Origin: Escherichia coli | Lineage (GTDB): Bacteria > Pseudomonadota > Gammaproteobacteria > Enterobacterales > Enterobacteriaceae | Length of the DNA: 64,000 nucleotides | Reading direction: 5' to 3' (one strand) | Assembly (NCBI RefSeq): GCF_003018235.1 | Contig: NZ_CP027437.1 | Shown here: positions 1 through 64,000 of the stretch, in pieces | Layout of the letters: the number at the start of each line of letters is the position of its first letter | Numbering within the stretch: the first letter of the stretch is position 1 | Position numbers and translations under genes: made by a program | The notes under the pieces: model-generated | Seen by the model: only the letters and a program-made list of their open reading frames with translations | What the model was told of the DNA's origin: nothing | The model's database searches: none

Positions 1-873
1 CCACCGGGTCATGTACATACGACTGCGTGTTCAGCCCGCCGCTCAGTTTCAGCGGATCCTGGCTTAAATACTGCCCCGTTCCGGCATCGTAGTAGCGGTG
101 TAAATTATACCACAGCCCGCTCTCCTCATCCTGCCACTGGCCCATGAAGCCCGCATCACAGCTTTCACGCTCACTGTCCGGCGAGTCGTTTGCTGCCAGC
201 CCCCACAGGCTGCGGTGTTTCGTCCACACCTTCCGCCCGTTTGCGCTGTACATCTCCTGCGGTACACCGTCCGGGCCGGTCACTATCGGGTAAAAATGGC
301 TCCGGTCATCATTCGCCGCCCGACGTTCCTTCGCCAGCAGTTCAAATCCGCCACGGTAGTGCCACTGCTCCCGCAGCGCCGGGCTGCCGTCTGCATACCG
401 CTTCTCGCTCGCCGACAGCGCCATGCCCTGCCACTGGTAGCGCACTTCACTGATGGCCTGTTGATGTCGTTTCCACGTCGCCCAGATAACGCAGCGTTTG
501 GCAGTTCTCCGGCCAAAGGCGTCGTAGCTGTACTGCCATACCTCACCGTCTGGTGTCTTTATCTCGCGCAGACGGTCAAAATCGTCCCAGCGGTAGCGCC
601 ACTCCTGTGGGCGAAAGCCGCGTTTTTGTTCTGTGCGCTTTGTCACCCTGCCGCAGGCGTCGTATTCGTAGCGGCTGTCGCCCGCCTGAGTCACACATTC
701 ACGGCTGTACTGGTGCTGCGACAGAATGCCGTTTATCCGGCTTTCCGCTATCTGCTCGTTTACCGTATAGCGATAGCGTTCTTCCTGCGCCGGGCCGTCG
801 GCGTCCAGCCGCAGTACACTGGTTATCTGGTCGCGGGCATCCTACTGGTAGCGCGTTTCCCGCTCCGTACGCG
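1..873 (-). pseudogene. Orphan rhs core fragment (3' part of Rhs YD-repeat core; no start codon; continues past window start toward its own C-terminal toxin domain)
   Basis: Nucleotides 1-873 are a near-identical direct repeat of 1703-2578 inside the main rhs gene; the reverse complement of the first bases encodes ...LSGGLNTQSYVHDPV, i.e. the start of the DPxG cleavage motif. Homology stops abruptly 38 bp downstream of the putative rhsI stop. Confidence 0.75.
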
Positions 874-910
874 TTTATTAGAAATCAAAAGATACCGATA
901 AAGATTCCCT

Positions 911-1267
911 TCATTTTTTTTCAAGCAACTCCTCATAAAGCCACATAACTAACCATTTACTATTTCTTGAATGTTCTAACATATAATGTCCAGACAAATA
1001 TTTAACAAATTCGCCATCATGAAGAGAAATATTTTTATTCATACTGTCAGAAATTATATTCAGAGTCCCTGACTGTACAAAAATATATCCCGTCATCATT
1101 GTTGTAGGTAAAGACAGCGCAGTTTTGTGAATTTTACTAACAATTCTTGAATTATTTACATTTAAACCAACTGTTAATCTAACATTATCTTCAGTGAGAG
1201 GGATGTCAAAATAATCTGACCACTTATAGATATGAAAGTCACTTAAATTTAGAAAAAACTCTCTCAT
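911..1267 (-). CDS. Putative Rhs immunity protein (RhsI-like), AT-rich
   Basis: Small AT-rich ORF immediately downstream of the rhs toxin C-terminus. Start taken at the internal ATG (MREFFLN...) 20 bp after the rhs stop; the longer ORF in the track (to 1384) overlaps rhs. Confidence 0.55.
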   Translation of the reverse strand: MREFFLNLSDFHIYKWSDYFDIPLTEDNVRLTVGLNVNNSRIVSKIHKTALSLPTTMMTGYIFVQSGTLNIISDSMNKNISLHDGEFVKYLSGHYMLEHSRNSKWLVMWLYEELLEKK

Positions 1268-1286
1268 ATTATTCTCATATAAAAGC

Positions 1287-4200
1287 TTAAGGAAAAATAA
1301 CCCCGTATTCTTCAAACGCAGCTCTAGCCGCTGCTTCAGATGCAGCGTTCTGAGTTCCAGTATTTCCGAAATGATAATGACCACTGTGAGGGGCTATATC
1401 AGTACCGAATCGTCCATTCACAACAGTAGCCTCTCCCGCCGCAAGAACTGGTTTTCCATTTGCAATTGCAGCATGAGAAATTTCTATCCCATCTTGCATT
1501 TTTGGTGCAGTTAATAGAGTGCCATCCTCAAGAAGGACATACTTTATATCGCCAGCTTCATCAGCCATATCTGCAAAACGTGGGTCTGATGGTTTCATCG
1601 GTTCAACACCGGCCTCTCTCATTGCAGCCAATTCCTCATCTAAATGTTCCGGTAATTGATTTTTAAACGGGCACCCAATAAAACCCCACGGATCACACCA
1701 GCCCACCGGGTCATGCACATACGACTGCGTGTTCATCCCGCCGCTCAGTTTCAGCGGGTCCTGGCTTAAATACTGCCCCGTTCCGGCATCGTAGTAGCGG
1801 TGTAAATTATACCACAGCCCGCTCTCCTCATCCCGCCACTGGCCCATGAAGCCCGCATCACAGCTTTCACGCTCACTGTCCGGCGAGTCGTTTGCTGCCG
1901 GAAGTCCCCACAGGCTGCGGTGTTTCGTCCACACCTTCTGGCCGTTCGCGCTGTACATCTCCTGTGGTGCGCCGTCCGGGCCGGTCACTATCGGGTAAAA
2001 ATGGCTCCGGTCATCATTCGCCGCCCGGCTTTCCTTTGCCAGCAGTTCAAACCCGTCACGGTAATGCCACTGTTCCCGTAGCGCCGGGCTGCCGTCTGCG
2101 TAGCACTTCTCACTGATGGAAAGCGCCATGCCCTGCCACTGGTAGCGCATTTCACTGATGGCGTGGCCTTGCTGCTTCCATGCAGCACGGATAACGCAGC
2201 GTTTTGCGGTTCTCCGGCCAAAGGCGTCGTAGCTGTACTGCCATACCTCACCGTCTGGTGTCTTTATCTCGCGCAGACGGTCAAAATCGTCCCAGCGGTA
2301 GCGCCACTCCTGTGGGCGAAAGCCGCGTTTTTGTTCTGTGCGCTTTGTCACCCTGCCGCAGGCGTCGTATTCGTAGCGGCTGTCGCCCGCCTGAGTCACA
2401 CATTCACGGCTGTACTGGTGCTGCGACAGAATGCCGTTTATCCGGCTTTCCGCTATCTGCTCGTTTACCGTATAGCGGTAGCGTTCTTCCTGCGCCGGGC
2501 CACCGGCGTCCAGCCGCAGTACGCTGGTTATCTGGTCGCGGGCATCGTACTGGTAGCGCGTTTCCCGCTCCGTGCGCGTTTTCGACCACACTTCATGCCC
2601 GGTCAGGCGGCCCGATTTATCCCACGCGTAGCGGTGTTCGCCCAGCGGTCGCCACGACGCCACGCTCTGGTGACCGCCAGCCAGCCGCTCTGCGCCCTGT
2701 TTTTGCCATGCCGTACGCCCGCAGGCGTCATATCCCTGCTCCTGCATATACACCGCATGGTTCAGCGGCGTCTGTGCCAGCCAGCTTTCCTCATTCTCCG
2801 GGCGGTAACGTCTGCTTTTTTCCAGCCCGGCGGGGGAATGACCGAAGTCCATCCGGTGGCCGTTGCTGCGGTAGCCCATGAGAATGCCCGAAGCATCGTA
2901 TTCTCTCTGTGTTTCCCCGTCCGGCGTTGTGGTGCCCGCCAGCCGTCCGGCTTCGTCGTAACGGTACTCCGTGCGCTGGCCATCCTGCTCTTCCGCCACC
3001 AGGCGATGACGTTCGTCCCACTCCAGTTTTACCTCGCTGGTCAGCGTGTAACCTGCTTCACTGGCATCACTGCGCTCATACACCTGCGCGCTCACCATCC
3101 GGTCATAATGGTCGTACTGATAACAGAGTTGCTGATGCTCGCCGCTGATGGTCGTCACCCGGCCATAGCCATCCCGCGCATAGCGCCATACGCTACCGTC
3201 CGGGCGGTGTTTTTCTGCCAGTCGGCCCTGTTCATCACGGATATAGACGGTTCTGCGTCCGGACCAGTCATCCTCCCCGGCCATCTGGCCCGCTGCATCA
3301 TAGTGCAGCCGCCACTGCTGGTTGCCGCTGCGCGTAAGCTGCGTCAGCCTTGCGGCACCGTCGTAGTTGCAGAGTATCCGCTGCCCGCCCGCGTCTTCCA
3401 CTTCCCGCAGCAGGTCAAATGCCCCGTGGCGGTAGCGCGTGGCCTGCCCCATGGCCCCGGTGTGGAGGGCGATTTTGCCTTCACCGTCATAGCGGAAGGT
3501 TTCCACGCCGCCATCGGCCCGGATAACCGCACTCAGTTTCTCATGCGGGTTATCAGCACCGGGGCGGTACTGCCAGTTCATGCTGCGCCCTTCCGCATCC
3601 ACCAGCCCCGTCAGCCGCAGCCAGCGGTCTTCCGTGTAATGGGTCGTGCGGCCTTCAGCATCCGTATGGGAAAGCAGGCCACCGTGGGCGCTGTAGCCCC
3701 ACTGTTCGTGGCTGCCGTCCGGGTATGTCACTTCCTTCAGCAGACCGTCTTCGGTATGACGGTACTGCCATTTTTGCCCGTTCACTTCCCGCCGGATAAG
3801 GTTCCCTTCGGCGTTATAGCTATAAGCTGCCGTGGTGTGATGGTCACGGTAGGCCGTTACCTGGCCGAACTCATCCCGCTGCCATTCACGCTTGCGCCCG
3901 TTCTCGTCCGTTTCGCTCAGGATACGCCCGGCGTAGTCGCGTTTTATCTGTGTGATACGCCCGCCCGGCTGGCGGATACACAGCGGCTGGTCGTATTCGT
4001 TACGCTCCCATTCAGTGATACGCCCCAGCGGGTCACGCTGTTTTTTCAGCAGCCAGGATTCATCGAACCACAGCGTGGTGGTGGCTCCGGTGGCGTCGGT
4101 ATAATCGGTTCTGCGCTCATCAGGGAAGTAGCGGAAGGTGTCGTTATACAGGCCTTCCTGTGTGCCTGTGGCAGTCACCCGGCCTTCATCGTCATAGCGC

Positions 4201-5813
4201 AGGTGGAAGTGCGTCGGGCCATTGTCGCGCCAGGAACTCAGCCAGCCCTGTTCGGTATAGGTATAGTGCAATGCACCATTAAAGCGGGTCTGTACATCAC
4301 GCAGCCGCTGCTCATCGCCGTGGCTGATATAGTCGTAACGCACCAGCTCGCTGCCGTCTGACTCGTCGGTCACACGGAATATCTGCCCCTGCGGGCCACA
4401 CCTCACCCGCAGACTCAGGCCGCTACTGTGGGTTACGTTTGTCAGGTGGCCGATGGCGTTATAGGTGAAGCGAATTTCGTTGCGGTTGCGGTCTTTTATT
4501 ACTGTTAGCCGCAGACGACGTGCGCCGGGGGAGATGGGCGTAAAGATATAACCCAGTTGTGAGTATTCGTCGAAAATAATAGCCCGCTCACGGTTTCCCA
4601 GGAGGCGATAGTGCGGGACAAGCAGGTTACGGCTACTGTATGGTGCCTGCTCCGTGGAGTAGGCCGGACATAGCCCCTCAGCATCAAAGTAGGTGACGTT
4701 TTTCCCGTTGCTATCGAACTCCAGAAACTGCGACCAGTTACACAACCAGCGACTGCCCAGCAAACCACTAACCGGATGTCGGCCTGTATAAGCACGTTTC
4801 AGCGTCAGCGGTAAAATATGCGAATAGTTGAAATCAGTTCGGTAATCCAGATATTCACCCGTTCCGGTATCCACCGGATCGCTGAACCCCTGACTGATAC
4901 GCTCATTGGCGGCTCTGTTTAACTGCTTTGCTCCCCATAGAGCTGTTAACACCTCCAGACTTGATACAACAGATTGTTCCAGTACCGTCATATCTGCATT
5001 AATCGGCCCATACTGTCCGGTTGTCTTATCAGCCGTGATGGTTTTACATCCTTCCTGAATAACTGCCGAGCAGGTAATTTTATGGCCCTTACGCGCCAGC
5101 GGCAGGCTGTTGACGGAAATAATTTTGCTCCCTTCCACTATCTGCGGAGGAGGACTGCCCGGATCCTTACTACATTCAACCGGATCAGTGACGCGAGCTA
5201 CCGCTTTTCCTTCAAAAAAAACATTAGGTGAGCCTTCTACAATCTGCCCGGTTTCAGATGCCCAGCGGGAACCAATTACCATCGCTGCACCACCGACAAA
5301 TCCACCAGCTAATCCCCCGGCCCCGGCAGCAACGGTGGCAGCAAGCACACCCAATGCGGCGCCCCCTGTAGCGACAACCAGAGCCCCCACTGCAATCCCT
5401 ACGATAAGTCCACCGATTAACCCACCAATAGCACCCAGAAAGGAATTGTTATGAACAATGTGATGACCCACACACGCCGGTATATCTGTTGGGCCGGAAA
5501 CAGCGTGATCTTTACCCCAGGTATCCATGAACCAGTCACCTGCTTTGGTGCCCAGCCATCCCCCCAGCATCCCGCCAGCCAGTCCGGCAATCAAAGGGCC
5601 TCCAAATCCTGCAACAGCTTTGGCTATTCCGGCTGCACAGGTATTTGCTGCGGCGGCTGCCAGTCCCACCTTTGCCGTTGCTCCCACCATGCTGACAGCC
5701 ATTATTCCAGTACTGGCAATATGTCCTGTGGTAGCAATACTCTCCACTGTTTCGGCATTACTGTCCCGTTGGTCCAGCTCCGCTAACTTCTCCTGCGCGC
5801 TTTTTTCCGTCAT
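1287..5813 (-). CDS. Rhs-family T6SS effector: N-terminal Gly/Ala-rich transmembrane region plus PAAR-like domain, YD-repeat shell, DPxG autoproteolysis motif (VHDPVGWCDPWGF), about 130-aa C-terminal toxin domain of unknown type
   Basis: 1508-aa ORF. Many YD repeats (YDxxGR-type), PAAR-like region (VTDPVECS...KGHKITCSA), C-terminal DPVGWCDPWGF followed by a divergent tail. Preceded by a DUF1795/EagR-like gene. Confidence 0.9.
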   Translation of the reverse strand: MTEKSAQEKLAELDQRDSNAETVESIATTGHIASTGIMAVSMVGATAKVGLAAAAANTCAAGIAKAVAGFGGPLIAGLAGGMLGGWLGTKAGDWFMDTWGKDHAVSGPTDIPACVGHHIVHNNSFLGAIGGLIGGLIVGIAVGALVVATGGAALGVLAATVAAGAGGLAGGFVGGAAMVIGSRWASETGQIVEGSPNVFFEGKAVARVTDPVECSKDPGSPPPQIVEGSKIISVNSLPLARKGHKITCSAVIQEGCKTITADKTTGQYGPINADMTVLEQSVVSSLEVLTALWGAKQLNRAANERISQGFSDPVDTGTGEYLDYRTDFNYSHILPLTLKRAYTGRHPVSGLLGSRWLCNWSQFLEFDSNGKNVTYFDAEGLCPAYSTEQAPYSSRNLLVPHYRLLGNRERAIIFDEYSQLGYIFTPISPGARRLRLTVIKDRNRNEIRFTYNAIGHLTNVTHSSGLSLRVRCGPQGQIFRVTDESDGSELVRYDYISHGDEQRLRDVQTRFNGALHYTYTEQGWLSSWRDNGPTHFHLRYDDEGRVTATGTQEGLYNDTFRYFPDERRTDYTDATGATTTLWFDESWLLKKQRDPLGRITEWERNEYDQPLCIRQPGGRITQIKRDYAGRILSETDENGRKREWQRDEFGQVTAYRDHHTTAAYSYNAEGNLIRREVNGQKWQYRHTEDGLLKEVTYPDGSHEQWGYSAHGGLLSHTDAEGRTTHYTEDRWLRLTGLVDAEGRSMNWQYRPGADNPHEKLSAVIRADGGVETFRYDGEGKIALHTGAMGQATRYRHGAFDLLREVEDAGGQRILCNYDGAARLTQLTRSGNQQWRLHYDAAGQMAGEDDWSGRRTVYIRDEQGRLAEKHRPDGSVWRYARDGYGRVTTISGEHQQLCYQYDHYDRMVSAQVYERSDASEAGYTLTSEVKLEWDERHRLVAEEQDGQRTEYRYDEAGRLAGTTTPDGETQREYDASGILMGYRSNGHRMDFGHSPAGLEKSRRYRPENEESWLAQTPLNHAVYMQEQGYDACGRTAWQKQGAERLAGGHQSVASWRPLGEHRYAWDKSGRLTGHEVWSKTRTERETRYQYDARDQITSVLRLDAGGPAQEERYRYTVNEQIAESRINGILSQHQYSRECVTQAGDSRYEYDACGRVTKRTEQKRGFRPQEWRYRWDDFDRLREIKTPDGEVWQYSYDAFGRRTAKRCVIRAAWKQQGHAISEMRYQWQGMALSISEKCYADGSPALREQWHYRDGFELLAKESRAANDDRSHFYPIVTGPDGAPQEMYSANGQKVWTKHRSLWGLPAANDSPDSERESCDAGFMGQWRDEESGLWYNLHRYYDAGTGQYLSQDPLKLSGGMNTQSYVHDPVGWCDPWGFIGCPFKNQLPEHLDEELAAMREAGVEPMKPSDPRFADMADEAGDIKYVLLEDGTLLTAPKMQDGIEISHAAIANGKPVLAAGEATVVNGRFGTDIAPHSGHYHFGNTGTQNAASEAAARAAFEEYGVIFP

Positions 5814-5843
5814 CTGTTCGTCCTTCCCGCTGAACTGGCTGGG

Positions 5844-6275
5844 TTATTTATCCTGCGGCATTCCAAAACAAAAATTCAATAATGCTCCCCGCATCGCTTT
5901 ACGATCCTCCTCTGCCAGCGCCTGTGTTGAGGAATAGGTCAGCGTCAGTACTTGTCGCTCGTTCAGAATTACCAGCAGCAACTGCTGTATCATCACCCCC
6001 TTGTTATCCCAGCTAAATTCCCAGTATTCCGCCGGGCGCTCCTGTACATGACAGCGTTCTTCGACGGTGAACACCATTTTCGACAGTTCGGTACGGAATT
6101 TCTTTTTCTGCACCGCCAGATAGTCATCAAACTGCGCACCATCCGGCAATATTTCACGGGTAACAACAACATTAGCCCCGGCAATCGCACTTAATACCGG
6201 TGTCAGAATATTCATACTGCTGTCCTGCCAGTTTCCTGGCAGGGTGAAATGTCCTTCATTAATTAGATATTGCAT
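5844..6275 (-). CDS. EagR-like (DUF1795) effector-associated chaperone for the downstream PAAR-Rhs
   Basis: 143 aa; N-terminus MQYLINEGHFTLPGNWQDSSMNIL matches the typical DUF1795 start pattern (recalled). Sits directly upstream of an rhs with an N-terminal TM region. Confidence 0.7.
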   Translation of the reverse strand: MQYLINEGHFTLPGNWQDSSMNILTPVLSAIAGANVVVTREILPDGAQFDDYLAVQKKKFRTELSKMVFTVEERCHVQERPAEYWEFSWDNKGVMIQQLLLVILNERQVLTLTYSSTQALAEEDRKAMRGALLNFCFGMPQDK

Positions 6276-6480
6276 TCTCTTCCCCTGACATTAATTAAAA
6301 AAAATACCATTGATTTAATAATTGAATAACACCAAGATACTTGCATCATGAGTTTATATAGTTTTCCCGCCAACCTATATTTGTTTTTTCACACAAATAA
6401 GAATGTACTTACACACAAACCAATAAATCCACTGGTATCTAAAATAATTATTCTTTACATTATCTTAATCACAGATTTTA

Positions 6481-6930
6481 CTAATGGTTTCTCAAAAAAA
6501 TCTTTGCGTAATTAGGATTATTTAACTCTAAGTTCACCACATTAGATTTAAAATTATAAAAATCCGCATCTCTATCATCCTCTGTAACCTTTGAATCAAC
6601 CGTCGACCACACATTCGTATAAAAACTACACTCATGCTTTCCTGGCGTAATATGGTAATCTCTGGCAATTTGTACATAGTCCCCCACCTTCATTTCTCCG
6701 GGAGAGATTTTGTAATATTCCCCTTGTCCAAGGTTGTACATTACACCTGAATAACGAATCTTCTTGCCATCACATTCAACACTCAATTGATCGGAGCTCG
6801 GATATTTACCTTGAGATATGTACCTGACATCTATATATAATGGAATTTCACCATTATTTTTAACACGTACAGCAACATAAACGTCATCTTCTTTGGGTAT
6901 AACATCCACAATAACCATGTAACATGGCAT
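6481..6930 (-). CDS. Hypothetical protein downstream of vgrG; candidate immunity/partner for the VgrG C-terminal domain
   Basis: AT-rich ORF starting just after the vgrG stop; no obvious signal peptide; start codon uncertain (ATG at 6930 or 6918). Confidence 0.4.
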   Translation of the reverse strand: MPCYMVIVDVIPKEDDVYVAVRVKNNGEIPLYIDVRYISQGKYPSSDQLSVECDGKKIRYSGVMYNLGQGEYYKISPGEMKVGDYVQIARDYHITPGKHECSFYTNVWSTVDSKVTEDDRDADFYNFKSNVVNLELNNPNYAKIFLRNH

Positions 6931-6946
6931 CCATAAATTAAGCCTT

Positions 6947-9784
6947 TTATTCAAAATAACGTTCAAAGTTATAAGCACTTTGTAATGAGGCCCGCTTACC
7001 CTTTTTAGCTAGATCTATACCACCACTTCTTAAACCCTCATCAAAACTTCCGAGCACATCATAAAAATGTGACATTTCATGAATCAAAGTTATGACTTGT
7101 GAATCACGACCGTCCAGGGGATCGTCAATAAATTTATTTCCAAGATAAATGGTATGGGTATAATCTCCATCATTAACTCTTCCATGAACATTAACATCCA
7201 TAAATTCAAAATTTTGGTACTTAATCCCCTCATTAATTTCAATTTCTTTTTTTACAGCGTTTAAAATTTTATTCCTGGCTGCCTCATCATCAACACCGAA
7301 TATATTTCCAAAACGCTCTTTATCGTTATCATTCCAACGAATCAACTCATCTCTTGCTGATTTTAATTTTTTACGCTGCGCTTCAAGAACAAGTTTCATA
7401 TCATTTTCACTGATCCTTTTCTCCTCTATCATTTCATAAACAGGATTTCCATAATTATCTGTAAGAGGTTTTCCATTATATCCAATTATAGCTACTCCAT
7501 TACCCGGCCCTGATGTAGAAAAATCTCTAATTGTATTAATTTTATATTTACCATTTGCGTCACTACCGCCAGGATTCAGTGCCAAGTGAGTAGGTCCATC
7601 AAGGATGATAGTGCCGTCTGAATTCATCACGAGAGTGCTGCTTCCCACAGTCAACGTAATGTTCGTTGCCGCAGTCAAATGAATGGCACCAGATTTTGAT
7701 GTGATGGTAATATCCCCTTCGACAGTCTCCGTGCAGGTTCCCGTTTCTACCGTCACTTCGCGTTTACCCGTTTTCACCGTCAGAGACTGGTCACCTTCTG
7801 TCACAGTAATATCCCGGTTGCCTTTGATGGTTTCGGTGTGCTTACCCTCAACAAATTCTGTGCGATCGATTTTTACCGTAGATGTTTCGTTATGAATGAT
7901 GGTTTTCGTCCGATCTGCCTTTACCGTGTGTGTTTCGTTATTTTTCACGACGGTATTCAGATCTTTCTCCGCAAGAAACCTCACTTCTTCCGCACCTGTT
8001 TTATCGTCAAAGCGCAGCATGTTTCCGTTGGTCGGCCCGCCATACAGCGAGTGGCTGAATATCCCGCTCTGCGACGCCATGCCCGGCAATCCCCACGGCG
8101 GCATGGTGTCCTGGTTATAGGTGCGCCCTACAATGATCGGTAAATCCGGGTCGCCGTTTTTGAAATCCACCAGCACTTCCTGGCCGATGCGCGGGATCTG
8201 GATCATCCCGAATCCTTTCCCCGCCCACGGGTAGCTGACGCGGATCCAGCAGGAGCTGTTTTCGTCATTCTTTCCGTAACGGTCCCAGCCAAACTGGACC
8301 TTCACCCGGCCATATTTATCCGTCCAGATTTCCTGCCCCGCAGGGCCGGTGACGATGGCGCTCTGCGGGCCTTTGGTGTGGGGTTTGCTCAGGGTTCGCT
8401 GTGGGCGGTAAACTTCGCTGGTGGGATGCAGTTCAAACGTGGTGACATAGGTAAAATGCTGCTCCTGACCGCTGTGCTGCGCATTATCCCGTAAAAACAG
8501 CGTGGTCTGTACCAGTAGGTATTCCTGGTTGACCTCTGCCGTTGGATGATTCATCAGCGTAAAGGTGTAACCCGTCATGAGGGTGCGGATATGACCTGCC
8601 CCATGTGCCCGGCTGCCGGGGCTGCGCTGCGCTTCCATACGAATGCGCGTCAGCATCTCGCCTTCGCCCGTAGTGAAGTAATCACCAGGCCATTCATAAT
8701 GCTCGTATTCAGCATGACCGGTATCACGCGGACTAGCCACGGTACTTTTAAGCAGCGAACGAGGCTTCATAAAATCAAAATCGTCCATCACCCACTTTCC
8801 AGTACGTAGCCTCTCACTGGCCGTAATGGTGTGGATAAATTCCTTGTCCAGTTTCAGACCTTCCTGGTGCCACTCCACCAGTGGCGAGTCAGGGCACGCT
8901 TTATGACCATTGATGGCATCCGCCAGCACCAGCGTATGGCTGTTCTCGCTGTGCTCAAACCACCAGTAAATTCCCCACTCCTGCATCAGGCGCTGGATGA
9001 AATCAAAATCCGTTTCACCGTACTGTACCTGCCAGGCACGAGGTGGATAATTTTCCACCAGCCGTTTTTCCACCGGAAAGGAATATTCATCCAGTACTTC
9101 ATCGAGAATATCCACCACGGTTTTATTCTGGAACGCCTTGTAGTCGCTGGTATGGGTCAGCAGCTTCAGCCATGGCTCAATGCGTAATTCATACGTTACC
9201 GAACGGCCCTCATGGCCGACCACCCGCGCTGCCGTCACCAGCCCGCTGATATACCGTTTTTCGCCACCGTCCAGTTCAATACTGACGCACAGGTCTTTGC
9301 CCACCATGGGCTGAAGCGGCAGGTTGGCAGCGGGAGAAACGTAACCCAGGTTCAGGATGTCCGGCGTTTTAAGCTGTACTGTGTAGGAAAACAGATTCCC
9401 AAGTCCTTCCGAACCATTCATGCCTGCAAACAAAAGCAACTGCGGCGGCACCGCGCTACCACTTACTGTGACGTTATGCGCCCCCGGACCACCGGCTGCA
9501 AGCGACGACGCCGCATCCTGAACTGTACCAGCCATATCCGAGATCCCTACTGCAGCAGCGGCAGCCTGCGCAGCAGTTACTGCAGCTTTAACCAGACCTG
9601 ACGGTTCCGGCAACGCACCAAACAGGTCCGCCGCGGCCTGTTCTGCCATCTCCTCGGCGGCACCAGATACATCGGTTACGGCTGAACTGGCGCTTACAGC
9701 ACTACTTTCTCCGGCTATCGGTGGCGTGGAGATAGCTGGCCCACCGTTACTGCCAGATTTATTACTCGTAGATACAAAACTCAT
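6947..9784 (-). CDS. vgrG: VgrG (TssI) spike protein, 'evolved' type, with an AT-rich C-terminal extension containing an HExxH motif
   Basis: 945 aa. gp27-like region ([25 protein letters not shown]), gp5 OB-fold and beta-helix repeats (VKVQFGWD..., TVKxxR repeats). C-terminal about 180 aa is low GC and contains LIHEMSHF. Good SD (AAAGGA) upstream of the ATG at 9784. Confidence 0.9.
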
Positions 9785-9808
9785 GATATTTATTCCTTTA
9801 ATATCGGA

Positions 9809-10180
9809 TTAGAATTTAGCGCCCGGCGGCCAGAAAAAATAAGAAATAACCCGCCACTGTCCATCTTTATAATGAAAAAAACATGTCAGATTTAAATCCC
9901 CCCGCAAATGCCAAAACATTTCTTTGATGGGAATATTTCTGAATTTAGGATTTGTTGAGCGATAGGTGTTTTCAATTTCTATATAATACTCACCGACAAA
10001 TTTATAACGAGGATTTATAAATTCATACGCTGGCTGACCATAGTTATTTAATAGAACATTCTCTTCAACTCCATTATACACACCACTCGCATTCAGATAA
10101 GCATGCCCAGGAATATCAGACATGCTATTTTTCGCCCCACCCACTATCAAAAAAATTACCACAGCGTATATTAGTTTCAT
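9809..10180 (-). CDS. Hypothetical exported protein (N-terminal hydrophobic signal/anchor); candidate immunity protein for the upstream HExxH protein
   Basis: 123 aa, N-terminus MKLIYAVVIFLIVGGAKNS; AT-rich; its start overlaps the stop of the upstream ORF by 4 bp. Confidence 0.45.
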   Translation of the reverse strand: MKLIYAVVIFLIVGGAKNSMSDIPGHAYLNASGVYNGVEENVLLNNYGQPAYEFINPRYKFVGEYYIEIENTYRSTNPKFRNIPIKEMFWHLRGDLNLTCFFHYKDGQWRVISYFFWPPGAKF

Positions 10181-10917
10181 TTTTTTACGCTTTTCACAAA
10201 AAAATTAGAACCCGGAACCATTCTATTTAACCGCTCAATGACATTTCCCATATAACGAGAGCGCAGTTCCATACCAATATTCATTAACGCACTGGCGTCC
10301 CCGGAGAATGGTGTAGTTGCTTTATCTGCATCATCACTATAGTATTCATCAGCAAGATATCCAATAATATGCCCAAGCTCGTGAGACAGCCCTATTTGCT
10401 CATGGCAAACTTTTGATGAGCCAAGACATTTAGCTGCTGCAACTATATCTTTAGAGTCAAGTTCAACGTATCGACTATTCCAGACAATGGAACTCTGTCG
10501 AAAACTATTTGGATCATCATTATCAATTTTAAACACCACCACATCCCAATACCCATGACGATCAGTCTGAATTATTTCTATTGAGAAAGATAAATCCTTA
10601 CCATTAAACTTACTGGCAAACTCAGACTTCCCAGAAACGGATAAAAAAATCTTATTATTCCATGTTTGATTAATGACAAAAATAACTTCCCCATGAAAGG
10701 TATTTTTCTCCAAATCTGTCCAGTCAGTTTTTGCATCCCATCTTTTTATCCAATTATATTTCCATCTCAGCAACAATGAGATTGCACCATTTTCACGGTC
10801 AATTCTTAAATCTCCCCAGGCATCATTGTCCCTGAAATATCGTTTATCCAGCATTAAGTCGTCATAAGCATCGTATGCCTGCTGAATAGCCTCATCATGA
10901 GAGTTACCCATGATCAC
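10177..10917 (-). CDS. Hypothetical protein with HExxH zinc-metallopeptidase motif (SHELGHIIGYLADEY); candidate T6SS effector
   Basis: 246-aa AT-rich ORF between tagF and vgrG; HELGH motif followed by Gly and acidic residues; no signal peptide. Confidence 0.5.
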   Translation of the reverse strand: MIMGNSHDEAIQQAYDAYDDLMLDKRYFRDNDAWGDLRIDRENGAISLLLRWKYNWIKRWDAKTDWTDLEKNTFHGEVIFVINQTWNNKIFLSVSGKSEFASKFNGKDLSFSIEIIQTDRHGYWDVVVFKIDNDDPNSFRQSSIVWNSRYVELDSKDIVAAAKCLGSSKVCHEQIGLSHELGHIIGYLADEYYSDDADKATTPFSGDASALMNIGMELRSRYMGNVIERLNRMVPGSNFFVKSVKK

Positions 10918-11102
10918 CTCCTTATATTGCTATATATCCAATAAACCTGAAGATGCTTGCTTACCCACCAATGCAGACGGGACCAAGGGTAGCCTGAAGT
11001 CAACAGATAGCAATCAACTTGAAGTTCATGGGTATATTTTTTCCCCATCTACACGTTTATCGTCATATTTTTGTATAGCTATTCTCAGCATTCGTGGGCA
11101 CA

Positions 11103-11834
11103 TTATTTTTTCTCCAGTCGCAAAGCATCCACATACCGCCCTTCGCTGTTCTGCTGCCAGAACCAGCCCTGCCCCTGCTGCGCCTGCGTCAGCATTTTGT
11201 CCGGCCAGCCCGGCCACGGCAGGTGGCGCACACCGGGCAGTTCCACTACCGGCGCATCCGGCAGCCCGGTGAGTTCCCGGCTACGCTGCGGCACACGTCG
11301 TAGGCCGCGCAGCCATTGCGTCCAGCGCTGCCCCGGTCGCCACATCGCCCAGAGCTGGTCGGCCTGCTCTGCCAGTCGCCCGCGCCGTTCCGCCTGTGGT
11401 GCAACCTGCGCCGCCACCAGCCGCGCCAGCCAGTACAGCCAGCCCTGTGTGTCATCCAGGCTCTCTTCCAGCCATTCCCGCCCGGCACACTGGTAAATCA
11501 CCAGTGGCCACGGCCTGCCCGTACTGTCACGCGAGGCGGTCAGTACCCCGGTCAGCCACTCATCGCGCCCACCAATGGGTAAAAATCCCGGCGATAAAAC
11601 AAAGCTCCACGGTAGCGGATGGTGTTCCGGCACCGCCGTTTTCTCGCGCGGTGACAGATGCATCCAACCGTCAGTTACTCCGGTCTTCGCAGCATCCGTT
11701 CCTTCCGGCAGAACAATATGCCGCCCCTGTCCCAGCCACGTCTGCTGGTTCAGCCACGCCTGCCACACCTGCCCTTCGTTCGCACTCACCCGCCAGCGCA
11801 CATAGTCCCGCTGGTCCGGCAGTCTGCCGAACAT
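11103..11834 (-). CDS. tagF: TagF-like (DUF2094) T6SS accessory protein
   Basis: Directly downstream of tssM; N-terminus MFGRLPDQRDYV fits the FGKLPxxGDF pattern of TagF/ImpM. Start chosen at the internal Met to avoid overlapping tssM. Confidence 0.6.
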   Translation of the reverse strand: MFGRLPDQRDYVRWRVSANEGQVWQAWLNQQTWLGQGRHIVLPEGTDAAKTGVTDGWMHLSPREKTAVPEHHPLPWSFVLSPGFLPIGGRDEWLTGVLTASRDSTGRPWPLVIYQCAGREWLEESLDDTQGWLYWLARLVAAQVAPQAERRGRLAEQADQLWAMWRPGQRWTQWLRGLRRVPQRSRELTGLPDAPVVELPGVRHLPWPGWPDKMLTQAQQGQGWFWQQNSEGRYVDALRLEKK

Positions 11835-11863
11835 CGCCGGAGCCGATACCACTGCCCGGCGAA

Positions 11864-14800
11864 TCACAGCGCTCGCTCCGGGCAGGCGAAGCGTTGCAAT
11901 AGTCCGCGATCCACTGGGTCAAAATCCCGTCCGGCGGTGATTTCCAGTATCACCCGCCGACCATCAAAGCTGTACTCCACCTGCTGTGTTCCCCGTACCG
12001 CCGTTTCTTGCGCTTTTCCCGCATCCAGCAGGTGAAACAGCGCCCACGGTCCATTAGTCAGCAGCGTCGAGGTGTCCTGGCGGATGCGCGGGCTGGCGGT
12101 TATTTCCGCCATTGAGCCGTTGCGCGGACCCGGCCAGTTAACTTTCAGCGGCCTGACCGGGCCGTGAGCGTAACGCAGTACCTGGCCGTCAATGTCAATC
12201 ACCAGTTCGGTGATGGCCGGGTCCATATCCACGACGCGGACCTGCATCGCCCATGAGAACTTTTTCCCTCCGTCGCCGTTAAAAAACACGCTGCGGATCT
12301 GTTTCGCCTCCTGAAACGGCGTCAGGTCCGGCCCCTGTAAGGTCATGTTGCCTTCGGTCGGTTTGTAGCGCCACGGATTGCTGGCGGTGTCCGCCTGTGG
12401 GGCCAGTTGCTTCGTCCAGAAGGCATCCAGCACGCCGCCGCTGGCAAAGATACGGTTAAAATCGTCCGCGCTGACCTCCTGCGGGCTGTCGGTGAAGGGG
12501 TAGCGCCCGTCGATGGCGTCGCGGCACTCATCACCGATCACCGCTTCCATCTGCGCGTTCAGCACTTCACCGGTGCCGGCGTTGATTTTTCGCGTTCCCT
12601 GCTGCGTGAGATCCAGCAGAATATTTTTCAGCGGCGCGGGCAGTTTTGCCGCCTCCAGTTGCAGTTTATCCGCCGCAGAAATGCGCCCCGGCAGAGTGCT
12701 CGCAGCCAGCGCACTGTCGGCAATGGTGAGCTGAGTGTAATACTCATTGAGCATCGTCAGCAGCGAATTTAATTGCGGCACGCCGCCGCCCTGCCCGCTG
12801 TCCGTCCGCCCGGAAACCACTTCCCGCAGGGCGGCGAAGCGGTCTTCCACCAGTGATTTTTCCAGCCGCTCTTCCGGGTGAATGTCCTGCAACAGCTTCG
12901 CCGTCTGCACCGCTTTTCCCGCATTGCCGGAGAGCCGGTCCTGCGCGCGCTGGGCCATCTGCTTTTGTCTGGCCTGCGCATCCAGAGGCGGCACCAGCGT
13001 GGTCTGCACCACCACCGCTTTACTCAGGCGCATCAGCGGGGAATCCGGCGAGGCCAGAGTGCGGAGCACCTGAAGGTCATACGCTAGTCCAGGGCTACCG
13101 TCCTCCCCGGCGCTGTTGATGCTGTGAATGCTTGCCAGAAAATCCTGCCATCGGCGAGCATATTCAGCCAGGTACAGACGACGTACCTCACGGGTAACCG
13201 GGAGTTCCTGCCCCGGTAGCTGACTCATCACAATATCAGTCGTTTTTTTTTGCGCACTTTCCCGGCCCATCACCCAGGCGTCGTCCGCTGATGCGGCGGC
13301 GACAAACTCCGACAGCCGTTTGTCGAACAGTTCCCGGTAGCCTTCGCGGGTGAAGATGCCGGGCACGCCCCTGTCCAGCGGCGCGCCATCCGTGCGGACA
13401 AAAACCGTTCCCGCATCCGCGCCCACAGCGCGAACCAGCGAAAACTCCTGCGGTGCTTCGCTCTCCATGGAAGCCAGGGCTCGAGTGTAGATACGCTCAG
13501 TGCTGTTATGGCCGTCAAGGAAGGCCCGCGCCTGGCGGATCAGCCCCTCATCTTTTTCCCAGGGCGAATGCACCACGCGGCTGCCGTCAAACAGGGCGTC
13601 AATATGCTCCAGCACGGCTGCGCGACCGCCAAACTCCGCTACGCTGTCGCGGTTGTCCAGATCGTTCAGCACCCAGGCGTGGATCTCCGCCGCGTTGTAT
13701 TTGTCCTCGTGGTCCTTATCGAGGTTCAGCAGCAGATAAACATGCAGGGCGTCATAGGCGGCTTTGCTGTCCTGACGCGCAATCGCATCTGAAAGCACGT
13801 ATTCCATTCGTTTCACCAGCGGAGGGAGCAGTAGCTGGTCCAGCAGGCGGTCATACAGGGATGCGACACTCTCCATCACCGGCGGGACGCTGTAAAGACC
13901 ATAACGCCAGGCCAGCGGCGGCGAGTCCGGGTCCATCCCCGGCCAGGCAGAGAGCGCCCGCGCCTGATTCAGCAGGGCCGGAACAGGCTGCATAGCAGGT
14001 TTTCCGGTATAGGCTTTGACATCACCATCCAGTTGGGTCGTCCGGCTGGCGATTTCATTCAGATAACCGCTGTTACCCTGCTGGCTACCCTGCATTCCCT
14101 GCCACAACCAGAAAACCAGCGCCAATACCAGCAGATGCCCGCCGGTACGCAGCAGGCGATAACGCCAGGCCCATTGAAGATTCGGCTCCACCAGGTGCGC
14201 TTCGCGGAAGATAAACCGCGTCAGTAGATCGTGCAGGAAATAGCTGCGGTTGCCGTCCGGCAGGGTATGGGATGGGGAATCTGCCTTCCCTTTGATCGCC
14301 CGGACAAAACGCTGCCAGATGCCTGTCTGATCGGCCACCGCGTCTGCCTGCGCCTGCGCGGCACTGGTGAAAAATACGCCGCGCAGGGTGTTGTTAAGCT
14401 GGGTAGCATCAAATTTTGAATCGAGGAAAATCTGTTCAATAGCTTCCAGCAGCGGCGCGCCCAGCGCGGCAAATTCACGCGGGAAGCGGTAGAGCCGCTG
14501 ACGGCTTTTAAGGTCGTACTCTTCCTGCAACCGGGTATCCAGCCCCTGATCCAGCCGCTGTGTCAGGTTTGCCAGTTCCCGGCCACAGAGCGCATGCAGC
14601 GACTGCGGATCGCTGGCGTGACGCCTGCGGCTGTAAGGCAGGGTGAAGCCCCAGACCTGGGCTCGCAGGTGACTGGTCAACCCACGGAAATACTCCGTAA
14701 AGCCCGGCAGCAGATCCATCTTGGTGACAACCAGATAGACCGGAAAACGAATGCCCAGCGTCTCCCGCAGTTCCGCCAGCCGCGCACGCAGAGCTGCACA

Positions 14801-15730
14801 GGCAGCCAGCCGTTCCGCCGGGGACTGCGCGGTCAGATCCGCCACGTTCAGCGTCAGGATCACGCCGTTGAGCGGTGCGCCTGGGCGGTGTTTACGCAGC
14901 AGCCCCAGAAACCCCTGCCATTCCCCGGCGTTACGCTGGGTCGCGCTGATTTCGCCGCCGTCATCGTGTCGGGCATAGCGCCCGGCGGTATCAATAAGCA
15001 CTGCTTCGTTGGTAAACCACCAGTCGCAGTGCAGCGTGCCGCCGCCCGGCACGGTGAGGATATGCGCGGTCTGCTCCATCTGCTCCGCCAGCGGAAACTG
15101 TAGCCCGGTGTTAAGCAGCGCAGTGGTTTTACCATCGCCGGGGCTGCCGATAACCATAAACCACGGCAGTTCGTACAGAAAACGCTTTCCTTCCAGGACT
15201 TTTCGCCAGCCAGGAAGATCCACACGCAGTTGTTTCAGTTGCCGGATGGCGCGGCTGACAATATGGCTGACGGTACGCAGGTCGGCTTTAATTTCCCCTG
15301 CCACAGGTACGTCTTCCCCACGCGGATGCAGGAAACGGCGCAGCAGTTGTTCATCCAGACGCAGCGCCCGCCACAGCCGGTACAGGCCATACAGAGCATA
15401 AGTCAGCAGGATCAGACCGATAAGCGTCAGACGCAGCCACAGCGGCGCAAATGGATGAACATCACCGAGGGACAGCAGGGGTGAAACAAAACCGATGACC
15501 AGGCACAGAACCGTCACGCCAATGATGCTCATCGACCAGTTAACCAGCCACAGTGCGAGGAACATCAGTAACAGAACGATGGTGACTACCCGACTTCCCA
15601 CGGACGCGAGCGGATGCAGGGTGTCAAACGCCACCAGCGGCCCAACAAACCAGACCAGCAACGCCAGCATCACCACGCCAACAATGGCCAGCGCGCGGCG
15701 GGAAAACAGCATACTGAGAAATTTTTGCAT
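11864..15730 (-). CDS. tssM: TssM (IcmF-like) T6SS membrane complex protein
   Basis: 1288 aa; N-terminal TM helices; Walker A GSPGDGKTT; large periplasmic C-terminal domain. Confidence 0.9.
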   Translation of the reverse strand: MQKFLSMLFSRRALAIVGVVMLALLVWFVGPLVAFDTLHPLASVGSRVVTIVLLLMFLALWLVNWSMSIIGVTVLCLVIGFVSPLLSLGDVHPFAPLWLRLTLIGLILLTYALYGLYRLWRALRLDEQLLRRFLHPRGEDVPVAGEIKADLRTVSHIVSRAIRQLKQLRVDLPGWRKVLEGKRFLYELPWFMVIGSPGDGKTTALLNTGLQFPLAEQMEQTAHILTVPGGGTLHCDWWFTNEAVLIDTAGRYARHDDGGEISATQRNAGEWQGFLGLLRKHRPGAPLNGVILTLNVADLTAQSPAERLAACAALRARLAELRETLGIRFPVYLVVTKMDLLPGFTEYFRGLTSHLRAQVWGFTLPYSRRRHASDPQSLHALCGRELANLTQRLDQGLDTRLQEEYDLKSRQRLYRFPREFAALGAPLLEAIEQIFLDSKFDATQLNNTLRGVFFTSAAQAQADAVADQTGIWQRFVRAIKGKADSPSHTLPDGNRSYFLHDLLTRFIFREAHLVEPNLQWAWRYRLLRTGGHLLVLALVFWLWQGMQGSQQGNSGYLNEIASRTTQLDGDVKAYTGKPAMQPVPALLNQARALSAWPGMDPDSPPLAWRYGLYSVPPVMESVASLYDRLLDQLLLPPLVKRMEYVLSDAIARQDSKAAYDALHVYLLLNLDKDHEDKYNAAEIHAWVLNDLDNRDSVAEFGGRAAVLEHIDALFDGSRVVHSPWEKDEGLIRQARAFLDGHNSTERIYTRALASMESEAPQEFSLVRAVGADAGTVFVRTDGAPLDRGVPGIFTREGYRELFDKRLSEFVAAASADDAWVMGRESAQKKTTDIVMSQLPGQELPVTREVRRLYLAEYARRWQDFLASIHSINSAGEDGSPGLAYDLQVLRTLASPDSPLMRLSKAVVVQTTLVPPLDAQARQKQMAQRAQDRLSGNAGKAVQTAKLLQDIHPEERLEKSLVEDRFAALREVVSGRTDSGQGGGVPQLNSLLTMLNEYYTQLTIADSALAASTLPGRISAADKLQLEAAKLPAPLKNILLDLTQQGTRKINAGTGEVLNAQMEAVIGDECRDAIDGRYPFTDSPQEVSADDFNRIFASGGVLDAFWTKQLAPQADTASNPWRYKPTEGNMTLQGPDLTPFQEAKQIRSVFFNGDGGKKFSWAMQVRVVDMDPAITELVIDIDGQVLRYAHGPVRPLKVNWPGPRNGSMAEITASPRIRQDTSTLLTNGPWALFHLLDAGKAQETAVRGTQQVEYSFDGRRVILEITAGRDFDPVDRGLLQRFACPERAL

Positions 15731-15949
15731 TATTGTTCAGAACTCCACATTGTAATCATCAACAATAAAAGGCCACAAGCTGAAAATGTTTTCCCGATTC
15801 AGCACAAAAAAATAGATGGCGATCCGAAACATCACTAAACCTGAAAAATAAAATTTCGCAGCATCATTTTATTTACATCATCACGCAACAACGTTGTCAT
15901 TATTAGGTTTATGCTCAATATTTTAATTTATATACAAAATCATTCGAGT

Positions 15950-16050
15950 TGCATCAAGGCGGCAAGCGAGAGGATCCCGAAGCATTTATTCCGGTAAGTG
16001 ACTCGGGTGAACGAGTGCAGTCAACGCAGAGGCAACCTGAAGGATAAGGT
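15950..16050. repeat. ERIC/IRU-like intergenic repeat
   Basis: Contains GGTAAGTGACTCGGGTGAACGAGTGCAGTCAACGCAGAGGCAACCTGAAGG, closely resembling the ERIC core (AAGTAAGTGACTGGGGTGAGCG...), in the gap between the Tldi1-like gene and tssM. Confidence 0.5.
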
Positions 16051-16057
16051 GTATACA

Positions 16058-16513
16058 TCAAAATTCTCTGGATAGAATAATATAGCCATTGAATCTTACG
16101 GAACACTCATTTTCATTAATAAGGCCGGATGCAATAACAACATCTTTCCCCCTGTCATTGTTAATATAGGTATATTTTGCCACAATAGACTTAGCATGAT
16201 TTTCATAGTAGCTATCAAAATACGATTTTTCATCTAACATTGCCTTCTTATTTCTGGCTTTGTCCTTCTCATAATCAATCTTAGCCAGAGACTCTGCATA
16301 AAACTTAGACACAGGAGAAACATCAAGAACTTCTACCCTTGTTTTATCTCTTAAAATAGTAGAAGAATTTATATTCAAATCACTTTTCATTGCATCAAAT
16401 AACGACAACTCTATTGAGGCTCCAACCGTAGCGCAACCATCATTTTGTGCATATGAAATTGCAGGTATGCCAGCTAACAGGCAGATTATTACCTTGAACA
16501 TATTAGTCCTCAA
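16058..16513 (-). CDS. Periplasmic protein, candidate Tldi1-like immunity protein
   Basis: 151 aa with signal peptide (MFKVIICLLAGIPAISYAQ); AT-rich; overlaps the upstream effector-like gene. Confidence 0.5.
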   Translation of the reverse strand: MRTNMFKVIICLLAGIPAISYAQNDGCATVGASIELSLFDAMKSDLNINSSTILRDKTRVEVLDVSPVSKFYAESLAKIDYEKDKARNKKAMLDEKSYFDSYYENHAKSIVAKYTYINNDRGKDVVIASGLINENECSVRFNGYIILSREF

Positions 16514-16871
16514 CCACTAATATTTTATCAGTACTGGCAGCAATAACCTTGCGATAAGGTAAATCCAGAATTATACAGCCATCAGAGGCTTCTCCTGGAT
16601 GGGCTGAACTCTCTCCGTGTATCATGAAACCGTCACGCCCGCACATTTGATTTTCGGGGTAAGGCGTGAGCCTCATCGTCCATGCTCTTGTTCTTGCATG
16701 AAAAAATGCAGGTCCAATTGTATATGAACCTCTTGGCAATGGTCCCTTATCTCTTACACACTCATTAACAGAGTCATCTTTAAAACCCGGTCTGCCAGAA
16801 TATCTGGCATTGAACTGATAGCTACCATTTAAATAAAATGAACGTGCATTAATTTTGTATACCCAAGGCAT
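16503..16871 (-). CDS. Tlde1-like (DUF2778, L,D-transpeptidase-fold) candidate T6SS effector
   Basis: 122 aa; motif IHGESSAHPGEASDGCIIL (His ... x14 ... Gly-Cys) resembles the L,D-transpeptidase/Tlde1 catalytic motif; AT-rich; followed by a signal-peptide protein. Confidence 0.5.
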   Translation of the reverse strand: MPWVYKINARSFYLNGSYQFNARYSGRPGFKDDSVNECVRDKGPLPRGSYTIGPAFFHARTRAWTMRLTPYPENQMCGRDGFMIHGESSAHPGEASDGCIILDLPYRKVIAASTDKILVVED

Positions 16872-16962
16872 TACACAATCTCCTTTTTGTTAAAAAATAA
16901 TAGTCAGATCAGAACACCATATTTTATTGTTAGTTTTCTGACCTAACCATAGTCATATTAAT

Positions 16963-18279
16963 TCACTCCACCACCAGAATTTCCACCCGACGGTTCTGCG
17001 CCCGTCCGGTTTTAGTGCGGTTATCGGCCACCGGTACGGTATCTCCTTTCCCGACAACCCGGATCCGGCTGGCCGGAATACCACCGGACGTCAGCAGTGA
17101 AGCCACTTCCGCCGCCCGTTTTTCCGACAATACCTGGTTGGACGGGAATTCAGCGGAGTGGATCGGCTGGCTGTCCGTGTGGCCGGTCACCGTCACCGCG
17201 CCCCCCACACGCGCAATCTCACGCGCGGCCTTGTCAATCACCGGGCGCAGCGCATCATTCACGGTTTTCTGCCCCGGTATAAACATCGTATCGCCACGAA
17301 AGATTACACGGCTGTGATGGTCATCTTCCTCCACCGTCAGCAGGCCACGGGCGATTTCGTTCGCCAGCAGGATTTTCAGCCGCAGTTTATGCACTGGAAC
17401 GGGTGGCGGCGGTAGATTTTTACCAATGGCGTCGATACGCTGTTGTACGGTTTCGGTGGCGAGGTTCATCCGGTGGCTGTAAAGGCCAAACAGCGTCAGC
17501 ATCACCAGCAGGGCGATTCCGGCGCTCAGCCAGACCGGCACCCGGCGCATCCGCCGCATTCGCCCACTGACGGCACCGGCAAAACCCGGCGAGAGCGTCG
17601 GCGTGATCGGATCGCGACGCTGGACCAGTTGAGTCAGCAGTTGCTGGCGGATATCGTCCAGTTGTTTACGCCCGTCAGGCCGTACACTGTAGCGGCCTTC
17701 AAAACCCAGTCCCAGAATGTGGTAAATGATTTCCAGTACATCGCTGTGCTCCTGGAAGCTGGCGGCCAGACGCCCGATTATCTGAAACAGCTTGATGCCG
17801 CCTTCACTTTCGCCATGAAAAGTCACCAGCAGGCTCTTCCCGGCCCAGACACCGCGTCGCCCCCAGACGGTGTTGTTGGCAGCTTCATCCAGCGCCGTGC
17901 ACACGCAGTAACGTACCGCCAGCACATGTTCGCGGCGCAGGTTTGCCTGGTCGCACAGCGTCTGATACCGGCGGACTTCACGCTCCAGTAGGGCGCGATA
18001 ATGTTCGACAAAACCAGGGGAAAGTTCACGGGGCATTTGCGCCAGCGCGCATAACAGAGGGCTGGCCGCCGCCAGAAGAGGATTCACAGCAGCAGTGATC
18101 TCAGCCAAGCGGAGCTTCAAATCTGGCCCGTCTTCAACCACCACCTTTATATCTTCCCTGCGAAGGCTGTCCTGGACGAGCGTATCGTAACCGTCATTAT
18201 CAGGCGACCTTGTTCCCCTTATTGAAGGCTGTAATTGCAGGGTATTCACCGCAGGTTGCGTCAGAATATCGTCGGTCAT
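16963..18279 (-). CDS. tssL: TssL (DotU-like) fused to a C-terminal OmpA/MotB-type peptidoglycan-binding domain
   Basis: 438 aa; central TM segment; C-terminus ...VTGHTDSQ...SEKRAAEVASLL...NRRVEILV is a typical OmpA-like motif. Confidence 0.85.
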   Translation of the reverse strand: MTDDILTQPAVNTLQLQPSIRGTRSPDNDGYDTLVQDSLRREDIKVVVEDGPDLKLRLAEITAAVNPLLAAASPLLCALAQMPRELSPGFVEHYRALLEREVRRYQTLCDQANLRREHVLAVRYCVCTALDEAANNTVWGRRGVWAGKSLLVTFHGESEGGIKLFQIIGRLAASFQEHSDVLEIIYHILGLGFEGRYSVRPDGRKQLDDIRQQLLTQLVQRRDPITPTLSPGFAGAVSGRMRRMRRVPVWLSAGIALLVMLTLFGLYSHRMNLATETVQQRIDAIGKNLPPPPVPVHKLRLKILLANEIARGLLTVEEDDHHSRVIFRGDTMFIPGQKTVNDALRPVIDKAAREIARVGGAVTVTGHTDSQPIHSAEFPSNQVLSEKRAAEVASLLTSGGIPASRIRVVGKGDTVPVADNRTKTGRAQNRRVEILVVE

Positions 18280-19619
18280 TTATCGCGAACTCCCCACAGC
18301 TCCAGCTCCAGCCCTGGAAACTCTCCGGCGGTATGCATTGCCATGCCACCATAGCGGGCGATATGTTCCCACAACACGCCGTCGCGGCGGATGTCGTAAT
18401 AGATGTAACCGGACTGGAACGGGATCTGACGCGGTGGCACTGGCAGCATCTGTAGAACAAGACCAGGAAGGTGCGAGCGAATCAGTTCCGGCAGGCGTTC
18501 TGACGGCCCTATTTTGGTCTGAGCCGAAAAATGTTGTAGTAAGGTGTCGGCGGACATCTGTGCCTTCACCGCCAATACTAACGAGCTGAAATCTGACAGT
18601 TCGGTAGGTTCAACCACCGCATTGAGAATACCGTAAGTTCCCTCTTCCAGAGGGATTCGCTGCGCCCCACGTATTAGCACAGCATTCAGCAGATACTGAA
18701 CCTCGTCCACCACCGATTTCAGCCCGGCATAGGGCGTCAGGTGCTTATATTCTTTATATTCTTCCGGACGACGTGTTTGCGGACGCACGTAGGTAGAGAG
18801 TTCTCCGGCCAGTGCGCAGAGGTTACGATAGAGTACTTCAGGCGATAGCGGCGTTTTCGACATATGGATCAATAAGGGGCCGAAACGATTAAGAACTTGC
18901 AGAAGCAGGTAATCCGACACTTCCGCCGCTTCATGACCGTGTTTGTCGCTCCCCGTCAATCGTTCCGCCAGCGAATCTGCACGCATTTTTATCAGATCGT
19001 TAATCCACGACAGCCAGGTACATATCAGCGTACTGGCCTGGTAGTTCGCCACTGGCGGGATCAACTCTTTGTCTATATCGACCCGACCATCGGGATGCAG
19101 CGCCGTGATGCGCGTCAGCGGCAGGCCGATCCACGCGTCTGTCACCGCCTTTTCCGGTAACAGTCGCAAGCGCAGGTGGCTAAGTTGCAGCAGTTGCGCG
19201 CCTCGCCCCAGCGAATTGGCATCACGGATTTCACTTTCATGTACCGAAAAACGTGCCAGTGATTCAGGGTTATTGTCGAAACTGGTTTCTTCACTGTTCG
19301 GCGTACGTATTGGCACAGCCAGATAAATCAACTGGTTAAGATGTTCTGGAAGGATGGTCAGAGGCGGCGGGAGTGGTGTATGACCCGGCGCATTAAAAGG
19401 TGTACCGTCAGCAAATACCCCGGAAGCCTTCGTAAGTACCAGTTTTCCGATGTTCAGCGCCTCACTACCAATACCATACTCATTGAAGCCCCAGTAAAAA
19501 GGTGAAAGAGGCAAACTGCGATAATGAATGACATGTTCCAGATAGCGTTCCTGCTGCTGAAACATCTGTGGCAACAAAAATTGTCCTTCACTCCAGACCA
19601 CCCGGTTATTCCAACTCAT
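18276..19619 (-). CDS. tssK: TssK baseplate protein
   Basis: 447 aa; N-terminus MSWNNRVVWSEGQFLLPQMFQQQ is characteristic of TssK. Confidence 0.9.
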   Translation of the reverse strand: MSWNNRVVWSEGQFLLPQMFQQQERYLEHVIHYRSLPLSPFYWGFNEYGIGSEALNIGKLVLTKASGVFADGTPFNAPGHTPLPPPLTILPEHLNQLIYLAVPIRTPNSEETSFDNNPESLARFSVHESEIRDANSLGRGAQLLQLSHLRLRLLPEKAVTDAWIGLPLTRITALHPDGRVDIDKELIPPVANYQASTLICTWLSWINDLIKMRADSLAERLTGSDKHGHEAAEVSDYLLLQVLNRFGPLLIHMSKTPLSPEVLYRNLCALAGELSTYVRPQTRRPEEYKEYKHLTPYAGLKSVVDEVQYLLNAVLIRGAQRIPLEEGTYGILNAVVEPTELSDFSSLVLAVKAQMSADTLLQHFSAQTKIGPSERLPELIRSHLPGLVLQMLPVPPRQIPFQSGYIYYDIRRDGVLWEHIARYGGMAMHTAGEFPGLELELWGVRDK

Positions 19620-19622
19620 AAT

Positions 19623-20156
19623 TTACTCATCCCGTTCTTTAATCACTATGGCGCTTTGCTCTATGCCAGCATCCAGTTCGACTTTTTTCTTTGGCATAAA
19701 GCGGCTGTACCAACTTTTTTCCGGTGGATCAGGAATTTTATATGTAGCCCGCCAGACCGATTTTCCCAGATTGCGGTATCCGGCGAGGATCCCCAGCGTG
19801 GTAGTTTCCTTATTGAGGGCGCGGCGTAATTTTTTCTCCTCGCCCGGACGCAGGATAAAGCTGTCGCGGTGGAGTAAATCATCGGCAAGAACAGCCTTGT
19901 CATTGTCCTGAAGGGACCACCAGTCCGCCGCCGTGAAAGCTGCATCAATTTTCAGTTCATAAACGCGTATCTCTATGGGCGCGGCTTTTTTCTGATTGTC
20001 AGGATTCATCTTATCGGAAGCCTTAATCACCAGATCGAGTCTTTGTGACATCAGGTCCGGCACGTCGTCGCTGTCAATGCTGCACCCGGAAAGCAGGAAG
20101 ACAAAAGACAAAGCTACCGCACATAACCACCCACCGGGGTTACGCCATTTATTCAC
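19623..20156 (-). CDS. tssJ: TssJ outer-membrane lipoprotein
   Basis: Lipobox LLSGC; start proposed at the GTG preceded by AAGGAA (MNKWRNPGGWLCAVALSFVFLLSGC...). Confidence 0.8.
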   Translation of the reverse strand: MNKWRNPGGWLCAVALSFVFLLSGCSIDSDDVPDLMSQRLDLVIKASDKMNPDNQKKAAPIEIRVYELKIDAAFTAADWWSLQDNDKAVLADDLLHRDSFILRPGEEKKLRRALNKETTTLGILAGYRNLGKSVWRATYKIPDPPEKSWYSRFMPKKKVELDAGIEQSAIVIKERDE

Positions 20157-20223
20157 TTTAATTTCCTTTAAAATCAAATAATAAAAACCGGCCAAGCTAT
20201 ATACCTGGCCGGGAAAATGTTGC

Positions 20224-20709
20224 TTAAATTTCTTTGTTAGCTTTGAAATCGTAACCTGCCGTGATAGTGCCGCCGCTGCCGCCCTGCTGGTTCTGCACCA
20301 CGTATTCCTGCTTCACGGTGCTGAAAGAGAGTTCGACTGACTCACGAGAAGCTATTTCTCCCCCCTGACTCCCGCTGGGCGAAACCATTGCTACGATCAA
20401 ATCAGTAAAACTGTATTTGAGGTATTCCAGTGGGTTGCCGCCTGCTTTGCGCATGGTCAGCACGGCTTTCGGAATGTGTTTGCCGGAGGCGCAGTATTTG
20501 AACAGGTTCGGGCTGGCGCGATCGATATAGTGTTCAAATGAAAGATTAGTTACGGATACCTTGCCGGATCCCAGACCGCTACCCGCGTGCATGGTGGACT
20601 CCTGGTGGATATTCCAGCGCCAGCTCAACACCTCAATTTCATTTTTATGTTTGTCATCCATTGACTCGCCGTCAATGCCGTCAATTTTCAGAAAAATATC
20701 ATAAGACAT
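20224..20709 (-). CDS. hcp: Hcp (TssD) tube protein
   Basis: 161 aa; MSYDIFLKIDGIDGES... is a typical Hcp N-terminus. Confidence 0.92.
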   Translation of the reverse strand: MSYDIFLKIDGIDGESMDDKHKNEIEVLSWRWNIHQESTMHAGSGLGSGKVSVTNLSFEHYIDRASPNLFKYCASGKHIPKAVLTMRKAGGNPLEYLKYSFTDLIVAMVSPSGSQGGEIASRESVELSFSTVKQEYVVQNQQGGSGGTITAGYDFKANKEI

Positions 20710-20820
20710 ATTTCATACCTTTTATTTAAATTAATTTTGGTTTATCCGCTTACAAATAAACCATTACTTTACAACACTCTTCCACATATGGAATCGGCAG
20801 AACAAAGGATTGAATATATT

Positions 20821-21192
20821 TCATTTCTTAACACTCCTGGAAATCAACTCATCCAATTCATTTCCATGAATGAAATCTATACATTTCATAGTACTGAAGT
20901 CTGATGCTATAGAACCATCATATTTTAATGATGCATATTTTCTCGCTATCGCATCTATTTCACGAAAAATTTCTACAGGTTGCTGACCATATTCAAGATA
21001 AGCACTAGCTGTAGCTCTGGCATCATCCTGAACGACATCATTTTTATACACCAATGACAAACAATGACTCAAAGCCCAATTGCGTAAGAGCTCTGACTGA
21101 GAATATTTTTCAGTCAATGCTTCCTGAGCATAAGATAATTGACATATCTGTAGCCCACAGAGGCCCCAAAATATTAATTTCAGCCATTTCAT
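20821..21192 (-). CDS. tai4: Tai4-like periplasmic immunity protein
   Basis: Signal peptide (MKWLKLIFWGLCGLQICQLSYAQE); start ATG overlaps the tae4 stop (ATGA), suggesting translational coupling. Confidence 0.6.
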   Translation of the reverse strand: MKWLKLIFWGLCGLQICQLSYAQEALTEKYSQSELLRNWALSHCLSLVYKNDVVQDDARATASAYLEYGQQPVEIFREIDAIARKYASLKYDGSIASDFSTMKCIDFIHGNELDELISRSVKK

Positions 21193-21674
21193 GGTAGTAC
21201 CCACAGGATTCCGACTTCAGGAACAAATGTTCCATTATCTGGATCATTTAGTAGATGGCATTGATCTGAACAAACGCTACCATTCCATAATGTTACATGT
21301 CCCCGAGCATTGCTCCAGCCATGGCCTTTTACAACAATGATGCCTTTTTTACCTGTAAAGTCACCAGGAGTTGGATTATTAATGACAAGATCTGGCTTCC
21401 CCATAATCTGGGTCAGATGTTCAATCATATCATTCACACGATAAATATAAAATTTCTTATCAGAACCACTAACCGTTGCATAGGGAGAACTACGGGATAT
21501 CGGAAATCCCGTAGCATTCAAAACATAACTCATACGAATTGGACAAGCATTTTCAAAATAGCCACCTGAAATATTTTGCCCAACATTTCCGCCAATTATA
21601 AGACCGACATCAGCAACGGGAAAATTCACTTTTCCAAATGCCGACCATGCCTCATTAAATGAAGGTCTACCCAT
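21189..21674 (-). CDS. tae4: Tae4-family peptidoglycan amidase effector
   Basis: 161 aa; Cys44 (ENACPIR) and His126 (ARGHVTLW) are positioned as I recall for the Tae4 catalytic dyad; AT-rich; followed by a signal-peptide protein. Confidence 0.65.
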   Translation of the reverse strand: MGRPSFNEAWSAFGKVNFPVADVGLIIGGNVGQNISGGYFENACPIRMSYVLNATGFPISRSSPYATVSGSDKKFYIYRVNDMIEHLTQIMGKPDLVINNPTPGDFTGKKGIIVVKGHGWSNARGHVTLWNGSVCSDQCHLLNDPDNGTFVPEVGILWVLP

Positions 21675-21726
21675 TTTCTTTATCCTCTAAAAAATCTGCA
21701 TCACAAGCTTTATGAAATATAATAAA

Positions 21727-23241
21727 TCAGGTATTACCCTGTTTTACCGACGGCAGTTTTGTGACCAGACGCAGTGATCCTGTTAACCCTTCAAGCTGAA
21801 AATGCGGGCGCAGGAAGAATTTGGCATCGTAATAATCCGGATTACCTTCCACCTCTTCCACCACCACTTCAGCAGCTGCCAGTGGGCGACGAGCTTTGGT
21901 TTCCTGTGAGGAGTTCACCGGATCGGCATCGACGTAGTTCATGATCCACTCATTGAGCCAGCGCTGCATATCTTCACGCTCTTTGAACGAGCCGATCTTG
22001 TCGCGCACGATACATTTGAGGAAGTGCGCAAACCGTGAACAGGCGAAAAGATATGGCAAACGAGCTGAGAGATTGGCGTTGGCCGTAGCGTCCGGATCGT
22101 AATACTCCTGCGGTTTTTGTAGAGACTGAGCGCCAATAAAGGCGGCGTAATCAGAGTTTTTGCGGTGGATAAGTGGGATAAAACCATTTTTCGCCAGTTC
22201 AGCTTCACGACGGTCAGAGATGGCAATTTCTGTCGGGCATTTCATATCCACGCCGCCGTCATCGGTCGGGAAGGTATGACAGGGCAGATTTTCCACCGCG
22301 CCACCAGATTCAACACCGCGGATCAACGTACACCAACCGTAATGTTTGAAAGAGCGGTTGATATTTACACCCATTGCATAGGCGGCATTGCTCCAGACAT
22401 ATTTGCTGTGATCTGCGCCATCCGCATCTTCTTCAAAATCAAACTCATCGACAGGGTTTGTTTTCGCACCATAAGGCAAACGGGAGAGAAAACGTGGCAT
22501 CGTCAGGCCAATGTAGCGAGAATCCTCACTTTTTCGCAGCGAGTTCCACGGTGCGTATTCGAGGTTTTGGGTCACAATTTTGGTCAGATCACGCGGGTTA
22601 GCCAGTTCCTGCCAGGAGTCCATCTGCAACACTGACGGAGAGGCCCCAGCAATAAACGGCGCATGGGCTGAGGCTGCCACTTTGGCAATGGAGCCGAGCA
22701 GATCCACATCCGGTGGCGTGTGATCAAAATAATAATCCGCAATGATACAACCGTAAGGTTCTCCGCCTAACTGTCCATATTCAGCTTCATAAAGCTTTTT
22801 GAACATGGGGCTTTGATCCCAGGCGATCCCTTTGTAACGCTTCATATTTTTCCGCAATTCATCCTTTGAAAGATTCATAAAACGGATTTTTAATTTTTCA
22901 TCGGTTTCAGTGTTGTAAACCAAATGTTCCATCCCACGCCAGGAGGACTCCAGTTTCTGAAATTCCGGATGACTCAGGATTAGTTTGATCTGCTCAGTTA
23001 ATTTGAAATCGATCTGCTCAATAATCGCAGCAATACTTTTATAAGCGTCGTCACTGACGGTGACGGTATTTGTCAAAGCCTGTTGGGCCAGCGTCTGAAC
23101 TGCTGCCTCAACAGCCTTTGCTGCCTGAGGTGTCTTGGGACGGAAGGCTTTATCCAGGAGCGAATCAAATTCAGTGTCCTGATAGGCAGTGGTTTGCGCA
23201 GCAGAGAGTTCGCCAGTCGCCAGAAGAGTATCGTTTACCAT
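21727..23241 (-). CDS. tssC: TssC (VipB) sheath large subunit
   Basis: 504 aa; conserved TssC sequence throughout. Confidence 0.92.
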   Translation of the reverse strand: MVNDTLLATGELSAAQTTAYQDTEFDSLLDKAFRPKTPQAAKAVEAAVQTLAQQALTNTVTVSDDAYKSIAAIIEQIDFKLTEQIKLILSHPEFQKLESSWRGMEHLVYNTETDEKLKIRFMNLSKDELRKNMKRYKGIAWDQSPMFKKLYEAEYGQLGGEPYGCIIADYYFDHTPPDVDLLGSIAKVAASAHAPFIAGASPSVLQMDSWQELANPRDLTKIVTQNLEYAPWNSLRKSEDSRYIGLTMPRFLSRLPYGAKTNPVDEFDFEEDADGADHSKYVWSNAAYAMGVNINRSFKHYGWCTLIRGVESGGAVENLPCHTFPTDDGGVDMKCPTEIAISDRREAELAKNGFIPLIHRKNSDYAAFIGAQSLQKPQEYYDPDATANANLSARLPYLFACSRFAHFLKCIVRDKIGSFKEREDMQRWLNEWIMNYVDADPVNSSQETKARRPLAAAEVVVEEVEGNPDYYDAKFFLRPHFQLEGLTGSLRLVTKLPSVKQGNT

Positions 23242-23265
23242 GAAAGTTCCTTAATAAAATCGCAG

Positions 23266-23811
23266 TTAGTCTGCTGTTCCCGTTTCACCTGATAAGACAC
23301 TTTCCTGTTGAGCGACAGGTTTTGGCGCACTAGCCAGAGCTTTCAGTAACGTAGGGTCTTGTAATAGTTTGTTGATAAGATTTTCTGCTCCCGCTTTACC
23401 ATCCATGTAGGTTTGTAGGTTGGCAAGCTGAGTACGCGCTTCCAGCAGCTGGTTCAGGGCATCCACCTTACGGGCAATCTGCGCAGGCGAAAAATCGTCC
23501 ATATTCTCTAACGTGATATCGACCATTAACTGCCCTTCGCCCGTCAGCGTATTGGGGACAGCAAACGCCACGCGCGGCGCAATGGCTTTCATCCTCTCGT
23601 TGAAGTTATCGATATCAATATCAAGGAATTTACGATCGGTGACCGGCGGCAGCTCTTCACGCGGTTTACCCGCCAGGTCGGCCAGCACCGCCATGACAAA
23701 CGGCAGTTCGATTTTTTTCTCGGAGCCGTAAATCTCAACGTCATACTCAATCTGCACGCGGGGCGCGCGGTTGCGGGCAATAAACTTCTGCGCGCTGTTG
23801 TTGATAGCCAT
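23266..23811 (-). CDS. tssB: TssB (VipA) sheath small subunit
   Basis: 181 aa; MAINNSAQKFIARNRAPRVQIEYDVEIYG... is typical of TssB. Confidence 0.92.
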   Translation of the reverse strand: MAINNSAQKFIARNRAPRVQIEYDVEIYGSEKKIELPFVMAVLADLAGKPREELPPVTDRKFLDIDIDNFNERMKAIAPRVAFAVPNTLTGEGQLMVDITLENMDDFSPAQIARKVDALNQLLEARTQLANLQTYMDGKAGAENLINKLLQDPTLLKALASAPKPVAQQESVLSGETGTAD

Positions 23812-23872
23812 AATCCTTCATTTCCTTATCAGTCAGCCGACGACCACCTGGGGAGTGGCCCGACGGTACAGT

Positions 23873-24163
23873 TTAAAAATCATACGCAGAGAGTATTTTT
23901 ATAATCTCTTTGTTTTCTTTGTACTTTTCCCGAAGCACAGGGAGTGATTTCTTCGCCGGAGGACACCAGGTATCAACCCCCTTTTCGATGTCTCTTTTAT
24001 CCTTCTTTGGTAAAGAACTGTCCCATTCACCAGCAAGATGCTGGCACATTTCCGCATTACTCAGAAAATGCTGCACATCCTGTGGTAAAGGCGGTTCCCC
24101 CTGAACACAGAAAGCGAACATCATTAACAGGAATGTCAACAACATCGGATAACGAAATGTCAT
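23873..24163 (-). CDS. Small exported protein, candidate immunity protein for the adjacent zinc peptidase
   Basis: 96 aa; N-terminal signal peptide (MLLTFLLMMFAFCVQG); starts 3 bp after the upstream ORF stop. Confidence 0.45.
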   Translation of the reverse strand: MTFRYPMLLTFLLMMFAFCVQGEPPLPQDVQHFLSNAEMCQHLAGEWDSSLPKKDKRDIEKGVDTWCPPAKKSLPVLREKYKENKEIIKILSAYDF

Positions 24164-24165
24164 AC

Positions 24166-24729
24166 TTAATGTCCATCAATTGACCAGTGAGGTATATCTG
24201 TATTGCCGCCAACAAATTTTCTGACGCCGTAACCCAGACCTACCGCCTGAAGCTGGGCATTCATTCCGGTTCGAGGTAGTGTATTAATTGCAACATTCTG
24301 ACCATTGCTCCCCGCAATTGTTAATGTTCCGCTCCAACTGATATTCATATCTATCGCAGTACCGCGTGTATGGTTGGAGCTCAGTGCAGGCGCGACATTC
24401 AGATTATTCATACCATAGGCCGTAACCATAGCCTGCGCCGCTTCAAGCGAGGCTTGCTCAGTCGGGTGAACCCACTCAATATCCATCCCCTCCATCGCCG
24501 GGACGTTTTTTGCCTGAACGATTTCATGAGCAATCAACCATGACCAGTGCATGAGATATGCTCTGGCGGGAGGGCGATATGTTGCAGAGATACTGACCCT
24601 TGCACGCGCATTACCAAGCGCGCGCAAAAAATTATCTACCGATGCACGAAAAGTCCCCTGCAAATCATTAGTGGAAGAACTTCCAGGAAAGCGACTGACC
24701 CACAGTGCGCCACTTAATTCTTTTGCCAT
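24166..24729 (-). CDS. LAS/M15-type zinc peptidase-like protein (H-x6-D ... D-x2-H); candidate peptidoglycan-targeting T6SS effector
   Basis: 187 aa; SSNHTRGTAIDMN (SxHxxGxAxD-like) and TDIPHW motifs; no signal peptide; sits between clpV and tssB with a downstream signal-peptide ORF. Confidence 0.5.
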   Translation of the reverse strand: MAKELSGALWVSRFPGSSSTNDLQGTFRASVDNFLRALGNARARVSISATYRPPARAYLMHWSWLIAHEIVQAKNVPAMEGMDIEWVHPTEQASLEAAQAMVTAYGMNNLNVAPALSSNHTRGTAIDMNISWSGTLTIAGSNGQNVAINTLPRTGMNAQLQAVGLGYGVRKFVGGNTDIPHWSIDGH

Positions 24730-24741
24730 AAGGATGCTCCA

Positions 24742-26223
24742 TTAATCCGTTTCAAAAATAATCTGTTCATCCTCATCAACACGAATGCGGATTTGCGTGA
24801 TGGCCGTTTTCTCTGTCATCGCCTGCAACCAATAACGGGACAGTTGTGGGAGGATATGTTGTTCGATATAGCCGATGAGCAAACGAGCGCCGGTTTCGTG
24901 CATCGGGCAGCGCGACACAATATGCGTAATCAGTTCATCGCCATACACCAGTGAAACGCCATGCTGCTCCGCCATCCGATCCATCAATCTGCCAAGATGC
25001 AGGCGGGCAATAACACCACGCGCGGTCTCATCCAGCGGTAAATAAGGAATAACCGTCACACGCCCCAGGAAAGCCGCCGGGAAGTGTTTACGTAACTCCG
25101 GCATTAACGCCTCTTTTAGTCCTGCCGAATCAGGCATCAGCGCCGGATCCTTTTCGATATGGCGTTTGTACTCGCTCCAAGTGGTTGCGCCGATGGTGCG
25201 CAGGGTGCCACGCGCCAGCGCCGGTTTCAGCAGGTTGGCAGCATCCCCCGTACCGGATGTACCACCAGCGCCCACCAGCGTGTGAACTTCATCAACAAAA
25301 AGGATTACCGGCTGCGGCGAGCGCGCGGCCTCTTCTAGCAACGCTTTCAGGCGGGATTCAAATTCACCCTTCATGGACGCCCCAGCCAGCAGCGCTCCAA
25401 CATCCAGTGACAGCAACCGCACGTTACGCAGTGAAGGCGGTACTTCCCCCCCGGCAATCGCCAGCGCGAATCCTTCCACCACTGCCGTTTTCCCGACTCC
25501 CGCTTCGCCGGTCAGTAGCGGGTTGTTCTGGCGACGGCGCAGCAGAATATCCGTCATAGTACGGATCTCGTGTTCGCGACCGGTGACCGGATCGATATTG
25601 CCTTCACGGGCCAGCGCAGTCATGTCCTGGCAGTATTTCGCCAGCGCGGATTTGCTTCCGGTTGATTCGCCGGCAAAGACCTGGCTAGCTTCCCCCGGTA
25701 CTGCAGAATTTAAATCCGAGCCGTCATAAGGCATTTCTGTTAATTCAGGAGATGAAGTGATTAAAGACGGAAGAATATCTAATAGTTCATCTACCGGTAG
25801 CTCTGCCAATGGCGCACAAATATTTTTTAACACCCGACACAATTCTGGCGTGGTTAACCAGGCAAGTAATAACCATCCACTACGAATTTTTTTATCGCCA
25901 AAGCGGATACTTGCCAACATCCAGGCTTTTTCAACAGAAAGATCGATATGATGGGAAAAATCGTTAATTACACTCGCTCCGGCAGGCAATATATTCAATT
26001 GCTGAATTAACGCCTTCTCAACATCAGCAGATGTTATTTGATAATGTCGAAGCACATTGTGAATGTCATTCTCTGGTTGTTGTATTAACTGATGCAACCA
26101 ATGCGTCAGTTCGACATAAGGATTAGCGCGTAATTTACAGAACGTCGTCGCAGATTCCAAAGATCTAAACAAAGATTTGGTTAGCTTTCCATACAGTGCA
26201 CTGCGCGAAACAGGAGTGTCCAT
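24742..26223 (-). CDS. clpV: ClpV (TssH) AAA+ ATPase with an apparent in-frame internal deletion (N-domain plus first ATPase domain joined to the C-terminal small domain)
   Basis: 493 aa against about 850-900 expected. Walker A GEAGVGKT and Walker B ILFVDEVH of the first domain run to ...IEKDPAL, joined directly to ...[24 protein letters not shown]...GARLL..., the ClpB/ClpV C-terminal signature. Confidence 0.8.
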
Positions 26224-26555
26224 CTGTTACACCTAATGATGTAAGAACATATAAATGATACATAAACATAACTGTACCGATTAAAACTTCTAATTAATAG
26301 AATTATCAAAAAGGCCGAATGAAACAATGATGCATATCACAGAACACAATGTAATATAGCAGGTAGTATCTTTTTCATGGTGATATTCAATAGAGCAAGC
26401 CAATTTCATACATACCATGAATATATTAAATTGAAAATCGCCACTATATATTTCCGCGAAAACTTATATTGATAAAGTAAATTGATCAGCATTGCTTATC
26501 TAAAAATTTAGAAAACTTATTCTTTTGAAAGAAACATTCTACACAGTGATACACA
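26224..26555. promoter_or_regulatory. AT-rich divergent control region between the clpV operon and the tagH-tssA operon
   Basis: 332 bp, strongly AT-rich, between divergently transcribed T6SS operons; contains a GATC site near 26483. No promoter elements individually mapped. Confidence 0.5.
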
Positions 26556-27470
26556 ATGAAACCAAATATTACGTGGGGACTCCAAAAAATACAGGCGCAC
26601 GGGATCGCCGATAACACAATTTACGCGACTGAAGGAACCCAAATTATCTTCACCGTTACCTCACCCTGGATTCCTGTTTTTGAGGTGAATGATGATGTAA
26701 AGATTGCCCTCAGTCTGACCCGCCACGAAGAAGCATGGTGGATTATCAATCAGTCTACCGAATATTGCTGTACGGTAAACGACCAGATTGTGGAACCTCA
26801 TCACCGTATGCGTCTGAATGAAGGCGATCTGATAGAATGGGGGTTATCTTCATGGTGCCTTGTGCACGGCAATCCATCATCTCCGGACCTGAGCGCAGTA
26901 AATACGACATCGCAGACTGCCACCATGTCGGAAACAATAACCGAATATCTGGATCTGGATTGGTTCAGGCAGCAGCATCTGACATCACAAAATCCATTCG
27001 ATATCATTCCTGTTCATGGAGCCTCCTCCACTGGAGAAGATGCTAAAAAAGAAAATGCCCTGACTCGACTTTATCAGGAATACCGCGAGGCGTTGTTATC
27101 TCCTGAACAAGATCTTCATCGCCATGCTGATCCTTTTCCCTTTAACGAAGAGCCCTCCTCACAGGATCTGGATTCATTGCGTGATCTGGTCACTGAAGCC
27201 GAGACATTGCAGGATATGGTCACTGGCGGGTTAAGCATTGACGCTATTCTCGATGTCCTGGACGCCACCGGCGAAGGGGAAACCGCCTGGCCTGCCGAAA
27301 AGACGCCCCCAGATATCCTGCACCTGCTATCCCCGGAATGCGCACCGGAAACAGCGCATAACACCGTTCTACCCGACCTGACACGCAAAGAGCATCGCAT
27401 CATTGGCATTGACAGCCATTATCGGATAAACCCGGCACAACACGGAGAGATATCTCATGACAAACAATAA
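26556..27470 (+). CDS. T6SS-associated protein, possibly FHA-domain (TagH-like)
   Basis: 304 aa; first gene of the plus-strand operon; N-terminal region has a weak FHA-like pattern; C-terminal half is acidic and low complexity. Confidence 0.4.
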   Translation: MKPNITWGLQKIQAHGIADNTIYATEGTQIIFTVTSPWIPVFEVNDDVKIALSLTRHEEAWWIINQSTEYCCTVNDQIVEPHHRMRLNEGDLIEWGLSSWCLVHGNPSSPDLSAVNTTSQTATMSETITEYLDLDWFRQQHLTSQNPFDIIPVHGASSTGEDAKKENALTRLYQEYREALLSPEQDLHRHADPFPFNEEPSSQDLDSLRDLVTEAETLQDMVTGGLSIDAILDVLDATGEGETAWPAEKTPPDILHLLSPECAPETAHNTVLPDLTRKEHRIIGIDSHYRINPAQHGEISHDKQ

Positions 27471-28287
27471 CGAGCTACCGGCTACCCTGTCGGCGCTGCT
27501 GCGGGATTATTCCGTGGCGGAGGGCATTCAAATGGCAGAGCAGCAGGTCAGGATGCACCCGGCGCAGGCCTCCCGCCGCCACAGCTTATTTCAGTTATTG
27601 TGCGTGGCAGGCTACTGGTCGCGGGCACTGCAACAGATCCAGCTATGCGCCCGGATGGACGCAAATTATACCCGCGAAGCGCAGGTATTTGGCGAGCTGA
27701 TACGCTGTGAGATATACCGCCACGCCTGCTTTCAGGGAGAACAGCGGCCCGATTTTATTCTCCCGCCGCCCGCCTGGATGGAGGATCTGCTGACCGCCCT
27801 CGCCTGTAACGCTCGTGGTGAAGCGCAGGAAGCTGACGCCCACCGCAGCCGCGCACTTGAGGCCATAACAGATACTGCAGGGCAGTGGAATGGCGGCGCA
27901 TTTGACTGGATTAGCGACAGCGACTCCCGTACCGGTCCGGTACTCGAACTCATCGCGGGCGGAGTATATATCTGGCTGCCGTTTTCACAAATCTGTTCGC
28001 TAAAATCGCCGCGGCCTGCGCATCTGACCGATTTGATCTGGAAACCCGTCAACGTCACACTGAATAATGGCGACACACACAGTGCCTGGCTGTTTTCCCG
28101 CTACAGCGGCTCTGAAAAGGCTGCCGACTCCCTGCGTCTGTGCCGGGAAACGGTCTGGCAGGACGGGCCGGGAGAGACTCTGGTACAGGCGCTGGGTCAG
28201 AGGGTGTGGCTCACCGGTCACGGCGATATCAGCCTGCTGGATTTGTCCACCTGTACCTTTAACACCGCTGAAGGAAGCGACGCGTGA
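27457..28287 (+). CDS. tagJ: TagJ (ImpE-family) T6SS accessory protein
   Basis: 276 aa; LFQLLCVAGYWSRALQQIQL, FDWISDSDSRTGPVLELIAGGVYIWLP and SRYSGSE match conserved ImpE/TagJ blocks (recalled). Confidence 0.8.
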   Translation: MTNNNELPATLSALLRDYSVAEGIQMAEQQVRMHPAQASRRHSLFQLLCVAGYWSRALQQIQLCARMDANYTREAQVFGELIRCEIYRHACFQGEQRPDFILPPPAWMEDLLTALACNARGEAQEADAHRSRALEAITDTAGQWNGGAFDWISDSDSRTGPVLELIAGGVYIWLPFSQICSLKSPRPAHLTDLIWKPVNVTLNNGDTHSAWLFSRYSGSEKAADSLRLCRETVWQDGPGETLVQALGQRVWLTGHGDISLLDLSTCTFNTAEGSDA

Positions 28288-28778
28288 GCGCTTCCCGCCA
28301 GCGTCCGGGCAATCACCTGCTGCCCACGCTGTTTGACCGCCTGTGTGATGATGCCCCAAACCAGAAACGCGACCACGATATCAGCGTCAGCCCGGTTCAG
28401 CTTAAGGAGATCATTCGCCGGGATTTGTCATTTCTGCTCAACACCGTCAGCCATGAAGATGATATTGATGCTGCACGTTATCCGGACGCGGCAGCGTCCG
28501 TACTGAACTACGGCCTGCCGCCACTGGCGGGCAGCTTTCTGTATGAACACAAGTGGGACGATATTCGCAGGGCCATTTTGCGTACCATCATCCGGTTTGA
28601 ACCCCGGCTGAAAGCGTCCACCCTGCAAATCATCCCACTTCAGGATGAGCGCCACCAGAGCGGCCATAACACATTACAGTTTGAAATTCGCGGCGAGATC
28701 CTCACGCAGCCCTACCCGATGGCATTCCGGGTACGCAGCGCGCTGGATATGGAACAGAGCCGCATTACGTTTTTTTAA
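28284..28778 (+). CDS. tssE: TssE (gp25-like) baseplate protein
   Basis: 164 aa; the PTLFDRL motif is typical of TssE. Confidence 0.88.
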   Translation: MSASRQRPGNHLLPTLFDRLCDDAPNQKRDHDISVSPVQLKEIIRRDLSFLLNTVSHEDDIDAARYPDAAASVLNYGLPPLAGSFLYEHKWDDIRRAILRTIIRFEPRLKASTLQIIPLQDERHQSGHNTLQFEIRGEILTQPYPMAFRVRSALDMEQSRITFF

Positions 28779-28793
28779 TTCAGAGAGAAACCG

Positions 28794-30677
28794 ATGGATC
28801 CACGGCTACTGGAATACTACAACCGCGAACTGAGCTATCTGCGGGAAACGGGAGCCGAATTTGCCGCCCGTCATCCTAAAGTCGCCGCCCGACTGGGTAT
28901 GCAGGGAACGGATATTGCCGATCCGTATGTGGAGCGAATGGTCGAGGCCTTCAGCTTCCTGACCGCCCGCACGCAGCTAAAAATTGACGCTGAATTCCCC
29001 CGTTTCACCCAGCGTCTGCTGGAAGTGGTCAGCCCCAATTACGTCACACCCACGCCCTCAATGAGCGTGGCGCAGCTTCATCCCGATCCGGAAGAAGGCG
29101 ATCTGGCGAAGGGATTCACCGTCCCGCGCAACACGGCCTTTTTTTCCGCCATTCCGGAAGGCGAAAGTACCGCCTGCCAGTTTCGTAGCAGCCAGAATGT
29201 GACGCTGTGGCCACTTGCCATCGAAGAGGTGCGGCTGACCGCCGCGCCGCCGGATATGCCTGCCCTGCACCGCTACCTGCCAGCCAACATTCACGTCGCT
29301 GGTGCGCTGCGTATTACCCTGCGCACCTTTGGTGAACTGACGTTCAGTCAGCTTGCAGGGCTGAACAAGCTGCCATTTTATCTCTGCGGCGAGGAGCGCA
29401 CGGCCTCACACCTGTTCGAACTACTGCATACCAGCGCCATCGCGAGCCTGGCTGGCATTCCGGGGCATTTTGACGGCGCACTGGATGTGAATCTGAAACA
29501 GCCCGTTATGTACGAAGGCCTGGATCCGGATCAGGGACTGTTGCCGCTGGCGTGGAATGTGTTTCACGGCCATAACCTGCTACATGAATATTTTACCTGT
29601 CCGGAACGCTTCTTTTTTTTCACCCCGACAGGCCTGTCTGCCGGGTTACAGAAAATTAACGGCGGCGTGGCGGAGATTGTTATCCTGCTGAACCGCCTGC
29701 CGCCGGACTGGCTGATCCACCAGACAAACGCGGCACAGTTCAGCCTGTTCTGTACCCCAGTTATCAACCTGTTTCCCCGCGTCGCCGCCCGGATCGATGT
29801 CACGCACAGCACGACGGAACAGCATCTGGTGGTGGACAGAACCCATCCGCTGGATTATGAGGTGTTCTCGGTCCAGGAAGTGGAAGGGCTGGAAACTGAC
29901 ACCACACGGAAGATGGCCTTTCGCCCGCTCTACCACACCCGCAATAATGATGAAGGCAATCACGGACGTTATTTTTCCCTGCGCCGGGAGCCGCGCCGGT
30001 TGTCGGAAAATGCCCGCCGCTATGGCACCCGCACCTCCTATACAGGATCAGAAGTGTTCCTGTCGCTGGTTGACCAGTATGAAGCGCCGTACCCGGAAAA
30101 TCTGCGCCATATCACCATCACGGCTATGGTCACCAACCGCGATCTGCCCTGTCTTATTGCCCGCAATGGACGGGACGATCTGACCGTGGATGCGGCCATC
30201 CCGGTGGCGGGCGTGGGGCTTATCCGTCCGCCGCGTCCGCCGCAGCCTCCGCTGGCTGAACGTGAAATGGCCTGGCGGTTGATCCGCCAGTTATCCTTTA
30301 ACTATCTGCCGCTGGCCGATCTGGATCACCGTACCGGTGGTCAGGCGCTGCGCGATCTGCTTAACCTGTTTATTCCGGCGCATGACAGTCCGCAGTCGCG
30401 CCAGGTGCGCAGCCTGATTGGCTGCAACACCACCCCGGTCACCCGCCGTCTGCCCGGTTCCGGGCTGCTGGTCTATGGGCGCGGCGTCAGTTGTGAACTG
30501 ACCGTGGATGAGGAGGGGTTCTCCGGTATCAGTCCGTATCTGTTCGGTCTGGTGTTGGAGCACTATATCGCCCGTCATGTTTCCATTAATACCTTCTCGC
30601 AGATGACGCTGCACAGCATGCAGCGCGGCAAAATTATGACCTGGCCTGCCAGGGCGGGACAGCGGGGAAGCGTATGA
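28794..30677 (+). CDS. tssF: TssF baseplate protein
   Basis: 627 aa; MDPRLLEYYNRELSYLRETGAEFAARHPKVAARLG is a typical TssF N-terminus. Confidence 0.92.
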   Translation: MDPRLLEYYNRELSYLRETGAEFAARHPKVAARLGMQGTDIADPYVERMVEAFSFLTARTQLKIDAEFPRFTQRLLEVVSPNYVTPTPSMSVAQLHPDPEEGDLAKGFTVPRNTAFFSAIPEGESTACQFRSSQNVTLWPLAIEEVRLTAAPPDMPALHRYLPANIHVAGALRITLRTFGELTFSQLAGLNKLPFYLCGEERTASHLFELLHTSAIASLAGIPGHFDGALDVNLKQPVMYEGLDPDQGLLPLAWNVFHGHNLLHEYFTCPERFFFFTPTGLSAGLQKINGGVAEIVILLNRLPPDWLIHQTNAAQFSLFCTPVINLFPRVAARIDVTHSTTEQHLVVDRTHPLDYEVFSVQEVEGLETDTTRKMAFRPLYHTRNNDEGNHGRYFSLRREPRRLSENARRYGTRTSYTGSEVFLSLVDQYEAPYPENLRHITITAMVTNRDLPCLIARNGRDDLTVDAAIPVAGVGLIRPPRPPQPPLAEREMAWRLIRQLSFNYLPLADLDHRTGGQALRDLLNLFIPAHDSPQSRQVRSLIGCNTTPVTRRLPGSGLLVYGRGVSCELTVDEEGFSGISPYLFGLVLEHYIARHVSINTFSQMTLHSMQRGKIMTWPARAGQRGSV

Positions 30678-31669
30678 GCGACGATTTCACTCAGGCGCAG
30701 GAAACCCCCTGGCGTTACGGTTTTCTGAACCTGATGCGCCGCGTGGATGTGCAGTTGTGTACCGTTCCGGCAGGCAACACCTGGCAACCACGGATGGAAA
30801 AATTTCGCCTCGGACAAACTCCCGCGCTGACCTTTGCGCCACGGGAAATCGCCAGTGTGAGCTGGCAGGAAGAGCGGCTGCACATCAGTTTGTACAGTCT
30901 CGGGCTGTGGGGGCCGAACGGTCCACTGCCGCTGCACTACACCGAACTGGCGCGCAACCGGACTGAAAGCCGAAGAGACCCGACGCTAACCCGTTTTTCT
31001 GATCTTTTTCATCACCGCTGGCTGACGCAGTTTTACCAGGCATGGCGCAGCGCCCAGTCCGCTGGGGGCGGTCTGGATAAACCACAACATGACCGTTTTG
31101 CCTTTTATATCGCCAGCCTCAGCGGGCAGGATTTGCGGGAGAGCGCCGACAGCCCGTTGCCGGATCACGCTCGCCTGGCGGCATCGGCCCATCTGGTGCG
31201 TGAGTCCCGCAATCCGGACGGTCTGGCCACCACGCTGGCGCACTATTTCGGTGTACCTTTCCGGATACAGGAGTATGTCCTGCACTGGATAGCCGTGGCG
31301 GACGATGAGATCACCCGGCTGGGGATGCCAGCCCCCTCTTCCGTTATTGGCAACGGTGCACTCATCGGCCAGGCCGTGCCGGACATGCAGTATAAGTTCC
31401 GGCTGGTTATCGGCCCGCTGACGCTGGAGGATTACCGACGTTTTCTGCCTGGCGGCAATAACCTGCCAGTCCTGACAGAACTGGTCCGCGCCTTTAGCGG
31501 TTTTGAATACTGCTGGGAAATTGAGCTACAGCTAAAGCCCCACGCCGCCCCTCCGGCTGTTACCGGTGGTTCGTACCAACTGGGCTGGACCGCATGGGCG
31601 GGTAAAGCCATGCACGAAAACCCGGTGACGGGCATGATTTTCGAACCAGAACACTACCTGGCGCACTGA
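30674..31669 (+). CDS. tssG: TssG baseplate protein
   Basis: 331 aa; overlaps the tssF stop; typical TssG sequence. Confidence 0.9.
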   Translation: MSDDFTQAQETPWRYGFLNLMRRVDVQLCTVPAGNTWQPRMEKFRLGQTPALTFAPREIASVSWQEERLHISLYSLGLWGPNGPLPLHYTELARNRTESRRDPTLTRFSDLFHHRWLTQFYQAWRSAQSAGGGLDKPQHDRFAFYIASLSGQDLRESADSPLPDHARLAASAHLVRESRNPDGLATTLAHYFGVPFRIQEYVLHWIAVADDEITRLGMPAPSSVIGNGALIGQAVPDMQYKFRLVIGPLTLEDYRRFLPGGNNLPVLTELVRAFSGFEYCWEIELQLKPHAAPPAVTGGSYQLGWTAWAGKAMHENPVTGMIFEPEHYLAH

Positions 31670-31679
31670 GGATAATTTA

Positions 31680-32726
31680 ATGGATACATCCCTGTCTGAC
31701 CCAATTTCGGCAGAATGCCCCTGCGGCCCGGATCTGGAGTACGATCCGGAATACCTGCTACTGTTCACGCGCGCCGCACCGCGTGAAGAAGCGCAATACG
31801 GCGATTTTGTCAGTACGCCGGAAACCATTAACTGGGCGGAGCTTGAGCGGGATGCCTGCCGACTGCTGACGCGCAGCAAAGATATCCGCATTCTGGTTGT
31901 CCTGCTGCGCTGCCGTATCCAGCAGGCCGGTGCCAGGGGACTGGCGGAGGCGCTCGCGCTGCTGGAAACGTTGTGCGCCACGTACCCGAACGCCATCCAT
32001 CCTCAACTGCTCGCGACTGAAGATATCACCGCCGAAGAGGCGGCAGTGGCACGTAGTAACGCCCTGGCGGCATTGCTGGACCATGAAGGCGTAATAGCGG
32101 ATATTCGTGGCATTACACTGTCAAACAATGCTGCCATACGCCTTCAGGTACGGGATGTGGAGCGTTCGCTGTCTGCATCACGCCCGGCGGATGCGCTGGC
32201 ACCAGAATCGGTACGCCAGCAACTGGCCGACCTGGAGGCGCGCGGCACACTGCCGCTGGATGCCTTTCGCCAGGCCGCAGAGACCACTGAGCGGCTGCAA
32301 CGCCATGCGCTTGAAACGCTGAATGACCAGGCACCGAACCTATCCCGTCTGACACAATTGCTGGCCCTGTTGCCGGGAGCGATACGGACCACCACGCCGG
32401 AGATCCTGCCACAACCAGTGGCTGAACAGCCGGAGAGCACCACCATCGTTCATACTGAAGAGATATCATCAGAGCAGATTGCGCTACCGGTGCATATCGC
32501 GGAGGAAATATCACCGATGTCCGGCGCAGAACCCCGGCAGATCCGCGACCGGAACGACGCGCTGGAACGCCTGCGTGTCATCCGTCGCTGGTTTGAGCAC
32601 AGCGAACCGAGCAGCCCGACCATTCCTTTGCTGCGCCAGGCAGAACGCCTGGTCGGAAAACGCTTCTCGGAGGTAATAAATGAAATTCCAGTAGAACTGC
32701 TGGAAAAATGGGATGCGCTGGAGTAA
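31680..32726 (+). CDS. tssA: TssA-family protein (ImpA N-terminal domain)
   Basis: 348 aa; the N-terminal AECPCGPDLEYDPEY motif is typical of ImpA_N; shorter than many TssA proteins. Confidence 0.75.
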   Translation: MDTSLSDPISAECPCGPDLEYDPEYLLLFTRAAPREEAQYGDFVSTPETINWAELERDACRLLTRSKDIRILVVLLRCRIQQAGARGLAEALALLETLCATYPNAIHPQLLATEDITAEEAAVARSNALAALLDHEGVIADIRGITLSNNAAIRLQVRDVERSLSASRPADALAPESVRQQLADLEARGTLPLDAFRQAAETTERLQRHALETLNDQAPNLSRLTQLLALLPGAIRTTTPEILPQPVAEQPESTTIVHTEEISSEQIALPVHIAEEISPMSGAEPRQIRDRNDALERLRVIRRWFEHSEPSSPTIPLLRQAERLVGKRFSEVINEIPVELLEKWDALE

Positions 32727-32732
32727 CAGAAG

Positions 32733-32765
32733 TGGCCAGAATTTATATTATCTGGCCATTTTTTA
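32733..32765 (+). terminator. Rho-independent terminator after tssA
   Basis: Hairpin TGGCCAGA-atttatatta-TCTGGCCA followed by a T-run. Confidence 0.7.
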
Positions 32766-32857
32766 AATCATATTCGTTTTACTTGCGGAGTGAAAAATTC
32801 TCGCTTCACCAAAACGACGAAAGCCCGAATCAGTAATGATTCGGGCTTTCTGAATAT

Positions 32858-32934
32858 TGGCGGAACGGACGGGACTCGAACCCGCGACCCCCTGCGTGAC
32901 AGGCAGGTATTCTAACCGACTGAACTACCGCTCC
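32858..32934 (-). tRNA. aspV: tRNA-Asp (GUC)
   Basis: Reverse complement gives GGAGCGGTAGTTCAGTCGGTTAGAATACCTGCCTGTCACGCAGGGGGTCGCGGGTTCGAGTCCCGTCCGTTCCGCCA; lies next to dnaQ as in K-12. Downstream hairpin at 32821-32848. Confidence 0.97.
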
Positions 32935-33066
32935 GCGTTGTGTTCCGTTGGGAACGAGGCGAATATTACGGATTGCCTCTCCCTTCGTCAACGGTTTTTC
33001 TCATCTTTTGAATCGTTTGCTGCAAAAATCGCCCAAGTCGCTATTTTTAGCGCCTTTTACAGGTAT

Positions 33067-33798
33067 TTATGCCCGCCAGAGGCAGCTTCCCCCCTTCTTC
33101 TGCACCAGATCGAGACGGGCTTCATGTGCTGCAAGCTCTTCATCTGTCGCAAAAACAACGCGTAACTTACTTGCCTGACGCACAATGCGCTGAATTGTTG
33201 TTTCATCTTGTTGCTGTTGTGTCTCTCCTTCCATCGCAAAAGCCATCGACGTTTGCCCACCAGTCATCGCCAGATAAACTTCCGCAAGGATCTGGGCATC
33301 GAGTAATGCCCCGTGCAACGTTCGTTTACTGTTATCTATTTCGTAGCGGGCACATAACGCATCGAGGCTGTTGCGCTTACCGGGAAACATTTTCCTCGCC
33401 ACCGCAAGGCTATCGGTGACCTTACAGAAGGTATTGGTCTTCGGAATATCGCGCTTAAGCAACGAAAACTCGTAGTCCATAAAGCCGATATCGAACGCTG
33501 CGTTATGGATCACCAACTCCGCGCCGCGAATATAGTCCATGAACTCATCGGCTACTTCGGCAAACGTGGGCTTATCGAGCAAAAATTCATCGGCAATACC
33601 ATGTACGCCAAAGGCTTCCGGATCCACCAGCCGATCGGGTTTGAGATAAACATGGAAGTTATTGCCCGTCAGGCGACGGTTCACCACTTCAACGGCACCA
33701 ATCTCAATGATCTTGTGGCCTTCATAGTGCGCGCCAATCTGGTTCATACCGGTAGTTTCGGTATCGAGAACGATCTGGCGTGTAATTGCAGTGCTCAT
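33067..33798 (-). CDS. dnaQ: DNA polymerase III epsilon subunit (3'-5' proofreading exonuclease)
   Basis: [19 protein letters not shown]... matches DnaQ; 243 aa from this start. Confidence 0.95.
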
Positions 33799-33862
33799 AG
33801 CGGTCATTTATGTCAGACTTGTCGTTTTACAGTTCGATTCAATTACAGGAAGTCTACCAGAG

Positions 33863-34330
33863 ATGCTTAAACAGGTAGAAATTTTCACCGATGGTTCGTG
33901 TCTGGGCAATCCTGGACCTGGGGGTTACGGCGCTATTTTACGCTATCGCGGACGCGAGAAAACCTTTAGCGCAGGCTACACCCGCACCACCAACAACCGT
34001 ATGGAGTTGATGGCCGCTATTGTCGCGCTGGAGGCGTTAAAAGAACATTGCGAAGTCATTTTGAGTACCGACAGCCAGTATGTCCGCCAGGGTATCACCC
34101 AGTGGATCCATAACTGGAAAAAACGTGGCTGGAAAACAGCAGACAAAAAACCAGTAAAAAATGTCGATCTCTGGCAACGTCTTGATGCTGCGCTGGGGCA
34201 GCATCAAATCAAATGGGAATGGGTTAAAGGCCATGCCGGACACCCGGAAAACGAACGTTGCGATGAACTAGCTCGTGCCGCAGCGATGAATCCCACACTG
34301 GAAGATACGGGCTATCAAGTCGAAGTTTAA
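33863..34330 (+). CDS. rnhA: Ribonuclease HI
   Basis: [23 protein letters not shown]... is RNase HI; 155 aa; divergent from dnaQ. Confidence 0.95.
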
Positions 34331-35067
34331 GCCTGTGGTTTACGACATTGCCGGGTGGCTCCAACCGCCTGGCGAATTCGTGGCTTGTTTTTACTCTGTT
34401 TCATCGGATTTAGCGTTAAAGGAATAGTCCGTTTCCGGGCGACAATAAGTTGTAAGCAACCAAGCGCAGGAATATGCGCATTCAATAGTTTTCCACCGTG
34501 TTTGTTCCACGGGAGAACGTGGAAACGGCTGGCGTGTAGCACTTCAAAATTCAACAAAGAGAGCCAGTCCAGCTGCCGCATCAGAGTAAACATCCGGCTG
34601 TTATAGGGAGAGGTTTTTCGCAATACCGGCACAAGTTTGCGTAATCCCATTAAACTGATGGGATTGAAGCCACTAATCACCAGCCAGCCATCATCAATCA
34701 ATACCCGATCGGCTTCACGCAATAAACGATGCGGATCGGTGCACCACGGCAATGTATGTGCCAGTAGACAAACATCAACGGATTTATCGGCAAAAGGAAG
34801 ATGAAGTGGGTCCGCCTGCACCTGGACGGGCATTCCTTGCGCAGAAACATTCACTTGATGAGAAACCGCGCACGCTTCGCAATTGATTTCTGCGCTTAAA
34901 TTGCCAATCTTAAGCAGATGAAAACCATACATTTTAGTGAACCACGGGTTGAGCTGGCGCTCCAGCGCCTTGCGATAAAGCTCTCCCCAGGGCAAATCGC
35001 CCCAGCAATCAGGAGCCACGACAGTTTGAGGGACTCTTGCCGGTTTCATCACAACCTTCCGTTTCAC
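34327..35067 (-). CDS. yafS: SAM-dependent methyltransferase YafS
   Basis: Position and sequence consistent with K-12 yafS between rnhA and gloB. Confidence 0.85.
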
Positions 35068-35079
35068 ACTGAGAGGTAA

Positions 35080-35838
<759 letters not shown>

Positions 35839-35909
35839 TAAAACTTTCTTGTCATCGGCTCCGTTCGCCGTTATGATCGGTCGTCTTTTAAGCAACTATT
35901 GACACACAC

Positions 35910-37268
35910 ATGAAGGCAAAAGCGATATTACTCGCCTCTGTCCTGCTCGTGGGTTGCCAGAGTACCGGCAACGTTCAACAGCACGCACAGAGCCTTTCTG
36001 CAGCTGGTCAAGGGGAAGCAGCAAAGTTTACAAGTCAGGCACGATGGATGGACGATGGGACGTCTATCGCGCCAGATGGTGACTTGTGGGCTTTCATTGG
36101 CGACGAGCTAAAGATGGGAATTCCGGAAAATGACCGGATTCGCGAACAGAAACAGAAATATTTACGCAATAAGAGCTATCTCCACGATGTAACTTTACGG
36201 GCAGAGCCGTATATGTACTGGATAGCCGGGCAAGTTAAAAAACGTAACATGCCTATGGAACTGGTACTACTACCCATAGTGGAGAGCGCTTTTGATCCTC
36301 ACGCAACGTCTGGCGCCAATGCAGCAGGCATCTGGCAGATCATTCCGAGCACGGGGCGCAATTATGGTTTGAAACAGACCCGCAATTATGACGCGCGTCG
36401 CGATGTTGTTGCTTCAACAACTGCCGCGCTGAACATGATGCAGCGTCTGAACAAGATGTTTGACGGCGACTGGCTTCTGACCGTAGCGGCTTATAACAGC
36501 GGCGAAGGTCGAGTCATGAAGGCAATTAAAACGAACAAAGCACGTGGGAAATCCACGGACTTTTGGTCGTTACCGTTGCCGCAGGAAACGAAGCAGTACG
36601 TGCCTAAAATGCTGGCATTGAGCGATATTCTCAAAAACAGTAAACGTTATGGTGTACGTCTGCCGACGACCGATGAAAGCCGTGCTCTGGCGCGTGTACA
36701 CCTGAGTAGCCCGGTTGATATGGCGAAGGTTGCAGATATGGCGGGAATTTCCGTCAGCAAGCTGAAGACATTCAACGCTGGTGTGAAAGGCTCCACGCTG
36801 GGCGCAAGTGGCCCGCAGTACGTGATGGTGCCAAAGAAGCATGCAGATCAACTGCGTGAATCTCTGGCTTCGGGCGAAATTGCTGCTGTACAGTCGACGC
36901 TGGTTGCCGACAATACGCCGCTTAACAGCCGTGTTTACACCGTACGCTCTGGCGACACGCTTTCAAGCATCGCTTCACGTCTCGGCGTAAGCACCAAAGA
37001 TTTGCAGCAGTGGAACAAACTGCGCGGCTCTAAGCTGAAACCAGGCCAAAGTCTGACGATTGGCGCAGGTAGTAGCGCACAGCGGTTGGCAAACAACAGC
37101 GATAGCATTACTTATCGTGTGCGCAAAGGCGATTCGCTTTCAAGCATTGCTAAACGCCACGGCGTGAACATCAAAGATGTGATGCGCTGGAACAGCGATA
37201 CTGCGAATCTGCAACCAGGCGATAAGCTGACGTTGTTTGTGAAAAACAACAACATGCCAGATTCCTGA
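35910..37268 (+). CDS. mltD: Membrane-bound lytic murein transglycosylase D (lipoprotein with LysM repeats)
   Basis: 452 aa; lipobox LLVGCQ; C-terminal LysM repeats (YTVRSGDTLSSIA..., YRVRKGDSLSSIA...). Confidence 0.93.
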   Translation: MKAKAILLASVLLVGCQSTGNVQQHAQSLSAAGQGEAAKFTSQARWMDDGTSIAPDGDLWAFIGDELKMGIPENDRIREQKQKYLRNKSYLHDVTLRAEPYMYWIAGQVKKRNMPMELVLLPIVESAFDPHATSGANAAGIWQIIPSTGRNYGLKQTRNYDARRDVVASTTAALNMMQRLNKMFDGDWLLTVAAYNSGEGRVMKAIKTNKARGKSTDFWSLPLPQETKQYVPKMLALSDILKNSKRYGVRLPTTDESRALARVHLSSPVDMAKVADMAGISVSKLKTFNAGVKGSTLGASGPQYVMVPKKHADQLRESLASGEIAAVQSTLVADNTPLNSRVYTVRSGDTLSSIASRLGVSTKDLQQWNKLRGSKLKPGQSLTIGAGSSAQRLANNSDSITYRVRKGDSLSSIAKRHGVNIKDVMRWNSDTANLQPGDKLTLFVKNNNMPDS

Positions 37269-37281
37269 CAAACCAGATAAT

Positions 37282-37312
37282 AAAAGGCACCGATTCCCCC
37301 GGTGCCTTTTTT
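37282..37312. terminator. Putative bidirectional rho-independent terminator between convergent mltD and yafE
   Basis: Hairpin AAAGGCACCG-attcccc-CGGTGCCTTT flanked by A/T runs. Confidence 0.6.
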
Positions 37313-37314
37313 AT

Positions 37315-38085
37315 TTATGCCGCTTTATGTGCTTCTACCATGATGATATCACTGGTGAAAGAGCCATCATTCTGCAAGGCAAAATACGTTTTCACCTCTG
37401 TCGATGCGCTCTGTTGGTAAATGCGAATAGCGTCTACTAACGCTTCTGGCGTACGCATTCTCGCGACCCATGAAGAAAATTCTAGCGGTAACCTATCTGT
37501 AATTAAATTATCAACGATCAGATTGGCTTCATTGATTAACGTCAACCACTCACCGCTGGCGTAGTTTCGTACGTGAGAGATATCGCGTAATGCTTCTACC
37601 GTCTGTAACCAGACGTCGCGCACTGGGTGACCCGGAGACATTACGTCCATCACAATCAGCCTACCGCCAGGTTTCAATATCCTATTCACTTCTCGCAGTG
37701 CTGCACCAACATCATGCCAGTGATGGGCAGAATAACGGCTGATAACAATATCAAATGCGTTATCGGCAAATGGCAGACTTTCGGCATAACCCTGGCGGGT
37801 GGCGATATTTTTCAGTTGCCGGGCTTCGGCAGCTTGTGCCACGACATCCAGCATTTGGGCAGATAAGTCATACGCCACCACCGCGCTCACGTTTTGCGCA
37901 GCGACAAAGCTGGCATGCCCTGCTCCGCAGCCCATATCAAGTACACTTGCATCAGGATAATCAGCCAGACGCACCGCCAGGCGCTGTAAATCTCGCCCGG
38001 ATGCATGTACGGTACTGGTTAAATACTCACTGGCCTGCGAGCTAAACTGCTTTTCTACGTGGTCATGGTGGGATTGTGTTGTCAT
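37315..38085 (-). CDS. yafE: SAM-dependent methyltransferase YafE
   Basis: 256-aa ORF with VLDMGCGAGH motif; conserved position. Confidence 0.85.
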   Translation of the reverse strand: MTTQSHHDHVEKQFSSQASEYLTSTVHASGRDLQRLAVRLADYPDASVLDMGCGAGHASFVAAQNVSAVVAYDLSAQMLDVVAQAAEARQLKNIATRQGYAESLPFADNAFDIVISRYSAHHWHDVGAALREVNRILKPGGRLIVMDVMSPGHPVRDVWLQTVEALRDISHVRNYASGEWLTLINEANLIVDNLITDRLPLEFSSWVARMRTPEALVDAIRIYQQSASTEVKTYFALQNDGSFTSDIIMVEAHKAA

Positions 38086-38161
38086 TGCGCTGTCCTTTTA
38101 TTGTTTGATTAAAAAGGGCAGCGCCAAACGTTGGTCTGCCCTGTGGCAGACCTGACATACC

Positions 38162-39013
<852 letters not shown>

Positions 39014-39202
39014 CTACTGTTATAGGGATTTTAGCTCACTCTTTCAACGAGCAATTGTATATTGTTATGTAAGCAAGTGCTTACACCGGTCAGAAATTTG
39101 CTCATTATTGAGAACATTAAATCGGATGACATATCACGCATCCTGATGGTTTAATGACAAATAAATTCAAAATATCTCATCTATTTTGCAACAGGAGCAA
39201 AA

Positions 39203-40117
39203 ATGAAAGCCACGTCGGAAGAACTCGCCATTTTTGTTTCGGTCGTCGAAAGCGGCAGCTTTAGCCGGGCAGCGGAACAATTAGGGCAAGCAAACTCAGC
39301 GGTAAGCCGGGCGGTGAAAAAGCTGGAGATGAAACTTGGCGTTAGCCTGCTTAATCGCACCACGCGACAACTTAGCCTAACGGAAGAAGGCGAGCGTTAT
39401 TTTCGTCGCGTACAGTCAATTTTGCAGGAGATGGCAGCGGCAGAATCAGAAATTATGGAGACGCGTAATACACCGCGTGGACTGTTGCGCATCGATGCCG
39501 CAACTCCAGTGGTGCTGCACTTTCTGATGCCGTTAATTAAGCCTTTCCGTGAACGCTATCCGGAAGTCACTTTATCGCTAGTCTCCTCCGAAACGATTAT
39601 TAATTTGATCGAAAGAAAAGTGGATGTCGCGATACGCGCTGGTACGTTAACGGATTCCAGCTTACGTGCCAGGCCGTTATTTAACAGTTATCGAAAAATT
39701 ATCGCCTCCCCCGATTATATTTCCCGCTACGGGAAGCCAGAAACGATCGACGATTTAAAGCAACATGTTTGCCTGGGATTCACTGAACCCGCTTCCCTCA
39801 ATACCTGGCCGATAGCCTGTAGTGATGGACAATTACATGAGGTGAAGTACGGTTTGTCATCCAATAGTGGGGAAACACTGAAACAGCTTTGCCTGAGTGG
39901 CAACGGGATTGCGTGTTTGTCCGACTACATGATCGACAGAGAAATCGCTCGCGGAGAATTGGTGGAGTTAATGGCAGATAAAGTATTGCCAGTGGAAATG
40001 CCATTTAGTGCAGTCTATTACAGCGACCGTGCGGTAAGTACGCGCATCCGGGCTTTTATCGATTTCCTTAGCGAGCATGTAAAAACAGCTCCCGGAGGAG
40101 CTGTCAGAGAGGCTTAA
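39203..40117 (+). CDS. yafC: LysR-family transcriptional regulator YafC
   Basis: 304 aa; N-terminal helix-turn-helix ([32 protein letters not shown]). Confidence 0.9.
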
Positions 40118-40916
40118 TCCCATTCAGGAGCCAGACCTTCCGGGCTAACCAGGCGATCGTTGCAATCCAGTGCGGCGATCGCTTTTTTATCTTCGGCATC
40201 AAGCTGTAAATTTTGTGCCTTAAGATTACTTTCCAGGTTTTTACGTTTAGTAGAAGAAGGAATTACGGAGTAACCTTCCCCCATAGCCCACGCCAGAATC
40301 ACTTGTGCCGGAGTCGCATTGTGTTTAGCTGCGATACGAGCAATAACCTCATCTTTCAGGGCCTTACCATACGCCAGTGTCATATAGGAAGTAATATGGA
40401 TGCCGTGCTGTTTAGCCAGGCAACCACTTTACGGTTTTGCAGATAAGGAGAGAGTTCAATCTGGTTAGTAGCGATGTTTTCAGCGCCAACAGCAGCAATC
40501 GCCTTTTCCATCAATGGGATCGTGAAGTTGGAAATACCGATCTCACGCGTCAGCCCTTGTTTTTTGGCTTCCAGCAGCGCCTGCATAAACTCTTCAACAG
40601 AGACTTCATCGTTTGGTGACGGCCAGTGGATTAGCGTCAGATCAACATAATCGATACGCAATTTTTGCAGGCTCTCTTTCAGACTCGGGATCAATTTGTC
40701 TTTGCTGAGATTTTCAATCCAGATTTTAGTGGTGATGTAGAGTTCATGACGTGGCACGCCACTTTCTGCAATCGCGTGACCTACTGCGGCTTCGTTATCA
40801 TAGATTTGTGCGGTATCAATTGCGCGATAACCAAGTTCAAGCGCCGTTTTCACAGATGAAATAACAACGTCGTCTTTCAGACGGAAAGTACCTAAACCAA
40901 ATGCAGGGATAGCCAT
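40114..40916 (-). pseudogene. dkgB: dkgB (2,5-diketo-D-gluconate reductase B) interrupted by a 1-bp frameshift
   Basis: Two ORFs (40380-40916 and 40114-40383) together span an aldo-keto reductase; the +1 frame continues ...[21 protein letters not shown]... across the break near 40416; one C appears missing in AGCC(C)AGG. Confidence 0.8.
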
Positions 40917-41076
40917 AATATGCCTCTTTTAATGCTTTTCGTTAACTGAGGTGATTATGGGCTTCAGACTGTTGCGGAAAAAGAGCGTAAAACGCAGAGG
41001 ATTTTTGCGATTCTGGCAATAATAGATATCCAGACGAAAAAAAACCTCGAGCGTTAACTCGAGGATTCTTAATAAG

Positions 41077-41153
41077 TGGCGGAACGGACGGGACTCGAAC
41101 CCGCGACCCCCTGCGTGACAGGCAGGTATTCTAACCGACTGAACTACCGCTCC
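41077..41153 (-). tRNA. aspU: tRNA-Asp (GUC), distal gene of the rrnH operon
   Basis: Identical to the aspV tRNA sequence; follows the 5S rRNA; downstream hairpin (CCTCGAGCGTTAACTCGAGG) at about 41044-41063. Confidence 0.97.
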
Positions 41154-41205
41154 ACCGAATTCTTTTACAACCACCGGTTTTATGACCGGCTTACTGCTTA
41201 ATTTG

Positions 41206-41325
41206 ATGCCTGGCAGTTCCCTACTCTCGCATGGGGAGACCCCACACTACCATCGGCGCTACGGCGTTTCACTTCTGAGTTCGGCATGGGGTCAGGTGGG
41301 ACCACCGCGCTAAGGCCGCCAGGCA
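41206..41325 (-). rRNA. rrfH: 5S ribosomal RNA
   Basis: Reverse complement matches E. coli 5S rRNA (TGCCTGGCGGCC ... GCCAGGCAT), 120 nt. Confidence 0.97.
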
Positions 41326-41416
41326 AATTCTGTTTCATCAGACCGCTTCTGCGTTCTGATTTAATCTGTATCAGGCTGAAAATCTTCTCTCATCCGCCAA
41401 AACAGCTTCGGCGTTG

Positions 41417-44321
<2,905 letters not shown>

Positions 44322-44504
44322 TCACAACCCGAAGATGTTTCTTTCGATTCATCATCGTGTTGCGAAAATTTGAGAGACTCACGAACAACTTTCGTTGTTC
44401 AGTGTTTCAATTTTCAGCTTGATCCAGATTTTTAAAGAGCAAAACTTCGCAGTGAACCTTTGCAGGTACACTCTGAAATATTTTTTATTTAATCACTACA
44501 GAGA

Positions 44505-44580
44505 TGGTGGAGCTATGCGGGATCGAACCGCAGACCTCCTGCGTGCAAAGCAGGCGCTCTCCCAGCTGAGCTATAGCCCC
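44505..44580 (-). tRNA. alaV: tRNA-Ala (UGC), 16S-23S spacer
   Basis: Reverse complement GGGGCTATAGCTCAGCTGGGAGAGCGCCTGCTTTGCACGCAGGAGGTCTGCGGTTCGATCCCGCATAGCTCCACCA. Confidence 0.97.
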
Positions 44581-44622
44581 ATAACATGTAGTTAAAACCT
44601 CTTCAAATTTGCGGTGCAAATT

Positions 44623-44699
<77 letters not shown>

Positions 44700-44767
44700 G
44701 TAGAGGTTTTACTGCTCATTTTCATCAGACAATCTGTGTGAGCACTGCAAAGTACGCTTCTTTAAGG

Positions 44768-46309
<1,542 letters not shown>

Positions 46310-46440
46310 AAAAGTTTGATGCTCAAAGAATTAAACTTCGTAATGAATTACGTGTTCACTCTTGAGACTTGGTATTCATTTTTCGTCTTGCGACGTTAAG
46401 AATCCGTATCTTCGAGTGCCCACACAGATTGTCTGATAAA

Positions 46441-46453
46441 TTGTTAAAGAGCA
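46441..46453 (-). promoter_or_regulatory. rrn leader boxA antitermination element
   Basis: Reverse complement TGCTCTTTAACAA matches the boxA consensus in the rrn leader. Confidence 0.75.
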
Positions 46454-46484
46454 GTTGCGACGCGGCTTTCAGCTCACTGTCGCG

Positions 46485-46521
46485 AGGTGGCGTATATTAC
46501 ACTTTCCTCTTTCAGAGTCAA
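46485..46521 (-). promoter_or_regulatory. rrnH P2 promoter
   Basis: Reverse complement reads TTGACT (-35) ... 17 bp ... TAATAT (-10), followed by GCC ACCTCGCGACAG, matching the rrn P2 architecture. Confidence 0.7.
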
Positions 46522-46596
46522 CCCTGAATTTCAGGATTTTTCTCTTCAACCGAACCGGCTGTTTGTGTGAAGTGATTCACATCCGCCGTGTCGATG

Positions 46597-46690
46597 GAGG
46601 CGCATTATAGGGAGTCGGCTCAGGAAGACAAGCGGAAAAATGCATTTTTATGTCAACCGCTCATCTTTTAATCATTACGCCGGTTTTTGC
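46597..46690 (-). promoter_or_regulatory. rrnH P1 promoter with upstream AT-rich UP-element region
   Basis: Reverse complement reads TTGTCT (-35) ... TATAAT (-10) GCGCC discriminator, with an AT-rich tract upstream (46632-46690). Confidence 0.7.
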
Positions 46691-47247
46691 TGCTTTTTTA
46701 TCGCTTGCGGCAGGTCTGCCAGGCTATTTAACACCCAATCCGCCGCGTTTTCTGCTTCAGGCGTAACAGGTTTACCCGTACGCACCAGCACTTTTGTTCC
46801 CACGTTCGCCGCAGCCGCTGCCTGCATATCTTCTAATTTATCGCCCACCATATAAGAAGCGGCCATATCAATATGCAAATAATCGCGTGCTGACAAAAGC
46901 ATCCCCGGATGTGGTTTGCGGCAGTCGCAGACCTGGCGAAACTCTTCAACACTACCCTGCGGATGATGCGGGCAATAATAGATACCATCCAGATCGACAT
47001 CGCGGTCCGCCAGCGACCAGTCCATCCACTCGGTCAGCGTTTCAAACTGTGCTTCAGTAAATTTACCGCGAGCAATGCCAGACTGGTTGGTTACTACCAC
47101 CAGCGCAAAGCCCATTTTTTTTAGCTCGCGCATGGCGTCAATAACACCGTCGATAAATTCAAAGTTGTCGATCTCGTGGACATAGCCGTGATCGACATTA
47201 ATGGTGCCATCACGGTCAAGAAAAATTGCGGGTACGCTCTTCGCCAC
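46675..47247 (-). CDS. gmhB: D-glycero-beta-D-manno-heptose-1,7-bisphosphate 7-phosphatase
   Basis: 190 aa; HAD motif FLDRDGTIN; conserved position beside rrnH. Confidence 0.93.
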
Positions 47248-47336
47248 CTTTTATAGCTCCTTAATAAGGCATGTGACGCTAGTATCGCATGTTTCGACCA
47301 GCAAGAAAGTGCTCTTCGCATAAACCTGATTGATTT

Positions 47337-47344
47337 AGACGTCT
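47337..47344 (+). promoter_or_regulatory. MetJ operator box (AGACGTCT) upstream of metN
   Basis: Perfect 8-bp met-box about 90 bp upstream of the metN start, flanked by partial boxes; the metNIQ operon is MetJ-regulated (established). Confidence 0.55.
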
Positions 47345-47434
47345 GGATGCCTTAACATCCATTTCATTGACGGCGTTGCCCGTTCCAGGCATTCGAAATG
47401 CCACGACTAACTTAATGACGATAATAAATAATCA

Positions 47435-48466
47435 ATGATAAAACTTTCGAATATCACCAAAGTGTTCCACCAGGGCACCCGCACCATCCAGGCGTTGAAC
47501 AACGTCAGCCTGCATGTGCCAGCTGGACAAATTTATGGCGTTATCGGTGCCTCAGGCGCGGGTAAGAGTACGCTTATACGTTGTGTAAACCTGCTGGAGC
47601 GCCCAACCGAGGGTAGCGTGCTGGTCGATGGCCAGGAACTGACCACGCTGTCAGAATCCGAGTTGACCAAAGCTCGCCGCCAGATTGGTATGATTTTCCA
47701 GCATTTTAACCTGCTCTCTTCGCGTACTGTTTTTGGCAACGTGGCTCTGCCGCTGGAGCTGGACAACACACCGAAAGATGAGATCAAACGTCGCGTGACG
47801 GAATTGCTGTCATTGGTTGGTCTTGGCGATAAGCATGATAGCTACCCGTCGAATCTTTCCGGTGGGCAGAAACAGCGTGTGGCGATTGCCCGTGCGTTAG
47901 CCAGCAATCCCAAAGTATTGCTGTGTGATGAGGCCACCAGCGCGCTGGATCCGGCAACGACACGTTCTATTCTCGAACTGCTGAAAGACATCAACCGCCG
48001 TCTGGGTTTGACGATTCTGTTGATCACCCACGAAATGGACGTTGTGAAGCGCATTTGTGATTGCGTGGCGGTCATCAGCAATGGCGAACTGATCGAGCAG
48101 GACACGGTAAGTGAAGTGTTCTCGCATCCGAAAACGCCGCTGGCGCAGAAGTTTATTCAGTCGACCCTGCATCTGGATATCCCGGAAGATTACCAGGAAC
48201 GTCTGCAAGCGGAGCCATTCACTGACTGCGTGCCGATGCTGCGTCTGGAGTTTACCGGTCAATCGGTCGATGCCCCACTGCTTTCTGAAACCGCGCGTCG
48301 TTTCAACGTCAACAACAACATTATTAGCGCGCAGATGGATTACGCCGGTGGCGTTAAGTTCGGCATCATGCTGACTGAAATGCACGGCACACAACAAGAT
48401 ACGCAAGCCGCCATTGCCTGGCTGCAGGAACACCATGTAAAAGTAGAGGTACTGGGTTATGTCTGA
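47435..48466 (+). CDS. metN: Methionine ABC transporter ATP-binding protein
   Basis: 343 aa; Walker [13 protein letters not shown] signature LSGGQKQR, Walker B LLCDE. Confidence 0.95.
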
Positions 48467-49112
48467 GCCGATGATGTGGCTGCTGGTTCGTGGCGTATGG
48501 GAAACGCTGGCAATGACCTTCGTATCCGGATTTTTTGGGTTTGTGATTGGTCTGCCGGTTGGCGTCCTGCTTTATGTCACGCGTCCGGGGCAAATTATTG
48601 CTAACGCGAAGCTGTATCGTACCGTTTCTGCGATTGTGAACATTTTCCGTTCTATCCCGTTCATTATCTTGCTGGTATGGATGATTCCGTTTACCCGAGT
48701 TATTGTCGGTACATCGATTGGTTTGCAGGCAGCGATTGTTCCGTTAACCGTTGGTGCAGCACCGTTTATTGCCCGTATGGTCGAGAACGCTCTGCTGGAG
48801 ATCCCAACCGGGTTAATTGAAGCTTCCCGCGCAATGGGTGCCACGCCAATGCAGATCGTCCGTAAAGTGCTGTTACCGGAAGCGTTGCCGGGTCTGGTGA
48901 ATGCGGCAACTATCACCCTGATTACCCTGGTCGGTTATTCCGCGATGGGTGGTGCAGTCGGTGCCGGTGGTTTAGGTCAGATTGGCTATCAGTATGGCTA
49001 CATCGGCTACAACGCGACGGTGATGAATACGGTACTGGTATTGCTGGTCATTCTGGTTTATTTAATTCAGTTCGCAGGCGACCGCATCGTCCGGGCTGTC
49101 ACTCGCAAGTAA
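48459..49112 (+). CDS. metI: Methionine ABC transporter permease
   Basis: 217 aa; multi-TM permease overlapping the metN stop. Confidence 0.95.
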
Positions 49113-49151
49113 CGTTCAACACAACATAAATAATTGAAGAAGGAATAAGGT

Positions 49152-49967
49152 ATGGCGTTCAAATTCAAAACCTTTGCGGCAGTGGGAGCCCTGATTGGAT
49201 CACTGGCACTGGTAGGCTGCGGTCAGGATGAAAAAGATCCAAACCACATTAAAGTCGGCGTGATTGTTGGTGCCGAACAGCAGGTTGCAGAAGTCGCGCA
49301 GAAAGTTGCGAAAGACAAATATGGTCTGGACGTTGAGCTCGTAACCTTCAACGACTATGTTCTGCCAAACGAAGCATTGAGCAAAGGCGATATCGACGCC
49401 AACGCCTTCCAGCATAAACCGTACCTTGATCAGCAACTGAAAGATCGTGGCTACAAACTGGTCGCAGTAGGCAACACTTTTGTTTATCCGATTGCAGGTT
49501 ACTCCAAGAAAATCAAATCACTGGATGAACTGCAGGATGGTTCGCAGGTTGCCGTGCCAAACGACCCAACTAACCTTGGTCGTTCACTGCTGCTGCTGCA
49601 AAAAGTGGGCTTGATCAAACTGAAAGATGGCGTTGGCCTGCTGCCGACCGTTCTTGATGTTGTTGAGAACCCCAAAAATCTGAAAATTGTTGAGCTGGAA
49701 GCACCGCAGCTGCCGCGTTCTCTGGACGACGCGCAAATCGCTCTGGCAGTTATCAATACCACCTATGCCAGCCAGATTGGCCTGACTCCGGCGAAAGACG
49801 GTATCTTTGTCGAAGATAAAGAGTCCCCGTACGTAAACCTGATCGTAACGCGTGAAGATAACAAAGACGCCGAGAACGTGAAGAAATTCGTCCAGGCTTA
49901 TCAGTCTGACGAAGTTTACGAAGCAGCAAACAAAGTGTTTAACGGCGGCGCTGTTAAAGGCTGGTAA
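49152..49967 (+). CDS. metQ: Methionine-binding lipoprotein
   Basis: 271 aa; lipobox LVGCGQ; NlpA-family. Confidence 0.95.
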   Translation: MAFKFKTFAAVGALIGSLALVGCGQDEKDPNHIKVGVIVGAEQQVAEVAQKVAKDKYGLDVELVTFNDYVLPNEALSKGDIDANAFQHKPYLDQQLKDRGYKLVAVGNTFVYPIAGYSKKIKSLDELQDGSQVAVPNDPTNLGRSLLLLQKVGLIKLKDGVGLLPTVLDVVENPKNLKIVELEAPQLPRSLDDAQIALAVINTTYASQIGLTPAKDGIFVEDKESPYVNLIVTREDNKDAENVKKFVQAYQSDEVYEAANKVFNGGAVKGW

Positions 49968-50084
49968 TTTTTAGGCTGTTTCCACAATTTGTAATATCAT
50001 TCAGGACGGGCGCTTGCCCGTCTTGTCATTTCTACAAGCTCCTGATTCAATATTGACGTTTTGATCATACATTGAGGAAATACT

Positions 50085-50489
50085 ATGCGTGCTTTACCGA
50101 TCTGTTTAGTAGCACTCATGCTAAGCGGCTGTTCCATGTTAAGCAGATCCCCTGTCGAACCCGTTCAAAGCACTGCACCCCAGCCGAAAGCGGAGCCTGC
50201 AAAACCGAAAGCGCCGCGCGCCACGCCGGTCCGAATTTATACCAATGCAGAAGAATTAGTCGGCAAACCGTTCCGCGATCTCGGTGAAGTCAGTGGCGAC
50301 TCTTGCCAGGCCTCTAATCAGGACTCTCCGCCGAGCATTCCAACCGCGCGTAAGCGGATGCAAATCAACGCCTCGAAAATGAAAGCCAATGCGGTATTAC
50401 TGCATAGCTGCGAAGTCACCAGCGGTACGCCAGGCTGCTATCGTCAGGCTGTATGTATCGGTTCTGCGCTTAACATTACGGCGAAATGA
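50085..50489 (+). CDS. rcsF: Outer-membrane lipoprotein RcsF (Rcs phosphorelay sensor)
   Basis: 134 aa; lipobox LSGCS; Pro-rich linker; Cys-rich C-terminus. Confidence 0.93.
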   Translation: MRALPICLVALMLSGCSMLSRSPVEPVQSTAPQPKAEPAKPKAPRATPVRIYTNAEELVGKPFRDLGEVSGDSCQASNQDSPPSIPTARKRMQINASKMKANAVLLHSCEVTSGTPGCYRQAVCIGSALNITAK

Positions 50490-51193
50490 GCAGTTTCCAG
50501 TTCGAGCAAATAGGCGTTATTCGCTCGCCCTATAAAGAAAAATTCGCCGTTCCGCGCCAGCCAGGTCTGGTAAAAAGCGCCAACGGCGAACTGCATCTCA
50601 TTGCTCCCTACAACCAGGCCGACGCCGTTCGCGGCCTGGAAGCGTTCAGTCATTTATGGATCCTTTTCGTCTTTCATCAAACGATGGAAGGCGGCTGGCG
50701 TCCGACTGTGCGTCCACCGCGCCTCGGCGGTAATACCAGAATGGGTGTTTTCGCTACGCGCTCCACTTTCCGCCCTAACCCGATTGGTATGTCGCTGGTA
50801 GAGCTGAAAGAGGTTGTTTGCCATAAAGACAGCGTGATTCTGAAGCTCGGCAGTCTGGATCTGGTAGATGGGACGCCGGTGGTGGATATCAAACCGTATC
50901 TCCCCTTTGCCGAATCGCTTCCCGATGCCAGTGCCAGCTATGCGCAAAGTGCGCCAGCTGCAGAGATGGCGGTGAGTTTTACCGCAGAGGTCGAAAAGCA
51001 GCTTTTGACGCTGGAGAAGCGTTATCCGCAGTTAACGCTGTTTATCCGCGAAGTACTGGCGCAGGACCCGCGCCCGGCCTATCGTAAAGGTGAGGAAACG
51101 GGCAAAACCTATGCCGTCTGGCTGCATGATTTTAACGTTCGCTGGCGCGTCACCGACGCAGGTTTTGAAGTCTTTGCGCTGGAACCGCGTTAA
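50486..51193 (+). CDS. tsaA: tRNA (adenine37-N6)-methyltransferase TsaA (YaeB)
   Basis: 235 aa; overlaps the rcsF stop; conserved position. Confidence 0.9.
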   Translation: MSSFQFEQIGVIRSPYKEKFAVPRQPGLVKSANGELHLIAPYNQADAVRGLEAFSHLWILFVFHQTMEGGWRPTVRPPRLGGNTRMGVFATRSTFRPNPIGMSLVELKEVVCHKDSVILKLGSLDLVDGTPVVDIKPYLPFAESLPDASASYAQSAPAAEMAVSFTAEVEKQLLTLEKRYPQLTLFIREVLAQDPRPAYRKGEETGKTYAVWLHDFNVRWRVTDAGFEVFALEPR

Positions 51194-51303
51194 ATTCACG
51201 CCCTTCTCTTTTGACATTTCTTTTGCACTGGTAAACTAAATCACTTTTTTTGTCCCAGGCTCACCTTGAGCCTGTTCTACCTTCCAACTGGAACCGTAAC
51301 AAC

Positions 51304-53022
51304 ATGCGTACTAGCCAATACCTGCTCTCCACTCTCAAGGAGACACCTGCCGACGCCGAGGTGATCAGCCATCAGCTGATGCTGCGCGCCGGGATGATCC
51401 GCAAGCTGGCCTCCGGGTTATATACCTGGCTGCCGACCGGCGTGCGCGTTCTGAAAAAAGTCGAAAACATCGTGCGTGAAGAGATGAACAACGCCGGTGC
51501 GATCGAGGTGTCGATGCCGGTGGTTCAGCCAGCCGATTTGTGGCAAGAGAGTGGTCGTTGGGAACAGTACGGTCCGGAACTGCTGCGTTTTGTTGACCGT
51601 GGCGAGCGTCCGTTCGTACTCGGCCCAACTCATGAAGAAGTTATTACAGACCTGATTCGTAACGAGCTTAGCTCTTACAAACAGCTGCCGCTGAACTTCT
51701 ATCAGATCCAGACCAAGTTCCGCGACGAAGTGCGTCCGCGTTTCGGCGTCATGCGTTCCCGCGAATTCCTGATGAAAGATGCTTACTCTTTCCATACTTC
51801 TCAGGAATCCTTACAGGAAACCTACGATGCAATGTATGCGGCCTACAGCAAAATCTTCAGCCGCATGGGGCTGGATTTCCGCGCCGTACAGGCCGACACC
51901 GGTTCTATCGGCGGTAGCGCCTCTCACGAATTCCAGGTGCTGGCGCAGAGCGGTGAAGACGATGTGGTCTTCTCCGACACCTCTGACTATGCAGCGAACA
52001 TTGAGCTGGCAGAAGCTATCGCGCCGAAAGAACCGCGCGCTGCTGCTACCCAGGAAATGACGCTGGTTGATACGCCGAACGCGAAGACCATCGCGGAACT
52101 GGTTGAACAGTTCAATCTGCCGATTGAGAAAACGGTTAAGACTCTGCTGGTTAAAGCGGTTGAAGGCAGTAGCTTCCCGCTGGTTGCGCTGCTGGTGCGC
52201 GGTGACCACGAGCTGAACGAAGTTAAAGCAGAAAAACTGCCGCAGGTTGCAAGCCCGCTGACTTTCGCGACCGAAGAAGAAATTCGTGCCGTGGTTAAAG
52301 CCGGTCCGGGTTCACTGGGTCCGGTAAACATGCCGATTCCGGTGGTGATTGACCGTACCGTTGCAGCGATGAGTGATTTCGCTGCTGGTGCTAACATCGA
52401 TGGTAAACACTACTTCGGTATCAACTGGGATCGCGATGTCGCTACCCCGGAAATTGCTGATATCCGTAACGTGGTGGCGGGCGATCCAAGCCCGGATGGC
52501 CAGGGTACACTGCTGATCAAACGTGGTATCGAAGTTGGTCACATCTTCCAGCTGGGTACCAAGTACTCCGAAGCACTGAAAGCCTCCGTACAGGGTGAAG
52601 ATGGCCGTAATCAAATCCTGACGATGGGTTGCTACGGTATCGGAGTAACGCGTGTAGTAGCTGCGGCGATTGAGCAGAACTACGACGAACGCGGCATCGT
52701 ATGGCCTGACGCTATCGCACCGTTCCAGGTGGCGATTCTGCCGATGAACATGCACAAATCCTTCCGCGTACAGGAGCTTGCTGAGAAACTGTACAGCGAA
52801 CTGCGCGCGCAGGGTATCGAAGTGCTGCTGGATGACCGCAAAGAGCGTCCGGGCGTGATGTTTGCTGATATGGAACTGATCGGTATTCCGCACACTATTG
52901 TGCTGGGCGACCGTAACCTCGACAACGACGATATCGAATATAAATATCGTCGTAACGGCGAGAAACAGTTAATTAAGACTGGTGACATCGTCGATTATCT
53001 GGTGAAACAGATTAAAGGCTGA
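51304..53022 (+). CDS. proS: Prolyl-tRNA synthetase
   Basis: Start set at [20 protein letters not shown] (572 aa); class II aaRS motifs. Confidence 0.95.
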
Positions 53023-53031
53023 TGCCAGAAA

Positions 53032-53059
53032 GGGTCCTGAATTTCAGGGCCCTTTTTTA
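53032..53059 (+). terminator. Rho-independent terminator after proS
   Basis: Hairpin GGGTCCTGA-att-TCAGGGCCC followed by TTTTTT. Confidence 0.65.
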
Positions 53060-53065
53060 CATGGA

Positions 53066-53899
53066 TTGTATAAAATGGATAAACCAAAGGCGCATTGCTG
53101 CCTGCTTCTCCCCTGCTTTCTTTTACTTTCGGCCTGTACCGTTGATATCAGCCAGCCAGACTCATCAGCCACAGTGGTAAATGCCGAGACGAAAACATGG
53201 GCTGTAAAATTCCAGCATCAAAGCTCTTTCACCGAACAATCAATAAAAGAAATAACGGAACCAGATCTCAAACCCGGCGATTTGCTTTTCTCCTCAAGCC
53301 TTGGGGTAACCTCATTTGGTATCTGCGTATTCAGCACTTCCTCTGTGAGTCACGTTGCAATCTATTTGGGAGATAATAACGTTGCCGAAGCGACAGGCGC
53401 TGGCGTCCAGATTGTTTCCCTTAAAAAAGCCATAAAGCATAGTGATAAGCTTTTCGTCTTACGAGTCCCGGATCTTACCCCGCAACAAGCCACAGAAATC
53501 ACCGCGTTCGCCAACAAAATTAAAGATAGCGGTTACAACTATCGCGGCATTGTCGAATTTATTCCATTTATGGTGACTCGCCAGATGTGCTCACTAAATC
53601 CGTTCTCCGAGGATTTTCGTCAACAGTGCGTCAGCGGCCTGGCGAAAGCGCAGTTAAGCAGTGTGGGCGAAGGAGACAAAAAGTCGTGGTTTTGTTCGGA
53701 ATTTGTCACTGATGCATTTGCCAAAGCCGGGCATCCGCTTACGCTGGCGCAATCAGGCTGGATTAGCCCTGCCGATCTGATGCATATGCGTACTGGCGAT
53801 ATCTCTGCGTTTAAGCCAGAAACGCAGTTACAGTATGTTGGGCACATGAAGCCTGGGATTTATATCAAGACAGGCCGCTTTGTTGGGCTGACTCAGTGA
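53066..53899 (+). CDS. yaeF: YaeF (YiiX-family lipoprotein / putative peptidase)
   Basis: 277 aa; signal/lipobox LLSACT; conserved position. Confidence 0.85.
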   Translation: MYKMDKPKAHCCLLLPCFLLLSACTVDISQPDSSATVVNAETKTWAVKFQHQSSFTEQSIKEITEPDLKPGDLLFSSSLGVTSFGICVFSTSSVSHVAIYLGDNNVAEATGAGVQIVSLKKAIKHSDKLFVLRVPDLTPQQATEITAFANKIKDSGYNYRGIVEFIPFMVTRQMCSLNPFSEDFRQQCVSGLAKAQLSSVGEGDKKSWFCSEFVTDAFAKAGHPLTLAQSGWISPADLMHMRTGDISAFKPETQLQYVGHMKPGIYIKTGRFVGLTQ

Positions 53900-53924
53900 T
53901 AAAAGCCAGCCTCGTGCGCAAAAT

Positions 53925-53958
53925 GCCGGATGCGGCGTGAACGCCTTATCCGGCCTAC
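53925..53958. repeat. REP element
   Basis: GCCGGATGCGGCGTGAACGCCTTATCCGGCCTAC matches the REP consensus; in the gap between convergent yaeF and nlpE. Confidence 0.85.
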
Positions 53959-54054
53959 AAAATTGTGCTAATTCAAAATATTGCATTGTATGCTTTATGA
54001 CTGATAAGCGCAGCGCATGAGGCAATATTTCATTTGTTTCTGTCTCAAGACGGG

Positions 54055-54765
54055 TTACAGCCCCAAACTACTGCAATCCTGGTTTGGGTAAAATTTACCT
54101 GCCGTATCGGGCGCTAATACTTTGGTCGGCGCACCGGTATCCGGATTAGCCTCAAGCGTAAAGTGACCTTCTACTGACAGTAACACCGGTTTTTCACTGT
54201 TACCGCGCGCAGCCAGGTAGCCACGCTCCAGCTCTGCGTTATTCGCCACCATGAAACGTTTTCCGGTCGCGCAATCAGTGAAGGTCGCCGCATCAGCCAT
54301 ATAAAAATACATGCCCCGCAGGGTCATCGGTGTCATGGGTAAGCTGGATTGTGCCGGTTCCAGCGTATAGTTGAACTGCGATTCAATCGGATTACCTTCA
54401 CGATCGAGCATCTCCAGCGCATCGCCTTTCGCCCGATAATATGACTTTTCACCTTTGCTGTCGGTTAATACCAGCTTGTCAGCGGTTCGCGCCCATGTAC
54501 CGTAGGAAGTGAAAGAGGAAGGCTCTTCACGCGCACCAAGATAGCGTTCATTCATCACCCAGGTTCCATCTTTTTCGAGGAACAAAGAGGTTTCGATCCC
54601 TTCGCAATCGGCACACGGCAGCACGCCGCGCCAACTTTGCGGCATCGGTTTCAGTTCGGCAGCCTGCGCCGGAGAAAGCGTGTCGACTTCGGCCCGATTA
54701 TTACATCCCATCAGAGTAAAGAGGCTGATTACAGTCATCGCTGTCACTATCGCTTTTTTCACCAT
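54055..54765 (-). CDS. nlpE: Lipoprotein NlpE (CutF), Cpx-pathway activator
   Basis: 236 aa; lipobox LMGCN; CxxC motif. Confidence 0.93.
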   Translation of the reverse strand: MVKKAIVTAMTVISLFTLMGCNNRAEVDTLSPAQAAELKPMPQSWRGVLPCADCEGIETSLFLEKDGTWVMNERYLGAREEPSSFTSYGTWARTADKLVLTDSKGEKSYYRAKGDALEMLDREGNPIESQFNYTLEPAQSSLPMTPMTLRGMYFYMADAATFTDCATGKRFMVANNAELERGYLAARGNSEKPVLLSVEGHFTLEANPDTGAPTKVLAPDTAGKFYPNQDCSSLGL

Positions 54766-54778
54766 CCATTCCTTCTTT

Positions 54779-55201
54779 TTATTCCCGACCGCTGCGCACT
54801 TTGCCGCGCATCGCCTTCACGCTTGATTTTTGTGCTTTCGATGCCAGCCTGCGCTCTTTTGATGCGCGGGTGGGCCGCGTGGGTCGTCGGGCTTTTTGTT
54901 CTGTTGTTAAATCTTTAATCACTGCCACCAGCCGGGCCAGCGCCGCTTCGCGGTTGAGCTCCTGATTGCGGTATTCCTGTGCCTTAATGACAATCACGCC
55001 ATCACTGCTGATCAAATGATGGCTGGCGGCGAGCAGACGCTCTTTGTAATACTCTGGCAGGCTGGACGCCCGAATGTCAAAACGCAGATGAATAGCCGTT
55101 GAGGTCTTATTAACATGCTGCCCGCCCGCACCCTGCGCACGAATGGCGGTGATCTCAAGCTCACCATCGGGGATAGCAACATGTCGGGAAATCACAATCA
55201 T
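54779..55201 (-). CDS. arfB: Alternative ribosome-rescue factor ArfB (YaeJ), peptidyl-tRNA hydrolase
   Basis: 140 aa; GGQ motif ([12 protein letters not shown]); basic C-terminal tail. Confidence 0.95.
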
Positions 55202-55743
55202 GAAGGTTGTTGCCAGACGGTTAAGTTCACTTCCAGATTATTCTTATCATCCGATAACCAGATCACGCCATCCTGAATCGTTGCCTGCAGCGTCATGGTA
55301 CGATCGGCAAAGGCGCTTACTTTCGCCAGTTGTTCATCGTCCAGATACCAGACGGAAAGATTGGCAAACTGCGCACATTTGCTCTGATTTTGCTGCCACC
55401 AGATTTGCGCCGCCCGACTATTATAGGCAAACAGCGCTACTTCTGCGGCCTGGGTGCAGGCTTTCTTAATCCGCCGCTCATCCGGCAGCCCCAGCTCAAT
55501 CCACAAATCAATGCCCAGGTGATCGTTACGCAGCCACGCTTCCGGCTCATCATCGGCACACAAACCACGGGTAAATTGCAGACGTTCATCAGCATATTTC
55601 AGCCACGCCAGCAGGCGCAGCATCATGCGCTCCTGGGTTTCTGAAGGGTGGCGCGCCAGCGTCAGAGAGGCATCGAGAAACTGGTTGCGGTCGAGATCGG
55701 CCACATTAACCGTCGCTTTATAAATTGTCGCTTTAAGCGCCAT
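55198..55743 (-). CDS. yaeQ: YaeQ-family protein
   Basis: 181 aa; [22 protein letters not shown]...; conserved position. Confidence 0.9.
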
Positions 55744-55908
55744 AAGAAAACTCCTTTTGAATCAGGAGGCCATTGTAACGGAATACGTGCAGTTGCGGCG
55801 CTGATATTGCAGAAATGAGTGTGGTATAGTCACCTTGCGAAACAGAGTTTATCTTCGTAGGCTTAGACTTGCATCCACGGTTAAGTCAGAGTGCTGACAG
55901 GAGGGCAT

Positions 55909-56109
55909 GTGGAAAAATATTGTGAGTTAATACGCAAGCGGTACGCGGAAATCGCCAGCGGAGACTTAGGATACGTTCCGGACGCGCTGGGCTGCGTTTT
56001 GAAAGTGCTGAATGAAATGGCTGCCGACGACGCCCTTTCTGAGGCTGTCAGGGAAAAAGCAGCATACGCTGCGGCAAACTTACTGGTGAGCGATTATGTC
56101 AATGAATGA
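55909..56109 (+). CDS. yaeP: YaeP (UPF0253) small protein
   Basis: 66 aa from a GTG start preceded by GGAGGG; (M)[27 protein letters not shown]... Confidence 0.85.
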
Positions 56110-56356
56110 TACGTATCAACCAATCAATTGTGATGATTACGATAATCTTGAGCTCGCCTGCCAGCATCATTTAATGCTGACACTTGAGCTGAAAGATGGC
56201 GAAAAATTGCAGGCGAAGGCCAGCGATTTAGTCTCCCGCAAAAATGTGGAGTATCTGGTCGTCGAGGCCGCTGGTACAACCCGCGAGCTGCGTCTGGATA
56301 AAATTACCAGCTTTAGCCACCCGGAAATCGGTACGGTGGTGGTGAGCGAGTCCTGA
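56096..56356 (+). CDS. rof: Rho-binding antiterminator Rof (YaeO)
   Basis: 86 aa; [46 protein letters not shown]... Confidence 0.9.
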
Positions 56357-56365
56357 TTGACTTTC

Positions 56366-56398
56366 GCCGGATGCGACGTTTGAAGCGTCTTATCCGGC
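56366..56398. repeat. REP-like element
   Basis: GCCGGATGCGACGTTTGAAGCGTCTTATCCGGC between rof and tilS. Confidence 0.75.
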
Positions 56399-56404
56399 TT
56401 TCAC

Positions 56405-57703
56405 TTAACTAAGCGTTTTCTGCCAGACAAAACTGACGCCATTCTCACCTTCAGCCACACCTTCTTGCGTCACAAATACCCCTGCCGCCGCAATCAACGT
56501 TTCGCCATAAAACAGCAGTGGCGTGGTGTCACGTAGCCACGGCGGCACACCCAGCTCTTGCCAGATTTTCTTCAGCTTACGTCCGCCGTTGCGCCCGATA
56601 ATATGCAGCAATCCTGGCGCTTTGAAACGCACGCTGACCGCTTCGTCTGCACGCGGAGGGCGAATATCGCCTCCCGCAGTAAGCTGTACACTTCCCAGTC
56701 CCGCCGGTAATTCCAGCGGTTGTAGCCACGTCTGCCACGGCACAATGGTTTCGCTTTGCCCGGCAACGGATTTAATCCACCACAGTTGCGACTGATAGCG
56801 GCGGATTTCAAACGCGCCCAGACGTAAACAGGGGGAAGCATCTTCCCGCGCCAGCGCCACTTCCTGCCAGATCCTCACCAACGCGTCGCGGGAAGGCATC
56901 GGTGCATTCTTCCCTGCCAGCCAGCGGCGGATAATCGCCGCGCGGCGGGCATCACTCATCGCCAGCATTGGCGCAATCTGCAGCGTCCCCTGCGGCTTTT
57001 GACAGTGCGCTATATCATCCGCCAGCAGTTCATCTAACAGGCTCTCTTGTTCAGCGCAAAGCGCAGCGCTGCGGGCCGTTGCTTCGGCAAAATGCGGCCA
57101 ACGCTGCTGCAATAACGGCACCACGCGCAGGCGCAGAAAGTTACGATCGTAGCTATCATCCTGATTACTTTCGTCTTCAATCCAGCGTAAATCATACTGA
57201 CGCGCCCACTGCACCAGTTCTCCCCGCGTGCGGGCGAGCAACGGACGGATAAGCCGTGTTCCGGCAAACTCCGAAACTTCTCCCATAGCCGAAAGCCCGG
57301 CAGGGCCGCTACCGCGTTTTAGCGCCAGCAGAAAGGTTTCACATTGATCGTCGAGATGTTGCGCGGTGACCAGCACTTCACCGGGCAACAAGGTGCGGGC
57401 AAATGCCTGATAACGCGCCTGCCGCGCCTGGGCCTCAATCCCCAGTCCTTCTTGTGCAAGTTGCACGCGCTCGACCACCAGCGGCACCTGCCACTGTTGG
57501 CAGATGTTTTCGCAATGCGTAACCCAAGCATCGGCATTGGCACTTAAACCGTGATGCACATGGATAGCGCGCAGAGTGACGCCCGGATTTTCCGCCCGCC
57601 ACTGCACCAACTGATGCAGCAAAACGGTGGAGTCAAGCCCGCCGCTAAAGGCCACCAGAATCTGGCGTGAGGTGAGAAATTGTCTATTGAGCGTGAGTGT
57701 CAT
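56405..57703 (-). CDS. tilS: tRNA(Ile)-lysidine synthetase
   Basis: 432 aa; PP-loop motif SGGLDS near the N-terminus. Confidence 0.95.
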
Positions 57704-57767
57704 AATGGTGCGATTTTACAGTAGCAATGCCCGGCACGTTACCGGGCAAATGCGGCGATGACAAGCC

Positions 57768-58157
57768 TTACTGCTCATACAGTTCCAACGGCAGCCCGTC
57801 CGGATCGTTAAAGAACGTGAAGCGTTTTTGCGTGTATGGATCGACACGGATGGCTTCACACTTCACGTTATGGCTTTCAAGGTGCGCCACTGCCGCATCG
57901 ATATCATCAACGCTAAAAGCCAGATGACGCAGGCCGCAAGCTTCCGGTCGGCTGGGGCGCTCCGGCGGGAACGGAAATGAGAAAAGCTCAATCACATATT
58001 GCCCATTAAGCGCCAAATCCCCTTTCCACGAGTCGCGCGCTTCGCGATAGACTTCGCTTTGCAGCGTGAAACCAAGAATATCGCAGTAGAAAGCTTTGCT
58101 CACCGCATAATCCGTCGCAATAATCGCAATATGGTGAACCTGTTTTAAACCCAGCAT
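57768..58157 (-). CDS. yaeR: YaeR (glyoxalase/VOC-family protein)
   Basis: Start set at MLGLKQVHHIAII (129 aa); VOC fold. Confidence 0.85.
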   Translation of the reverse strand: MLGLKQVHHIAIIATDYAVSKAFYCDILGFTLQSEVYREARDSWKGDLALNGQYVIELFSFPFPPERPSRPEACGLRHLAFSVDDIDAAVAHLESHNVKCEAIRVDPYTQKRFTFFNDPDGLPLELYEQ

Positions 58158-58213
58158 AACGTCTCCTTTATTTGTTAACAGCACGTTACTCGCCCGGAAG
58201 CCGCTCTGGCAAA

Positions 58214-60355
58214 TTATCCCGCCATTTTTAGGACTCGTACGCGGTAAACGCCGTCTTCGTCCTGTTTCGCGCCGTGAATATCCGTTTCAAAACCGGGGTA
58301 ATGTTGCCCTACGGAACAAAGCATCAGTAGAAAATCGAGTACTGTGCGGCTCTCTTTGGTCAGCATTTCTCCAGGCATCAACAGCGGTACGCCCGGTGGA
58401 TAAGGCAGGATCATATTTGCCGATACTCTACCGACCAGTTGTTCCAGCGCAATGGTTTCTACTTCACCTTTAATCTGTCTCTGCCATGCCTGATGTGGCG
58501 TCATGATCATTTCCGGCAAGGTATCAAATGCCCGCAACATCAAACCGGGAAGATCGTGTTTACGAATCAGCTTATGGATCCCTTGCGCCAGATCCTGAAT
58601 ACGCATATTGCGGTAGAAATCAGGATCTTCTGCATAGAGATCGGGCAGCATATTTTTGATCCGCAGGTTGAGATCGTAAGAGCGCTTAAATTCCGTCAAC
58701 CCACGCAATAATCCCATTGCTTTGGTTTTATCGATGCCAATACTAAAGAGAAACAGCAGGTTATAAGGGCCGGTTTTCTCTACAACGATCCCACGTTCGT
58801 CGAGGAATTTTGCCACCAGCGCCGCCGGGATCCCCTCATCGCTCATATTGCCCTGCTCGTCCATCCCCGGTGTCAAAATAGTGACTTTAACCGGATCGAG
58901 AAACATATGATCGGCATCCGCATCGTTAAAGCCGTGCCACTGTTCGCCAGGCGCAACGGGCCAGCATTCGGCTTCATCCACCTGCGGCGGTTGCCAGATA
59001 TCGAAAAACCAGCCGTCAGACTCTTCCCGCAGCCGCTGGACCTCTTTGCGAAAATGCAGCGCCCGCTCCACCGAACGGTTAATCAGCCGTTTGCCCGGAT
59101 TACCACGCAGCATCGCCGCCGCCGTCTCAACCGAAGCAACAATGGGATAACTGGGCGAGGTGGTGGTATGCATCATAAAGGCTTCGTTAAACGCCTCTTC
59201 GTCATACTCGCCTTTAATGTGGATCAGCGAAGCCTGCGATAACGCCGCCAGCATTTTGTGGGTCGATTGCGTTTCGAAGATCACTTTTCCCGCAACACGC
59301 TCACCGCTCATGCCACTTTTACCCTGGTAGATCGGATGAAAATGGGTGTACGGCACCCAGGCAGAATCGAAGTGAATCGACGGGACATCCAGCGTCTGTT
59401 TGATCCAGTCGGTGTTGTAGAGCAAGCCATCATAGGTGGAGTTGGTAATCACCGCATGAACCGGCCATTGTGCTTGCGTGGTAGCAGCGACTTTCTCTGC
59501 GATGCTGTCGCGAGTAAATTCACGGCGCGGGATCCCACCCAGAATCCCCAACGCATTACGCGTCGGTTTCAGCCAGACTGGCACTACATCGTTCATCATC
59601 AACAGATGCGCCAGCGATTTATGACAATTGCGGTCGATCAACAGCGTACTGCCGGATGGCGCGGCGTACATACCCACAATTTTGTTCGACGTCGATGTTC
59701 CGTTGGTAACGATATAACTCTGTTCCGCGCCAAAAGTCCGCGCGATGTACTCTTCCGCTTCCAGGTGTGGCCCGGTGTGGTCGAGCAACGAACCAAGCTC
59801 GGTAACCGAAATAGAGACATCAGCCTTAAGAGTATTCCCGCCGAAAAAATCATAAAACAGACAGCCAACCGGGCTTTTTTGATATGCGGTGCCGCCCATA
59901 TGACCCGGCGTACAAAAGGTGTACTTCCGCTCTTTGACGTAGGTAAACAAGGCTTTCGTGAACGGCGGTGTAATGTTATCAAGATATTCGTCGGTGTACT
60001 GACGCATACGAATGGCGATATCTTCCGCCTGCCCCAGCGCATATTCAAAAAACCAGAGCGCCATCCGCATATCCTGCACGCTGACATCCATCGTCGAGTG
60101 GGTGTTGATGAAGGTATAAAGCGGGAGATATTCATTAAGTTGATTGATATCGCTACATAAATCGAGACTGTACTCATCCCAGTCAAAAATCACGCCGCAA
60201 ATTCGAGGGTTATGTTCGATAAATTTCAGCAAATCAACGCTGTTTTGTGGCCAGATAATCTGAAAGCCTTGCGCCACCAGCGCCGACTCCAGTTCTTTGA
60301 TGGGCTCATCTTTATAAAAGACGCCATGCGGTCCCATAATGGCAATGATGTTCAT
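58214..60355 (-). CDS. ldcC: Constitutive lysine decarboxylase
   Basis: 713 aa; PLP-dependent fold-III decarboxylase (ST*HK motif STHKMLAA); conserved position beside accA. Confidence 0.95.
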   Translation of the reverse strand: MNIIAIMGPHGVFYKDEPIKELESALVAQGFQIIWPQNSVDLLKFIEHNPRICGVIFDWDEYSLDLCSDINQLNEYLPLYTFINTHSTMDVSVQDMRMALWFFEYALGQAEDIAIRMRQYTDEYLDNITPPFTKALFTYVKERKYTFCTPGHMGGTAYQKSPVGCLFYDFFGGNTLKADVSISVTELGSLLDHTGPHLEAEEYIARTFGAEQSYIVTNGTSTSNKIVGMYAAPSGSTLLIDRNCHKSLAHLLMMNDVVPVWLKPTRNALGILGGIPRREFTRDSIAEKVAATTQAQWPVHAVITNSTYDGLLYNTDWIKQTLDVPSIHFDSAWVPYTHFHPIYQGKSGMSGERVAGKVIFETQSTHKMLAALSQASLIHIKGEYDEEAFNEAFMMHTTTSPSYPIVASVETAAAMLRGNPGKRLINRSVERALHFRKEVQRLREESDGWFFDIWQPPQVDEAECWPVAPGEQWHGFNDADADHMFLDPVKVTILTPGMDEQGNMSDEGIPAALVAKFLDERGIVVEKTGPYNLLFLFSIGIDKTKAMGLLRGLTEFKRSYDLNLRIKNMLPDLYAEDPDFYRNMRIQDLAQGIHKLIRKHDLPGLMLRAFDTLPEMIMTPHQAWQRQIKGEVETIALEQLVGRVSANMILPYPPGVPLLMPGEMLTKESRTVLDFLLMLCSVGQHYPGFETDIHGAKQDEDGVYRVRVLKMAG

Positions 60356-60453
60356 GTGTTCCTCCTGGAAAATCCTTCCTTAATCATAGCCTGCTCAAAC
60401 CGTGGCGATAAAAAAGGGCCACCGAAGTGACCCTTTTTCAGAACTTTTGCGAA

Positions 60454-61413
60454 TTATGCGTAACCGTAGCTCATCAGGCGCTGATAACGACGATTTTTTA
60501 AATCTTCAGTGCTTAACACGTCGAGATCGGCCAGATCCGCCAGCAGTTGCGCTTTCAACGATGCAGCCATCGCTTCCGGGTTACGATGAGCGCCGCCCAG
60601 CGGTTCCGGGATGATGGAGTCGATCAGTTTCAGCTCTTTCAGACGCGGAGCGATGATACCCATCGCTTCAGCCGCCAGCGGCGCTTTGTCGGCGCTCTTC
60701 CACAGAATGGACGCACAACCTTCCGGCGAGATAACGGAATAGGTGCTGTATTGCAGCATATTCACTTTATCGCCCACGCCAATCGCCAGCGCACCGCCAG
60801 AACCACCTTCACCGATAACCGTACAAACTACCGGTACGCCGAGGCGAGACATTTCACGCAGGTTGCGTGCAATGGCTTCAGACTGACCGCGCTCTTCTGC
60901 GCCCACGCCAGGATAAGCCCCCGGGGTGTCGATAAAGGTGATGATAGGCATCTTAAAGCGTTCAGCCATTTGCATCAGACGCAGTGCTTTACGGTAACCT
61001 TCTGGCGCTGGCATACCAAAGTTACGGCGAATTTTTTCTTTGGTTTCACGACCTTTTTGATGACCAATGATCATCACCGGACGACCATCGAGACGGGCGA
61101 TACCACCGACGATAGCTTTATCGTCTGCATACGCGCGGTCGCCAGCCAGTTCGTCAAATTCATCAAATGCCAGGCGAACGTAATCCAGGGTATAAGGACG
61201 CTGTGGATGGCGTGCCAGTTGCGCAATCTGCCATGCACCGAGATCGGCGAAGATTTTACGCGTCAGTTCTACGCTTTTTTCACGCAGACGATGCACTTCT
61301 TCATCGATGTTAATATCCAGTTTCTCATCCTGACGGCTAACCGCAGTCAGAGAATCGATTTTCGCTTCCAGCTCTGCAATCGGCTGTTCAAAATCAAGGA
61401 AATTCAGACTCAT
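60454..61413 (-). CDS. accA: Acetyl-CoA carboxylase carboxyltransferase alpha subunit
   Basis: 319 aa; [22 protein letters not shown]... Confidence 0.96.
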
Positions 61414-61425
61414 AGTATTCCTGTA

Positions 61426-64000
61426 TTAGTCAAACTCCAGTTCCACCTGCTCCGAACCAATGAGGCCACGGAGATCGTTTAATAAACGATCGCTCGGAGA
61501 GACACGCCACGTCGCGCCAAAACGCAACCGCGCGCGTGCATCCGCCCTCTGATAGTAGAGATGTACTGGAATTGTCCCAGAGCGGTGGGGTTCCAGAGAC
61601 TGACGGAGTCGGTTTAAAAGCTGGTCATCAATTTGCCTGTCCGTCAGCGAGATAGCAAGCCCGCGAGCATATTTTTCCCGGGCTTCGTCAATATCCATCA
61701 CTTCGCGAGCGGTCATTTTAAGCCCACCGCTGAAGTCATCAAAGCTGACCTGTCCGCTGACGATAAGTATGCGGTCTTTTTCCAGCAATTGCTGGTATTT
61801 ATCCAGGGCGTCAGTAAACAACATCACTTCCAGCCGCCCGGAACGGTCATCCAGCGTGCAGAGACCGATACGATTGCCGCGCTTGGTGACCATAACCCGC
61901 GCGGCAACAACGAGCCCCGCAGCCGTGATGACTTTACCACGTTCTGTCGGGTGCATGTCTTTCAGCCTTACGCCTCCGACATAACGCTCAATCTCTTTTA
62001 AATACTGATTGATAGGGTGTCCCGTCAGGTACAGACCTAACGTTTCACGTTCCCCATCTAATACCACCTGCTCCGGCCACGGTTGGCAGCTGGCGTAGGA
62101 TTGTTCAATTTGTTCCGGCTCTTCGGCCAGCACACCGAACATATCGGCCTGACCGATAGCTTCCGCTTTCGCGTGTTGATCTGCCGCTTTTAACGCATCG
62201 CCCAGCGAGTTCATCAGCGCCGCGCGGTGTGGCCCAAGACGGTCAAACGCCCCGGACATGATCAGTTTTTCCAGCACCCGCCGGTTTAACTTTTTGGTGT
62301 CGGTACGGGCGCAGAGATCAAACAGTTCGCGGAAGTAGCCGCCTTTATTACGGGCTTCGATGATCGCCTCAATCGGACCTTCACCGACCCCTTTGATCGC
62401 GCCAATACCATACACGATTTCGCCGTCGTCGTTGACGTGGAAATGGTAAAGACCGGAGTTTATATCCGGCGGCAGGATTTTCAGCCCCATCCGCCAGCAC
62501 TCATCCACCAGGCCCACCACCTTCTCGGTATTGTCCATATCGGCGGTCATTACCGCCGCCATAAACTCCGCCGGATAGTGCGCTTTCAGCCATAACGTTT
62601 GATATGACACCAAAGCATAGGCCGCAGAGTGCGATTTGTTAAATCCGTAACCAGCGAATTTCTCCACCAGGTCGAAGATTTTCATCGCCAGTTCGGCGTT
62701 GATTCCGTTCTTTTCTGCACCTTCAGCAAATACAGAACGCTGCTTAGCCATCTCTTCCGGCTTTTTCTTACCCATCGCACGACGCAGCATATCCGCGCCA
62801 CCGAGGGTATAACCAGAAAGCACCTGGGCAATCTGCATGACCTGTTCCTGATACAGGATGATGCCGTAGGTTGGCTCCAGTACCGGTTTCAGGCTTTCAT
62901 GCTGCCACTGCACGTCCGGATAGGAGATCTCTTCGCGACCATGTTTACGGTCGATAAAGTTATCCACCATCCCTGATTGCAACGGGCCGGGGCGGAACAG
63001 TGCCACAAGTGCGATCATATCTTCGAAGCAGTCAGGTTGCAGACGCTTGATCAGGTCCTTCATGCCGCGCGATTCAAGCTGGAATACCGCCGTGGTTTCC
63101 GAGCGTTGCAGCATGTCGAAGCTTTTCTTGTCATCCAGCGGGATCGCGGCGATATCCAGCGGCGGCTCGCCATTCTTCGCCCGCCGCTTGTTGATCATCT
63201 CCAGCGCCCAGTTGATGATGGTGAGCGTACGCAAACCGAGGAAGTCGAACTTCACCAGCCCGGCGTATTCAACGTCGCTTTTATCAAACTGGGTGACCGG
63301 ATGTTTGCCCTCTTCATCGCAGTAAAGCGGCGCAAAATCGGTAATTTTGGTCGGTGCGATAACCACCCCACCGGCGTGCTTACCGGCGTTACGGGTGACC
63401 CCTTCCAGTTTGCGCGCCATGTCGATCAGCGCCTTAACTTCTTCATCCGCTTCGTAGATTTCCGGCAGCTGCGGCTCGGCTTCAAACGCTTTTGCCAGCG
63501 TCATCCCCGGATCGGGCGGGATCAGTTTCGAGATACGGTCGACAAAGCCGTACGGATGCCCCAGCACGCGGCCTACGTCGCGGATCACCGCTTTCGCCGC
63601 CATCGTACCGAAGGTGATAATCTGCGATACCGCATCACGACCGTACATGTCCGCTACGTGCTCGATAACCTGGTCGCGTTTCTCCATACAGAAGTCAACG
63701 TCGAAGTCAGGCATGGAGACACGTTCCGGGTTAAGGAAACGTTCGAACAGCAGGTCAAATTCCAGCGGATCGAGGTCGGTGATTTTCAGCGCGTAGGCCA
63801 CCAGTGAACCCGCACCGGAGCCACGGCCTGGCCCTACCGGTACGCCGTTATCTTTCGACCACTGGATAAATTCCATAACGATGAGGAAGTAACCCGGGAA
63901 GCCCATCTGGTTGATAACCTGAAGTTCAGTCTCCAGACGCTCGTCATATTCTGGGCGGCGCTTCAGACGTTCTTCCTCGTCAGGGAATAAAAAGGCCAGA
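61426..64000 (-). CDS. dnaE: DNA polymerase III alpha subunit (C-terminal about 858 codons; 5' end beyond window)
   Basis: Open frame runs to the window end; C-terminus ...[12 protein letters not shown]; conserved dnaE-accA adjacency. Confidence 0.95.

What the first reader, a model, noticed from the sequence alone, without database searches (positions are those of the whole stretch)
9430..9784. VgrG has an N-terminal Ala/Ser/Gly-rich extension of about 120 aa before the conserved gp27-like region
The ORF begins at an ATG with a good SD (AAAGGA) and encodes a low-complexity, Ala-rich segment before the conserved ...[23 protein letters not shown] start of the VgrG fold. Most VgrGs I recall begin close to that block. 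This could be a genuine N-terminal appendage or an over-extended start.
Basis: partly seen in the sequence, partly recalled or inferred. Interest (0 to 1): 0.4.

Follow-up and report, generated by a model that had tools for sequence, protein, structure and literature searches.

The report
Conserved N-terminal tail on VgrG spike
The type VI secretion spike protein VgrG in this E. coli window carries about 100 extra Ala/Ser/Gly-rich residues in front of its normal fold; the extension is translated and conserved in all close relatives in Escherichia, Salmonella and Citrobacter, so it is a family trait of unknown function, not an annotation error.

Summary
vgrG lies on the minus strand (6947-9784, 945 aa). 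Its first ~98-105 residues precede the point where canonical VgrGs and the TIGR03361 model begin. They are 53% Ala+Ser+Gly, against 19% in the core.

The start is not over-extended:
- The ATG and its Shine-Dalgarno site are conserved in E. coli, Escherichia sp., Citrobacter and Salmonella.
- None of the downstream Met codons is conserved.
- Length changes are in frame.
- dN/dS is 0.2-0.35, with a significant excess of synonymous changes.
- All 120 best homologue clusters carry the extension.

It is the same tail as in Salmonella Typhimurium VgrS (STM0289). There, residues 1-80 were removed as "predicted disorder" before crystallisation (PDB 9MLP).

The tail is not featureless. It has invariant blocks: MSFVSTxNK, TPPIxGE, [16 protein letters not shown] and [16 protein letters not shown]. 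These are separated by variable segments, one of which varies in length. No homologue was found outside this VgrG clade.

Function is unknown. My inferred best guess (about 0.3) is a flexible, partly helical tail at the Hcp-facing base of the spike that docks a partner.

The finding is an ordinary clade feature and a modest experimental lead. Interest is low to moderate.

The parts
6947..9784 (-). vgrG (tssI) coding sequence, 945 aa: N-terminal extension, gp27-like hub, OB fold, gp5-like beta-helix and a C-terminal toxin-like domain
   Evidence: ORF list. Pfam Phage_GPD 126-434, Phage_base_V 489-556, Gp5_trimer_C 573-680. TIGR03361 at 552 bits. 9MLP VgrS and Pseudomonas VgrG1 as solved relatives.
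9794..9799 (-). Shine-Dalgarno site AAAGGA, 9 nt upstream of the ATG at 9782-9784. It sits in a 24-nt spacer after the stop of the upstream gene.
   Evidence: Sequence. The same tattaAAGGAg context is found in E. coli, Escherichia sp., Citrobacter and Salmonella loci.
9491..9784 (-). N-terminal extension proper, residues 1-98: Ala/Ser/Gly-rich and acidic, absent from canonical VgrGs
   Evidence: Composition. Family-model and PDB offsets. dN/dS 0.2-0.35. Present in all 120 best homologue clusters.
9758..9784 (-). Near-invariant N-terminal cap MSFVSTxNK (residues 1-9)
   Evidence: Alignments.
9707..9730 (-). Conserved block (S/T)TPPIxGE (residues 19-26), flanked by variable Ser/Gly-rich segments
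   Evidence: Alignments.
9578..9658 (-). Most conserved core, residues 43-69: [27 protein letters not shown], with LPEPSGLVK essentially invariant. Predicted helix, turn, helix.
   Evidence: Alignments. dN/dS as low as 0.03-0.09 in some pairs. Low-confidence AF2 helices at 33-56 and 61-78.
9491..9577 (-). Ala-rich linker of variable length, residues 70-98. Homologues carry in-frame indels, and some Salmonella proteins carry a duplicated AAAAGMAQ unit.
   Evidence: Gap columns and length spread. No DNA repeat in this window.
9443..9490 (-). Junction [16 protein letters not shown] (residues 99-114). It is invariant and corresponds to the canonical VgrG N-terminus. It is included in the crystallised Salmonella construct.
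8483..9409 (-). gp27-like hub domain (Phage_GPD, residues 126-434)
6950..7594 (-). C-terminal low-GC domain (residues 731-945) with an HEMSH motif, resembling M35 aspzincin metallopeptidases. It is not part of the extension but makes this an 'evolved' VgrG.
   Evidence: GC 34% and GC3 22%. Pfam Aspzincin_M35 at 28.5 bits, below the cut-off of 30. AsaP1 2x3a, E=1.6e-4.

Best explanation
Shown: residues 1-~98 of this VgrG are a genuine, translated N-terminal extension that is specific to one clade. That clade is the spike protein of the SPI-6-type (aspV-linked) type VI secretion cluster of Escherichia, Salmonella and Citrobacter. The extension has no detectable homologue elsewhere. It consists of an unstructured Ser/Gly/Thr/Pro-rich first third and an Ala-rich, probably helical remainder. 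Invariant short blocks (MSFVSTxNK, TPPIxGE, [28 protein letters not shown]) are separated by variable segments, one of which varies in length. Inferred mechanism, about 0.3 probability: the canonical VgrG N-terminus belongs to the gp27-like ring that stacks on the Hcp tube, so three such tails per trimer would hang from the Hcp-proximal base into the gp27 cup or the first Hcp ring. There the invariant [16 protein letters not shown] motif would dock a partner. The partner is most likely Hcp itself, which would help seat the first Hcp ring and nucleate the tube. A cargo protein or an assembly factor is the alternative partner. The Ala-rich linker would act as a tether whose length is tolerant to change.
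For: Translation and constraint:
- The ATG and Shine-Dalgarno site are conserved in four genera.
- No downstream Met is conserved.
- Extension length varies from 105 to 118 aa, always in frame.
- dN/dS is 0.2-0.35 in the extension, against 0.06-0.2 in the core.
- Synonymous differences are in excess, p=2e-7 to 2e-3, with third-position bias.
- PGAP uses the same start in every annotated genome inspected.

Clade universality:
- All 120 best clusters cover at least 89% of the query (116 of them 100%). 116 show all three markers from the same start, and the other 4 differ only by start call or a point change.

Uniqueness:
- A profile search of 1.84 billion representatives returned only 30 hits, all fragments of this family.
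- There is nothing in Pfam. In the PDB the only significant hit is 9MLP itself.

Shape:
- AF2 on the extension gives coil at 1-32 and helices at 33-56, 61-78 and 85-96, with pLDDT ~49.
- It is not transmembrane: the best 19-residue Kyte-Doolittle window scores 1.48.

Hints for an Hcp-proximal role, from bioRxiv 10.1101/2024.12.20.629533:
- Full-length Salmonella VgrS was insoluble.
- The 81-729 construct lacking the tail crystallised in an unusually 'open' cup.
- That construct did not bind Hcp2 in size-exclusion chromatography.
- The authors note that the Hcp-binding loops are not conserved, and that the N-terminal tag might interfere with Hcp binding.
Against: - No experiment or structure shows where the tail sits or what it binds. 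The structure tool gave only low-confidence monomer models.
- The failure of truncated VgrS to bind Hcp2 has other explanations, which its authors give.
- dN/dS is higher than in the core, and a third of the tail is freely variable. Much of it may be only a spacer.
- Pseudomonas VgrG1, which uses the same Eag/Rhs loading mode, works without any such tail, so the tail is not needed for the core mechanism.
- A degraded locus encodes a variant in which the central motif is deleted (P0069).
- An N-terminal His tag on Serratia VgrG1 is tolerated (PMC13373197). This shows the N-terminus is permissive and says nothing about function.
Confidence: 0.8

Rival explanations
1. Over-extended start. Translation really begins at a downstream Met (M46, M84 or M122), and the upstream 100 codons are untranslated leader.
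For: Low-complexity composition. A GAGGAG lies immediately before M46. One database entry (P0112) was called from MAEQ.
Against: - None of the three Mets is conserved across genera.
- The GAGGAG abuts the ATG with no spacing.
- The upstream frame stays open through in-frame indels.
- The frame shows purifying selection, with p down to 2e-7.
- The first ATG with its Shine-Dalgarno site is conserved in all loci.
Confidence: 0.03
2. A translated but functionally neutral appendage. It would be a tolerated low-complexity tail, or simply a spacer, kept by descent. Its DNA would serve mainly as a homology anchor for swapping the effector-immunity modules upstream of vgrG.
For: - dN/dS is higher than in the core, and several segments vary in sequence and one in length.
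- 5' vgrG remnants that carry the tail sit in tandem next to different upstream gene pairs in several genomes.
- The tail was dispensable for folding of the crystallised Salmonella core.
Against: Several blocks are invariant across genera although synonymous sites are saturated (dS 1-2). The 43-69 core reaches dN/dS of 0.03-0.09 in some pairs. A neutral tail of 100 aa would be expected to decay or be lost in some of the 120 clusters, and none lacks it.
Confidence: 0.2
3. An internal adaptor for cargo. The tail would recruit a specific small effector into the gp27 cup or the Hcp lumen. A candidate is the polymorphic HExxH protein encoded immediately upstream. This would be an N-terminal counterpart of the C-terminal adaptor extensions of other VgrGs.
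For: - In E. coli and Citrobacter the gene pair directly upstream of every vgrG 5' end belongs to one family: a 233-268 aa HExxH protein with a ~120 aa partner that has a hydrophobic N-terminus.
- The VgrS authors propose cargo loading inside the unusually large cup.
Against: - Salmonella loci carry the same tail with different upstream genes.
- The same tail variant occurs next to different upstream pairs, for example L011 at 2034 and at 4117, so there is no co-variation.
- Physical linkage alone would produce the association.
Confidence: 0.15
4. A delivered, membrane-active or toxic peptide. The Ala/Gly-rich helices would act in the target cell, like glycine-zipper pore formers.
For: Many small-xxx-small spacings and an Ala-rich moderately hydrophobic helix at 62-81. 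A recent report proposes that a VgrG can be toxic without a separate effector domain (PMC13373197).
Against: - The best 19-residue hydropathy window scores 1.48, below the usual transmembrane threshold.
- The segment is interrupted by Lys, Gln and Asp, and the tail has a net charge of about -7.
- No immunity gene is consistently linked.
- This VgrG already carries a separate toxin-like C-terminal domain.
Confidence: 0.04

Closest known systems
Salmonella enterica serovar Typhimurium VgrS / VgrG (STM0289, SL1344_0284; PDB 9MLP; bioRxiv 10.1101/2024.12.20.629533)
   Same: It is the orthologue in the same aspV-linked SPI-6-type cluster, about 80% identical over the first 440 residues. It has the same tail, with the same start and the same invariant blocks. 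The authors treated residues 1-80 as predicted disorder and deleted them to obtain soluble protein.
   Different: The Salmonella protein is 729 aa and lacks the C-terminal M35-like domain found here. Its Ala-rich linker differs in length and sequence. No function, motif analysis or conservation analysis of the tail has been published in the papers I could search.
Pseudomonas aeruginosa VgrG1 (PA0091; 4MTK, 4UHV, 6H3L) and the VgrG of 7Q5P (which I recall as P. protegens VgrG1)
   Same: They are the nearest solved relatives outside the clade (E ~1e-118 to 1e-121). They share the gp27-OB-gp5 core. From memory, not tested here: they also share the Eag-chaperone/Rhs or PAAR loading mode.
   Different: They have no N-terminal tail. 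Their residue 13-16 aligns with residue 112 here.
'Evolved' VgrGs with C-terminal effector or adaptor extensions (for example V. cholerae VgrG1/VgrG3, EAEC VgrG1 TTR domain 6SJL, K. pneumoniae VgrG4)
   Same: They share the principle of an appendage added to a conserved spike core. This protein also has such a C-terminal domain.
   Different: Those extensions are C-terminal, at the membrane-facing tip. The tail studied here is at the opposite, tube-facing end and has no recognisable fold.
Francisella IglG PAAR-like protein with a unique N-terminal extension (PMC5014421)
   Same: It is a precedent for a lineage-specific N-terminal extension on a T6SS spike component that is required for function (title and abstract only).
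   Different: It is a different protein (PAAR-like, not VgrG), in a different position on the spike, with no sequence relationship.
Tape-measure protein C-termini in phage and eCIS hubs, and N-terminal disordered packing signals of eCIS cargo. This is a functional analogy from general knowledge and was not tested.
   Same: These are flexible polypeptides that occupy the lumen at the hub end of a contractile tail tube.
   Different: They are separate proteins, not part of the hub. No homology was detected. The location of the VgrG tail in the lumen is only inferred.

Membership tests
T6SS spike protein VgrG / TssI (TIGR03361) | gp27-like hub domain (Phage_GPD) | tested here: met
   PF05954, E=2e-101, residues 126-434, covering model positions 2-304 of 305. 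TIGR03361 at 552 bits against a cut-off of 186.
T6SS spike protein VgrG / TssI (TIGR03361) | OB-fold neck and gp5-like triple beta-helix | tested here: met
   PF04717 at 489-556 and PF22178 at 573-680. Aligned to solved VgrG spikes through residue ~730.
T6SS spike protein VgrG / TssI (TIGR03361) | Encoded in a T6SS gene cluster with core genes | tested here: met
   TagF and TssM lie directly upstream in the window. The near-identical MEI003 locus is annotated with tssA-G, tssH, tssBC, hcp, tssJKLM, tagF, vgrG, an Eag-like gene and rhs, between tRNA-Asp and yafV.
T6SS spike protein VgrG / TssI (TIGR03361) | Trimeric spike that is secreted and needed for Hcp tube assembly | not testable with these tools
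   Needs biochemistry or genetics. The Salmonella orthologue crystallises as a trimer.
SPI-6-type VgrS clade carrying the N-terminal tail | Start MSF(V/I)S with a conserved Shine-Dalgarno site, plus the LPEPSGLVK and [16 protein letters not shown] blocks ahead of the LLF...G.E block at residue 108-121 | tested here: met
SPI-6-type VgrS clade carrying the N-terminal tail | Orthologous genomic position (aspV island; tagF upstream, Eag-like chaperone and Rhs downstream) | tested here: met
Intrinsically disordered or conditionally folded region | Low-complexity, aromatic-poor composition, and no confident fold prediction | tested here: inconclusive
   Composition fits. AF2 pLDDT is ~49 for the tail alone, with three helices. 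However, the full-length model was poor everywhere, with mean pLDDT of 32.5, so low confidence does not discriminate. The Salmonella authors call it predicted disorder.
Signal peptide or transmembrane anchor | N-terminal hydrophobic h-region, or a ~19-residue hydrophobic helix | tested here: not met
   The first 30 residues are polar. The best 19-residue Kyte-Doolittle window scores 1.48 and contains Lys and Gln.
Evolved VgrG with a C-terminal M35 (aspzincin) metallopeptidase toxin | HExxH plus the aspzincin signature, with the family model above threshold | tested here: inconclusive
   HEMSH is present. PF14521 scores 28.5 bits, just under the cut-off of 30. The match to AsaP1 (2x3a) has E=1.6e-4 over 70 residues. 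Activity was not tested.
Any curated RNA family at the locus (alternative to coding) | Rfam match at gathering score in 9430-9784 | tested here: not met
   The only Rfam hits in the window are rRNA, tRNA and StyR-44, all elsewhere.

The most novel reading that the evidence does not exclude
The tail is a functional module on the tube-facing side of the spike. Three flexible arms per trimer would reach into the gp27 cup or first Hcp ring and, through the invariant [13 protein letters not shown] motif, either seat the first Hcp hexamer (built-in tube nucleation) or load a cargo protein inside the spike. This would be an N-terminal counterpart of the well-known C-terminal adaptor extensions of VgrG. 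It could also explain why tail-less Salmonella VgrS is 'open' and does not bind Hcp2.
Probability: 0.3. Interest if true: 0.6.

Novelty: new member of a known kind. Interest (0 to 1): 0.25.

Why it matters
For annotation, the long start is correct and should not be trimmed.

For T6SS biology, nearly all work on VgrG specialisation concerns the C-terminus. Here one clade, which includes the Salmonella SPI-6 system, has a conserved ~100-residue tail at the opposite end. The tail contains invariant short motifs and has so far only been cut off to make the protein crystallise.

If the motifs mediate Hcp seating or internal cargo loading, this would add a new way of customising the spike. It would also bear on how the published tail-less VgrS structure and its negative Hcp-binding result are read. 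If the tail proves dispensable, it is just a lineage-specific disordered appendage.

Tried and rejected
- **AF2 of the full 945-aa protein** with 24 close homologues gave mean pLDDT 32.5. It was unusable for locating the N-terminus, so no fold search was run.
- **AF2 of the tail alone** had low confidence and gives only a secondary-structure hint.
- **Pfam, NCBIfam and PDB profile searches of the tail** returned only chance-level hits such as PCB_OB, MBF2 and allophycocyanin.
- **The genome-contig scan with the tail profile** returned only two loci, Escherichia sp. and Citrobacter amalonaticus, because the scan uses near-exact peptide patterns. It is not a measure of distribution.
- **The profile search of the 50%-identity representatives** returned only short fragments. 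Full-length members are presumably represented by a cluster head without the tail. Absence of other hits therefore argues against unrelated carriers, but does not map the clade boundary.
- **tblastn against plasmids** gave no relatives between 60% and 80% identity. I could not identify the nearest tail-less sister group.
- **Co-variation between tail variants and upstream effector-immunity types** was considered as evidence for a specific interaction. I rejected it because the same tail variant occurs with different pairs, and linkage alone would explain any association.
- **Other checks that led nowhere:**
  - DNA tandem or inverted repeats as the source of the low complexity: none found.
  - A second copy of the tail elsewhere in the window: none found.
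  - Homology between the upstream HExxH protein and the VgrG C-terminal HExxH domain: none found.
  - Literature searches for a described VgrG N-terminal extension: they found only PAAR/IglG cases and the VgrS preprint.
Full report
**What is there.** The finding lies on the minus strand. A 945-aa ORF runs from the ATG at 9784 to the stop at 6947. This ATG is the first start codon after an in-frame TAA nine codons upstream. AAAGGA sits at 9794-9799, 9 nt upstream of it, inside a 24-nt spacer that follows the stop of the preceding gene.

Pfam places a gp27-like hub at residues 126-434, an OB fold at 489-556 and a gp5-like beta-helix at 573-680. NCBIfam TIGR03361 (TssI/VgrG) scores 552 bits, with model position 7 at residue 112. 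TagF and TssM lie directly upstream. A DcrB/Eag-like gene and a 1508-aa Rhs ORF lie downstream.

The DNA is E. coli. The 601-bp query matches 27 of 5,426 complete genomes, the best at 99.8%. In the near-identical strain MEI003 the whole island sits between tRNA-Asp and yafV and is annotated with a full T6SS core gene set that also includes tae4/tai4 and tlde1. From memory, that layout matches Salmonella SPI-6; I did not compare it directly.

**Is the observation right?** Yes.
- Residues 1-98 are 26.5% Ala, 16% Ser and 10% Gly. That is 53% together, against 19% in the core.
- They have almost no aromatic residues, and 9 acidic against 2 basic residues.
- The low complexity does not come from DNA repeats.
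- Canonical VgrGs start later:
  - Pseudomonas VgrG1 residue 13-16 aligns with residue 112 here, and a VgrG-Rhs fusion (8QJA) starts at residue 99.
  - Annotated VgrGs of Burkholderia gladioli, Mesorhizobium ciceri and an Enterobacter cloacae plasmid begin at the equivalent of residues ~96-102.

The extra part is therefore about 98-105 residues.

**Genuine N-terminus or over-extended start?** Five lines of evidence say genuine.
1. The context tattaAAGGAg-N8/9-ATG AG(T/C) TT(T/C) is conserved in E. coli, an unnamed Escherichia species, Citrobacter amalonaticus and Salmonella enterica.
2. MAEQ is IAEQ in Citrobacter and AVEQ in Salmonella. SDM is SDI in several sequences. GMNG is SLNG or SLDG.
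3. The distance from the start to the conserved junction varies from 105 to 118 residues among homologues, and always in frame.
4. Pairwise Nei-Gojobori estimates give dN/dS of 0.2-0.35 for codons 1-98 in most comparisons with the window and with L002, although Citrobacter versus Salmonella reaches 0.48. The core gives 0.06-0.2. dS is about 1-2 between genera. Synonymous differences make up 43-55% of all differences against about 27% expected, with binomial p from 2e-7 to 2e-3. Differences concentrate at third codon positions.
5. PGAP chose the same start in every annotated genome I inspected.

No Rfam family overlaps the region.

**How widespread is it?**
- A search with residues 1-440 returned 1,727 hits. 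The best 120 clusters (79-97% identical; E. coli, E. ruysiae, Escherichia spp., S. enterica, Citrobacter koseri and Citrobacter sp.) all include the tail.
- 116 of the 120 have the MSF(V/I)S start, the LPEPSGLVK block and the LLF block at residue 108-121. The other four differ only by a start call or a point change.
- A profile of the tail, searched against 1.84 billion representative proteins, found 30 hits. All are short fragments of the same family.
- Pfam has nothing. In the PDB the only significant hit is 9MLP itself.

The tail is thus universal within this clade and undetectable outside it. I could not identify the nearest tail-less sister group. The closest solved relatives without the tail are the Pseudomonas VgrG1 proteins.

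**What is already known.** PDB 9MLP is S. Typhimurium VgrS (STM0289/SL1344_0284), the orthologue. Its authors report that full-length VgrS was insoluble. [quoted passage not shown] They also report the following:
- The truncated protein adopts an unusually open cup.
- It did not bind Hcp2 in size-exclusion chromatography.
- The Hcp-binding loops are not conserved.
- The N-terminal tag might interfere with Hcp binding.

They do not discuss the tail further. I found no other paper that does.

**Anatomy of the tail.** Alignment of 42 distinct tails shows it is not featureless. Its parts, in order, are:
- a near-invariant cap, MSFVSTxNK (residues 1-9);
- a variable Ser/Gly stretch;
- (S/T)TPPIxGE (residues 19-26);
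- a second variable stretch;
- the most conserved block, [28 protein letters not shown] (residues 43-69);
- an Ala-rich linker that gains and loses residues, including a duplicated AAAAGMAQ unit in some Salmonella proteins (residues 70-98);
- the invariant junction [16 protein letters not shown] (residues 99-114).

AF2 on the tail alone predicts coil for residues 1-32 and helices at 33-56, 61-78 and 85-96, at low confidence (pLDDT ~49). The full-length model was too poor to use. The segment is not transmembrane.

**How it most likely works.** The following is shown: the tail is translated, constrained, clade-specific and motif-bearing. The rest is inferred. The canonical VgrG N-terminus belongs to the gp27-like ring that stacks on Hcp. 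This rests on general knowledge of the T4 gp27 and VgrG fold, and I could not check coordinates. Three tails per trimer would then emerge at the tube-facing base.

Conserved short motifs within flexible sequence are typical of docking elements. I therefore favour, at about 0.3, a docking role in the cup or the first Hcp ring. Hcp seating is the leading candidate, because the tail-less Salmonella protein is open and fails to bind Hcp2. Internal cargo loading is the runner-up.

Arguments against a specific link to the upstream effector-like gene:
- Salmonella has the same tail with different upstream genes.
- The same tail variant sits next to different upstream pairs.

A neutral, merely tolerated tail remains possible, at about 0.2. 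A membrane-active peptide is unlikely.

**Verdict.** The extension is an established but unstudied trait of the SPI-6-type VgrG lineage. It is a reasonable small experimental lead and not a surprise. Novelty: a new member of a known kind. This copy additionally carries a low-GC, M35-like C-terminal domain. Interest: 0.25.

Noticed in passing
window 6950-7594 (minus), VgrG residues 731-945: The C-terminal domain of this VgrG has 34% GC (GC3 22%), against ~53-58% for the rest of the gene. It carries an HEMSH motif and weakly matches M35 aspzincin peptidases: Pfam PF14521 at 28.5 bits (cut-off 30), and AsaP1 2x3a at E=1.6e-4. It looks like a recently acquired toxin module, making this an 'evolved' VgrG. 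PGAP marks the near-identical MEI003 gene as a pseudogene 'missing C-terminus', although the ORF is intact here.
   Followed up: partly
window 6481-6978 (minus): A 165-aa ORF in low-GC DNA overlaps the vgrG stop. It is a candidate immunity gene for the C-terminal peptidase-like domain. It was not analysed further.
   Followed up: no
window 9809-10917 (minus); also L002 3925-5090, L004 4865-5976, L009 5103-6187: Directly upstream of vgrG lies a low-GC pair. One gene encodes a 246-aa protein with an SHELGH (HExxH) motif and no Pfam or NCBIfam match. The other encodes a 123-aa protein with a hydrophobic N-terminus. The same polymorphic pair family (35-75% and 43-68% identity) precedes every vgrG 5' end in the E. 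coli and Citrobacter loci examined. It is likely an unnamed effector-immunity family.
   Followed up: partly
L003 3302, L004 4588, L009 4117, L010 4117, L011 2034: Truncated 5' vgrG remnants that retain the Shine-Dalgarno site, the start and part or all of the N-terminal tail sit in tandem upstream of the intact vgrG. Each has its own upstream gene pair. The vgrG 5' end seems to act as a recombination anchor for swapping these modules. The window itself has only one copy.
   Followed up: partly
protein P0083 (161 aa, from the representative search): The first ~35 residues of the tail are fused directly to a homologue of the C-terminal peptidase-like domain of this VgrG. This looks like a deletion product that removed the entire spike core.
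   Followed up: no
L012 8001-8312 (P0069) and L015 1278-2274 (P0077): These are degraded relatives in sequencing-run and metagenome assemblies. One has a tail shortened to ~50 residues that lacks the LPEPSGLVK core. The other is a divergent tail (LFGALSDPSGLVKAVV) interrupted by frameshifts. Both are pseudogenes in eroded clusters.
   Followed up: partly
window 32861-32934; 41080-46309: A tRNA lies at 32861-32934. From the MEI003 annotation it is probably the tRNA-Asp (aspV) that bounds the T6SS island, though the coordinates were not matched. Further on is a complete rrn operon (16S, two tRNAs, 23S, 5S, tRNA) with a StyR-44 match at the 5' end of the 23S gene.
   Followed up: no
hit H21, NZ_CP134663.1: A 4.9-Mb 'plasmid' record in PLSDB is evidently an E. 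coli chromosome, from a yellow-legged gull. It is 100% identical to the window over the VgrG hub and may be the source genome or a very close relative.
   Followed up: no
L005-L008 (Salmonella assemblies): Many Salmonella draft contigs end about 555 bp into vgrG. This explains the many 'partial VgrG' database entries that consist of little more than the tail, and suggests that a repeat inside vgrG breaks assemblies.
   Followed up: no

Follow-up and report, generated by a model that had tools for sequence, protein, structure and literature searches.

The closest described counterparts of the gene pair analysed here are candidate type VI secretion system (T6SS) cargo effectors of Salmonella. 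Two proteins of 243 amino acids were listed for variable region 2 of SPI-6 under the labels 'Peptidase_M64' (NCTC7411_03656/03655) and 'Reprolysin_4' (SESEF3709_03438/03437), each forming a unit of two genes together with a putative immunity protein, which is 84-144 amino acids long and has a signal peptide or a transmembrane segment (Blondel et al. 2023; PMC10469887). These candidates are Bastion6 and HHpred predictions (PMC10469887); a 2024 survey repeats the label of Blondel et al., and a 2025 review and a 2026 paper from the same field neither mention the candidates nor report a test of them. T6SS metallopeptidase effectors of other families have been described, namely VgrG2b, PAAR-M91, Rhs-MPTase4 and a VgrG-gluzincin in Enterobacter. 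The metallopeptidase effectors of a preprint on the STEC T6SS1 and of the Enterobacter paper do not belong to the family considered here, and our literature search found no published experiment on any member of it.

The C-terminal metallopeptidase of VgrG2b is reportedly neutralised by a periplasmic immunity protein. Like the protein described below, VgrG2b of Pseudomonas aeruginosa is an HExxH zinc peptidase, T6SS-delivered and acting in the periplasm of the prey (Wood et al. 2019; PMC6899460), but its domain is described as gluzincin-like and is fused to the spike, whereas the protein described here is a putative cargo that stands alone and is metzincin-like in its predicted fold; the two did not match in sequence or fold. 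Tae4/Tai4 and Tlde1/Tldi1, both present in the same cluster as our pair, share with it the organization of a small cargo effector lacking a signal peptide with a periplasmic immunity gene next to it. Both pairs target the wall and are experimentally proven. The chemistry and fold of Tae4 (a cysteine amidase) and Tlde1 (L,D-transpeptidase-like) are unrelated to those of the protein studied here. A further parallel is the serralysin AprA, a metzincin without a Sec signal whose gene lies beside that of a small Sec-exported active-site inhibitor (AprI/Inh). Serralysins differ in their type I secretion and RTX repeats and in an inhibitor that inserts its N-terminus, as opposed to the conserved C-terminal Phe found here, and no sequence similarity of the pair to serralysin or its inhibitor was found.

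The window, by which we mean the whole stretch of 64,000 nucleotides of Escherichia coli DNA that was analysed, contains on its minus strand a co-directional series of genes in the order tssM-tagF-[pair]-vgrG-eagR(DcrB)-PAAR-Rhs (Table 1). The initial annotation had described a 246-amino-acid AT-rich ORF, overlapped over 4 bp by a 123-amino-acid ORF and placed among tssM, tagF and vgrG. Both ORFs and all three neighbours proved to be as described, with both ORFs now assigned to the minus strand and the large one to a shorter reading. Its start is more likely to be the ATG at 10911 than the GTG at 10917, because an AGGAGG sequence lies 5 nt upstream of the ATG and because the same start is given in RefSeq for strain MEI003, which is 99.8% identical. 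The stop codon of the large gene overlaps the start of the small one in the 4-bp sequence ATGA, and 25 nt separate the end of the 123-amino-acid ORF from vgrG. The GC content was 0.37-0.39 over the pair as against about 0.61 in tagF and tssM. No terminator-like site was found between tagF and vgrG, no excess of promoter-like sites was found around the pair, and no second copy of the pair was found anywhere in the window. The tagF-like ORF scored just below the curated cut-off of TIGR03373 and is named 'TagF domain-containing' in RefSeq; the Salmonella homologue of its product matches Pfam TagF_N. The vgrG product carries DUF2345 and a C-terminal Aspzincin_M35 domain (E = 2.4e-6), and it is the likely spike carrier for the 244-amino-acid protein. 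The pair was conserved in 18 of 5426 E. coli genomes and both proteins have many diverged homologues, and we therefore regard the two ORFs as genuine genes and not chance reading frames.

Table 1. Positions of the gene pair, its neighbours and its sequence features in the window.
Feature	Position	Strand	Description
Candidate effector gene	10177..10911	-	244 amino acids from ATG; stop codon 10177-10179; predicted stand-alone zinc metallopeptidase, no signal peptide
Longer form of the large ORF	10177-10917	-	246 amino acids from GTG
Shine-Dalgarno sequence AGGAGG	10917..10922	-	5 nt 5' of the ATG at 10911; read from the sequence
Zinc-binding/catalytic motif H177-E178-L-G-H181-I-I-G184-Y-L-A-D188-E189-Y190	10342..10383	-	Predicted; conservation in 122 members
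Candidate Met-turn A208-L-M210-N-I-G213	10273..10290	-	Followed by R217-x-R219 and the C-terminal helix
Candidate immunity gene	9809..10180	-	123 amino acids from ATG; predicted exported; homology and ORF
Signal peptide or membrane anchor at the N-terminus of the small protein	10121..10180	-	About residues 1-20, MKLIYAVVIFLIVGGAKNSM; hydrophobic-segment scan of homologues
tssM	11864-15730	-	
tagF-like gene	11103..11867	-	Directly 5' of the effector gene; TIGR03373, E = 1.3e-9, and RefSeq annotation
vgrG	6947..9784	-	TIGR03361, E = 1e-165
165-codon ORF	6481-6978	-	
DcrB/EagR-type chaperone gene	5844-6275	-	
PAAR-Rhs toxin gene	1287-5813	-	

Compared with the modules of Blondel et al. (2023), the pair in the window has the same slot (3' of tssM-tagF and 5' of vgrG), the same two-gene layout and a large protein of 244 instead of 243 amino acids, but it is a diverged E. 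coli allele that lies outside that paper. The Salmonella homologues that we retrieved were equated with the published candidates by length, slot, serovar (Senftenberg) and partner sizes, and not by locus tags. Two distinct domains were assigned in that study, whereas in our analysis the retrieved Salmonella homologues form one family that is neither M64 nor reprolysin.

The large ORF carries HELGHIIGYLADEY, and residues 176-190 of its product read SHELGHIIGYLADEY, confirming the HExxH with a following Gly and acidic residues that had been noted before. In an alignment of 122 family members H177, E178 and H181 were invariant, D188 and E189 were each present in 120 members, Y190 in 118 and G184, the last residue of HELGHIIG (residues 177-184), in 85. 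Each of D188, E189, Y190, D205, G213, R217 and R219 was conserved in at least 90% of the members. Position 208, which is Ser in the family and Ala in the window protein, and M210-N211 were conserved in 83-86%; the counts over the candidate Met-turn were S in 105, M in 102, N in 101 and G in 120 of the 122. The signature of the family can be written HE[F]GHxxG-x(n)-DEY ... D-x2-S-[IL]-M-N-x-G-x2-L-R-x-R-H. A gap of varying length separates DEY from the second His: 5 residues in 32 of the 122 members, 6 in 17, 11 in 25 and up to 29 in the others. The commonest gap, 5 residues, is also the canonical spacing of the metzincin motif HExxHxxGxxD (+6); the window protein has a gap of 6, which places D188 at +7 from H181 and is a point against the proposed activity. 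No Sec signal was visible on the large protein or its relatives, and its N-terminus is hydrophilic. Its mass of about 28 kDa is high for a cargo of the Hcp lumen, and neither an adaptor gene nor a known loading motif (e.g. MIX) was recognised for it; both points count against a T6SS effector.

A word-indexed search for relatives of the large protein returned 6 clusters, whereas a HMMER profile search returned 335 representatives at E ≤ 0.001, 147 of them at E ≤ 1e-10, so that the family comprises at least 335 sequence clusters. Most of these relatives are stand-alone proteins of 205-230 amino acids, and they come from Proteobacteria, Bacteroidota, Myxococcota and Planctomycetes, including free-living marine and soil bacteria. 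Four relatives have an N-terminal LysM domain (best E = 6.5e-8) and one has an N-terminal PG_binding_1 domain (E = 4e-13). Scans of the large protein against Pfam, NCBIfam and PADLOC gave no significant match, and sequence searches of the PDB with single sequences and with profiles gave motif-level matches only, among them marginal motif matches of serralysins to the family profile. The one trace in Pfam was to Peptidase_M64 at the motif (28 residues, E = 0.016). Membership of Peptidase M64 (igalysin; PF09471) was rejected, the match being confined to those 28 residues and E ≤ 0.001 being reached by 1 of 122 relatives; the family profile matched the igalysin structure 3p1v in the PDB at E = 0.016. 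Membership of the reprolysins/adamalysins (M12B) was likewise rejected, as there is no third His and the window protein did not reach E ≤ 0.001; Reprolysin_2 and Reprolysin_4 were found at this threshold in 3 and 2 of the 122 members respectively. Tox-MPTase2-5, M91, M23 and DUF4157 were absent from the Pfam matches of the window protein and its 122 relatives. The remark of the initial annotation that neither protein was recognised as a known family holds for Pfam, NCBIfam, PADLOC and the PDB but not for the literature, in which similar Salmonella candidates were published in 2023 (PMC10469887).

An AlphaFold model built on the 122-sequence alignment had a pLDDT of 93.2 and a pTM of 0.87; with 7 sequences the prediction was unreliable (pLDDT 75, four of five models poor). 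The model places one helix at residues 174-182, spanning the HExxH region, and another at residues 218-231, after the candidate Met-turn, and the predicted overall fold of the catalytic domain is metzincin-like. A helix near the N-terminus (residues 5-24) is missing from most of the wider family. The earlier description 'loosely metzincin-like' is accurate: the zinc-peptidase site is intact and conserved, and the predicted fold that carries it is of the metzincin type. Foldseek comparison of the model with the PDB gave no match at E ≤ 0.001, and the structural neighbours of the model were all protein endopeptidases. A fold search of AFDB50 gave 213 matches at E ≤ 0.001; those listed were 'uncharacterized' or bore automatic labels such as 'Peptidase M10 domain-containing', and came from genera such as Sphingomonas, Sulfitobacter, Tenacibaculum, Sinomicrobium, Bacteroides, Sorangium, Stieleria and Mogibacterium. 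Two AFDB entries annotated as DUF4157 were remote fold matches only. The nearest parallels at the active site are the igalysins (MEROPS M64) and snapalysins (M7), in which HExxH is accompanied by an Asp ligand, a Tyr two positions further on, a Met-turn and a C-terminal helix (PMC12237041); HExxH, an Asp and a Tyr at the same mutual distance, a candidate Met-turn and a predicted C-terminal helix recur in the window protein. In the igalysin structures the Asp is the third zinc ligand, the Tyr two residues on is a possible 'tyrosine switch' and a Met-turn is present (PMC12237041). By analogy, D188, Y190 and M210 of the window protein would fit the roles of third zinc ligand, tyrosine switch and Met-turn. 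We conclude that the 244-amino-acid protein is a predicted catalytically intact zinc endopeptidase of a separate, uncurated metzincin-like family.

The small protein begins MKLIYAVVIFLIVGGAKN. The hydrophobic N-terminal signal or anchor described earlier for it was borne out: the most hydrophobic 13-residue window scored about 2.8 on the Kyte-Doolittle scale, measured on the near-identical protein P0007 in place of the window protein, and all full-length homologues had a comparable N-terminal hydrophobic segment. These homologues fall into 38 clusters from E. coli, Salmonella, Citrobacter and Hafnia, and all full-length members end in FWPPGAxF. A lipobox (LSIAC) is present in L005, a distant member. 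The family gave no significant match to Pfam, NCBIfam, PADLOC or the PDB.

The gene contexts of relatives of the large protein were inspected individually in nine look-ups, giving six distinct contexts outside the window allele. In at least five of these (L002 from Salmonella, L005, L006, L009/L010 and L012/L013) the downstream gene belonged to the same small exported family and had its start no more than a few bases from the stop codon of the preceding gene, with an overlap in four; the gene downstream of L007 is likewise listed as a member. The downstream partners share a signal peptide or lipobox, the motif NLT-x-WF[HQ] and an invariant C-terminal Phe. A different arrangement was seen for a 423-amino-acid relative with a C-terminal extension of its own (P0151), which sits in a VgrG/PAAR-like/DUF2169 auxiliary cluster and is followed by an OmpA-like ORF and not by the small exported family. 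Most of the distant relatives belong to orphan modules of two genes that have no T6SS gene nearby (8-10 kb). As these orphan modules are joined by one AFDB relative from the Gram-positive genus Mogibacterium, the family is not exclusive to T6SS. Judged from sequence, the putative effector and immunity families are co-inherited across phyla. That they have been inherited together down to about 17-26% identity argues strongly for a direct functional, and probably physical, relationship between the two proteins; as the small partner is exported, the periplasm must be the place where the two meet.

In the 18 carriers among 5426 complete E. coli genomes the pair region was 97-99.8% identical. The carrier strains were of human, animal and environmental origin. 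In MEI003 the cluster adjoins yafV-ivy-fadE (RefSeq) and also encodes Tae4/Tai4, a Tlde1-domain protein with its downstream partner, Hcp and the Tss core; it is an SPI-6-like T6SS cluster. The tagF/tssM junction of this cluster type was present in 114 genomes. STW0522-31, one representative of the majority type, has a pair of 242 and 123 amino acids in the tagF-vgrG slot that is 41% (large protein) and 59% (small protein) identical to the window pair, and in one E. coli strain the slot additionally holds a glucosaminidase module and a tagF remnant. Salmonella SPI-6 carries a pair of 243 and 144 amino acids in the same slot, the large protein being 48% identical to that of the window and the partner clearly homologous to the 123-amino-acid protein. 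A metagenomic enterobacterial contig has a homologous pair in the same arrangement, so that linkage to T6SS through a position between tagF and vgrG is common to E. coli, Salmonella and this contig. A third allele from E. coli/Shigella (233 and 128 amino acids) is located in degraded T6SS loci beside VgrG and Rhs fragments. From the diverged pairs found in one slot across genomes it follows that this is a polymorphic cassette site for a single gene-pair family; nearby core genes are about 92% identical in DNA as against 41-48% between effector alleles. In Salmonella a C-terminal remnant of a different effector allele lies between the immunity gene and vgrG, and in Hafnia an immunity homologue without an effector, possibly an orphan immunity gene, is found in an array of small ORFs next to a phage integrase. 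In two genomes with an intact effector, annotation places a frameshift in a T-run of the immunity gene, an observation that counts against the effector/immunity reading. Diverged alleles, an effector remnant, a lone immunity gene and a pair that outlasts a decayed T6SS are hallmarks of an arms race.

We consider it probable that the two genes encode a cargo effector of the T6SS with antibacterial action and the matching immunity protein. The earlier proposal of a cargo effector with a periplasmic immunity partner is supported by the slot, the missing export signal, the zinc site, the pairing, the peptidoglycan-binding relatives, the diverged alleles and the possible orphan immunity gene; the prediction made independently for Salmonella (PMC10469887) also speaks for it. 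For the secretion route, toxicity, substrate and mode of inhibition we infer the following. The 244-amino-acid protein would be made in the cytoplasm without a signal peptide, loaded on the firing apparatus, most likely via the VgrG whose gene begins 25 nt further on, and shot into Gram-negative neighbours, where it would reach the periplasm. In that compartment its role would be that of a zinc endopeptidase from a metzincin-like family of its own. Zinc would be coordinated by H177, H181 and, as the probable third ligand, D188; the catalytic base would be E178; Y190 may serve as a 'tyrosine switch'; and M210 would sit below the metal in a Met-turn. As the substrate we favour the peptide part of peptidoglycan, or a protein attached to it, with a weakened wall as the putative outcome. 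The 123-amino-acid partner would be exported by Sec to the periplasm of the producer, block the enzyme one-to-one and shield the cell from the fire of its sisters. A toxin directed at the envelope or wall and delivered to the periplasm of a neighbour is suggested by the combination of a wall-binding domain in relatives, synthesis in the cytoplasm and an exported neutraliser; the peptidoglycan-binding fusions provide independent support for such a putative envelope target.

The substrate is the weakest step in this proposal, since known metzincins cleave proteins and, to our knowledge, none hydrolyses peptidoglycan; the chances that peptidoglycan is the substrate are about even. With the same delivery and immunity, it is possible, if on balance unlikely, that the enzyme leaves the peptidoglycan peptide uncut and cleaves a periplasmic or envelope protein such as Lpp, OmpA, Pal or a wall-synthesis enzyme. 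That all structural neighbours of the model are protein endopeptidases would fit this, as would the LysM and PG_binding_1 fusions, which show localisation at the wall and not its cleavage, and the precedent of the P. aeruginosa VgrG2b metallopeptidase, a periplasmic toxin whose molecular mechanism has been described as still unclear (PMC10763514). For the Salmonella homologues, the published label 'peptidoglycan hydrolase (amidase)' stems from motif-level domain matches only (PMC10469887), and no finding here separates a protein from a peptidoglycan substrate. We are more doubtful of a far-reaching version of the effector model, according to which this undescribed metzincin family would be a widespread antibacterial toxin and the first metzincin to cut peptidoglycan peptides, with the carboxylate of the inhibitor's invariant C-terminal Phe inserting in the active site as a product mimic, and with export by T6SS in enterobacteria and by other routes elsewhere.

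Other readings dispense with antibacterial delivery by T6SS. The large protein might be a protease exported by a non-T6SS route, with a periplasmic inhibitor guarding against leaked enzyme as for AprA/AprI and with the position in the T6SS cluster being incidental. The orphan modules away from T6SS genes are in keeping with this, as is one orphan locus that has, at a distance of a few kb, genes for type I secretion and a serralysin-like protease. We nevertheless regard it as improbable: the protein shows neither a signal peptide nor, at its C-terminus, an RTX or type I secretion signal, the pair occupied the tagF-vgrG slot in every intact Enterobacteriaceae cluster examined and lay beside VgrG and Rhs fragments in degraded ones, and another family member is found within a VgrG auxiliary cluster. 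Location inside a structural operon and possible action on the wall could also point to a housekeeping T6SS accessory, a wall-remodelling peptidase that opens the cell's own peptidoglycan for assembly like Acinetobacter TagX. Such a protein would be expected to reach its own periplasm, but there is no signal peptide or membrane anchor; moreover, the gene belongs to an AT-rich variable cassette with alleles 41-48% identical as against about 92% DNA identity of core genes, the exported partner is always present and the pair outlasts T6SS decay, all of which rule against this role and make it very improbable. Equally hard to credit is an anti-eukaryotic virulence protease delivered into host cells. 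Metzincins commonly cleave host proteins and the carriers include strains from human and animal as well as environmental sources, but a conserved exported partner and peptidoglycan-binding fusions would be unexpected for a host-directed effector, and the presence of the family in free-living marine and soil bacteria also speaks against it.

On sequence grounds we would class the pair as a diverged E. coli representative of a T6SS effector/immunity family that had been predicted before, and as a concept a zinc-peptidase effector/immunity pair of the T6SS is expected rather than surprising. What is added here is that the retrieved Salmonella homologues from the 'M64'/'Reprolysin_4' slot and the E. 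coli alleles make up one family, for which a signature can be given and whose predicted fold is metzincin-like, that this family extends widely outside the enterobacteria and is linked to one exported partner family with an invariant terminal Phe, and that the M64 and reprolysin labels in the literature stand for resemblance at the motif and not for family membership. The slot with its diverged alleles is present in about 2% of complete E. coli genomes, those carrying this type of tagF. If the proposed activity is confirmed, the T6SS-1/SPI-6 clusters of E. coli and Salmonella would gain another wall- or envelope-directed weapon, and a family of several hundred uncharacterised sequence clusters would gain a function. 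Enzyme and inhibitor belong to families that have no solved structure and no curated model, and the pair thus provides an entry point to two uncharacterised protein families.

The VgrG encoded in the window is a spike of the 'evolved' type: DUF2345 and an Aspzincin_M35 domain with an HEMSH motif (Pfam, E 2.4e-6 for Aspzincin_M35) lie within its last ~300 residues, and the structure of AsaP1 (2x3a) matches the M35 region (E 2e-4). Because VgrG carries Aspzincin_M35, two distinct candidate zinc-peptidase toxins are adjacent in one operon: the M35 domain of VgrG and the stand-alone effector. Strain LCP30S3_I5 has the same effector allele, but its VgrG is plain (737 aa). An AT-rich 165-aa ORF shares 32 nt with the 3' end of vgrG; it had no match in NCBIfam or PADLOC and no obvious signal peptide. 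It may encode an immunity protein against the M35 domain. At its other end, VgrG bears an Ala/Ser-rich low-complexity extension of ~110 residues, with the TIGR03361 domain starting at residue 112; the 734-739-aa VgrGs of related clusters may, from their length, possess the same extension. A PAAR-Rhs C-terminal tip lies within a further AT-rich patch (GC 0.36) and is followed by a small ORF, which by analogy is the layout usual for an Rhs toxin and its immunity gene.

Features of the window and of homologous database loci
Feature	Sequence	Coordinates	Strand	Remark
Small ORF after PAAR-Rhs tip	window	911-1384	-	
PAAR-Rhs C-terminal tip	window	1287-1700	-	
165-aa ORF	window	6481-6978	-	32-nt overlap with vgrG
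VgrG	window	6947-9784	-	
VgrG C-terminal ~300 aa (with DUF2345, Aspzincin_M35)	window	about 6950-7870	-	
VgrG N-terminal extension	window	9455-9784	-	
T-run near immunity ORF 3' end	window	about 9834		
Effector N-terminal helix	window	10842-10899	-	residues 5-24
Immunity gene	L001 (MEI003)	20110-20482		
Immunity gene	L008 (LCP30S3_I5)	5704-6077		
Effector remnant	L003	8387-8761		Salmonella SPI-6
Small-ORF row	L014	6116-8899		Hafnia sp.
Third allele	L015, L016	7001-8085		E. coli, Shigella

The T6SS-linked enterobacterial alleles of the effector have an additional N-terminal helix that is missing from most of the wider family, most relatives aligning only from query residue 26-30. This helix is not conserved from allele to allele; it may serve in loading or recognition. 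In the immunity gene of MEI003 and LCP30S3_I5, a homopolymeric T-run carries 1 or 2 additional bases; RefSeq therefore annotates the gene as frameshifted in both strains, with the effector intact. The extra bases could reflect either sequencing error or genuine slippage. The window copy of the immunity protein retains the conserved FWPPGAKF end.

A third allele of the pair (233 aa + 128 aa) persists in E. coli and Shigella loci where all that is left of the T6SS cluster is an Rhs tip and a fragment of VgrG, adjoining yafV-ivy-fadE, and the effector is partial in many Shigella flexneri copies. In Hafnia sp., an immunity homologue (P0011) with no adjacent effector gene is one of five small ORFs in a row next to a phage integrase; two neighbouring ORFs (134 and 139 aa) equal in size those downstream of the pair in another locus (L017). 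This row may be an orphan-immunity array. Salmonella SPI-6 retains the C-terminal part of a different effector allele (HEIGH...DEY...MNIGTELR) as a remnant ORF located between the immunity gene and vgrG; this suggests that cassettes are replaced via recombination.

Follow-up and report, generated by a model that had tools for sequence, protein, structure and literature searches.

ERIC is a 127-bp non-autonomous miniature inverted-repeat element of Enterobacterales that has been known since 1990. Insertion at a TA dinucleotide with duplication of that TA is its reported signature (PMC3184786, PMC2229807). The closest described systems are in Yersinia. As summarized in PMC2229807, PMC3184786, and PMC10969869, De Gregorio 2005 (J Bacteriol 187:7945) found that Yersinia ERICs adjacent to a stop codon share one orientation, and that the transcript upstream of a stop-adjacent copy accumulates less than the transcript downstream. 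The cause proposed, according to the same three summaries, is that ribosomes block closing of the ERIC hairpin and unmask an RNase E site in its 3′ inverted repeat.

The window analyzed here is a 64,000-nucleotide stretch of Escherichia coli DNA (NZ_CP027437.1). A sequence-only reading had placed an ERIC/IRU-like sequence in the gap upstream of tssM and had suggested that it influences tssM expression. Its general premise, that ERIC RNA hairpins can affect mRNA stability, is found in the literature, in De Gregorio 2005 as represented in PMC2229807, PMC3184786, and PMC10969869. The feature in the gap is very probably one ERIC (IRU, RU-1) copy, an explanation that as a whole includes insertion at a TA and a proposed effect on the operon mRNA.

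Genomic context

The gap upstream of tssM spans 15731–16057 (327 bp), between the tssM start at 15730 on the minus strand and the TGA stop codon (16058–16060) of the upstream open reading frame. The positions of the open reading frames and the stop codon show that the coordinates first proposed for the gap were exact. tssM (11864–15730, minus strand) encodes 1,288 aa, carries this name in RefSeq, and has the Pfam domains IcmF-related_N, IcmF-related, and IcmF_C. On the other side of the gap are a SciR-family gene for a putative periplasmic immunity protein of 147 aa (16058–16501, minus strand) and a Tlde1-domain effector gene of 122 aa (16503–16871, minus strand; PF10908, E 1.1e-12), which RefSeq names “tlde1 domain-containing protein.” RefSeq and Pfam together describe a minus-strand T6SS operon with tssH through tssB, tssC, tae4, tai4, hcp, tssJ, tssK, and tssL; after tssL come the Tlde1-domain gene, the 147-aa gene, the gap, tssM, and then tagF. 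The locus belongs to a SPI-6-type T6SS cluster and lies in its variable effector-immunity region, which separates tssL from tssM.

The gene context given earlier is supported. tssM, the minus-strand T6SS operon, and the place of the upstream gene after a Tlde1-domain gene were all found. The name “Tldi1-like” for the 147-aa gene comes by adjacency only, from its position next to the Tlde1-domain gene. RefSeq lists its product as a hypothetical protein (WP_000477415.1), and searches of this protein against Pfam and NCBIfam returned no family. Its N-terminus is signal-peptide-like, and it is 73% identical to Salmonella SciR, which bears the old label “Shiga-like toxin A subunit.” The characterized Salmonella Tlde1/Tldi1 pair is located downstream of tssM, in VR2 (PMC10469887).

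The 327-bp gap is 100% identical in Escherichia coli MEI003 (NZ_CP071263), and by blastn the entire gap is present in just 14 of 5,426 complete E. coli genomes. The ERIC described here is one more unannotated copy of a known repeat, in a cluster carried by ~0.3% of complete E. coli genomes.

Several other features of the region were recorded. The tlde1/tldi1 cassette and the leader of tssM (15731–16871) have 32–42% GC vs 60.7% for tssM (11864–15730), and by base composition the effector-immunity cassette is foreign to the core of the T6SS. Part of the tssM 5′ region (~15057–15592) was also detected at ~93.5% identity elsewhere in E. coli (best match of 128 records in the 90–95% identity band), in genomes whose annotation at that place is TssA or late control D protein. 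E. coli E69 (L038), a species representative, has a tssM that is truncated after residue 339. The vgrG downstream of tssM and tagF is annotated as an incomplete pseudogene and a neighboring gene as frameshifted (7606–9783 and 9808–10180; identical RefSeq record), so this T6SS cluster may not be fully functional. Elsewhere in the window, Rfam StyR-44, an ordinary feature of enterobacterial rRNA operons, matches at 44329–44437 with 124.9 bits, beside the 23S gene in the 16S-23S rRNA operon region.

Identity of the element

Positions 1–127 of the 127-nt E. coli ERIC consensus of Wilson and Sharp 2006, as printed in Table 1a of PMC2759123, align without gaps to 15929–16055 of the window, and 96 of 127 positions are identical (75.6%). 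The gap scored 65 against the consensus in local alignment; 1,000 shuffles of the gap scored 10.7 on average (sd 1.5), with a maximum of 19. The alignment is significant and bears out the ERIC/IRU-like sequence first noticed in the sequence-only reading. The element is a full-length ERIC/IRU miniature inverted-repeat element of 127 bp, in the standard consensus orientation on the plus strand, and occupies only 127 of the 327 bp of the gap. Both of its ends are 5′-TA-3′, the TATA termini that are a feature of family members.

The ERIC-like motif quoted in the sequence-only reading, GGTAAGTGACTCGGGTGAACGAG, is located at 15993–16015. The ERIC2 primer sequence matches at 18 of 22 positions at 15992–16013. 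The ERIC1R primer site, taken in register and hand-counted from the consensus alignment, matches at 12 of 22 positions. The central core, on which these ERIC-PCR primers are placed, is recognizable but degraded; its conservation does not formally define the family.

Related sequence is found throughout the species. The 131-nt ERIC part of the gap was matched by blastn in 5,425 of 5,426 complete E. coli genomes at 72–82% identity. The blastn search with the gap identified 37,694 dispersed ERIC places in E. coli in total, with a median of 7 per genome, and matches between the window ERIC and other E. coli copies had an E value of 8e-28. RefSeq annotation carries no repeat feature on the window ERIC or on the K-12 puuR-puuC copy.

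Nine other E. coli copies were fetched for comparison: puuR-puuC, dxs-yajO, yafP, hsdR-hsdM, queA-acpH, pgk-fbaA, a racemase gene beside gyrA, ybhI-ybhJ, and ilvN. They are 126–128 bp in length and 83–88% identical to the consensus, vs 75.6% for the window ERIC, which is the most diverged of the ten. All ten inspected copies are intergenic. Their alignment separates two subfamilies, and the window ERIC groups with the puuR, hsdR, and queA copies. Like known E. coli ERICs, it is colinear with the consensus over 127 bp, has TATA termini, forms the hairpin of an imperfect palindrome, and lies between genes; it differs in its location in a rare accessory T6SS cluster, whereas the other copies occupy core-genome sites. 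On every defining feature examined, the window ERIC fits the ERIC/IRU family. It is an unremarkable member that has decayed somewhat and occupies a new locus.

One of the comparison copies abuts a start codon. The annotated start codon of acpH takes its A from the last base of the queA-acpH ERIC (L091, 606–733), which places this ERIC in a 5′ leader.

Insertion site

Orthologous loci were gathered via TssM and via the SciR-family protein. Citrobacter koseri (L099) has the empty site, which reads ...GAGAGTTTTGATG-TA-AATTAAAATATTGCGC..., and the filled site of the window reads ...GAGAATTTTGATG-TA-[123 nt]-TA-AATTAAAATATTGAGC... on the mRNA strand. Directly around the target, C. koseri has GATG-TA-AATTAAAA and the window has GATG-TA-[123 nt]-TA-AATTAAAA. 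The E. coli gap is the C. koseri gap with an insertion of exactly 125 nt at a TA, which is now present twice, and the remainder of the gap is colinear in the two species up to the start of tssM. By this comparison, the TA at the mRNA-5′ end of the ERIC (16054–16055, minus strand) and the TA at its mRNA-3′ end (15929–15930, minus strand) are the two copies of the target-site duplication.

The ERIC transposed into a TA that follows the stop codon of the SciR-family gene at a distance of 2 nt, and 2 nt now separate this TGA (16060–16058) from the first mRNA base of the ERIC at 16055. The insertion lengthened a pre-existing AT-rich tssM leader of ~200 nt to 327 nt. Since the gap without the 125 nt is colinear with that of C. 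koseri, the 198-bp leader at 15731–15928 (minus strand, 32% GC) predates the ERIC. The E. coli and C. koseri loci form a textbook filled/empty pair for ERIC insertion at a TA in Escherichia, with an unusually clean footprint.

The filled state of 327 nt is present in the 14 complete E. coli genomes and in 3 representative E. coli contigs. No ERIC is present in the 203-nt tldi1-tssM gap that C. amalonaticus shares with one metagenome contig and two read-archive contigs, in the 329-nt gap of C. farmeri, or in the 33-nt sciR-tssM gap of Salmonella. C. amalonaticus and C. farmeri were rejected as clean empty sites and show ERIC absence only, as the distal parts of their gaps are rearranged: one segment is common to both, and another is common to C. 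farmeri and E. coli.

The proximal ~115 nt of the tssM leader are common to C. farmeri and C. amalonaticus. Conservation of the leader does not clearly exceed that of the coding sequence on its flanks (83–86% vs 75–84%). A 31-aa open reading frame in the leader (15737–15832, called in L100) was rejected because Citrobacter indels break its frame. C. amalonaticus also has a duplicated tssM 5′ fragment (L009, 3998–4371) that is 77% identical to that of the window and sits upstream of tlde1-tldi1 and the intact tssM. This fragment looks like a trace left when a cassette was inserted through recombination inside the tssM 5′ end.

Predicted RNA structure

Each strand of the ERIC folds into a single long imperfect hairpin in minimum free energy (MFE) predictions. 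The minus strand, which is the mRNA strand, folds at −32.3 kcal/mol (z −2.3) and the plus strand at −38.9 kcal/mol (z −3.4); the mRNA strand is thus the less well folding of the two. Folding of the transcript, which had been proposed as a check on the hairpin, predicts the expected long structure. MFE folding and RNAalifold agree on its arms. The 5′ arm in the mRNA (15994–16055, minus strand) begins 2 nt after the stop codon, and the 3′ arm (15929–15989, minus strand) has the AU-rich end GAAUGAUUUUGUAUAUA.

RNAalifold with the ten E. coli copies identified 33 pairs, 8 of which have compensatory double changes. Across the ten copies 97.6% of cells are paired, vs 24–44% when the 3′ partners are slid, and none of 500 shuffles reached the observed covariation values. 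The window ERIC carries the compensatory changes of its subfamily and breaks 3 of the 33 consensus pairs (5/124, 58/72, and 62/68). RNase E-like motifs of the RNWUU type, a short and common motif, are found at 15941, 15940, and 15929. In the folding model of the free RNA, the stem includes the region of the stop codon. Keeping the first 11 nt past the stop codon single-stranded raised the mean unpaired probability from 0.23 to 0.59 in the 17 nt that end the ERIC (GAAUGAUUUUGUAUAUA). The folding model agrees with the Yersinia picture and is no proof of it.

Orientation and proposed effect on mRNA

Because the plus strand of the window reads in the standard consensus orientation, transcripts of the minus-strand T6SS operon would contain the ERIC as its reverse complement. 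All three E. coli ERICs located ≤4 nt after a stop codon (hsdR, 4 nt; ybhI, 1 nt; window ERIC, 2 nt) put the reverse-complement strand in the mRNA, whereas those located 10–178 nt after a stop codon put the standard strand in the mRNA (6/6). In this small sample, the orientation of the window ERIC matches the rule of De Gregorio 2005 as summarized. It would belong to the “B” class, as judged from nine E. coli loci.

To the extent that the B-oriented ERICs of Yersinia enterocolitica are described in the summaries, the window ERIC resembles them in its TA insertion with duplication, its adjacency to a stop codon, and its place between two genes of an operon. It also has an AU-rich 3′ inverted repeat that, in the folding model, would be exposed if the 5′ arm were occluded. 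It differs from the summarized Y. enterocolitica ERICs in being a diverged copy in another species, for which co-transcription and an effect of RNase E are predicted.

No terminator-like site was detected when the gap was scanned for terminators, and the ERIC is therefore probably co-transcribed with the minus-strand operon. In the operon mRNA it would form a long imperfect hairpin with its base right after the stop codon. If the Yersinia model holds, ribosomes that finish translation at the stop codon of the tldi1-like gene would prevent the hairpin from closing at its base, and the AU-rich 3′ arm would then be exposed to RNase E. Cleavage would separate the fate of the upstream tssJKL-tlde1-tldi1 segment from that of tssM and the genes downstream, with the lower stability expected for the upstream segment. 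If the published model applies, it predicts an effect mainly on the upstream genes and not on tssM, the gene named in the sequence-only reading. A regulatory role of the ERIC in the T6SS operon is plausible by analogy, and the stoichiometry of baseplate and membrane-complex genes could be affected. The locus offers a natural test of the Yersinia mRNA-decay model for stop-adjacent ERICs inside a multigene secretion operon.

Alternative explanations

Nothing requires the window ERIC to have a function, and it may equally be a neutral passenger. We give about even chances to an ERIC insertion that is real but does not measurably change the expression of tldi1, tssM, or other T6SS genes. ERICs are generally regarded as selfish mobile repeats, and to our knowledge most E. 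coli copies are old and have no demonstrated function. The window copy is diverged (75.6% identity to the consensus), has three broken stem pairs, and sits at a locus that only 14 of 5,426 E. coli genomes have. The orthologous clusters of three Citrobacter species lack it, so clusters of this type do not have it as a conserved component. Neutrality fits less well with an ERIC that is still full-length and retains its two termini and the greater part of its hairpin, or with membership in the stop-adjacent orientation class that, in the available summaries, is reported to affect upstream mRNA in Yersinia (PMC2229807, PMC10969869). Action at the level of DNA or transcription is improbable. The ERIC could supply or disrupt an internal tssM promoter, and a sigma-70-like site (TTAAAA-16-AATAAT, 15926 to 15899, minus strand) is present directly downstream of it. 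However, promoter-like matches are not enriched in the region (4 vs 2.2 ± 1.2 in shuffles), and C. koseri, with a 17-nt indel there, retains neither the −10 nor the spacing of this site. The long hairpin could pause RNA polymerase and might act as a terminator or attenuator, but the scan of the gap found no terminator-like site, and the hairpin is followed by AAAUUAAAA, not by a U run.

The remaining explanations concern the identity of the element. It is very improbable that the feature is a separate small RNA gene, with expression of its own and akin to Rfam V_AS5 or Ysr49. At gathering thresholds Rfam has nothing in the gap, and relaxed thresholds gave only sub-threshold matches to these two families. 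The matches are weak but full-length: the window ERIC aligns to positions 1–129 of the V_AS5 model (RF02818, 21 bits, E 0.1) and to positions 1–124 of the Ysr49 model (RF02766, 18.8 bits). These scores are far below the gathering values of 96 and 95 bits, respectively, and no promoter and terminator pair frames the ERIC. Neither V_AS5 nor Ysr49 was accepted as the family of the window ERIC, and V_AS5 was rejected because ordinary E. coli ERICs match it better. Chance similarity or a low-complexity artifact can be set aside almost entirely. Only the modest identity of 75.6% speaks for it, and the shuffle scores, the genome-wide homologues, the shared compensatory changes, and the exact empty site with target duplication refute it.

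Ordinary E. coli ERICs (L093, 605–728; L090, 600–723) match the full RF02818 model at 45–47 bits (E ~1e-7), below gathering. This similarity suggests that V_AS5 (Vibrio RNA AS5) may itself be an ERIC-derived transcript, and V_AS5 and Ysr49 appear to be transcribed ERIC relatives from other genera.

ERIC copies in related T6SS clusters

A profile built from the ten copies identified a full ERIC in 5 of 5 Salmonella SPI-6 loci and a half ERIC in Enterobacter sp. ENT03. These sit in the same tssL-tssM variable region as the window copy. The Salmonella ERIC resembles the window ERIC in its repeat family, its location in this region, and its position beside a SciR-family gene. It differs in insertion point and has the opposite orientation in the mRNA, and the two copies are ~75% identical; the Salmonella copy is therefore an independent insertion. 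Three independent ERIC copies or fragments are located at cassette junctions: after the tldi1-like gene in E. coli, at a truncation of tlde1 in Salmonella, and as a half element in Enterobacter. Three events in about nine sampled lineages, noticed after the fact, are suggestive. A survey of SPI-6 reported that no mobile elements flank these variable regions (PMC10469887), and a full-text literature search found no mention of ERIC in T6SS clusters. An “ERIC” match in a tiling-array paper on RNase E proved to be the name of an author.

The observation that small mobile repeats do occur within the variable effector-immunity region of SPI-6-type clusters is relevant to cassette exchange. A broader proposal, which we consider unlikely, is that ERICs repeatedly mark, and perhaps help to drive, the turnover of effector-immunity cassettes in the tssL-tssM region (VR1) of SPI-6-type T6SS. 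This AT-rich, compositionally foreign DNA (32–42% GC vs 60.7% for tssM) offers many TA targets. If the proposal were true, ERICs could supply homology or breakpoints for deletion and exchange of cassettes, and could set different mRNA stabilities for cassette and core genes.

The Salmonella ERIC is located at 2291–2417 in L081 and L082 and at about 2803–2929 in L096–L098. Its neighbors are sciR on one side and, on the other, a Rap1a/Tai4-like gene with a stop codon that overlaps the ERIC. The ERIC also abuts what is left of tlde1 (the last ~18 codons), directly upstream of sciR. In C. koseri this tlde1 remnant is present without an ERIC. The half ERIC of Enterobacter sp. ENT03 (L003, 2329–2374) corresponds to consensus positions 82–127 and lies between two pairs of open reading frames of effector-immunity size.

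Follow-up and report, generated by a model that had tools for sequence, protein, structure and literature searches.

A Tlde1-family candidate effector and its putative SciR/Tldi1b immunity partner between tssL and tssM in an Escherichia coli type VI secretion island

Two adjacent genes on the minus strand of Escherichia coli contig NZ_CP027437.1, lying in the 64,000-nucleotide stretch of DNA that we analysed as a whole (the window), very likely form a type VI secretion system (T6SS) effector–immunity cassette of the Tlde1 family, most probably of subfamily Tlde1b. The effector gene (16503–16871, minus strand) encodes a protein of 122 residues (13.7 kDa, pI 8.5) that belongs to PF10908, formerly DUF2778, and has a predicted L,D-transpeptidase fold. 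The immunity gene (16058–16501, minus strand) encodes a predicted secreted protein of 147 residues, probably from the SciR/Tldi1b ('Tai6') family. A Tlde1-like (DUF2778) effector had been proposed here in the initial annotation, and this reading is backed by the profile match, fold, catalytic residues, and genomic context described below. The pair itself is not new: in RefSeq the effector already bears the name 'tlde1 domain-containing protein', and the founding paper of the family, which counts Escherichia among the genera of the subfamily, reports an orthologous pair at the same position in Salmonella.

The pair sits in an SPI-6-like E. coli T6SS island. Its upstream border is tssL (16963–18279, minus strand), a long form with an OmpA domain recognized by NCBIfam models NF005999 (654 bits) and TIGR03350, and its downstream border is tssM (11864–15730, minus strand; TIGR03348, 1059 bits). 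NCBIfam models also identify Rhs/PAAR, VgrG, TagF, TssK, TssJ, TssC, TssB, TssH, TagK, TssE, TssF, TssG, and TssA in the window, together with a borderline Hcp. This hcp (tssD) gene (20224–20709, minus strand) scores 57.9 bits against TIGR03344, just below the curated cut-off of 58.9, and RefSeq labels the orthologous position 'Hcp family type VI secretion system effector'. RefSeq further annotates Tae4 and Tai4 for the ORFs between tssC and hcp, and TagJ for the ORF after tagK. The island ends at a tRNA-Asp gene adjoining dnaQ, and its layout is that of Salmonella SPI-6. The tssL–tssM junction behaves as a further, fourth site for cargo in SPI-6-type islands, in addition to the three variable regions already named. 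In other E. coli, the same slot holds an alternative cargo, a 224-residue protein with no Pfam match.

The slot is AT-rich and horizontally acquired, with a GC fraction of 0.42 for the effector gene and 0.345 for the immunity gene, versus 0.59 for tssL and 0.61 for tssM. A 327-bp spacer containing an ERIC-like repeat, found in E. coli and not in Salmonella, separates the immunity gene from tssM. An Rfam scan of positions 15600–17100 returned just two far-sub-threshold matches, both over this repeat element. Promoter and terminator scans gave counts that did not clearly exceed those expected from shuffled sequence (7 versus 4.4 and 2 versus 1.0, respectively), and we therefore make no regulatory claim.

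The two genes are tightly packed. Direct reading of the sequence places a Shine-Dalgarno element AGGAG (16880–16884, minus strand) 8 nt 5′ of the effector ATG. A second element, GAGGA (16507–16511, minus strand; TTGAGGACTAATATG), lies 5 nt 5′ of the ATG at 16501 and within the final effector codons, which suggests translational coupling of the immunity gene to the effector. This ATG, one base past the effector TAA stop, is probably the true start of the immunity gene and gives a 147-residue product, as annotated by RefSeq. Most full-length immunity homologues likewise start at MFKV; in some Salmonella entries, the called start lies four residues further in. The downstream frame had initially been described as a signal-peptide ORF of 151 residues overlapping the effector 3′ end. 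An ORF of that length does exist in the mechanical listing (16058–16513, minus strand), but it opens at a TTG and the overlap is an artefact of that start. Given the GAGGA element, the RefSeq call, and the homologue starts, the two genes abut with no overlap.

We assigned the effector to its family by profile comparison. Residues 23–104 match positions 5–98 of the 120-position Pfam model PF10908 (Tlde1_dom) with an E-value of 4.8e-12 (46.8 bits), and the same domain is present in all full-length effector homologues; the match to the Tlde1 family is far beyond chance. The Pfam YkuD profile matches weakly (E = 0.0094), and NCBIfam gave no match for the effector. An exhaustive search retrieved 1,667 cluster representatives at E ≤ 0.001. 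PDB sequence searches missed Tlde1a, both with the single effector protein and with a 21-sequence profile, whose only match was a marginal one to a YkuD protein, 4LPQ (E = 0.13); the link to Tlde1a therefore rests on Pfam, fold comparison, and a published alignment.

An AlphaFold2 model of the effector, computed from 21 homologues, is of high confidence, with a pLDDT of 91.2 and a pTM of 0.85. Foldseek returned L,D-transpeptidase-fold proteins throughout the 50 matches listed; Tlde1a is one of them and scores highest by query-normalised TM-score (0.64). Pgp2 and Csd6, both dedicated L,D-carboxypeptidases, are among the nearest structural neighbours in this list. The effector is thus predicted to adopt the L,D-transpeptidase (YkuD-like) fold; the lack of such a prediction, named in the initial annotation as a result that would refute the assignment, was not what we saw.

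The effector ORF contains IHGESSAHPGEASDGCIIL, in which His85 (codon 16617–16619), Asp97 (16581–16583), Gly98 (16578–16580), and Cys99 (16575–16577) are found. The catalytic motif His85-x13-Cys99 (HGESSAHPGEASDGCI; 16572–16619, minus strand) aligns to H121...C131 of Tlde1a. The motif was first read as H-x14-GC; its histidine, glycine, and cysteine are present, but the spacing is H-x12-G-C, placing His and Cys 14 positions apart. These residues are strongly conserved among 243 relatives, in which the counts are 238 for H85, 233 for G98, 232 for C99, and 227 for R107; R79 is invariant in the 21-sequence alignment. The effector does not match the full literature motif HXX14-17-(S/T)HGCh, carrying S96-D97-G98-C99-I100 at this position.

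The residue preceding Gly-Cys deserves attention. Across the same 243 relatives, it is Asp in 93, Glu in 49, His in 33, Asn in 17, and Thr in 11, so that D or E accounts for 58%. With His in just 33 of the 243, it is no defining residue of the effector's branch. The initial annotation correctly noted SDGC in place of S/T-H-G-C and took the effector for a possible divergent member on that ground; an acidic residue is usual in this branch, however, and SDGC is the norm of the subfamily branch and no peculiarity of a single gene.

We mapped the effector onto Tlde1a (ACY86862.1) by way of its 72%-identical relative WP_138370965.1, using the alignment of the family in the supplement to Lorente Cobo et al. 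2022. In this mapping, Tlde1a C37, R115, H121, S128, H129, G130, and C131 correspond to C38, R79, H85, S96, D97, G98, and C99, respectively. A direct BLASTP comparison with Tlde1a (24% identity) agrees on R79, H85, S96, D97, G98, and C99; in it, C77 is aligned with C111 of Tlde1a. Cys38 and Cys77 covary among the 243 relatives, with both present in 98, neither in 134, and a mixed state in 11. The pair matches the C37–C111 disulfide of Tlde1a (from the published alignment for C38 and BLASTP for C77) and fits action in an oxidising periplasm. Residues ~51–90 of Tlde1a, which form its capping subdomain, have no counterpart in the alignment row of WP_138370965.1. The family profile also aligns HG...AS-D-GC of the effector to HG...AS-H-GC of 4LPQ, with a His–Cys spacing of 14 in both.

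The immunity protein begins with a predicted Sec signal peptide (res. 1–19, MFKVIICLLAGIPAISYA|Q; 16445–16501, minus strand) that has no lipobox. Mean Kyte-Doolittle hydropathy is 2.2–2.7 over residues 1–16, followed by the small-x-small site SYA, and AlphaFold2 pLDDT falls below 50 over residues 1–22. The downstream ORF is thus predicted to carry the signal peptide noted in the initial annotation, as a hydrophobic N-terminus followed by SYA|Q. The mature protein would comprise ~128 residues, with a pI of 5.5 and two family-conserved cysteines (C23 and C133). It is about 73–78% identical to Salmonella proteins named SciR. Pfam assigns no family to it, and hence no DUF2195, and NCBIfam yields only sub-threshold noise. 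In the AlphaFold2 model, it has a cystatin/NTF2-like α+β fold.

Effector and immunity genes travel together. The region matches chromosomal sequence in 14 complete E. coli genomes at 98.7–99.9% identity, and there the genes are labelled tssM, hypothetical protein (once "Shiga toxin A subunit"), "tlde1 domain-containing protein", and tssL. Both genes of the pair occur in the same 14 of 5,426 complete E. coli genomes and are never apart. Between E. coli and Salmonella, dN/dS is 0.11 for the effector gene and 0.12 for the immunity gene; judged by these ratios, both genes are under purifying selection. Salmonella contigs with an 87%-identical effector show the order tssJ-tssK-tssL-Tlde1_dom(122 aa)-143 aa-tssM-tagF. 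In S. Typhimurium-type contigs that bear SciR, the order is tssL-Rap1a-(Tae4-Rap1a)-SciR-tssM, with no effector.

A three-gene hcp-effector-immunity module occurs in Gibbsiella, Erwinia, and Rahnella. Its effector is 64–72% identical to that of E. coli, and the stop codon of hcp overlaps with the start of the effector gene. The immunity proteins of these modules have 144–146 residues, are 44–48% identical to the E. coli partner, and keep both cysteines. Candidate immunity proteins beside a second Erwinia Tlde1 gene (21% identical) and beside a Paraburkholderia homologue (18%) were left out of the immunity alignment. These modules argue for Hcp-borne delivery and make Hcp the likely carrier of the effector. 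Two apparent Hcp-Tlde1b fusions (P0054 and P0049) were read as deletion chimeras joining an Hcp N-terminus to the effector, and we retain them as evidence of adjacency only.

What is published on Tlde1a, first named Tae5STM, provides the template for a mechanism. Tlde1a is toxic in the periplasm only, is neutralised by a Sec-exported DUF2195 protein, converts tetrapeptide stems to tripeptides, and loses toxicity in the H121A and C131A mutants (bioRxiv 2020.02.18.954545). By analogy, the effector would probably travel in the Hcp tube, and the SPI-6-like T6SS would deliver it to the periplasm of an adjacent Gram-negative bacterium. With His85 activating it, Cys99 would then attack tetrapeptide stems at the mDAP3-D-Ala4 bond. 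Resolution of the acyl-enzyme by water would amount to L,D-carboxypeptidase activity and yield tripeptides unable to accept cross-links; alternatively, a free D-amino acid held by Arg79 would resolve it, giving exchange. Either outcome would weaken the wall. The immunity protein, exported by Sec to the producer's periplasm, would bind and block effector arriving from sister cells. We infer toxicity, reaction chemistry, delivery through Hcp, and neutralisation by direct binding from Salmonella Tlde1a.

The state of the secretion machinery in this strain bears on delivery. TssH is 493 residues long versus 879, owing to an in-frame deletion of ~383 residues (~365–747) that removes most of the second AAA domain, and because of this large deletion T6SS firing by the strain is doubtful. 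The cassette could then be kept mainly as a defence against Tlde1b-armed neighbours, its own effector undelivered because the T6SS is crippled, an explanation we regard as conceivable, if rather unlikely. A closely related E. coli, HCP5S3_I2, has an hcp pseudogene and a tagK split by insertion sequences, and S. Typhimurium-type genomes keep the immunity gene as an orphan, both of which would suit such a role. Yet both genes are intact under the selection noted above, and the immunity gene occurs without the effector in 0 of 5,426 E. coli genomes. Loss of ClpV/TssH, moreover, lowers T6SS activity and does not always abolish it.

The exact reaction may also differ from that of Tlde1a, given Asp97 in place of H129 and the missing cap. 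In Tlde1a, H129 orients D-Ala4, and the capping subdomain (~51–90) is required for activity. The 2022 structure paper reports that the H129A mutant retains wild-type D-amino-acid exchange, loses cross-linking and part of its carboxypeptidase activity, and is non-toxic. According to the same paper, the capping insert is found in Tlde1a alone among the subfamilies, and R115 and G130 are kept across them. For the cap-less subfamilies, the authors of the Tlde1a work expect 'a more general TPase activity', with exchange kept via R115 and G130, whose counterparts R79 and G98 are retained here. A cassette of the same kind with another chemistry, whether mainly D-amino-acid exchange, generic L,D-transpeptidation, or cleavage of another stem-peptide bond, is a tentative alternative that these results would accommodate, and the D or E found in 58% of relatives suggests a selected alternative at this position, not decay. 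Against it, Pgp2 and Csd6 among the nearest structural neighbours are L,D-carboxypeptidases, and the lack of toxicity of H129A implies that exchange alone may not kill.

A bolder proposal would hold that the acidic residue found in place of His in most Tlde1b-type enzymes and the loss of the cap define a functionally distinct minimal L,D-peptidase toxin, for example one biased toward exchange or with another bond preference, and that SciR represents a previously unclassified cystatin-like periplasmic immunity family that plugs the cysteine active site. We consider this combination improbable.

Having a YkuD-like fold and a catalytic His and Cys, the effector might be taken for a housekeeping L,D-transpeptidase at work on the wall of the cell that makes it. 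This is very hard to reconcile with the protein itself, which has no signal peptide, lipobox, or peptidoglycan-binding domain and so could not reach its own periplasm by Sec, and whose YkuD match (E = 0.0094) is far weaker than that to Tlde1_dom (4.8e-12). The gene is, furthermore, always accompanied by a secreted partner inside T6SS clusters or after hcp, is found in just 14 of 5,426 E. coli genomes, and lies in a slot that is AT-rich and was acquired horizontally. Many database records call the downstream ORF a Shiga-like toxin A subunit, which is almost certainly wrong: its weak NCBIfam matches to Stx2 A-subunit models (E = 0.01–0.05) reach 13–15 bits against curated cut-offs of 733–736 and are confined to the N-terminal third of a model of ~318 positions, the protein has 147 residues compared with ~315 for the RIP-fold N-glycosidase, its AlphaFold2 model lacks a Shiga-toxin or ribosome-inactivating-protein fold, no Pfam family is assigned, and in five genera its gene sits in the immunity slot behind that of a Tlde1 effector.

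As a discovery, the cassette is minor, being the E. coli copy of a catalogued toxin/antidote pair. Its practical value lies in relabelling the partner gene as an immunity protein, as 'Shiga toxin A subunit' is a wrong label on hundreds of Salmonella, E. coli, and Citrobacter records, and recent genomic surveys list sciR among virulence factors. The literature searched contained no toxicity or biochemistry experiments on any Tlde1b member. Reduced to an L,D-peptidase core of 122 residues, in which Asp stands where Tlde1a has a functionally important His, the effector offers a compact system for probing the roles of the His and the cap in Tlde1a.

Among known systems, the canonical YkuD L,D-transpeptidases (PF03734; e.g., LdtMt2, 4LPQ) have the same fold as the effector, which differs from them by having no signal peptide or accessory domains and by the replacement of the SHGC histidine. 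Csd6 from H. pylori (4XZZ) and Pgp2 from C. jejuni (6XJ7) are 13–15% identical to the effector. Both are housekeeping enzymes of cell shape that carry additional NTF2-like domains and have an export route of their own; neither is a toxin or has an immunity gene as partner.

Tlde1a/Tldi1a of S. Typhimurium (STM14_0336/STM14_0335; PDB 7UMA, 7UO3, and 7UO8) is closer. It shares the active-site Arg, His, Gly, and Cys, probably one conserved disulfide, and the general design of a small cargo of the Hcp type whose immunity protein is exported by Sec. The E. coli effector has 122 residues against 173, a His-to-Cys spacing of 14 instead of 10, and Asp in place of H129. The capping subdomain and the DUF2195 partner are subfamily criteria of Tlde1a; neither was found here, and the immunity protein is unrelated to Tldi1a. 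The slot also differs, lying between tssL and tssM here and downstream of tssM for Tlde1a.

The closest system is Tlde1b/Tldi1b of Salmonella (Tae6SF WP_058115706.1/Tai6SF WP_077921582.1), carried in the same slot of the serovar Fresno SPI-6 (bioRxiv 2020.02.18.954545). The SPI-6-like island and the order tssJ-tssK-tssL-effector-immunity-tssM-tagF are common to both, and the host species differs. The Salmonella effector P0002 likewise has 122 residues, is 87% identical, and is probably Tae6SF, judging from its organism, size, and position. On the same grounds, SciR is apparently the orphan Tai6STM (STM14_0332), which lies in S. Typhimurium "in the same genomic location" by a Rap1a homologue and does not neutralise Tlde1a (bioRxiv 2020.02.18.954545); SciR is found between Rap1a and tssM, exactly as described for STM14_0332. 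The absence of a capping insert, seen in the alignment of the 72%-identical relative, matches the Tlde1b trait. Close homologues occur in Citrobacter, Cronobacter, Gibbsiella, Nissabacter, Erwinia, Rahnella, and Salmonella, which fit the published Tae6 list better than that of Tae7, and Escherichia is among the genera of the Tae6 subfamily, later Tlde1b (Sibinelli-Sousa et al., bioRxiv 2020.02.18.954545). More distant effector matches include Burkholderia and Paraburkholderia, listed by the founding paper under Tae7. From these taxon lists and the position of the Salmonella orthologue, the subfamily is most probably Tlde1b (first Tae6/Tai6) over Tlde1c.

The junction between tssL and tssM, which in the window holds the cassette of a Tlde1-family effector gene (16503–16871, minus strand) and its immunity gene (16058–16501, minus strand), is a slot whose cargo varies. 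The same flanks enclose cargo other than the Tlde1 cassette in 109 E. coli genomes, annotated by RefSeq as two hypothetical proteins in the six listed of these genomes. In E. coli PapRG-06-5, the alternative cargo (L002, 3031–4001, in that locus's own coordinates) consists of a 224-aa protein, for which Pfam gave no match, and a 95-aa hydrophobic protein. The Salmonella slot (loci L007 and L008) contains Rap1a, Tae4–Rap1a, and an orphan SciR, the orthologue of the immunity protein.

A second AT-rich effector-immunity pair is found between tssC and hcp (window 20821–21204 and 21189–21674, minus strand; GC 0.37 and 0.40). NCBIfam matched neither of these ORFs, which are annotated as Tai4 and Tae4 in a near-identical RefSeq genome. 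In Erwinia mallotivora, two hcp-Tlde1-immunity modules lie adjacent in tandem (L010, 3510–6754). The effector of the second module is 142 aa long, with only a weak match to Tlde1_dom, and is partnered by a 151-aa protein that shares 21% identity with SciR and is not related to it. Two effector relatives, P0054 (204 aa, from a 1.5-kb contig) and P0049 (138 aa, from Chimaeribacter), are chimeric ORFs in which the N-terminus of Hcp (MAIPVYLWLTD...) is joined straight to sequence of the Tlde1b subfamily; these chimeras probably originated from deletions inside hcp-effector modules.

The T6SS itself appears to be disabled by different routes in different cassette-carrying strains. In the window, tssH/ClpV (24742–26223, minus strand) encodes 493 aa versus the expected 879 aa, with residues ~365–747 (reference numbering) missing through an in-frame internal deletion that cuts away the last part of the first AAA domain along with most of the second. 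The deletion junction coincides with a short repeated ...DPAL... motif, and the shortened protein scores 577 against an NCBIfam cut-off of 885; T6SS function may be impaired in this strain. In the same island of E. coli HCP5S3_I2 (L001), the closest complete genome, hcp (22525–23010) is a pseudogene with an internal stop, and tagK (29679–36342) is interrupted by IS3 and IS66 elements.

Seven genomes with neither the effector nor the immunity gene retain a 49-bp relic of the latter that is 100% identical (query positions 166–214). In E. coli C9, the one genome of the seven examined, the relic (L013, 5001–5049) adjoins a frameshifted IS1 between yafV and tRNA-Asp, and the 10-kb stretch shown contains no T6SS genes. 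This relic resembles a scar left behind when the entire island was lost by IS1-mediated deletion.

GenBank, RefSeq, and UniRef commonly label the immunity protein and Salmonella SciR (records P0091–P0210) "Shiga toxin A subunit". This name is unsupported, with scores of 13–15 bits against cut-offs >730 and a predicted model that is cystatin/NTF2-like. In 2026 Salmonella surveys, sciR was counted as a virulence factor or a T6SS "core gene" (PMC12952584, PMC13101500).

Elsewhere in the island, ARAGORN called a 94-nt "tRNA-His" at window 30460–30553 (plus strand), within the tssF coding region (28794–30677); this call is probably spurious.

The immunity gene is separated from tssM by a 327-bp spacer that includes a dispersed repeat of 133 bp (window 15925–16057), present in 5,425 of the 5,426 complete genomes of E. 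coli with a median of 7 copies. This repeat, which contains GTAAGTGACTCGGGTGAACG, resembles the ERIC/IRU element; Rfam returned only sub-threshold matches to it (V_AS5 and Ysr49). The tssL–tssM slot is not among the three named variable regions of SPI-6 (VR1–3), and in Salmonella the junction between the immunity gene and tssM measures only 33 bp, compared with 327 bp in the window.

Follow-up and report, generated by a model that had tools for sequence, protein, structure and literature searches.

The best-studied type VI secretion system (T6SS) of E. coli, EAEC Sci-1, has a short TssL of ~217 aa. This protein is C-tail-anchored, with a transmembrane (TM) segment at aa 183–208, at its extreme C-terminus, and is bound by TagL (SciZ), a separate polytopic anchor with three TM segments. 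[quoted passage not shown] Its wall binding and the requirement of that binding for secretion have been demonstrated, a crystal structure of its peptidoglycan-binding domain (PGBD) has been described, and the residues that contact diaminopimelate (DAP) or are needed for wall binding are D486, N494, L497, S498, R501, and A502 (PMC8253398). Another form of TssL, named “evolved” or “specialized” in the literature, occurs in many T6SSs and has the OmpA-family domain fused to TssL itself; its architecture and its reading as an anchor have alike been described (PMC8253398; PMC3426401; PMC3953482). A literature search found no experiment on the TssL analyzed here or on its SPI-6-type orthologs, and a review of the Salmonella T6SS (PMC12288458) mentions neither TssL nor TagL.

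Here we analyzed tssL in the window, by which we mean the whole 64-kb stretch of E. coli DNA under study. The gene, including its stop codon, is an ATG-start open reading frame (ORF) with exact boundaries at 16963..18279 on the minus strand. The first-pass annotation of this DNA had proposed a 438-aa TssL, without naming the strand, and the ORF indeed encodes 438 aa. The start of tssL overlaps the stop of tssK in an ATGA junction, through which the two genes are translationally coupled. A tssL of the same 1317 bp is annotated by RefSeq in E. coli relatives, complete genomes included, and the 4-kb region around it shares 99.4–99.6% DNA identity with several E. coli chromosomes, where the gene bears the RefSeq name “tssL: type VI secretion system protein TssL, long form”. 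Searches of NCBI, UniRef, and ENA recovered the exact 438-aa sequence from 62 contigs under the name ‘TssL, long form [Escherichia coli]’, and the 90% cluster to which it belongs also includes a 438-aa record from Salmonella enterica. The ortholog of strain HCP5S3_I2 differs at one of the 438 residues.

Profile searches assign the protein to the long-form class. It scores 164.6 bits (cut-off 139.8) against TIGR03350, ‘TssL, long form’ (type_VI_ompA), over aa 300–436 and the complete model (1–137 of 137), and 654.3 bits (cut-off 571) against the full-length subfamily model NF005999, in one stretch from aa 22 to 438. The short-form signature NF038239 (T6SS_TssL_short) reaches 47 bits (cut-off 180). 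A homolog search across 5.8 billion proteins gave 1793 matches at E<1e-5; among the best 120 of these, PF09850 and PF00691 occur together in 114, and each of the other six aligns to just 57–88% of the query. The Enterobacteriaceae, Snodgrassella, Burkholderiaceae, and Comamonadaceae are all represented in these 120, and the taxa include Escherichia, Citrobacter, Enterobacter, Snodgrassella, Burkholderia, Paraburkholderia, and Variovorax. The protein is a canonical long-form (“evolved” or “specialized”) TssL, a textbook reading that is already catalogued.

The combination of a short TssL and a separate anchor in EAEC Sci-1 was our only reason to consider that the fusion might be an artefact, with a frameshift, misassembly, or read-through joining a short tssL to a downstream OmpA-family gene. 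We hold such an origin to be vanishingly improbable. The 62 contigs carrying the identical product are independent, the 1317-bp gene is annotated alike in complete genomes, and homologs alike in length and architecture extend across Beta- and Gammaproteobacteria. The curated NF005999 model matches the protein as a single stretch, and together with the contigs and the wide spread of homologs it rules out an assembly or frameshift artefact.

The long-form TssL starts with a cytoplasmic N-terminal extension (aa 1–53; 18121..18279, minus strand) that is predicted to be disordered and is poorly conserved. In an AlphaFold2 (AF2) model built from the homolog alignment (mean pLDDT 74.5), pLDDT is below 50 for aa 1–49, and the N-terminal part is variable in the homolog alignment. 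The DotU/TssL domain (aa 67–269; 17473..18081, minus strand) comprises a cytoplasmic helical bundle and a TM segment. It matches PF09850 (DotU) over these residues with E=2e-60 and 204.4 bits (Pfam cut-off 27), and its score of 214 bits against TIGR03349 (cut-off 89.95) places it in the TssL/DotU family. Residues 66–278 match PDB entry 4V3I (VCA0115; E=2.5e-23), which we take from its locus tag to be V. cholerae TssL, and the AF2 model has a helical DotU bundle at aa 54–221.

Kyte-Doolittle analysis gave one hydrophobic segment at ~aa 247–268 (VPVWLSAGIALLVMLTLFG; 17476..17541, minus strand), between the DotU and OmpA domains, which peaks at 2.08, with its centre at aa 256. The positively charged stretch RMRRMRR precedes it, and the AF2 model contains a continuous long TM helix at aa 249–288. 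A single TM helix, C-terminal to the cytoplasmic domain and running from inside to outside (N-in/C-out), is thereby predicted, in keeping with the TssL family. The matching topology, with a cytoplasmic DotU domain and a periplasmic C-terminus, has been measured for EAEC TssL (PMC3426401) and determined experimentally for the long-form TssL of A. tumefaciens (PMC3953482; PMC3426401). The DotU-like and TM regions are thus found ahead of the OmpA motif, the order given in the first-pass annotation. Between the membrane and the C-terminal domain lies a periplasmic linker (aa 269–299; 17383..17475, minus strand) with the Pro-rich stretch LPPPPVPV, low pLDDT at aa 291–293, and variable length in the homolog alignment.

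The remainder of the protein is a predicted periplasmic PGBD of the MotB/PomB type, spanning aa 300–436 by TIGR03350 (16972..17382, minus strand). An OmpA-family motif had been recognized here from the peptides SEKRAAEV and NRRVEILV, which are present at aa 385–392 and 429–436, and a Pfam search bears it out: PF00691 matches aa 332–430 (16990–17286, minus strand), within the C-terminal 120 aa, with E=6.2e-17 and 62.2 bits (gathering cut-off 27.2) over the full model (1–98 of 98). The E-values for PF00691 and PF09850 are far beyond chance. The predicted peptidoglycan/DAP-binding residues (17092..17175, minus strand) are D369, in the sequence GHTD, and N381-x2-L384-S385-x2-R388-A389-x2-V392-x3-L396, with the motif N-x2-L-S-x2-R-A-x2-V-x3-L at aa 381–396. 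We assessed conservation in an alignment of 30 diverse long-form TssLs with 48–93% identity to the query. D369, N381, L384, S385, R388, and A389, which were paired with the TagL residues by the shared motif and not by structural superposition, are invariant in all 30 homologs, as are N429-R430-R431-V432; conservation is at least 90% at V392 and L396.

Structural comparisons agree with this assignment. The AF2 model has a C-terminal β-α-β-α-β-α-β fold over aa 314–437 with pLDDT of 82–92, and Foldseek gives probability 1.00 to the domains of 4B62, PomB, MotB, YfiB, OprF, and OmpA. PomBc5 (3WPW) is the top Foldseek match (E=1.7e-12, TM-score 0.86), and the superposition on 4B62, the TssL1 of P. 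aeruginosa, has a TM-score of 0.92 and 1.6 Å rmsd at 41% identity. By sequence, TssL1 4B62 is the best match in the PDB (aa 288–436, E=1.8e-25), followed by PomB/MotB-type domains (E ~3e-15); 6AEO (TssL periplasmic domain) is also matched, as is 7BBA (“Putative type VI secretion protein”; E=3.3e-10), which is presumably the TagL PGBD structure. Against the NCBIfam MotD model, aa 301–436 score 112 bits. The domain belongs to the MotB/PomB sub-type and is nearer to PomB than to 7BBA or the OmpA/Pal of A. baumannii. These comparisons support an apparently intact peptidoglycan-binding module, which the predicted topology would put in the periplasm, and by homology we infer that this TssL binds peptidoglycan.

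Very probably, then, this is a canonical long-form TssL whose periplasmic domain binds DAP and fixes TssJLM to the cell wall. As the DotU-family inner-membrane subunit of the TssJLM membrane complex, TssL would dock the baseplate and bind TssM through its cytoplasmic DotU domain, cross the inner membrane by one TM helix, and extend its MotB/PomB-type OmpA-family domain into the periplasm on the Pro-rich linker. There the domain would bind meso-diaminopimelate of the peptidoglycan stem peptides non-covalently via D369, N381, L384, and R388, and this wall binding would fix the membrane complex so that it withstands sheath contraction. Judging from homologs, secretion would also require this peptidoglycan binding. 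The earlier proposal that TssL itself provides cell-wall anchoring is consistent with the TIGR03350 score above cut-off, the invariance of the predicted binding residues in the 30 homologs, and the modelled fold matching 4B62.

Anchoring may not be the sole role of the periplasmic domain, since that of A. tumefaciens TssL has been suggested to take part in Hcp recruitment as well (PMC3953482). A reading that goes further would have the OmpA-like domain kept mainly as a periplasmic protein–protein module, for instance for TssM/TssJ contact or Hcp recruitment, and not as a wall anchor. It would account for the region upstream of the Pfam core, aa 300–333, being conserved as strongly as the binding motif in the 30 homologs, with R300, L301, L304, L305, E308, I309, V316, E318, S323, F327, G329, D330, M332, and F333 invariant. 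We nevertheless consider it very unlikely: the residues matching the wall-binding residues of TagL and the DAP contacts of OmpA/Pal are invariant in homologs down to 48% identity, which would be difficult to account for without selection for DAP binding, and the closest solved structure, 4B62, was deposited as a T6SS cell wall anchor.

A wall anchor could itself be conditional. In flagellar stators, the corresponding N-terminal region rearranges, and peptidoglycan is engaged only after incorporation into the motor. In both sequence and modelled fold, the domain described here resembles the flagellar stator domains more than TagL, OmpA, or Pal, and its stator-like N-terminal segment (aa 300–333) is as invariant as the binding pocket. 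We speculate on this basis that the TssL anchor may be gated in the MotB/PomB manner and not a passive tether of the OmpA kind, engaging the wall after TssJLM assembly and not before; we give this little credence, but if it holds, wall engagement by long-form TssL would be a regulated step.

With the OmpA anchor fused to TssL, the cluster would need no TagL, TagN, or TagP, and no TagL-, TagN-, or TagP-like protein was found in the cluster or elsewhere in the 64 kb. Pfam scans of 28 ORFs (the cluster and its flanks) gave no second OmpA, LysM, SPOR, or PG_binding protein in the cluster, with unannotated ORFs re-scanned permissively for anchor domains. A six-frame tblastn search with the TssL C-terminal domain found no other copy in the 64 kb, the next match having E=2. 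The only cell-wall-related domains besides TssL are those of effector enzymes and of MltD (SLT + LysM; 35910..37268), a housekeeping protein encoded outside the island. A TagL (SciZ)-type arrangement, with a separate polytopic anchor, is absent from the cluster. These negative results support the interpretation that the anchor is built into the membrane complex and not supplied by a separate TagL-like protein, and since every testable feature of a long-form TssL is present and the TagL-type arrangement is not, the first-pass interpretation as a whole is supported.

One neighbouring gene carries a name that could suggest an anchor. RefSeq annotates the tssH-adjacent gene of strain 06-00048 as ‘peptidoglycan-binding domain-containing protein’; it is a frameshifted copy of a 187-aa ORF at 24166..24729. 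We rejected this ORF as an anchor, as it is without an OmpA match and has weak matches to M15/VanX-type peptidases together with an SxHxxGxAxD motif; a sequence search of the PDB gave no significant match. SPI-6 has a ChiX-like L-Ala-D-Glu endopeptidase as a candidate effector between tssH and tssB (PMC10469887), and the M15/LAS-like 187-aa ORF is more likely a ChiX-like candidate effector than an anchor.

Examination of the surrounding genes shows a complete T6SS core gene set. The tssK baseplate gene (18276..19619, minus strand; PF05936, E=3.6e-135; TIGR03353) and tssJ, encoding the outer-membrane lipoprotein of the TssJLM complex (19623..20195, minus strand; PF12790, E=1.3e-35; RefSeq annotation of the orthologous locus), adjoin tssL, so that tssJ-tssK-tssL is followed by two small genes and then by tssM (11864..15730, minus strand; PF14331, PF06761, and PF06744; RefSeq), which encodes the IcmF-family inner-membrane partner of TssL. 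The other core genes in the window are tssA, B, C, E, F, G, and H, hcp, vgrG, and PAAR-Rhs. The minus-strand order is PAAR-Rhs, a DcrB-like protein, VgrG, TagF, tssM, a Tlde1-family effector with its immunity gene, tssL, tssK, tssJ, hcp, Tai4/Tae4, tssC, tssB, two small ORFs, and tssH; tagK, tagJ, tssE, tssF, tssG, and tssA lie on the plus strand. In its gene content the cluster agrees with Salmonella SPI-6, including the variable-region effectors described there. The island ends at a tRNA-Asp gene (32858–32934) adjoining dnaQ, and outside it lies E. coli core genome (rnhA, yafS, gloB, mltD, and the rrnH operon, among others), shared at 95–99.5% identity by 5424 of the 5426 complete E. coli genomes. 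The cluster is an SPI-6-like T6SS inserted at the tRNA-Asp (aspV) site of the E. coli chromosome.

The tssH (ClpV) gene of this cluster, at 24742..26223 on the minus strand, encodes just 493 aa. Compared with its counterparts in E. coli relatives, the gene has an in-frame loss of 1152 bp (384 codons) between two copies of a 13-bp direct repeat. E. coli MEI003, whose cluster is intact, carries the same tssL and a tssH of full length. ClpV scores 577 bits against TIGR03345 (cut-off 885), and its first matched stretch extends no further than position 338 of the 852-position model; Pfam detects no D2 AAA core and only a D2-small domain at aa 397–472. The exact 493-aa product occurs on at least 24 public contigs, so the allele is real and an artefact of this window is ruled out; it is absent from the best-matching complete E. 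coli genomes. The deletion leaves the identity of TssL unchanged. Because the 384 lost codons include the D2 AAA core, the T6SS that TssL serves may be compromised in this lineage.

A possible extension of this observation, which concerns present-day function, is that tssL is here a functionless remnant of a decaying T6SS that has lost the ClpV D2 ATPase core. The tssH deletion, with TIGR03345 below its cut-off and the D2 AAA core unmatched, is in line with it, as is decay in the related locus of strain HCP5S3_I2, where Hcp has an internal stop and tagK is disrupted by an IS. Against this, the ORFs of tssL and of every other core gene in the window apart from tssH are intact, TssL is nearly identical to its HCP5S3_I2 ortholog, and the deleted tssH allele is in frame and recurs on the public contigs noted above. 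Some T6SSs can also fire without ClpV. On balance, we find the remnant interpretation doubtful.

Beyond correct annotation, the identification of this TssL has little import. Fused TssL–OmpA proteins have been described since 2009–2010 as ‘evolved’ or ‘specialized’ TssL, and the form is covered by the curated TIGR03350 model, the solved structures 4B62 and 6AEO, and an automatic RefSeq name. For annotators of this locus, it means that there is no TagL-like accessory anchor to look for, and it classes the aspV-site E. coli T6SS with the SPI-6-type systems and not with the EAEC Sci-1 (TssL + TagL) type.

Comparison with characterized anchors shows what is shared and what differs. P. aeruginosa TssL1 of the H1-T6SS likewise has a fused C-terminal peptidoglycan-binding domain, with which the query shares, besides the identity of 41% over the periplasmic domain, the motif GH(T/S)D...PSN-x2-LS-x2-RA-x2-V and an Asp–Asn spacing of 12 residues; it belongs to another T6SS lineage and host. 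The H1-T6SS cluster carries a PpkA/PppA/Fha1 phosphorylation pathway, and Pfam scans of the cluster ORFs found no kinase or phosphatase in the 64-kb window. A. tumefaciens TssL (ImpK, Atu4333), the prototype ‘evolved TssL’, is 501 aa long vs. 438 aa here. PpkA phosphorylates its N-terminal Thr14, to which Fha binds; the query shows no conservation with it in the N-terminal extension, and its cluster has no PpkA. The EAEC Sci-1 TagL performs the same tethering job through the same motif, but as a protein of its own and with an Asp-to-Asn spacing of 8 residues, whereas in the query the anchor is fused to TssL and the spacing is 12. The flagellar stators MotB, PomB, and MotS have similar periplasmic domains (3WPW); the cytoplasmic part here is DotU, however, and not the short stator N-terminus, and stator genes lie in a flagellar locus while this tssL lies in a T6SS locus.

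The Salmonella SPI-6 T6SS shares its gene content and effector modules with the cluster described here. Both have Tae4/Tai4 after tssC, a 122-aa Tlde1-family effector with a 147-aa immunity protein bearing a signal peptide, a ChiX-like candidate between tssH and tssB, and PAAR-Rhs. In contrast to SPI-6, the host here is E. coli, tssL and tssM flank the Tlde1-like module, and the ClpV deletion is confined to this E. coli lineage.

Immediately downstream of tssL lie genes for a 122-aa Tlde1-domain protein (16503–16871, minus strand; PF10908, E = 1e-12, with a weak YkuD match) and, paired with it, a signal-peptide protein of ~147–151 aa (16058–16513, minus strand). The two have the same protein sizes as NCTC7406_04082/04081, a candidate effector/immunity module of SPI-6 (PMC10469887). 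A putative peptidoglycan stem-peptide-modifying effector is thus encoded between tssL and tssM.

A second ORF pair lies between tssH and tssB, where a 187-aa ORF bearing an SxHxxGxAxD (LAS/M15-like) motif (24166–24729, minus strand), with only weak peptidase_M15/VanX matches, is followed by a 96-aa ORF whose N-terminus resembles a signal peptide (23873–24163, minus strand). The two agree with a module described from VR1 of Salmonella SPI-6, which comprises a candidate ChiX-like L-Ala-D-Glu endopeptidase effector and its immunity protein (PMC10469887). A frameshifted copy of the 187-aa ORF is named "peptidoglycan-binding domain-containing protein" in RefSeq, which looks like a misleading name.

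TssL itself begins with a disordered extension containing several Thr residues (aa 1–53; 18121–18279, minus strand). In A. tumefaciens, phospho-Thr14 of TssL is bound by Fha (PMC3953482). The cluster encodes TagK (26556–27470, plus strand; NF033418, 552 bits), which gives a near-threshold match to the FHA domain (19.6 bits against 20.7). By analogy, TagK might contact TssL as Fha does in A. tumefaciens, an idea that is speculative because PpkA and PppA, as kinase or phosphatase, are absent from this T6SS cluster.

The tssH/ClpV gene (24742–26223, minus strand) is shortened to 493 aa by an in-frame deletion of 1152 bp (384 codons), flanked on either side by a 13-bp direct repeat; the junction lies at 25137–25149. 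Its product scores 577 bits against the TIGR03345 profile (cut-off 885), with no remaining match to the D2 AAA core. At least 24 public contigs encode an identical 493-aa protein, but the best-matching complete E. coli genomes all lack the deletion. In the lineage that carries it, T6SS function may be impaired. Separately, a 94-nt "tRNA-His" called by ARAGORN (30460–30553, plus strand) falls within the tssF coding sequence and is almost certainly a false positive.

VgrG (945 aa; 6947–9784, minus strand) carries a C-terminal extension; its counterpart in L001, a related E. coli locus, has only 737 aa. Within this extension, residues 819–944 match the Aspzincin_M35 metallopeptidase family at 28.5 bits, below the gathering score of 30. 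The protein could be a VgrG of the "evolved" type, bearing a protease effector domain. Adjacent to its gene are a 165-aa ORF (6481–6978) and a 246-aa ORF (10177–10917), the latter with weak metallopeptidase matches. Between its tagF-like gene and vgrG, L001 (14124–15114) is ~1 kb longer than the window at the matching position (~11113–11223). The additional DNA, absent from the window, codes for a protein with a glucosaminidase domain and for a small hypothetical one; they are probably a Tge-type effector and its immunity partner. L001 also has an internal stop in Hcp and a tagK disrupted by IS elements. The effector content and integrity of the T6SS island therefore vary between strains.
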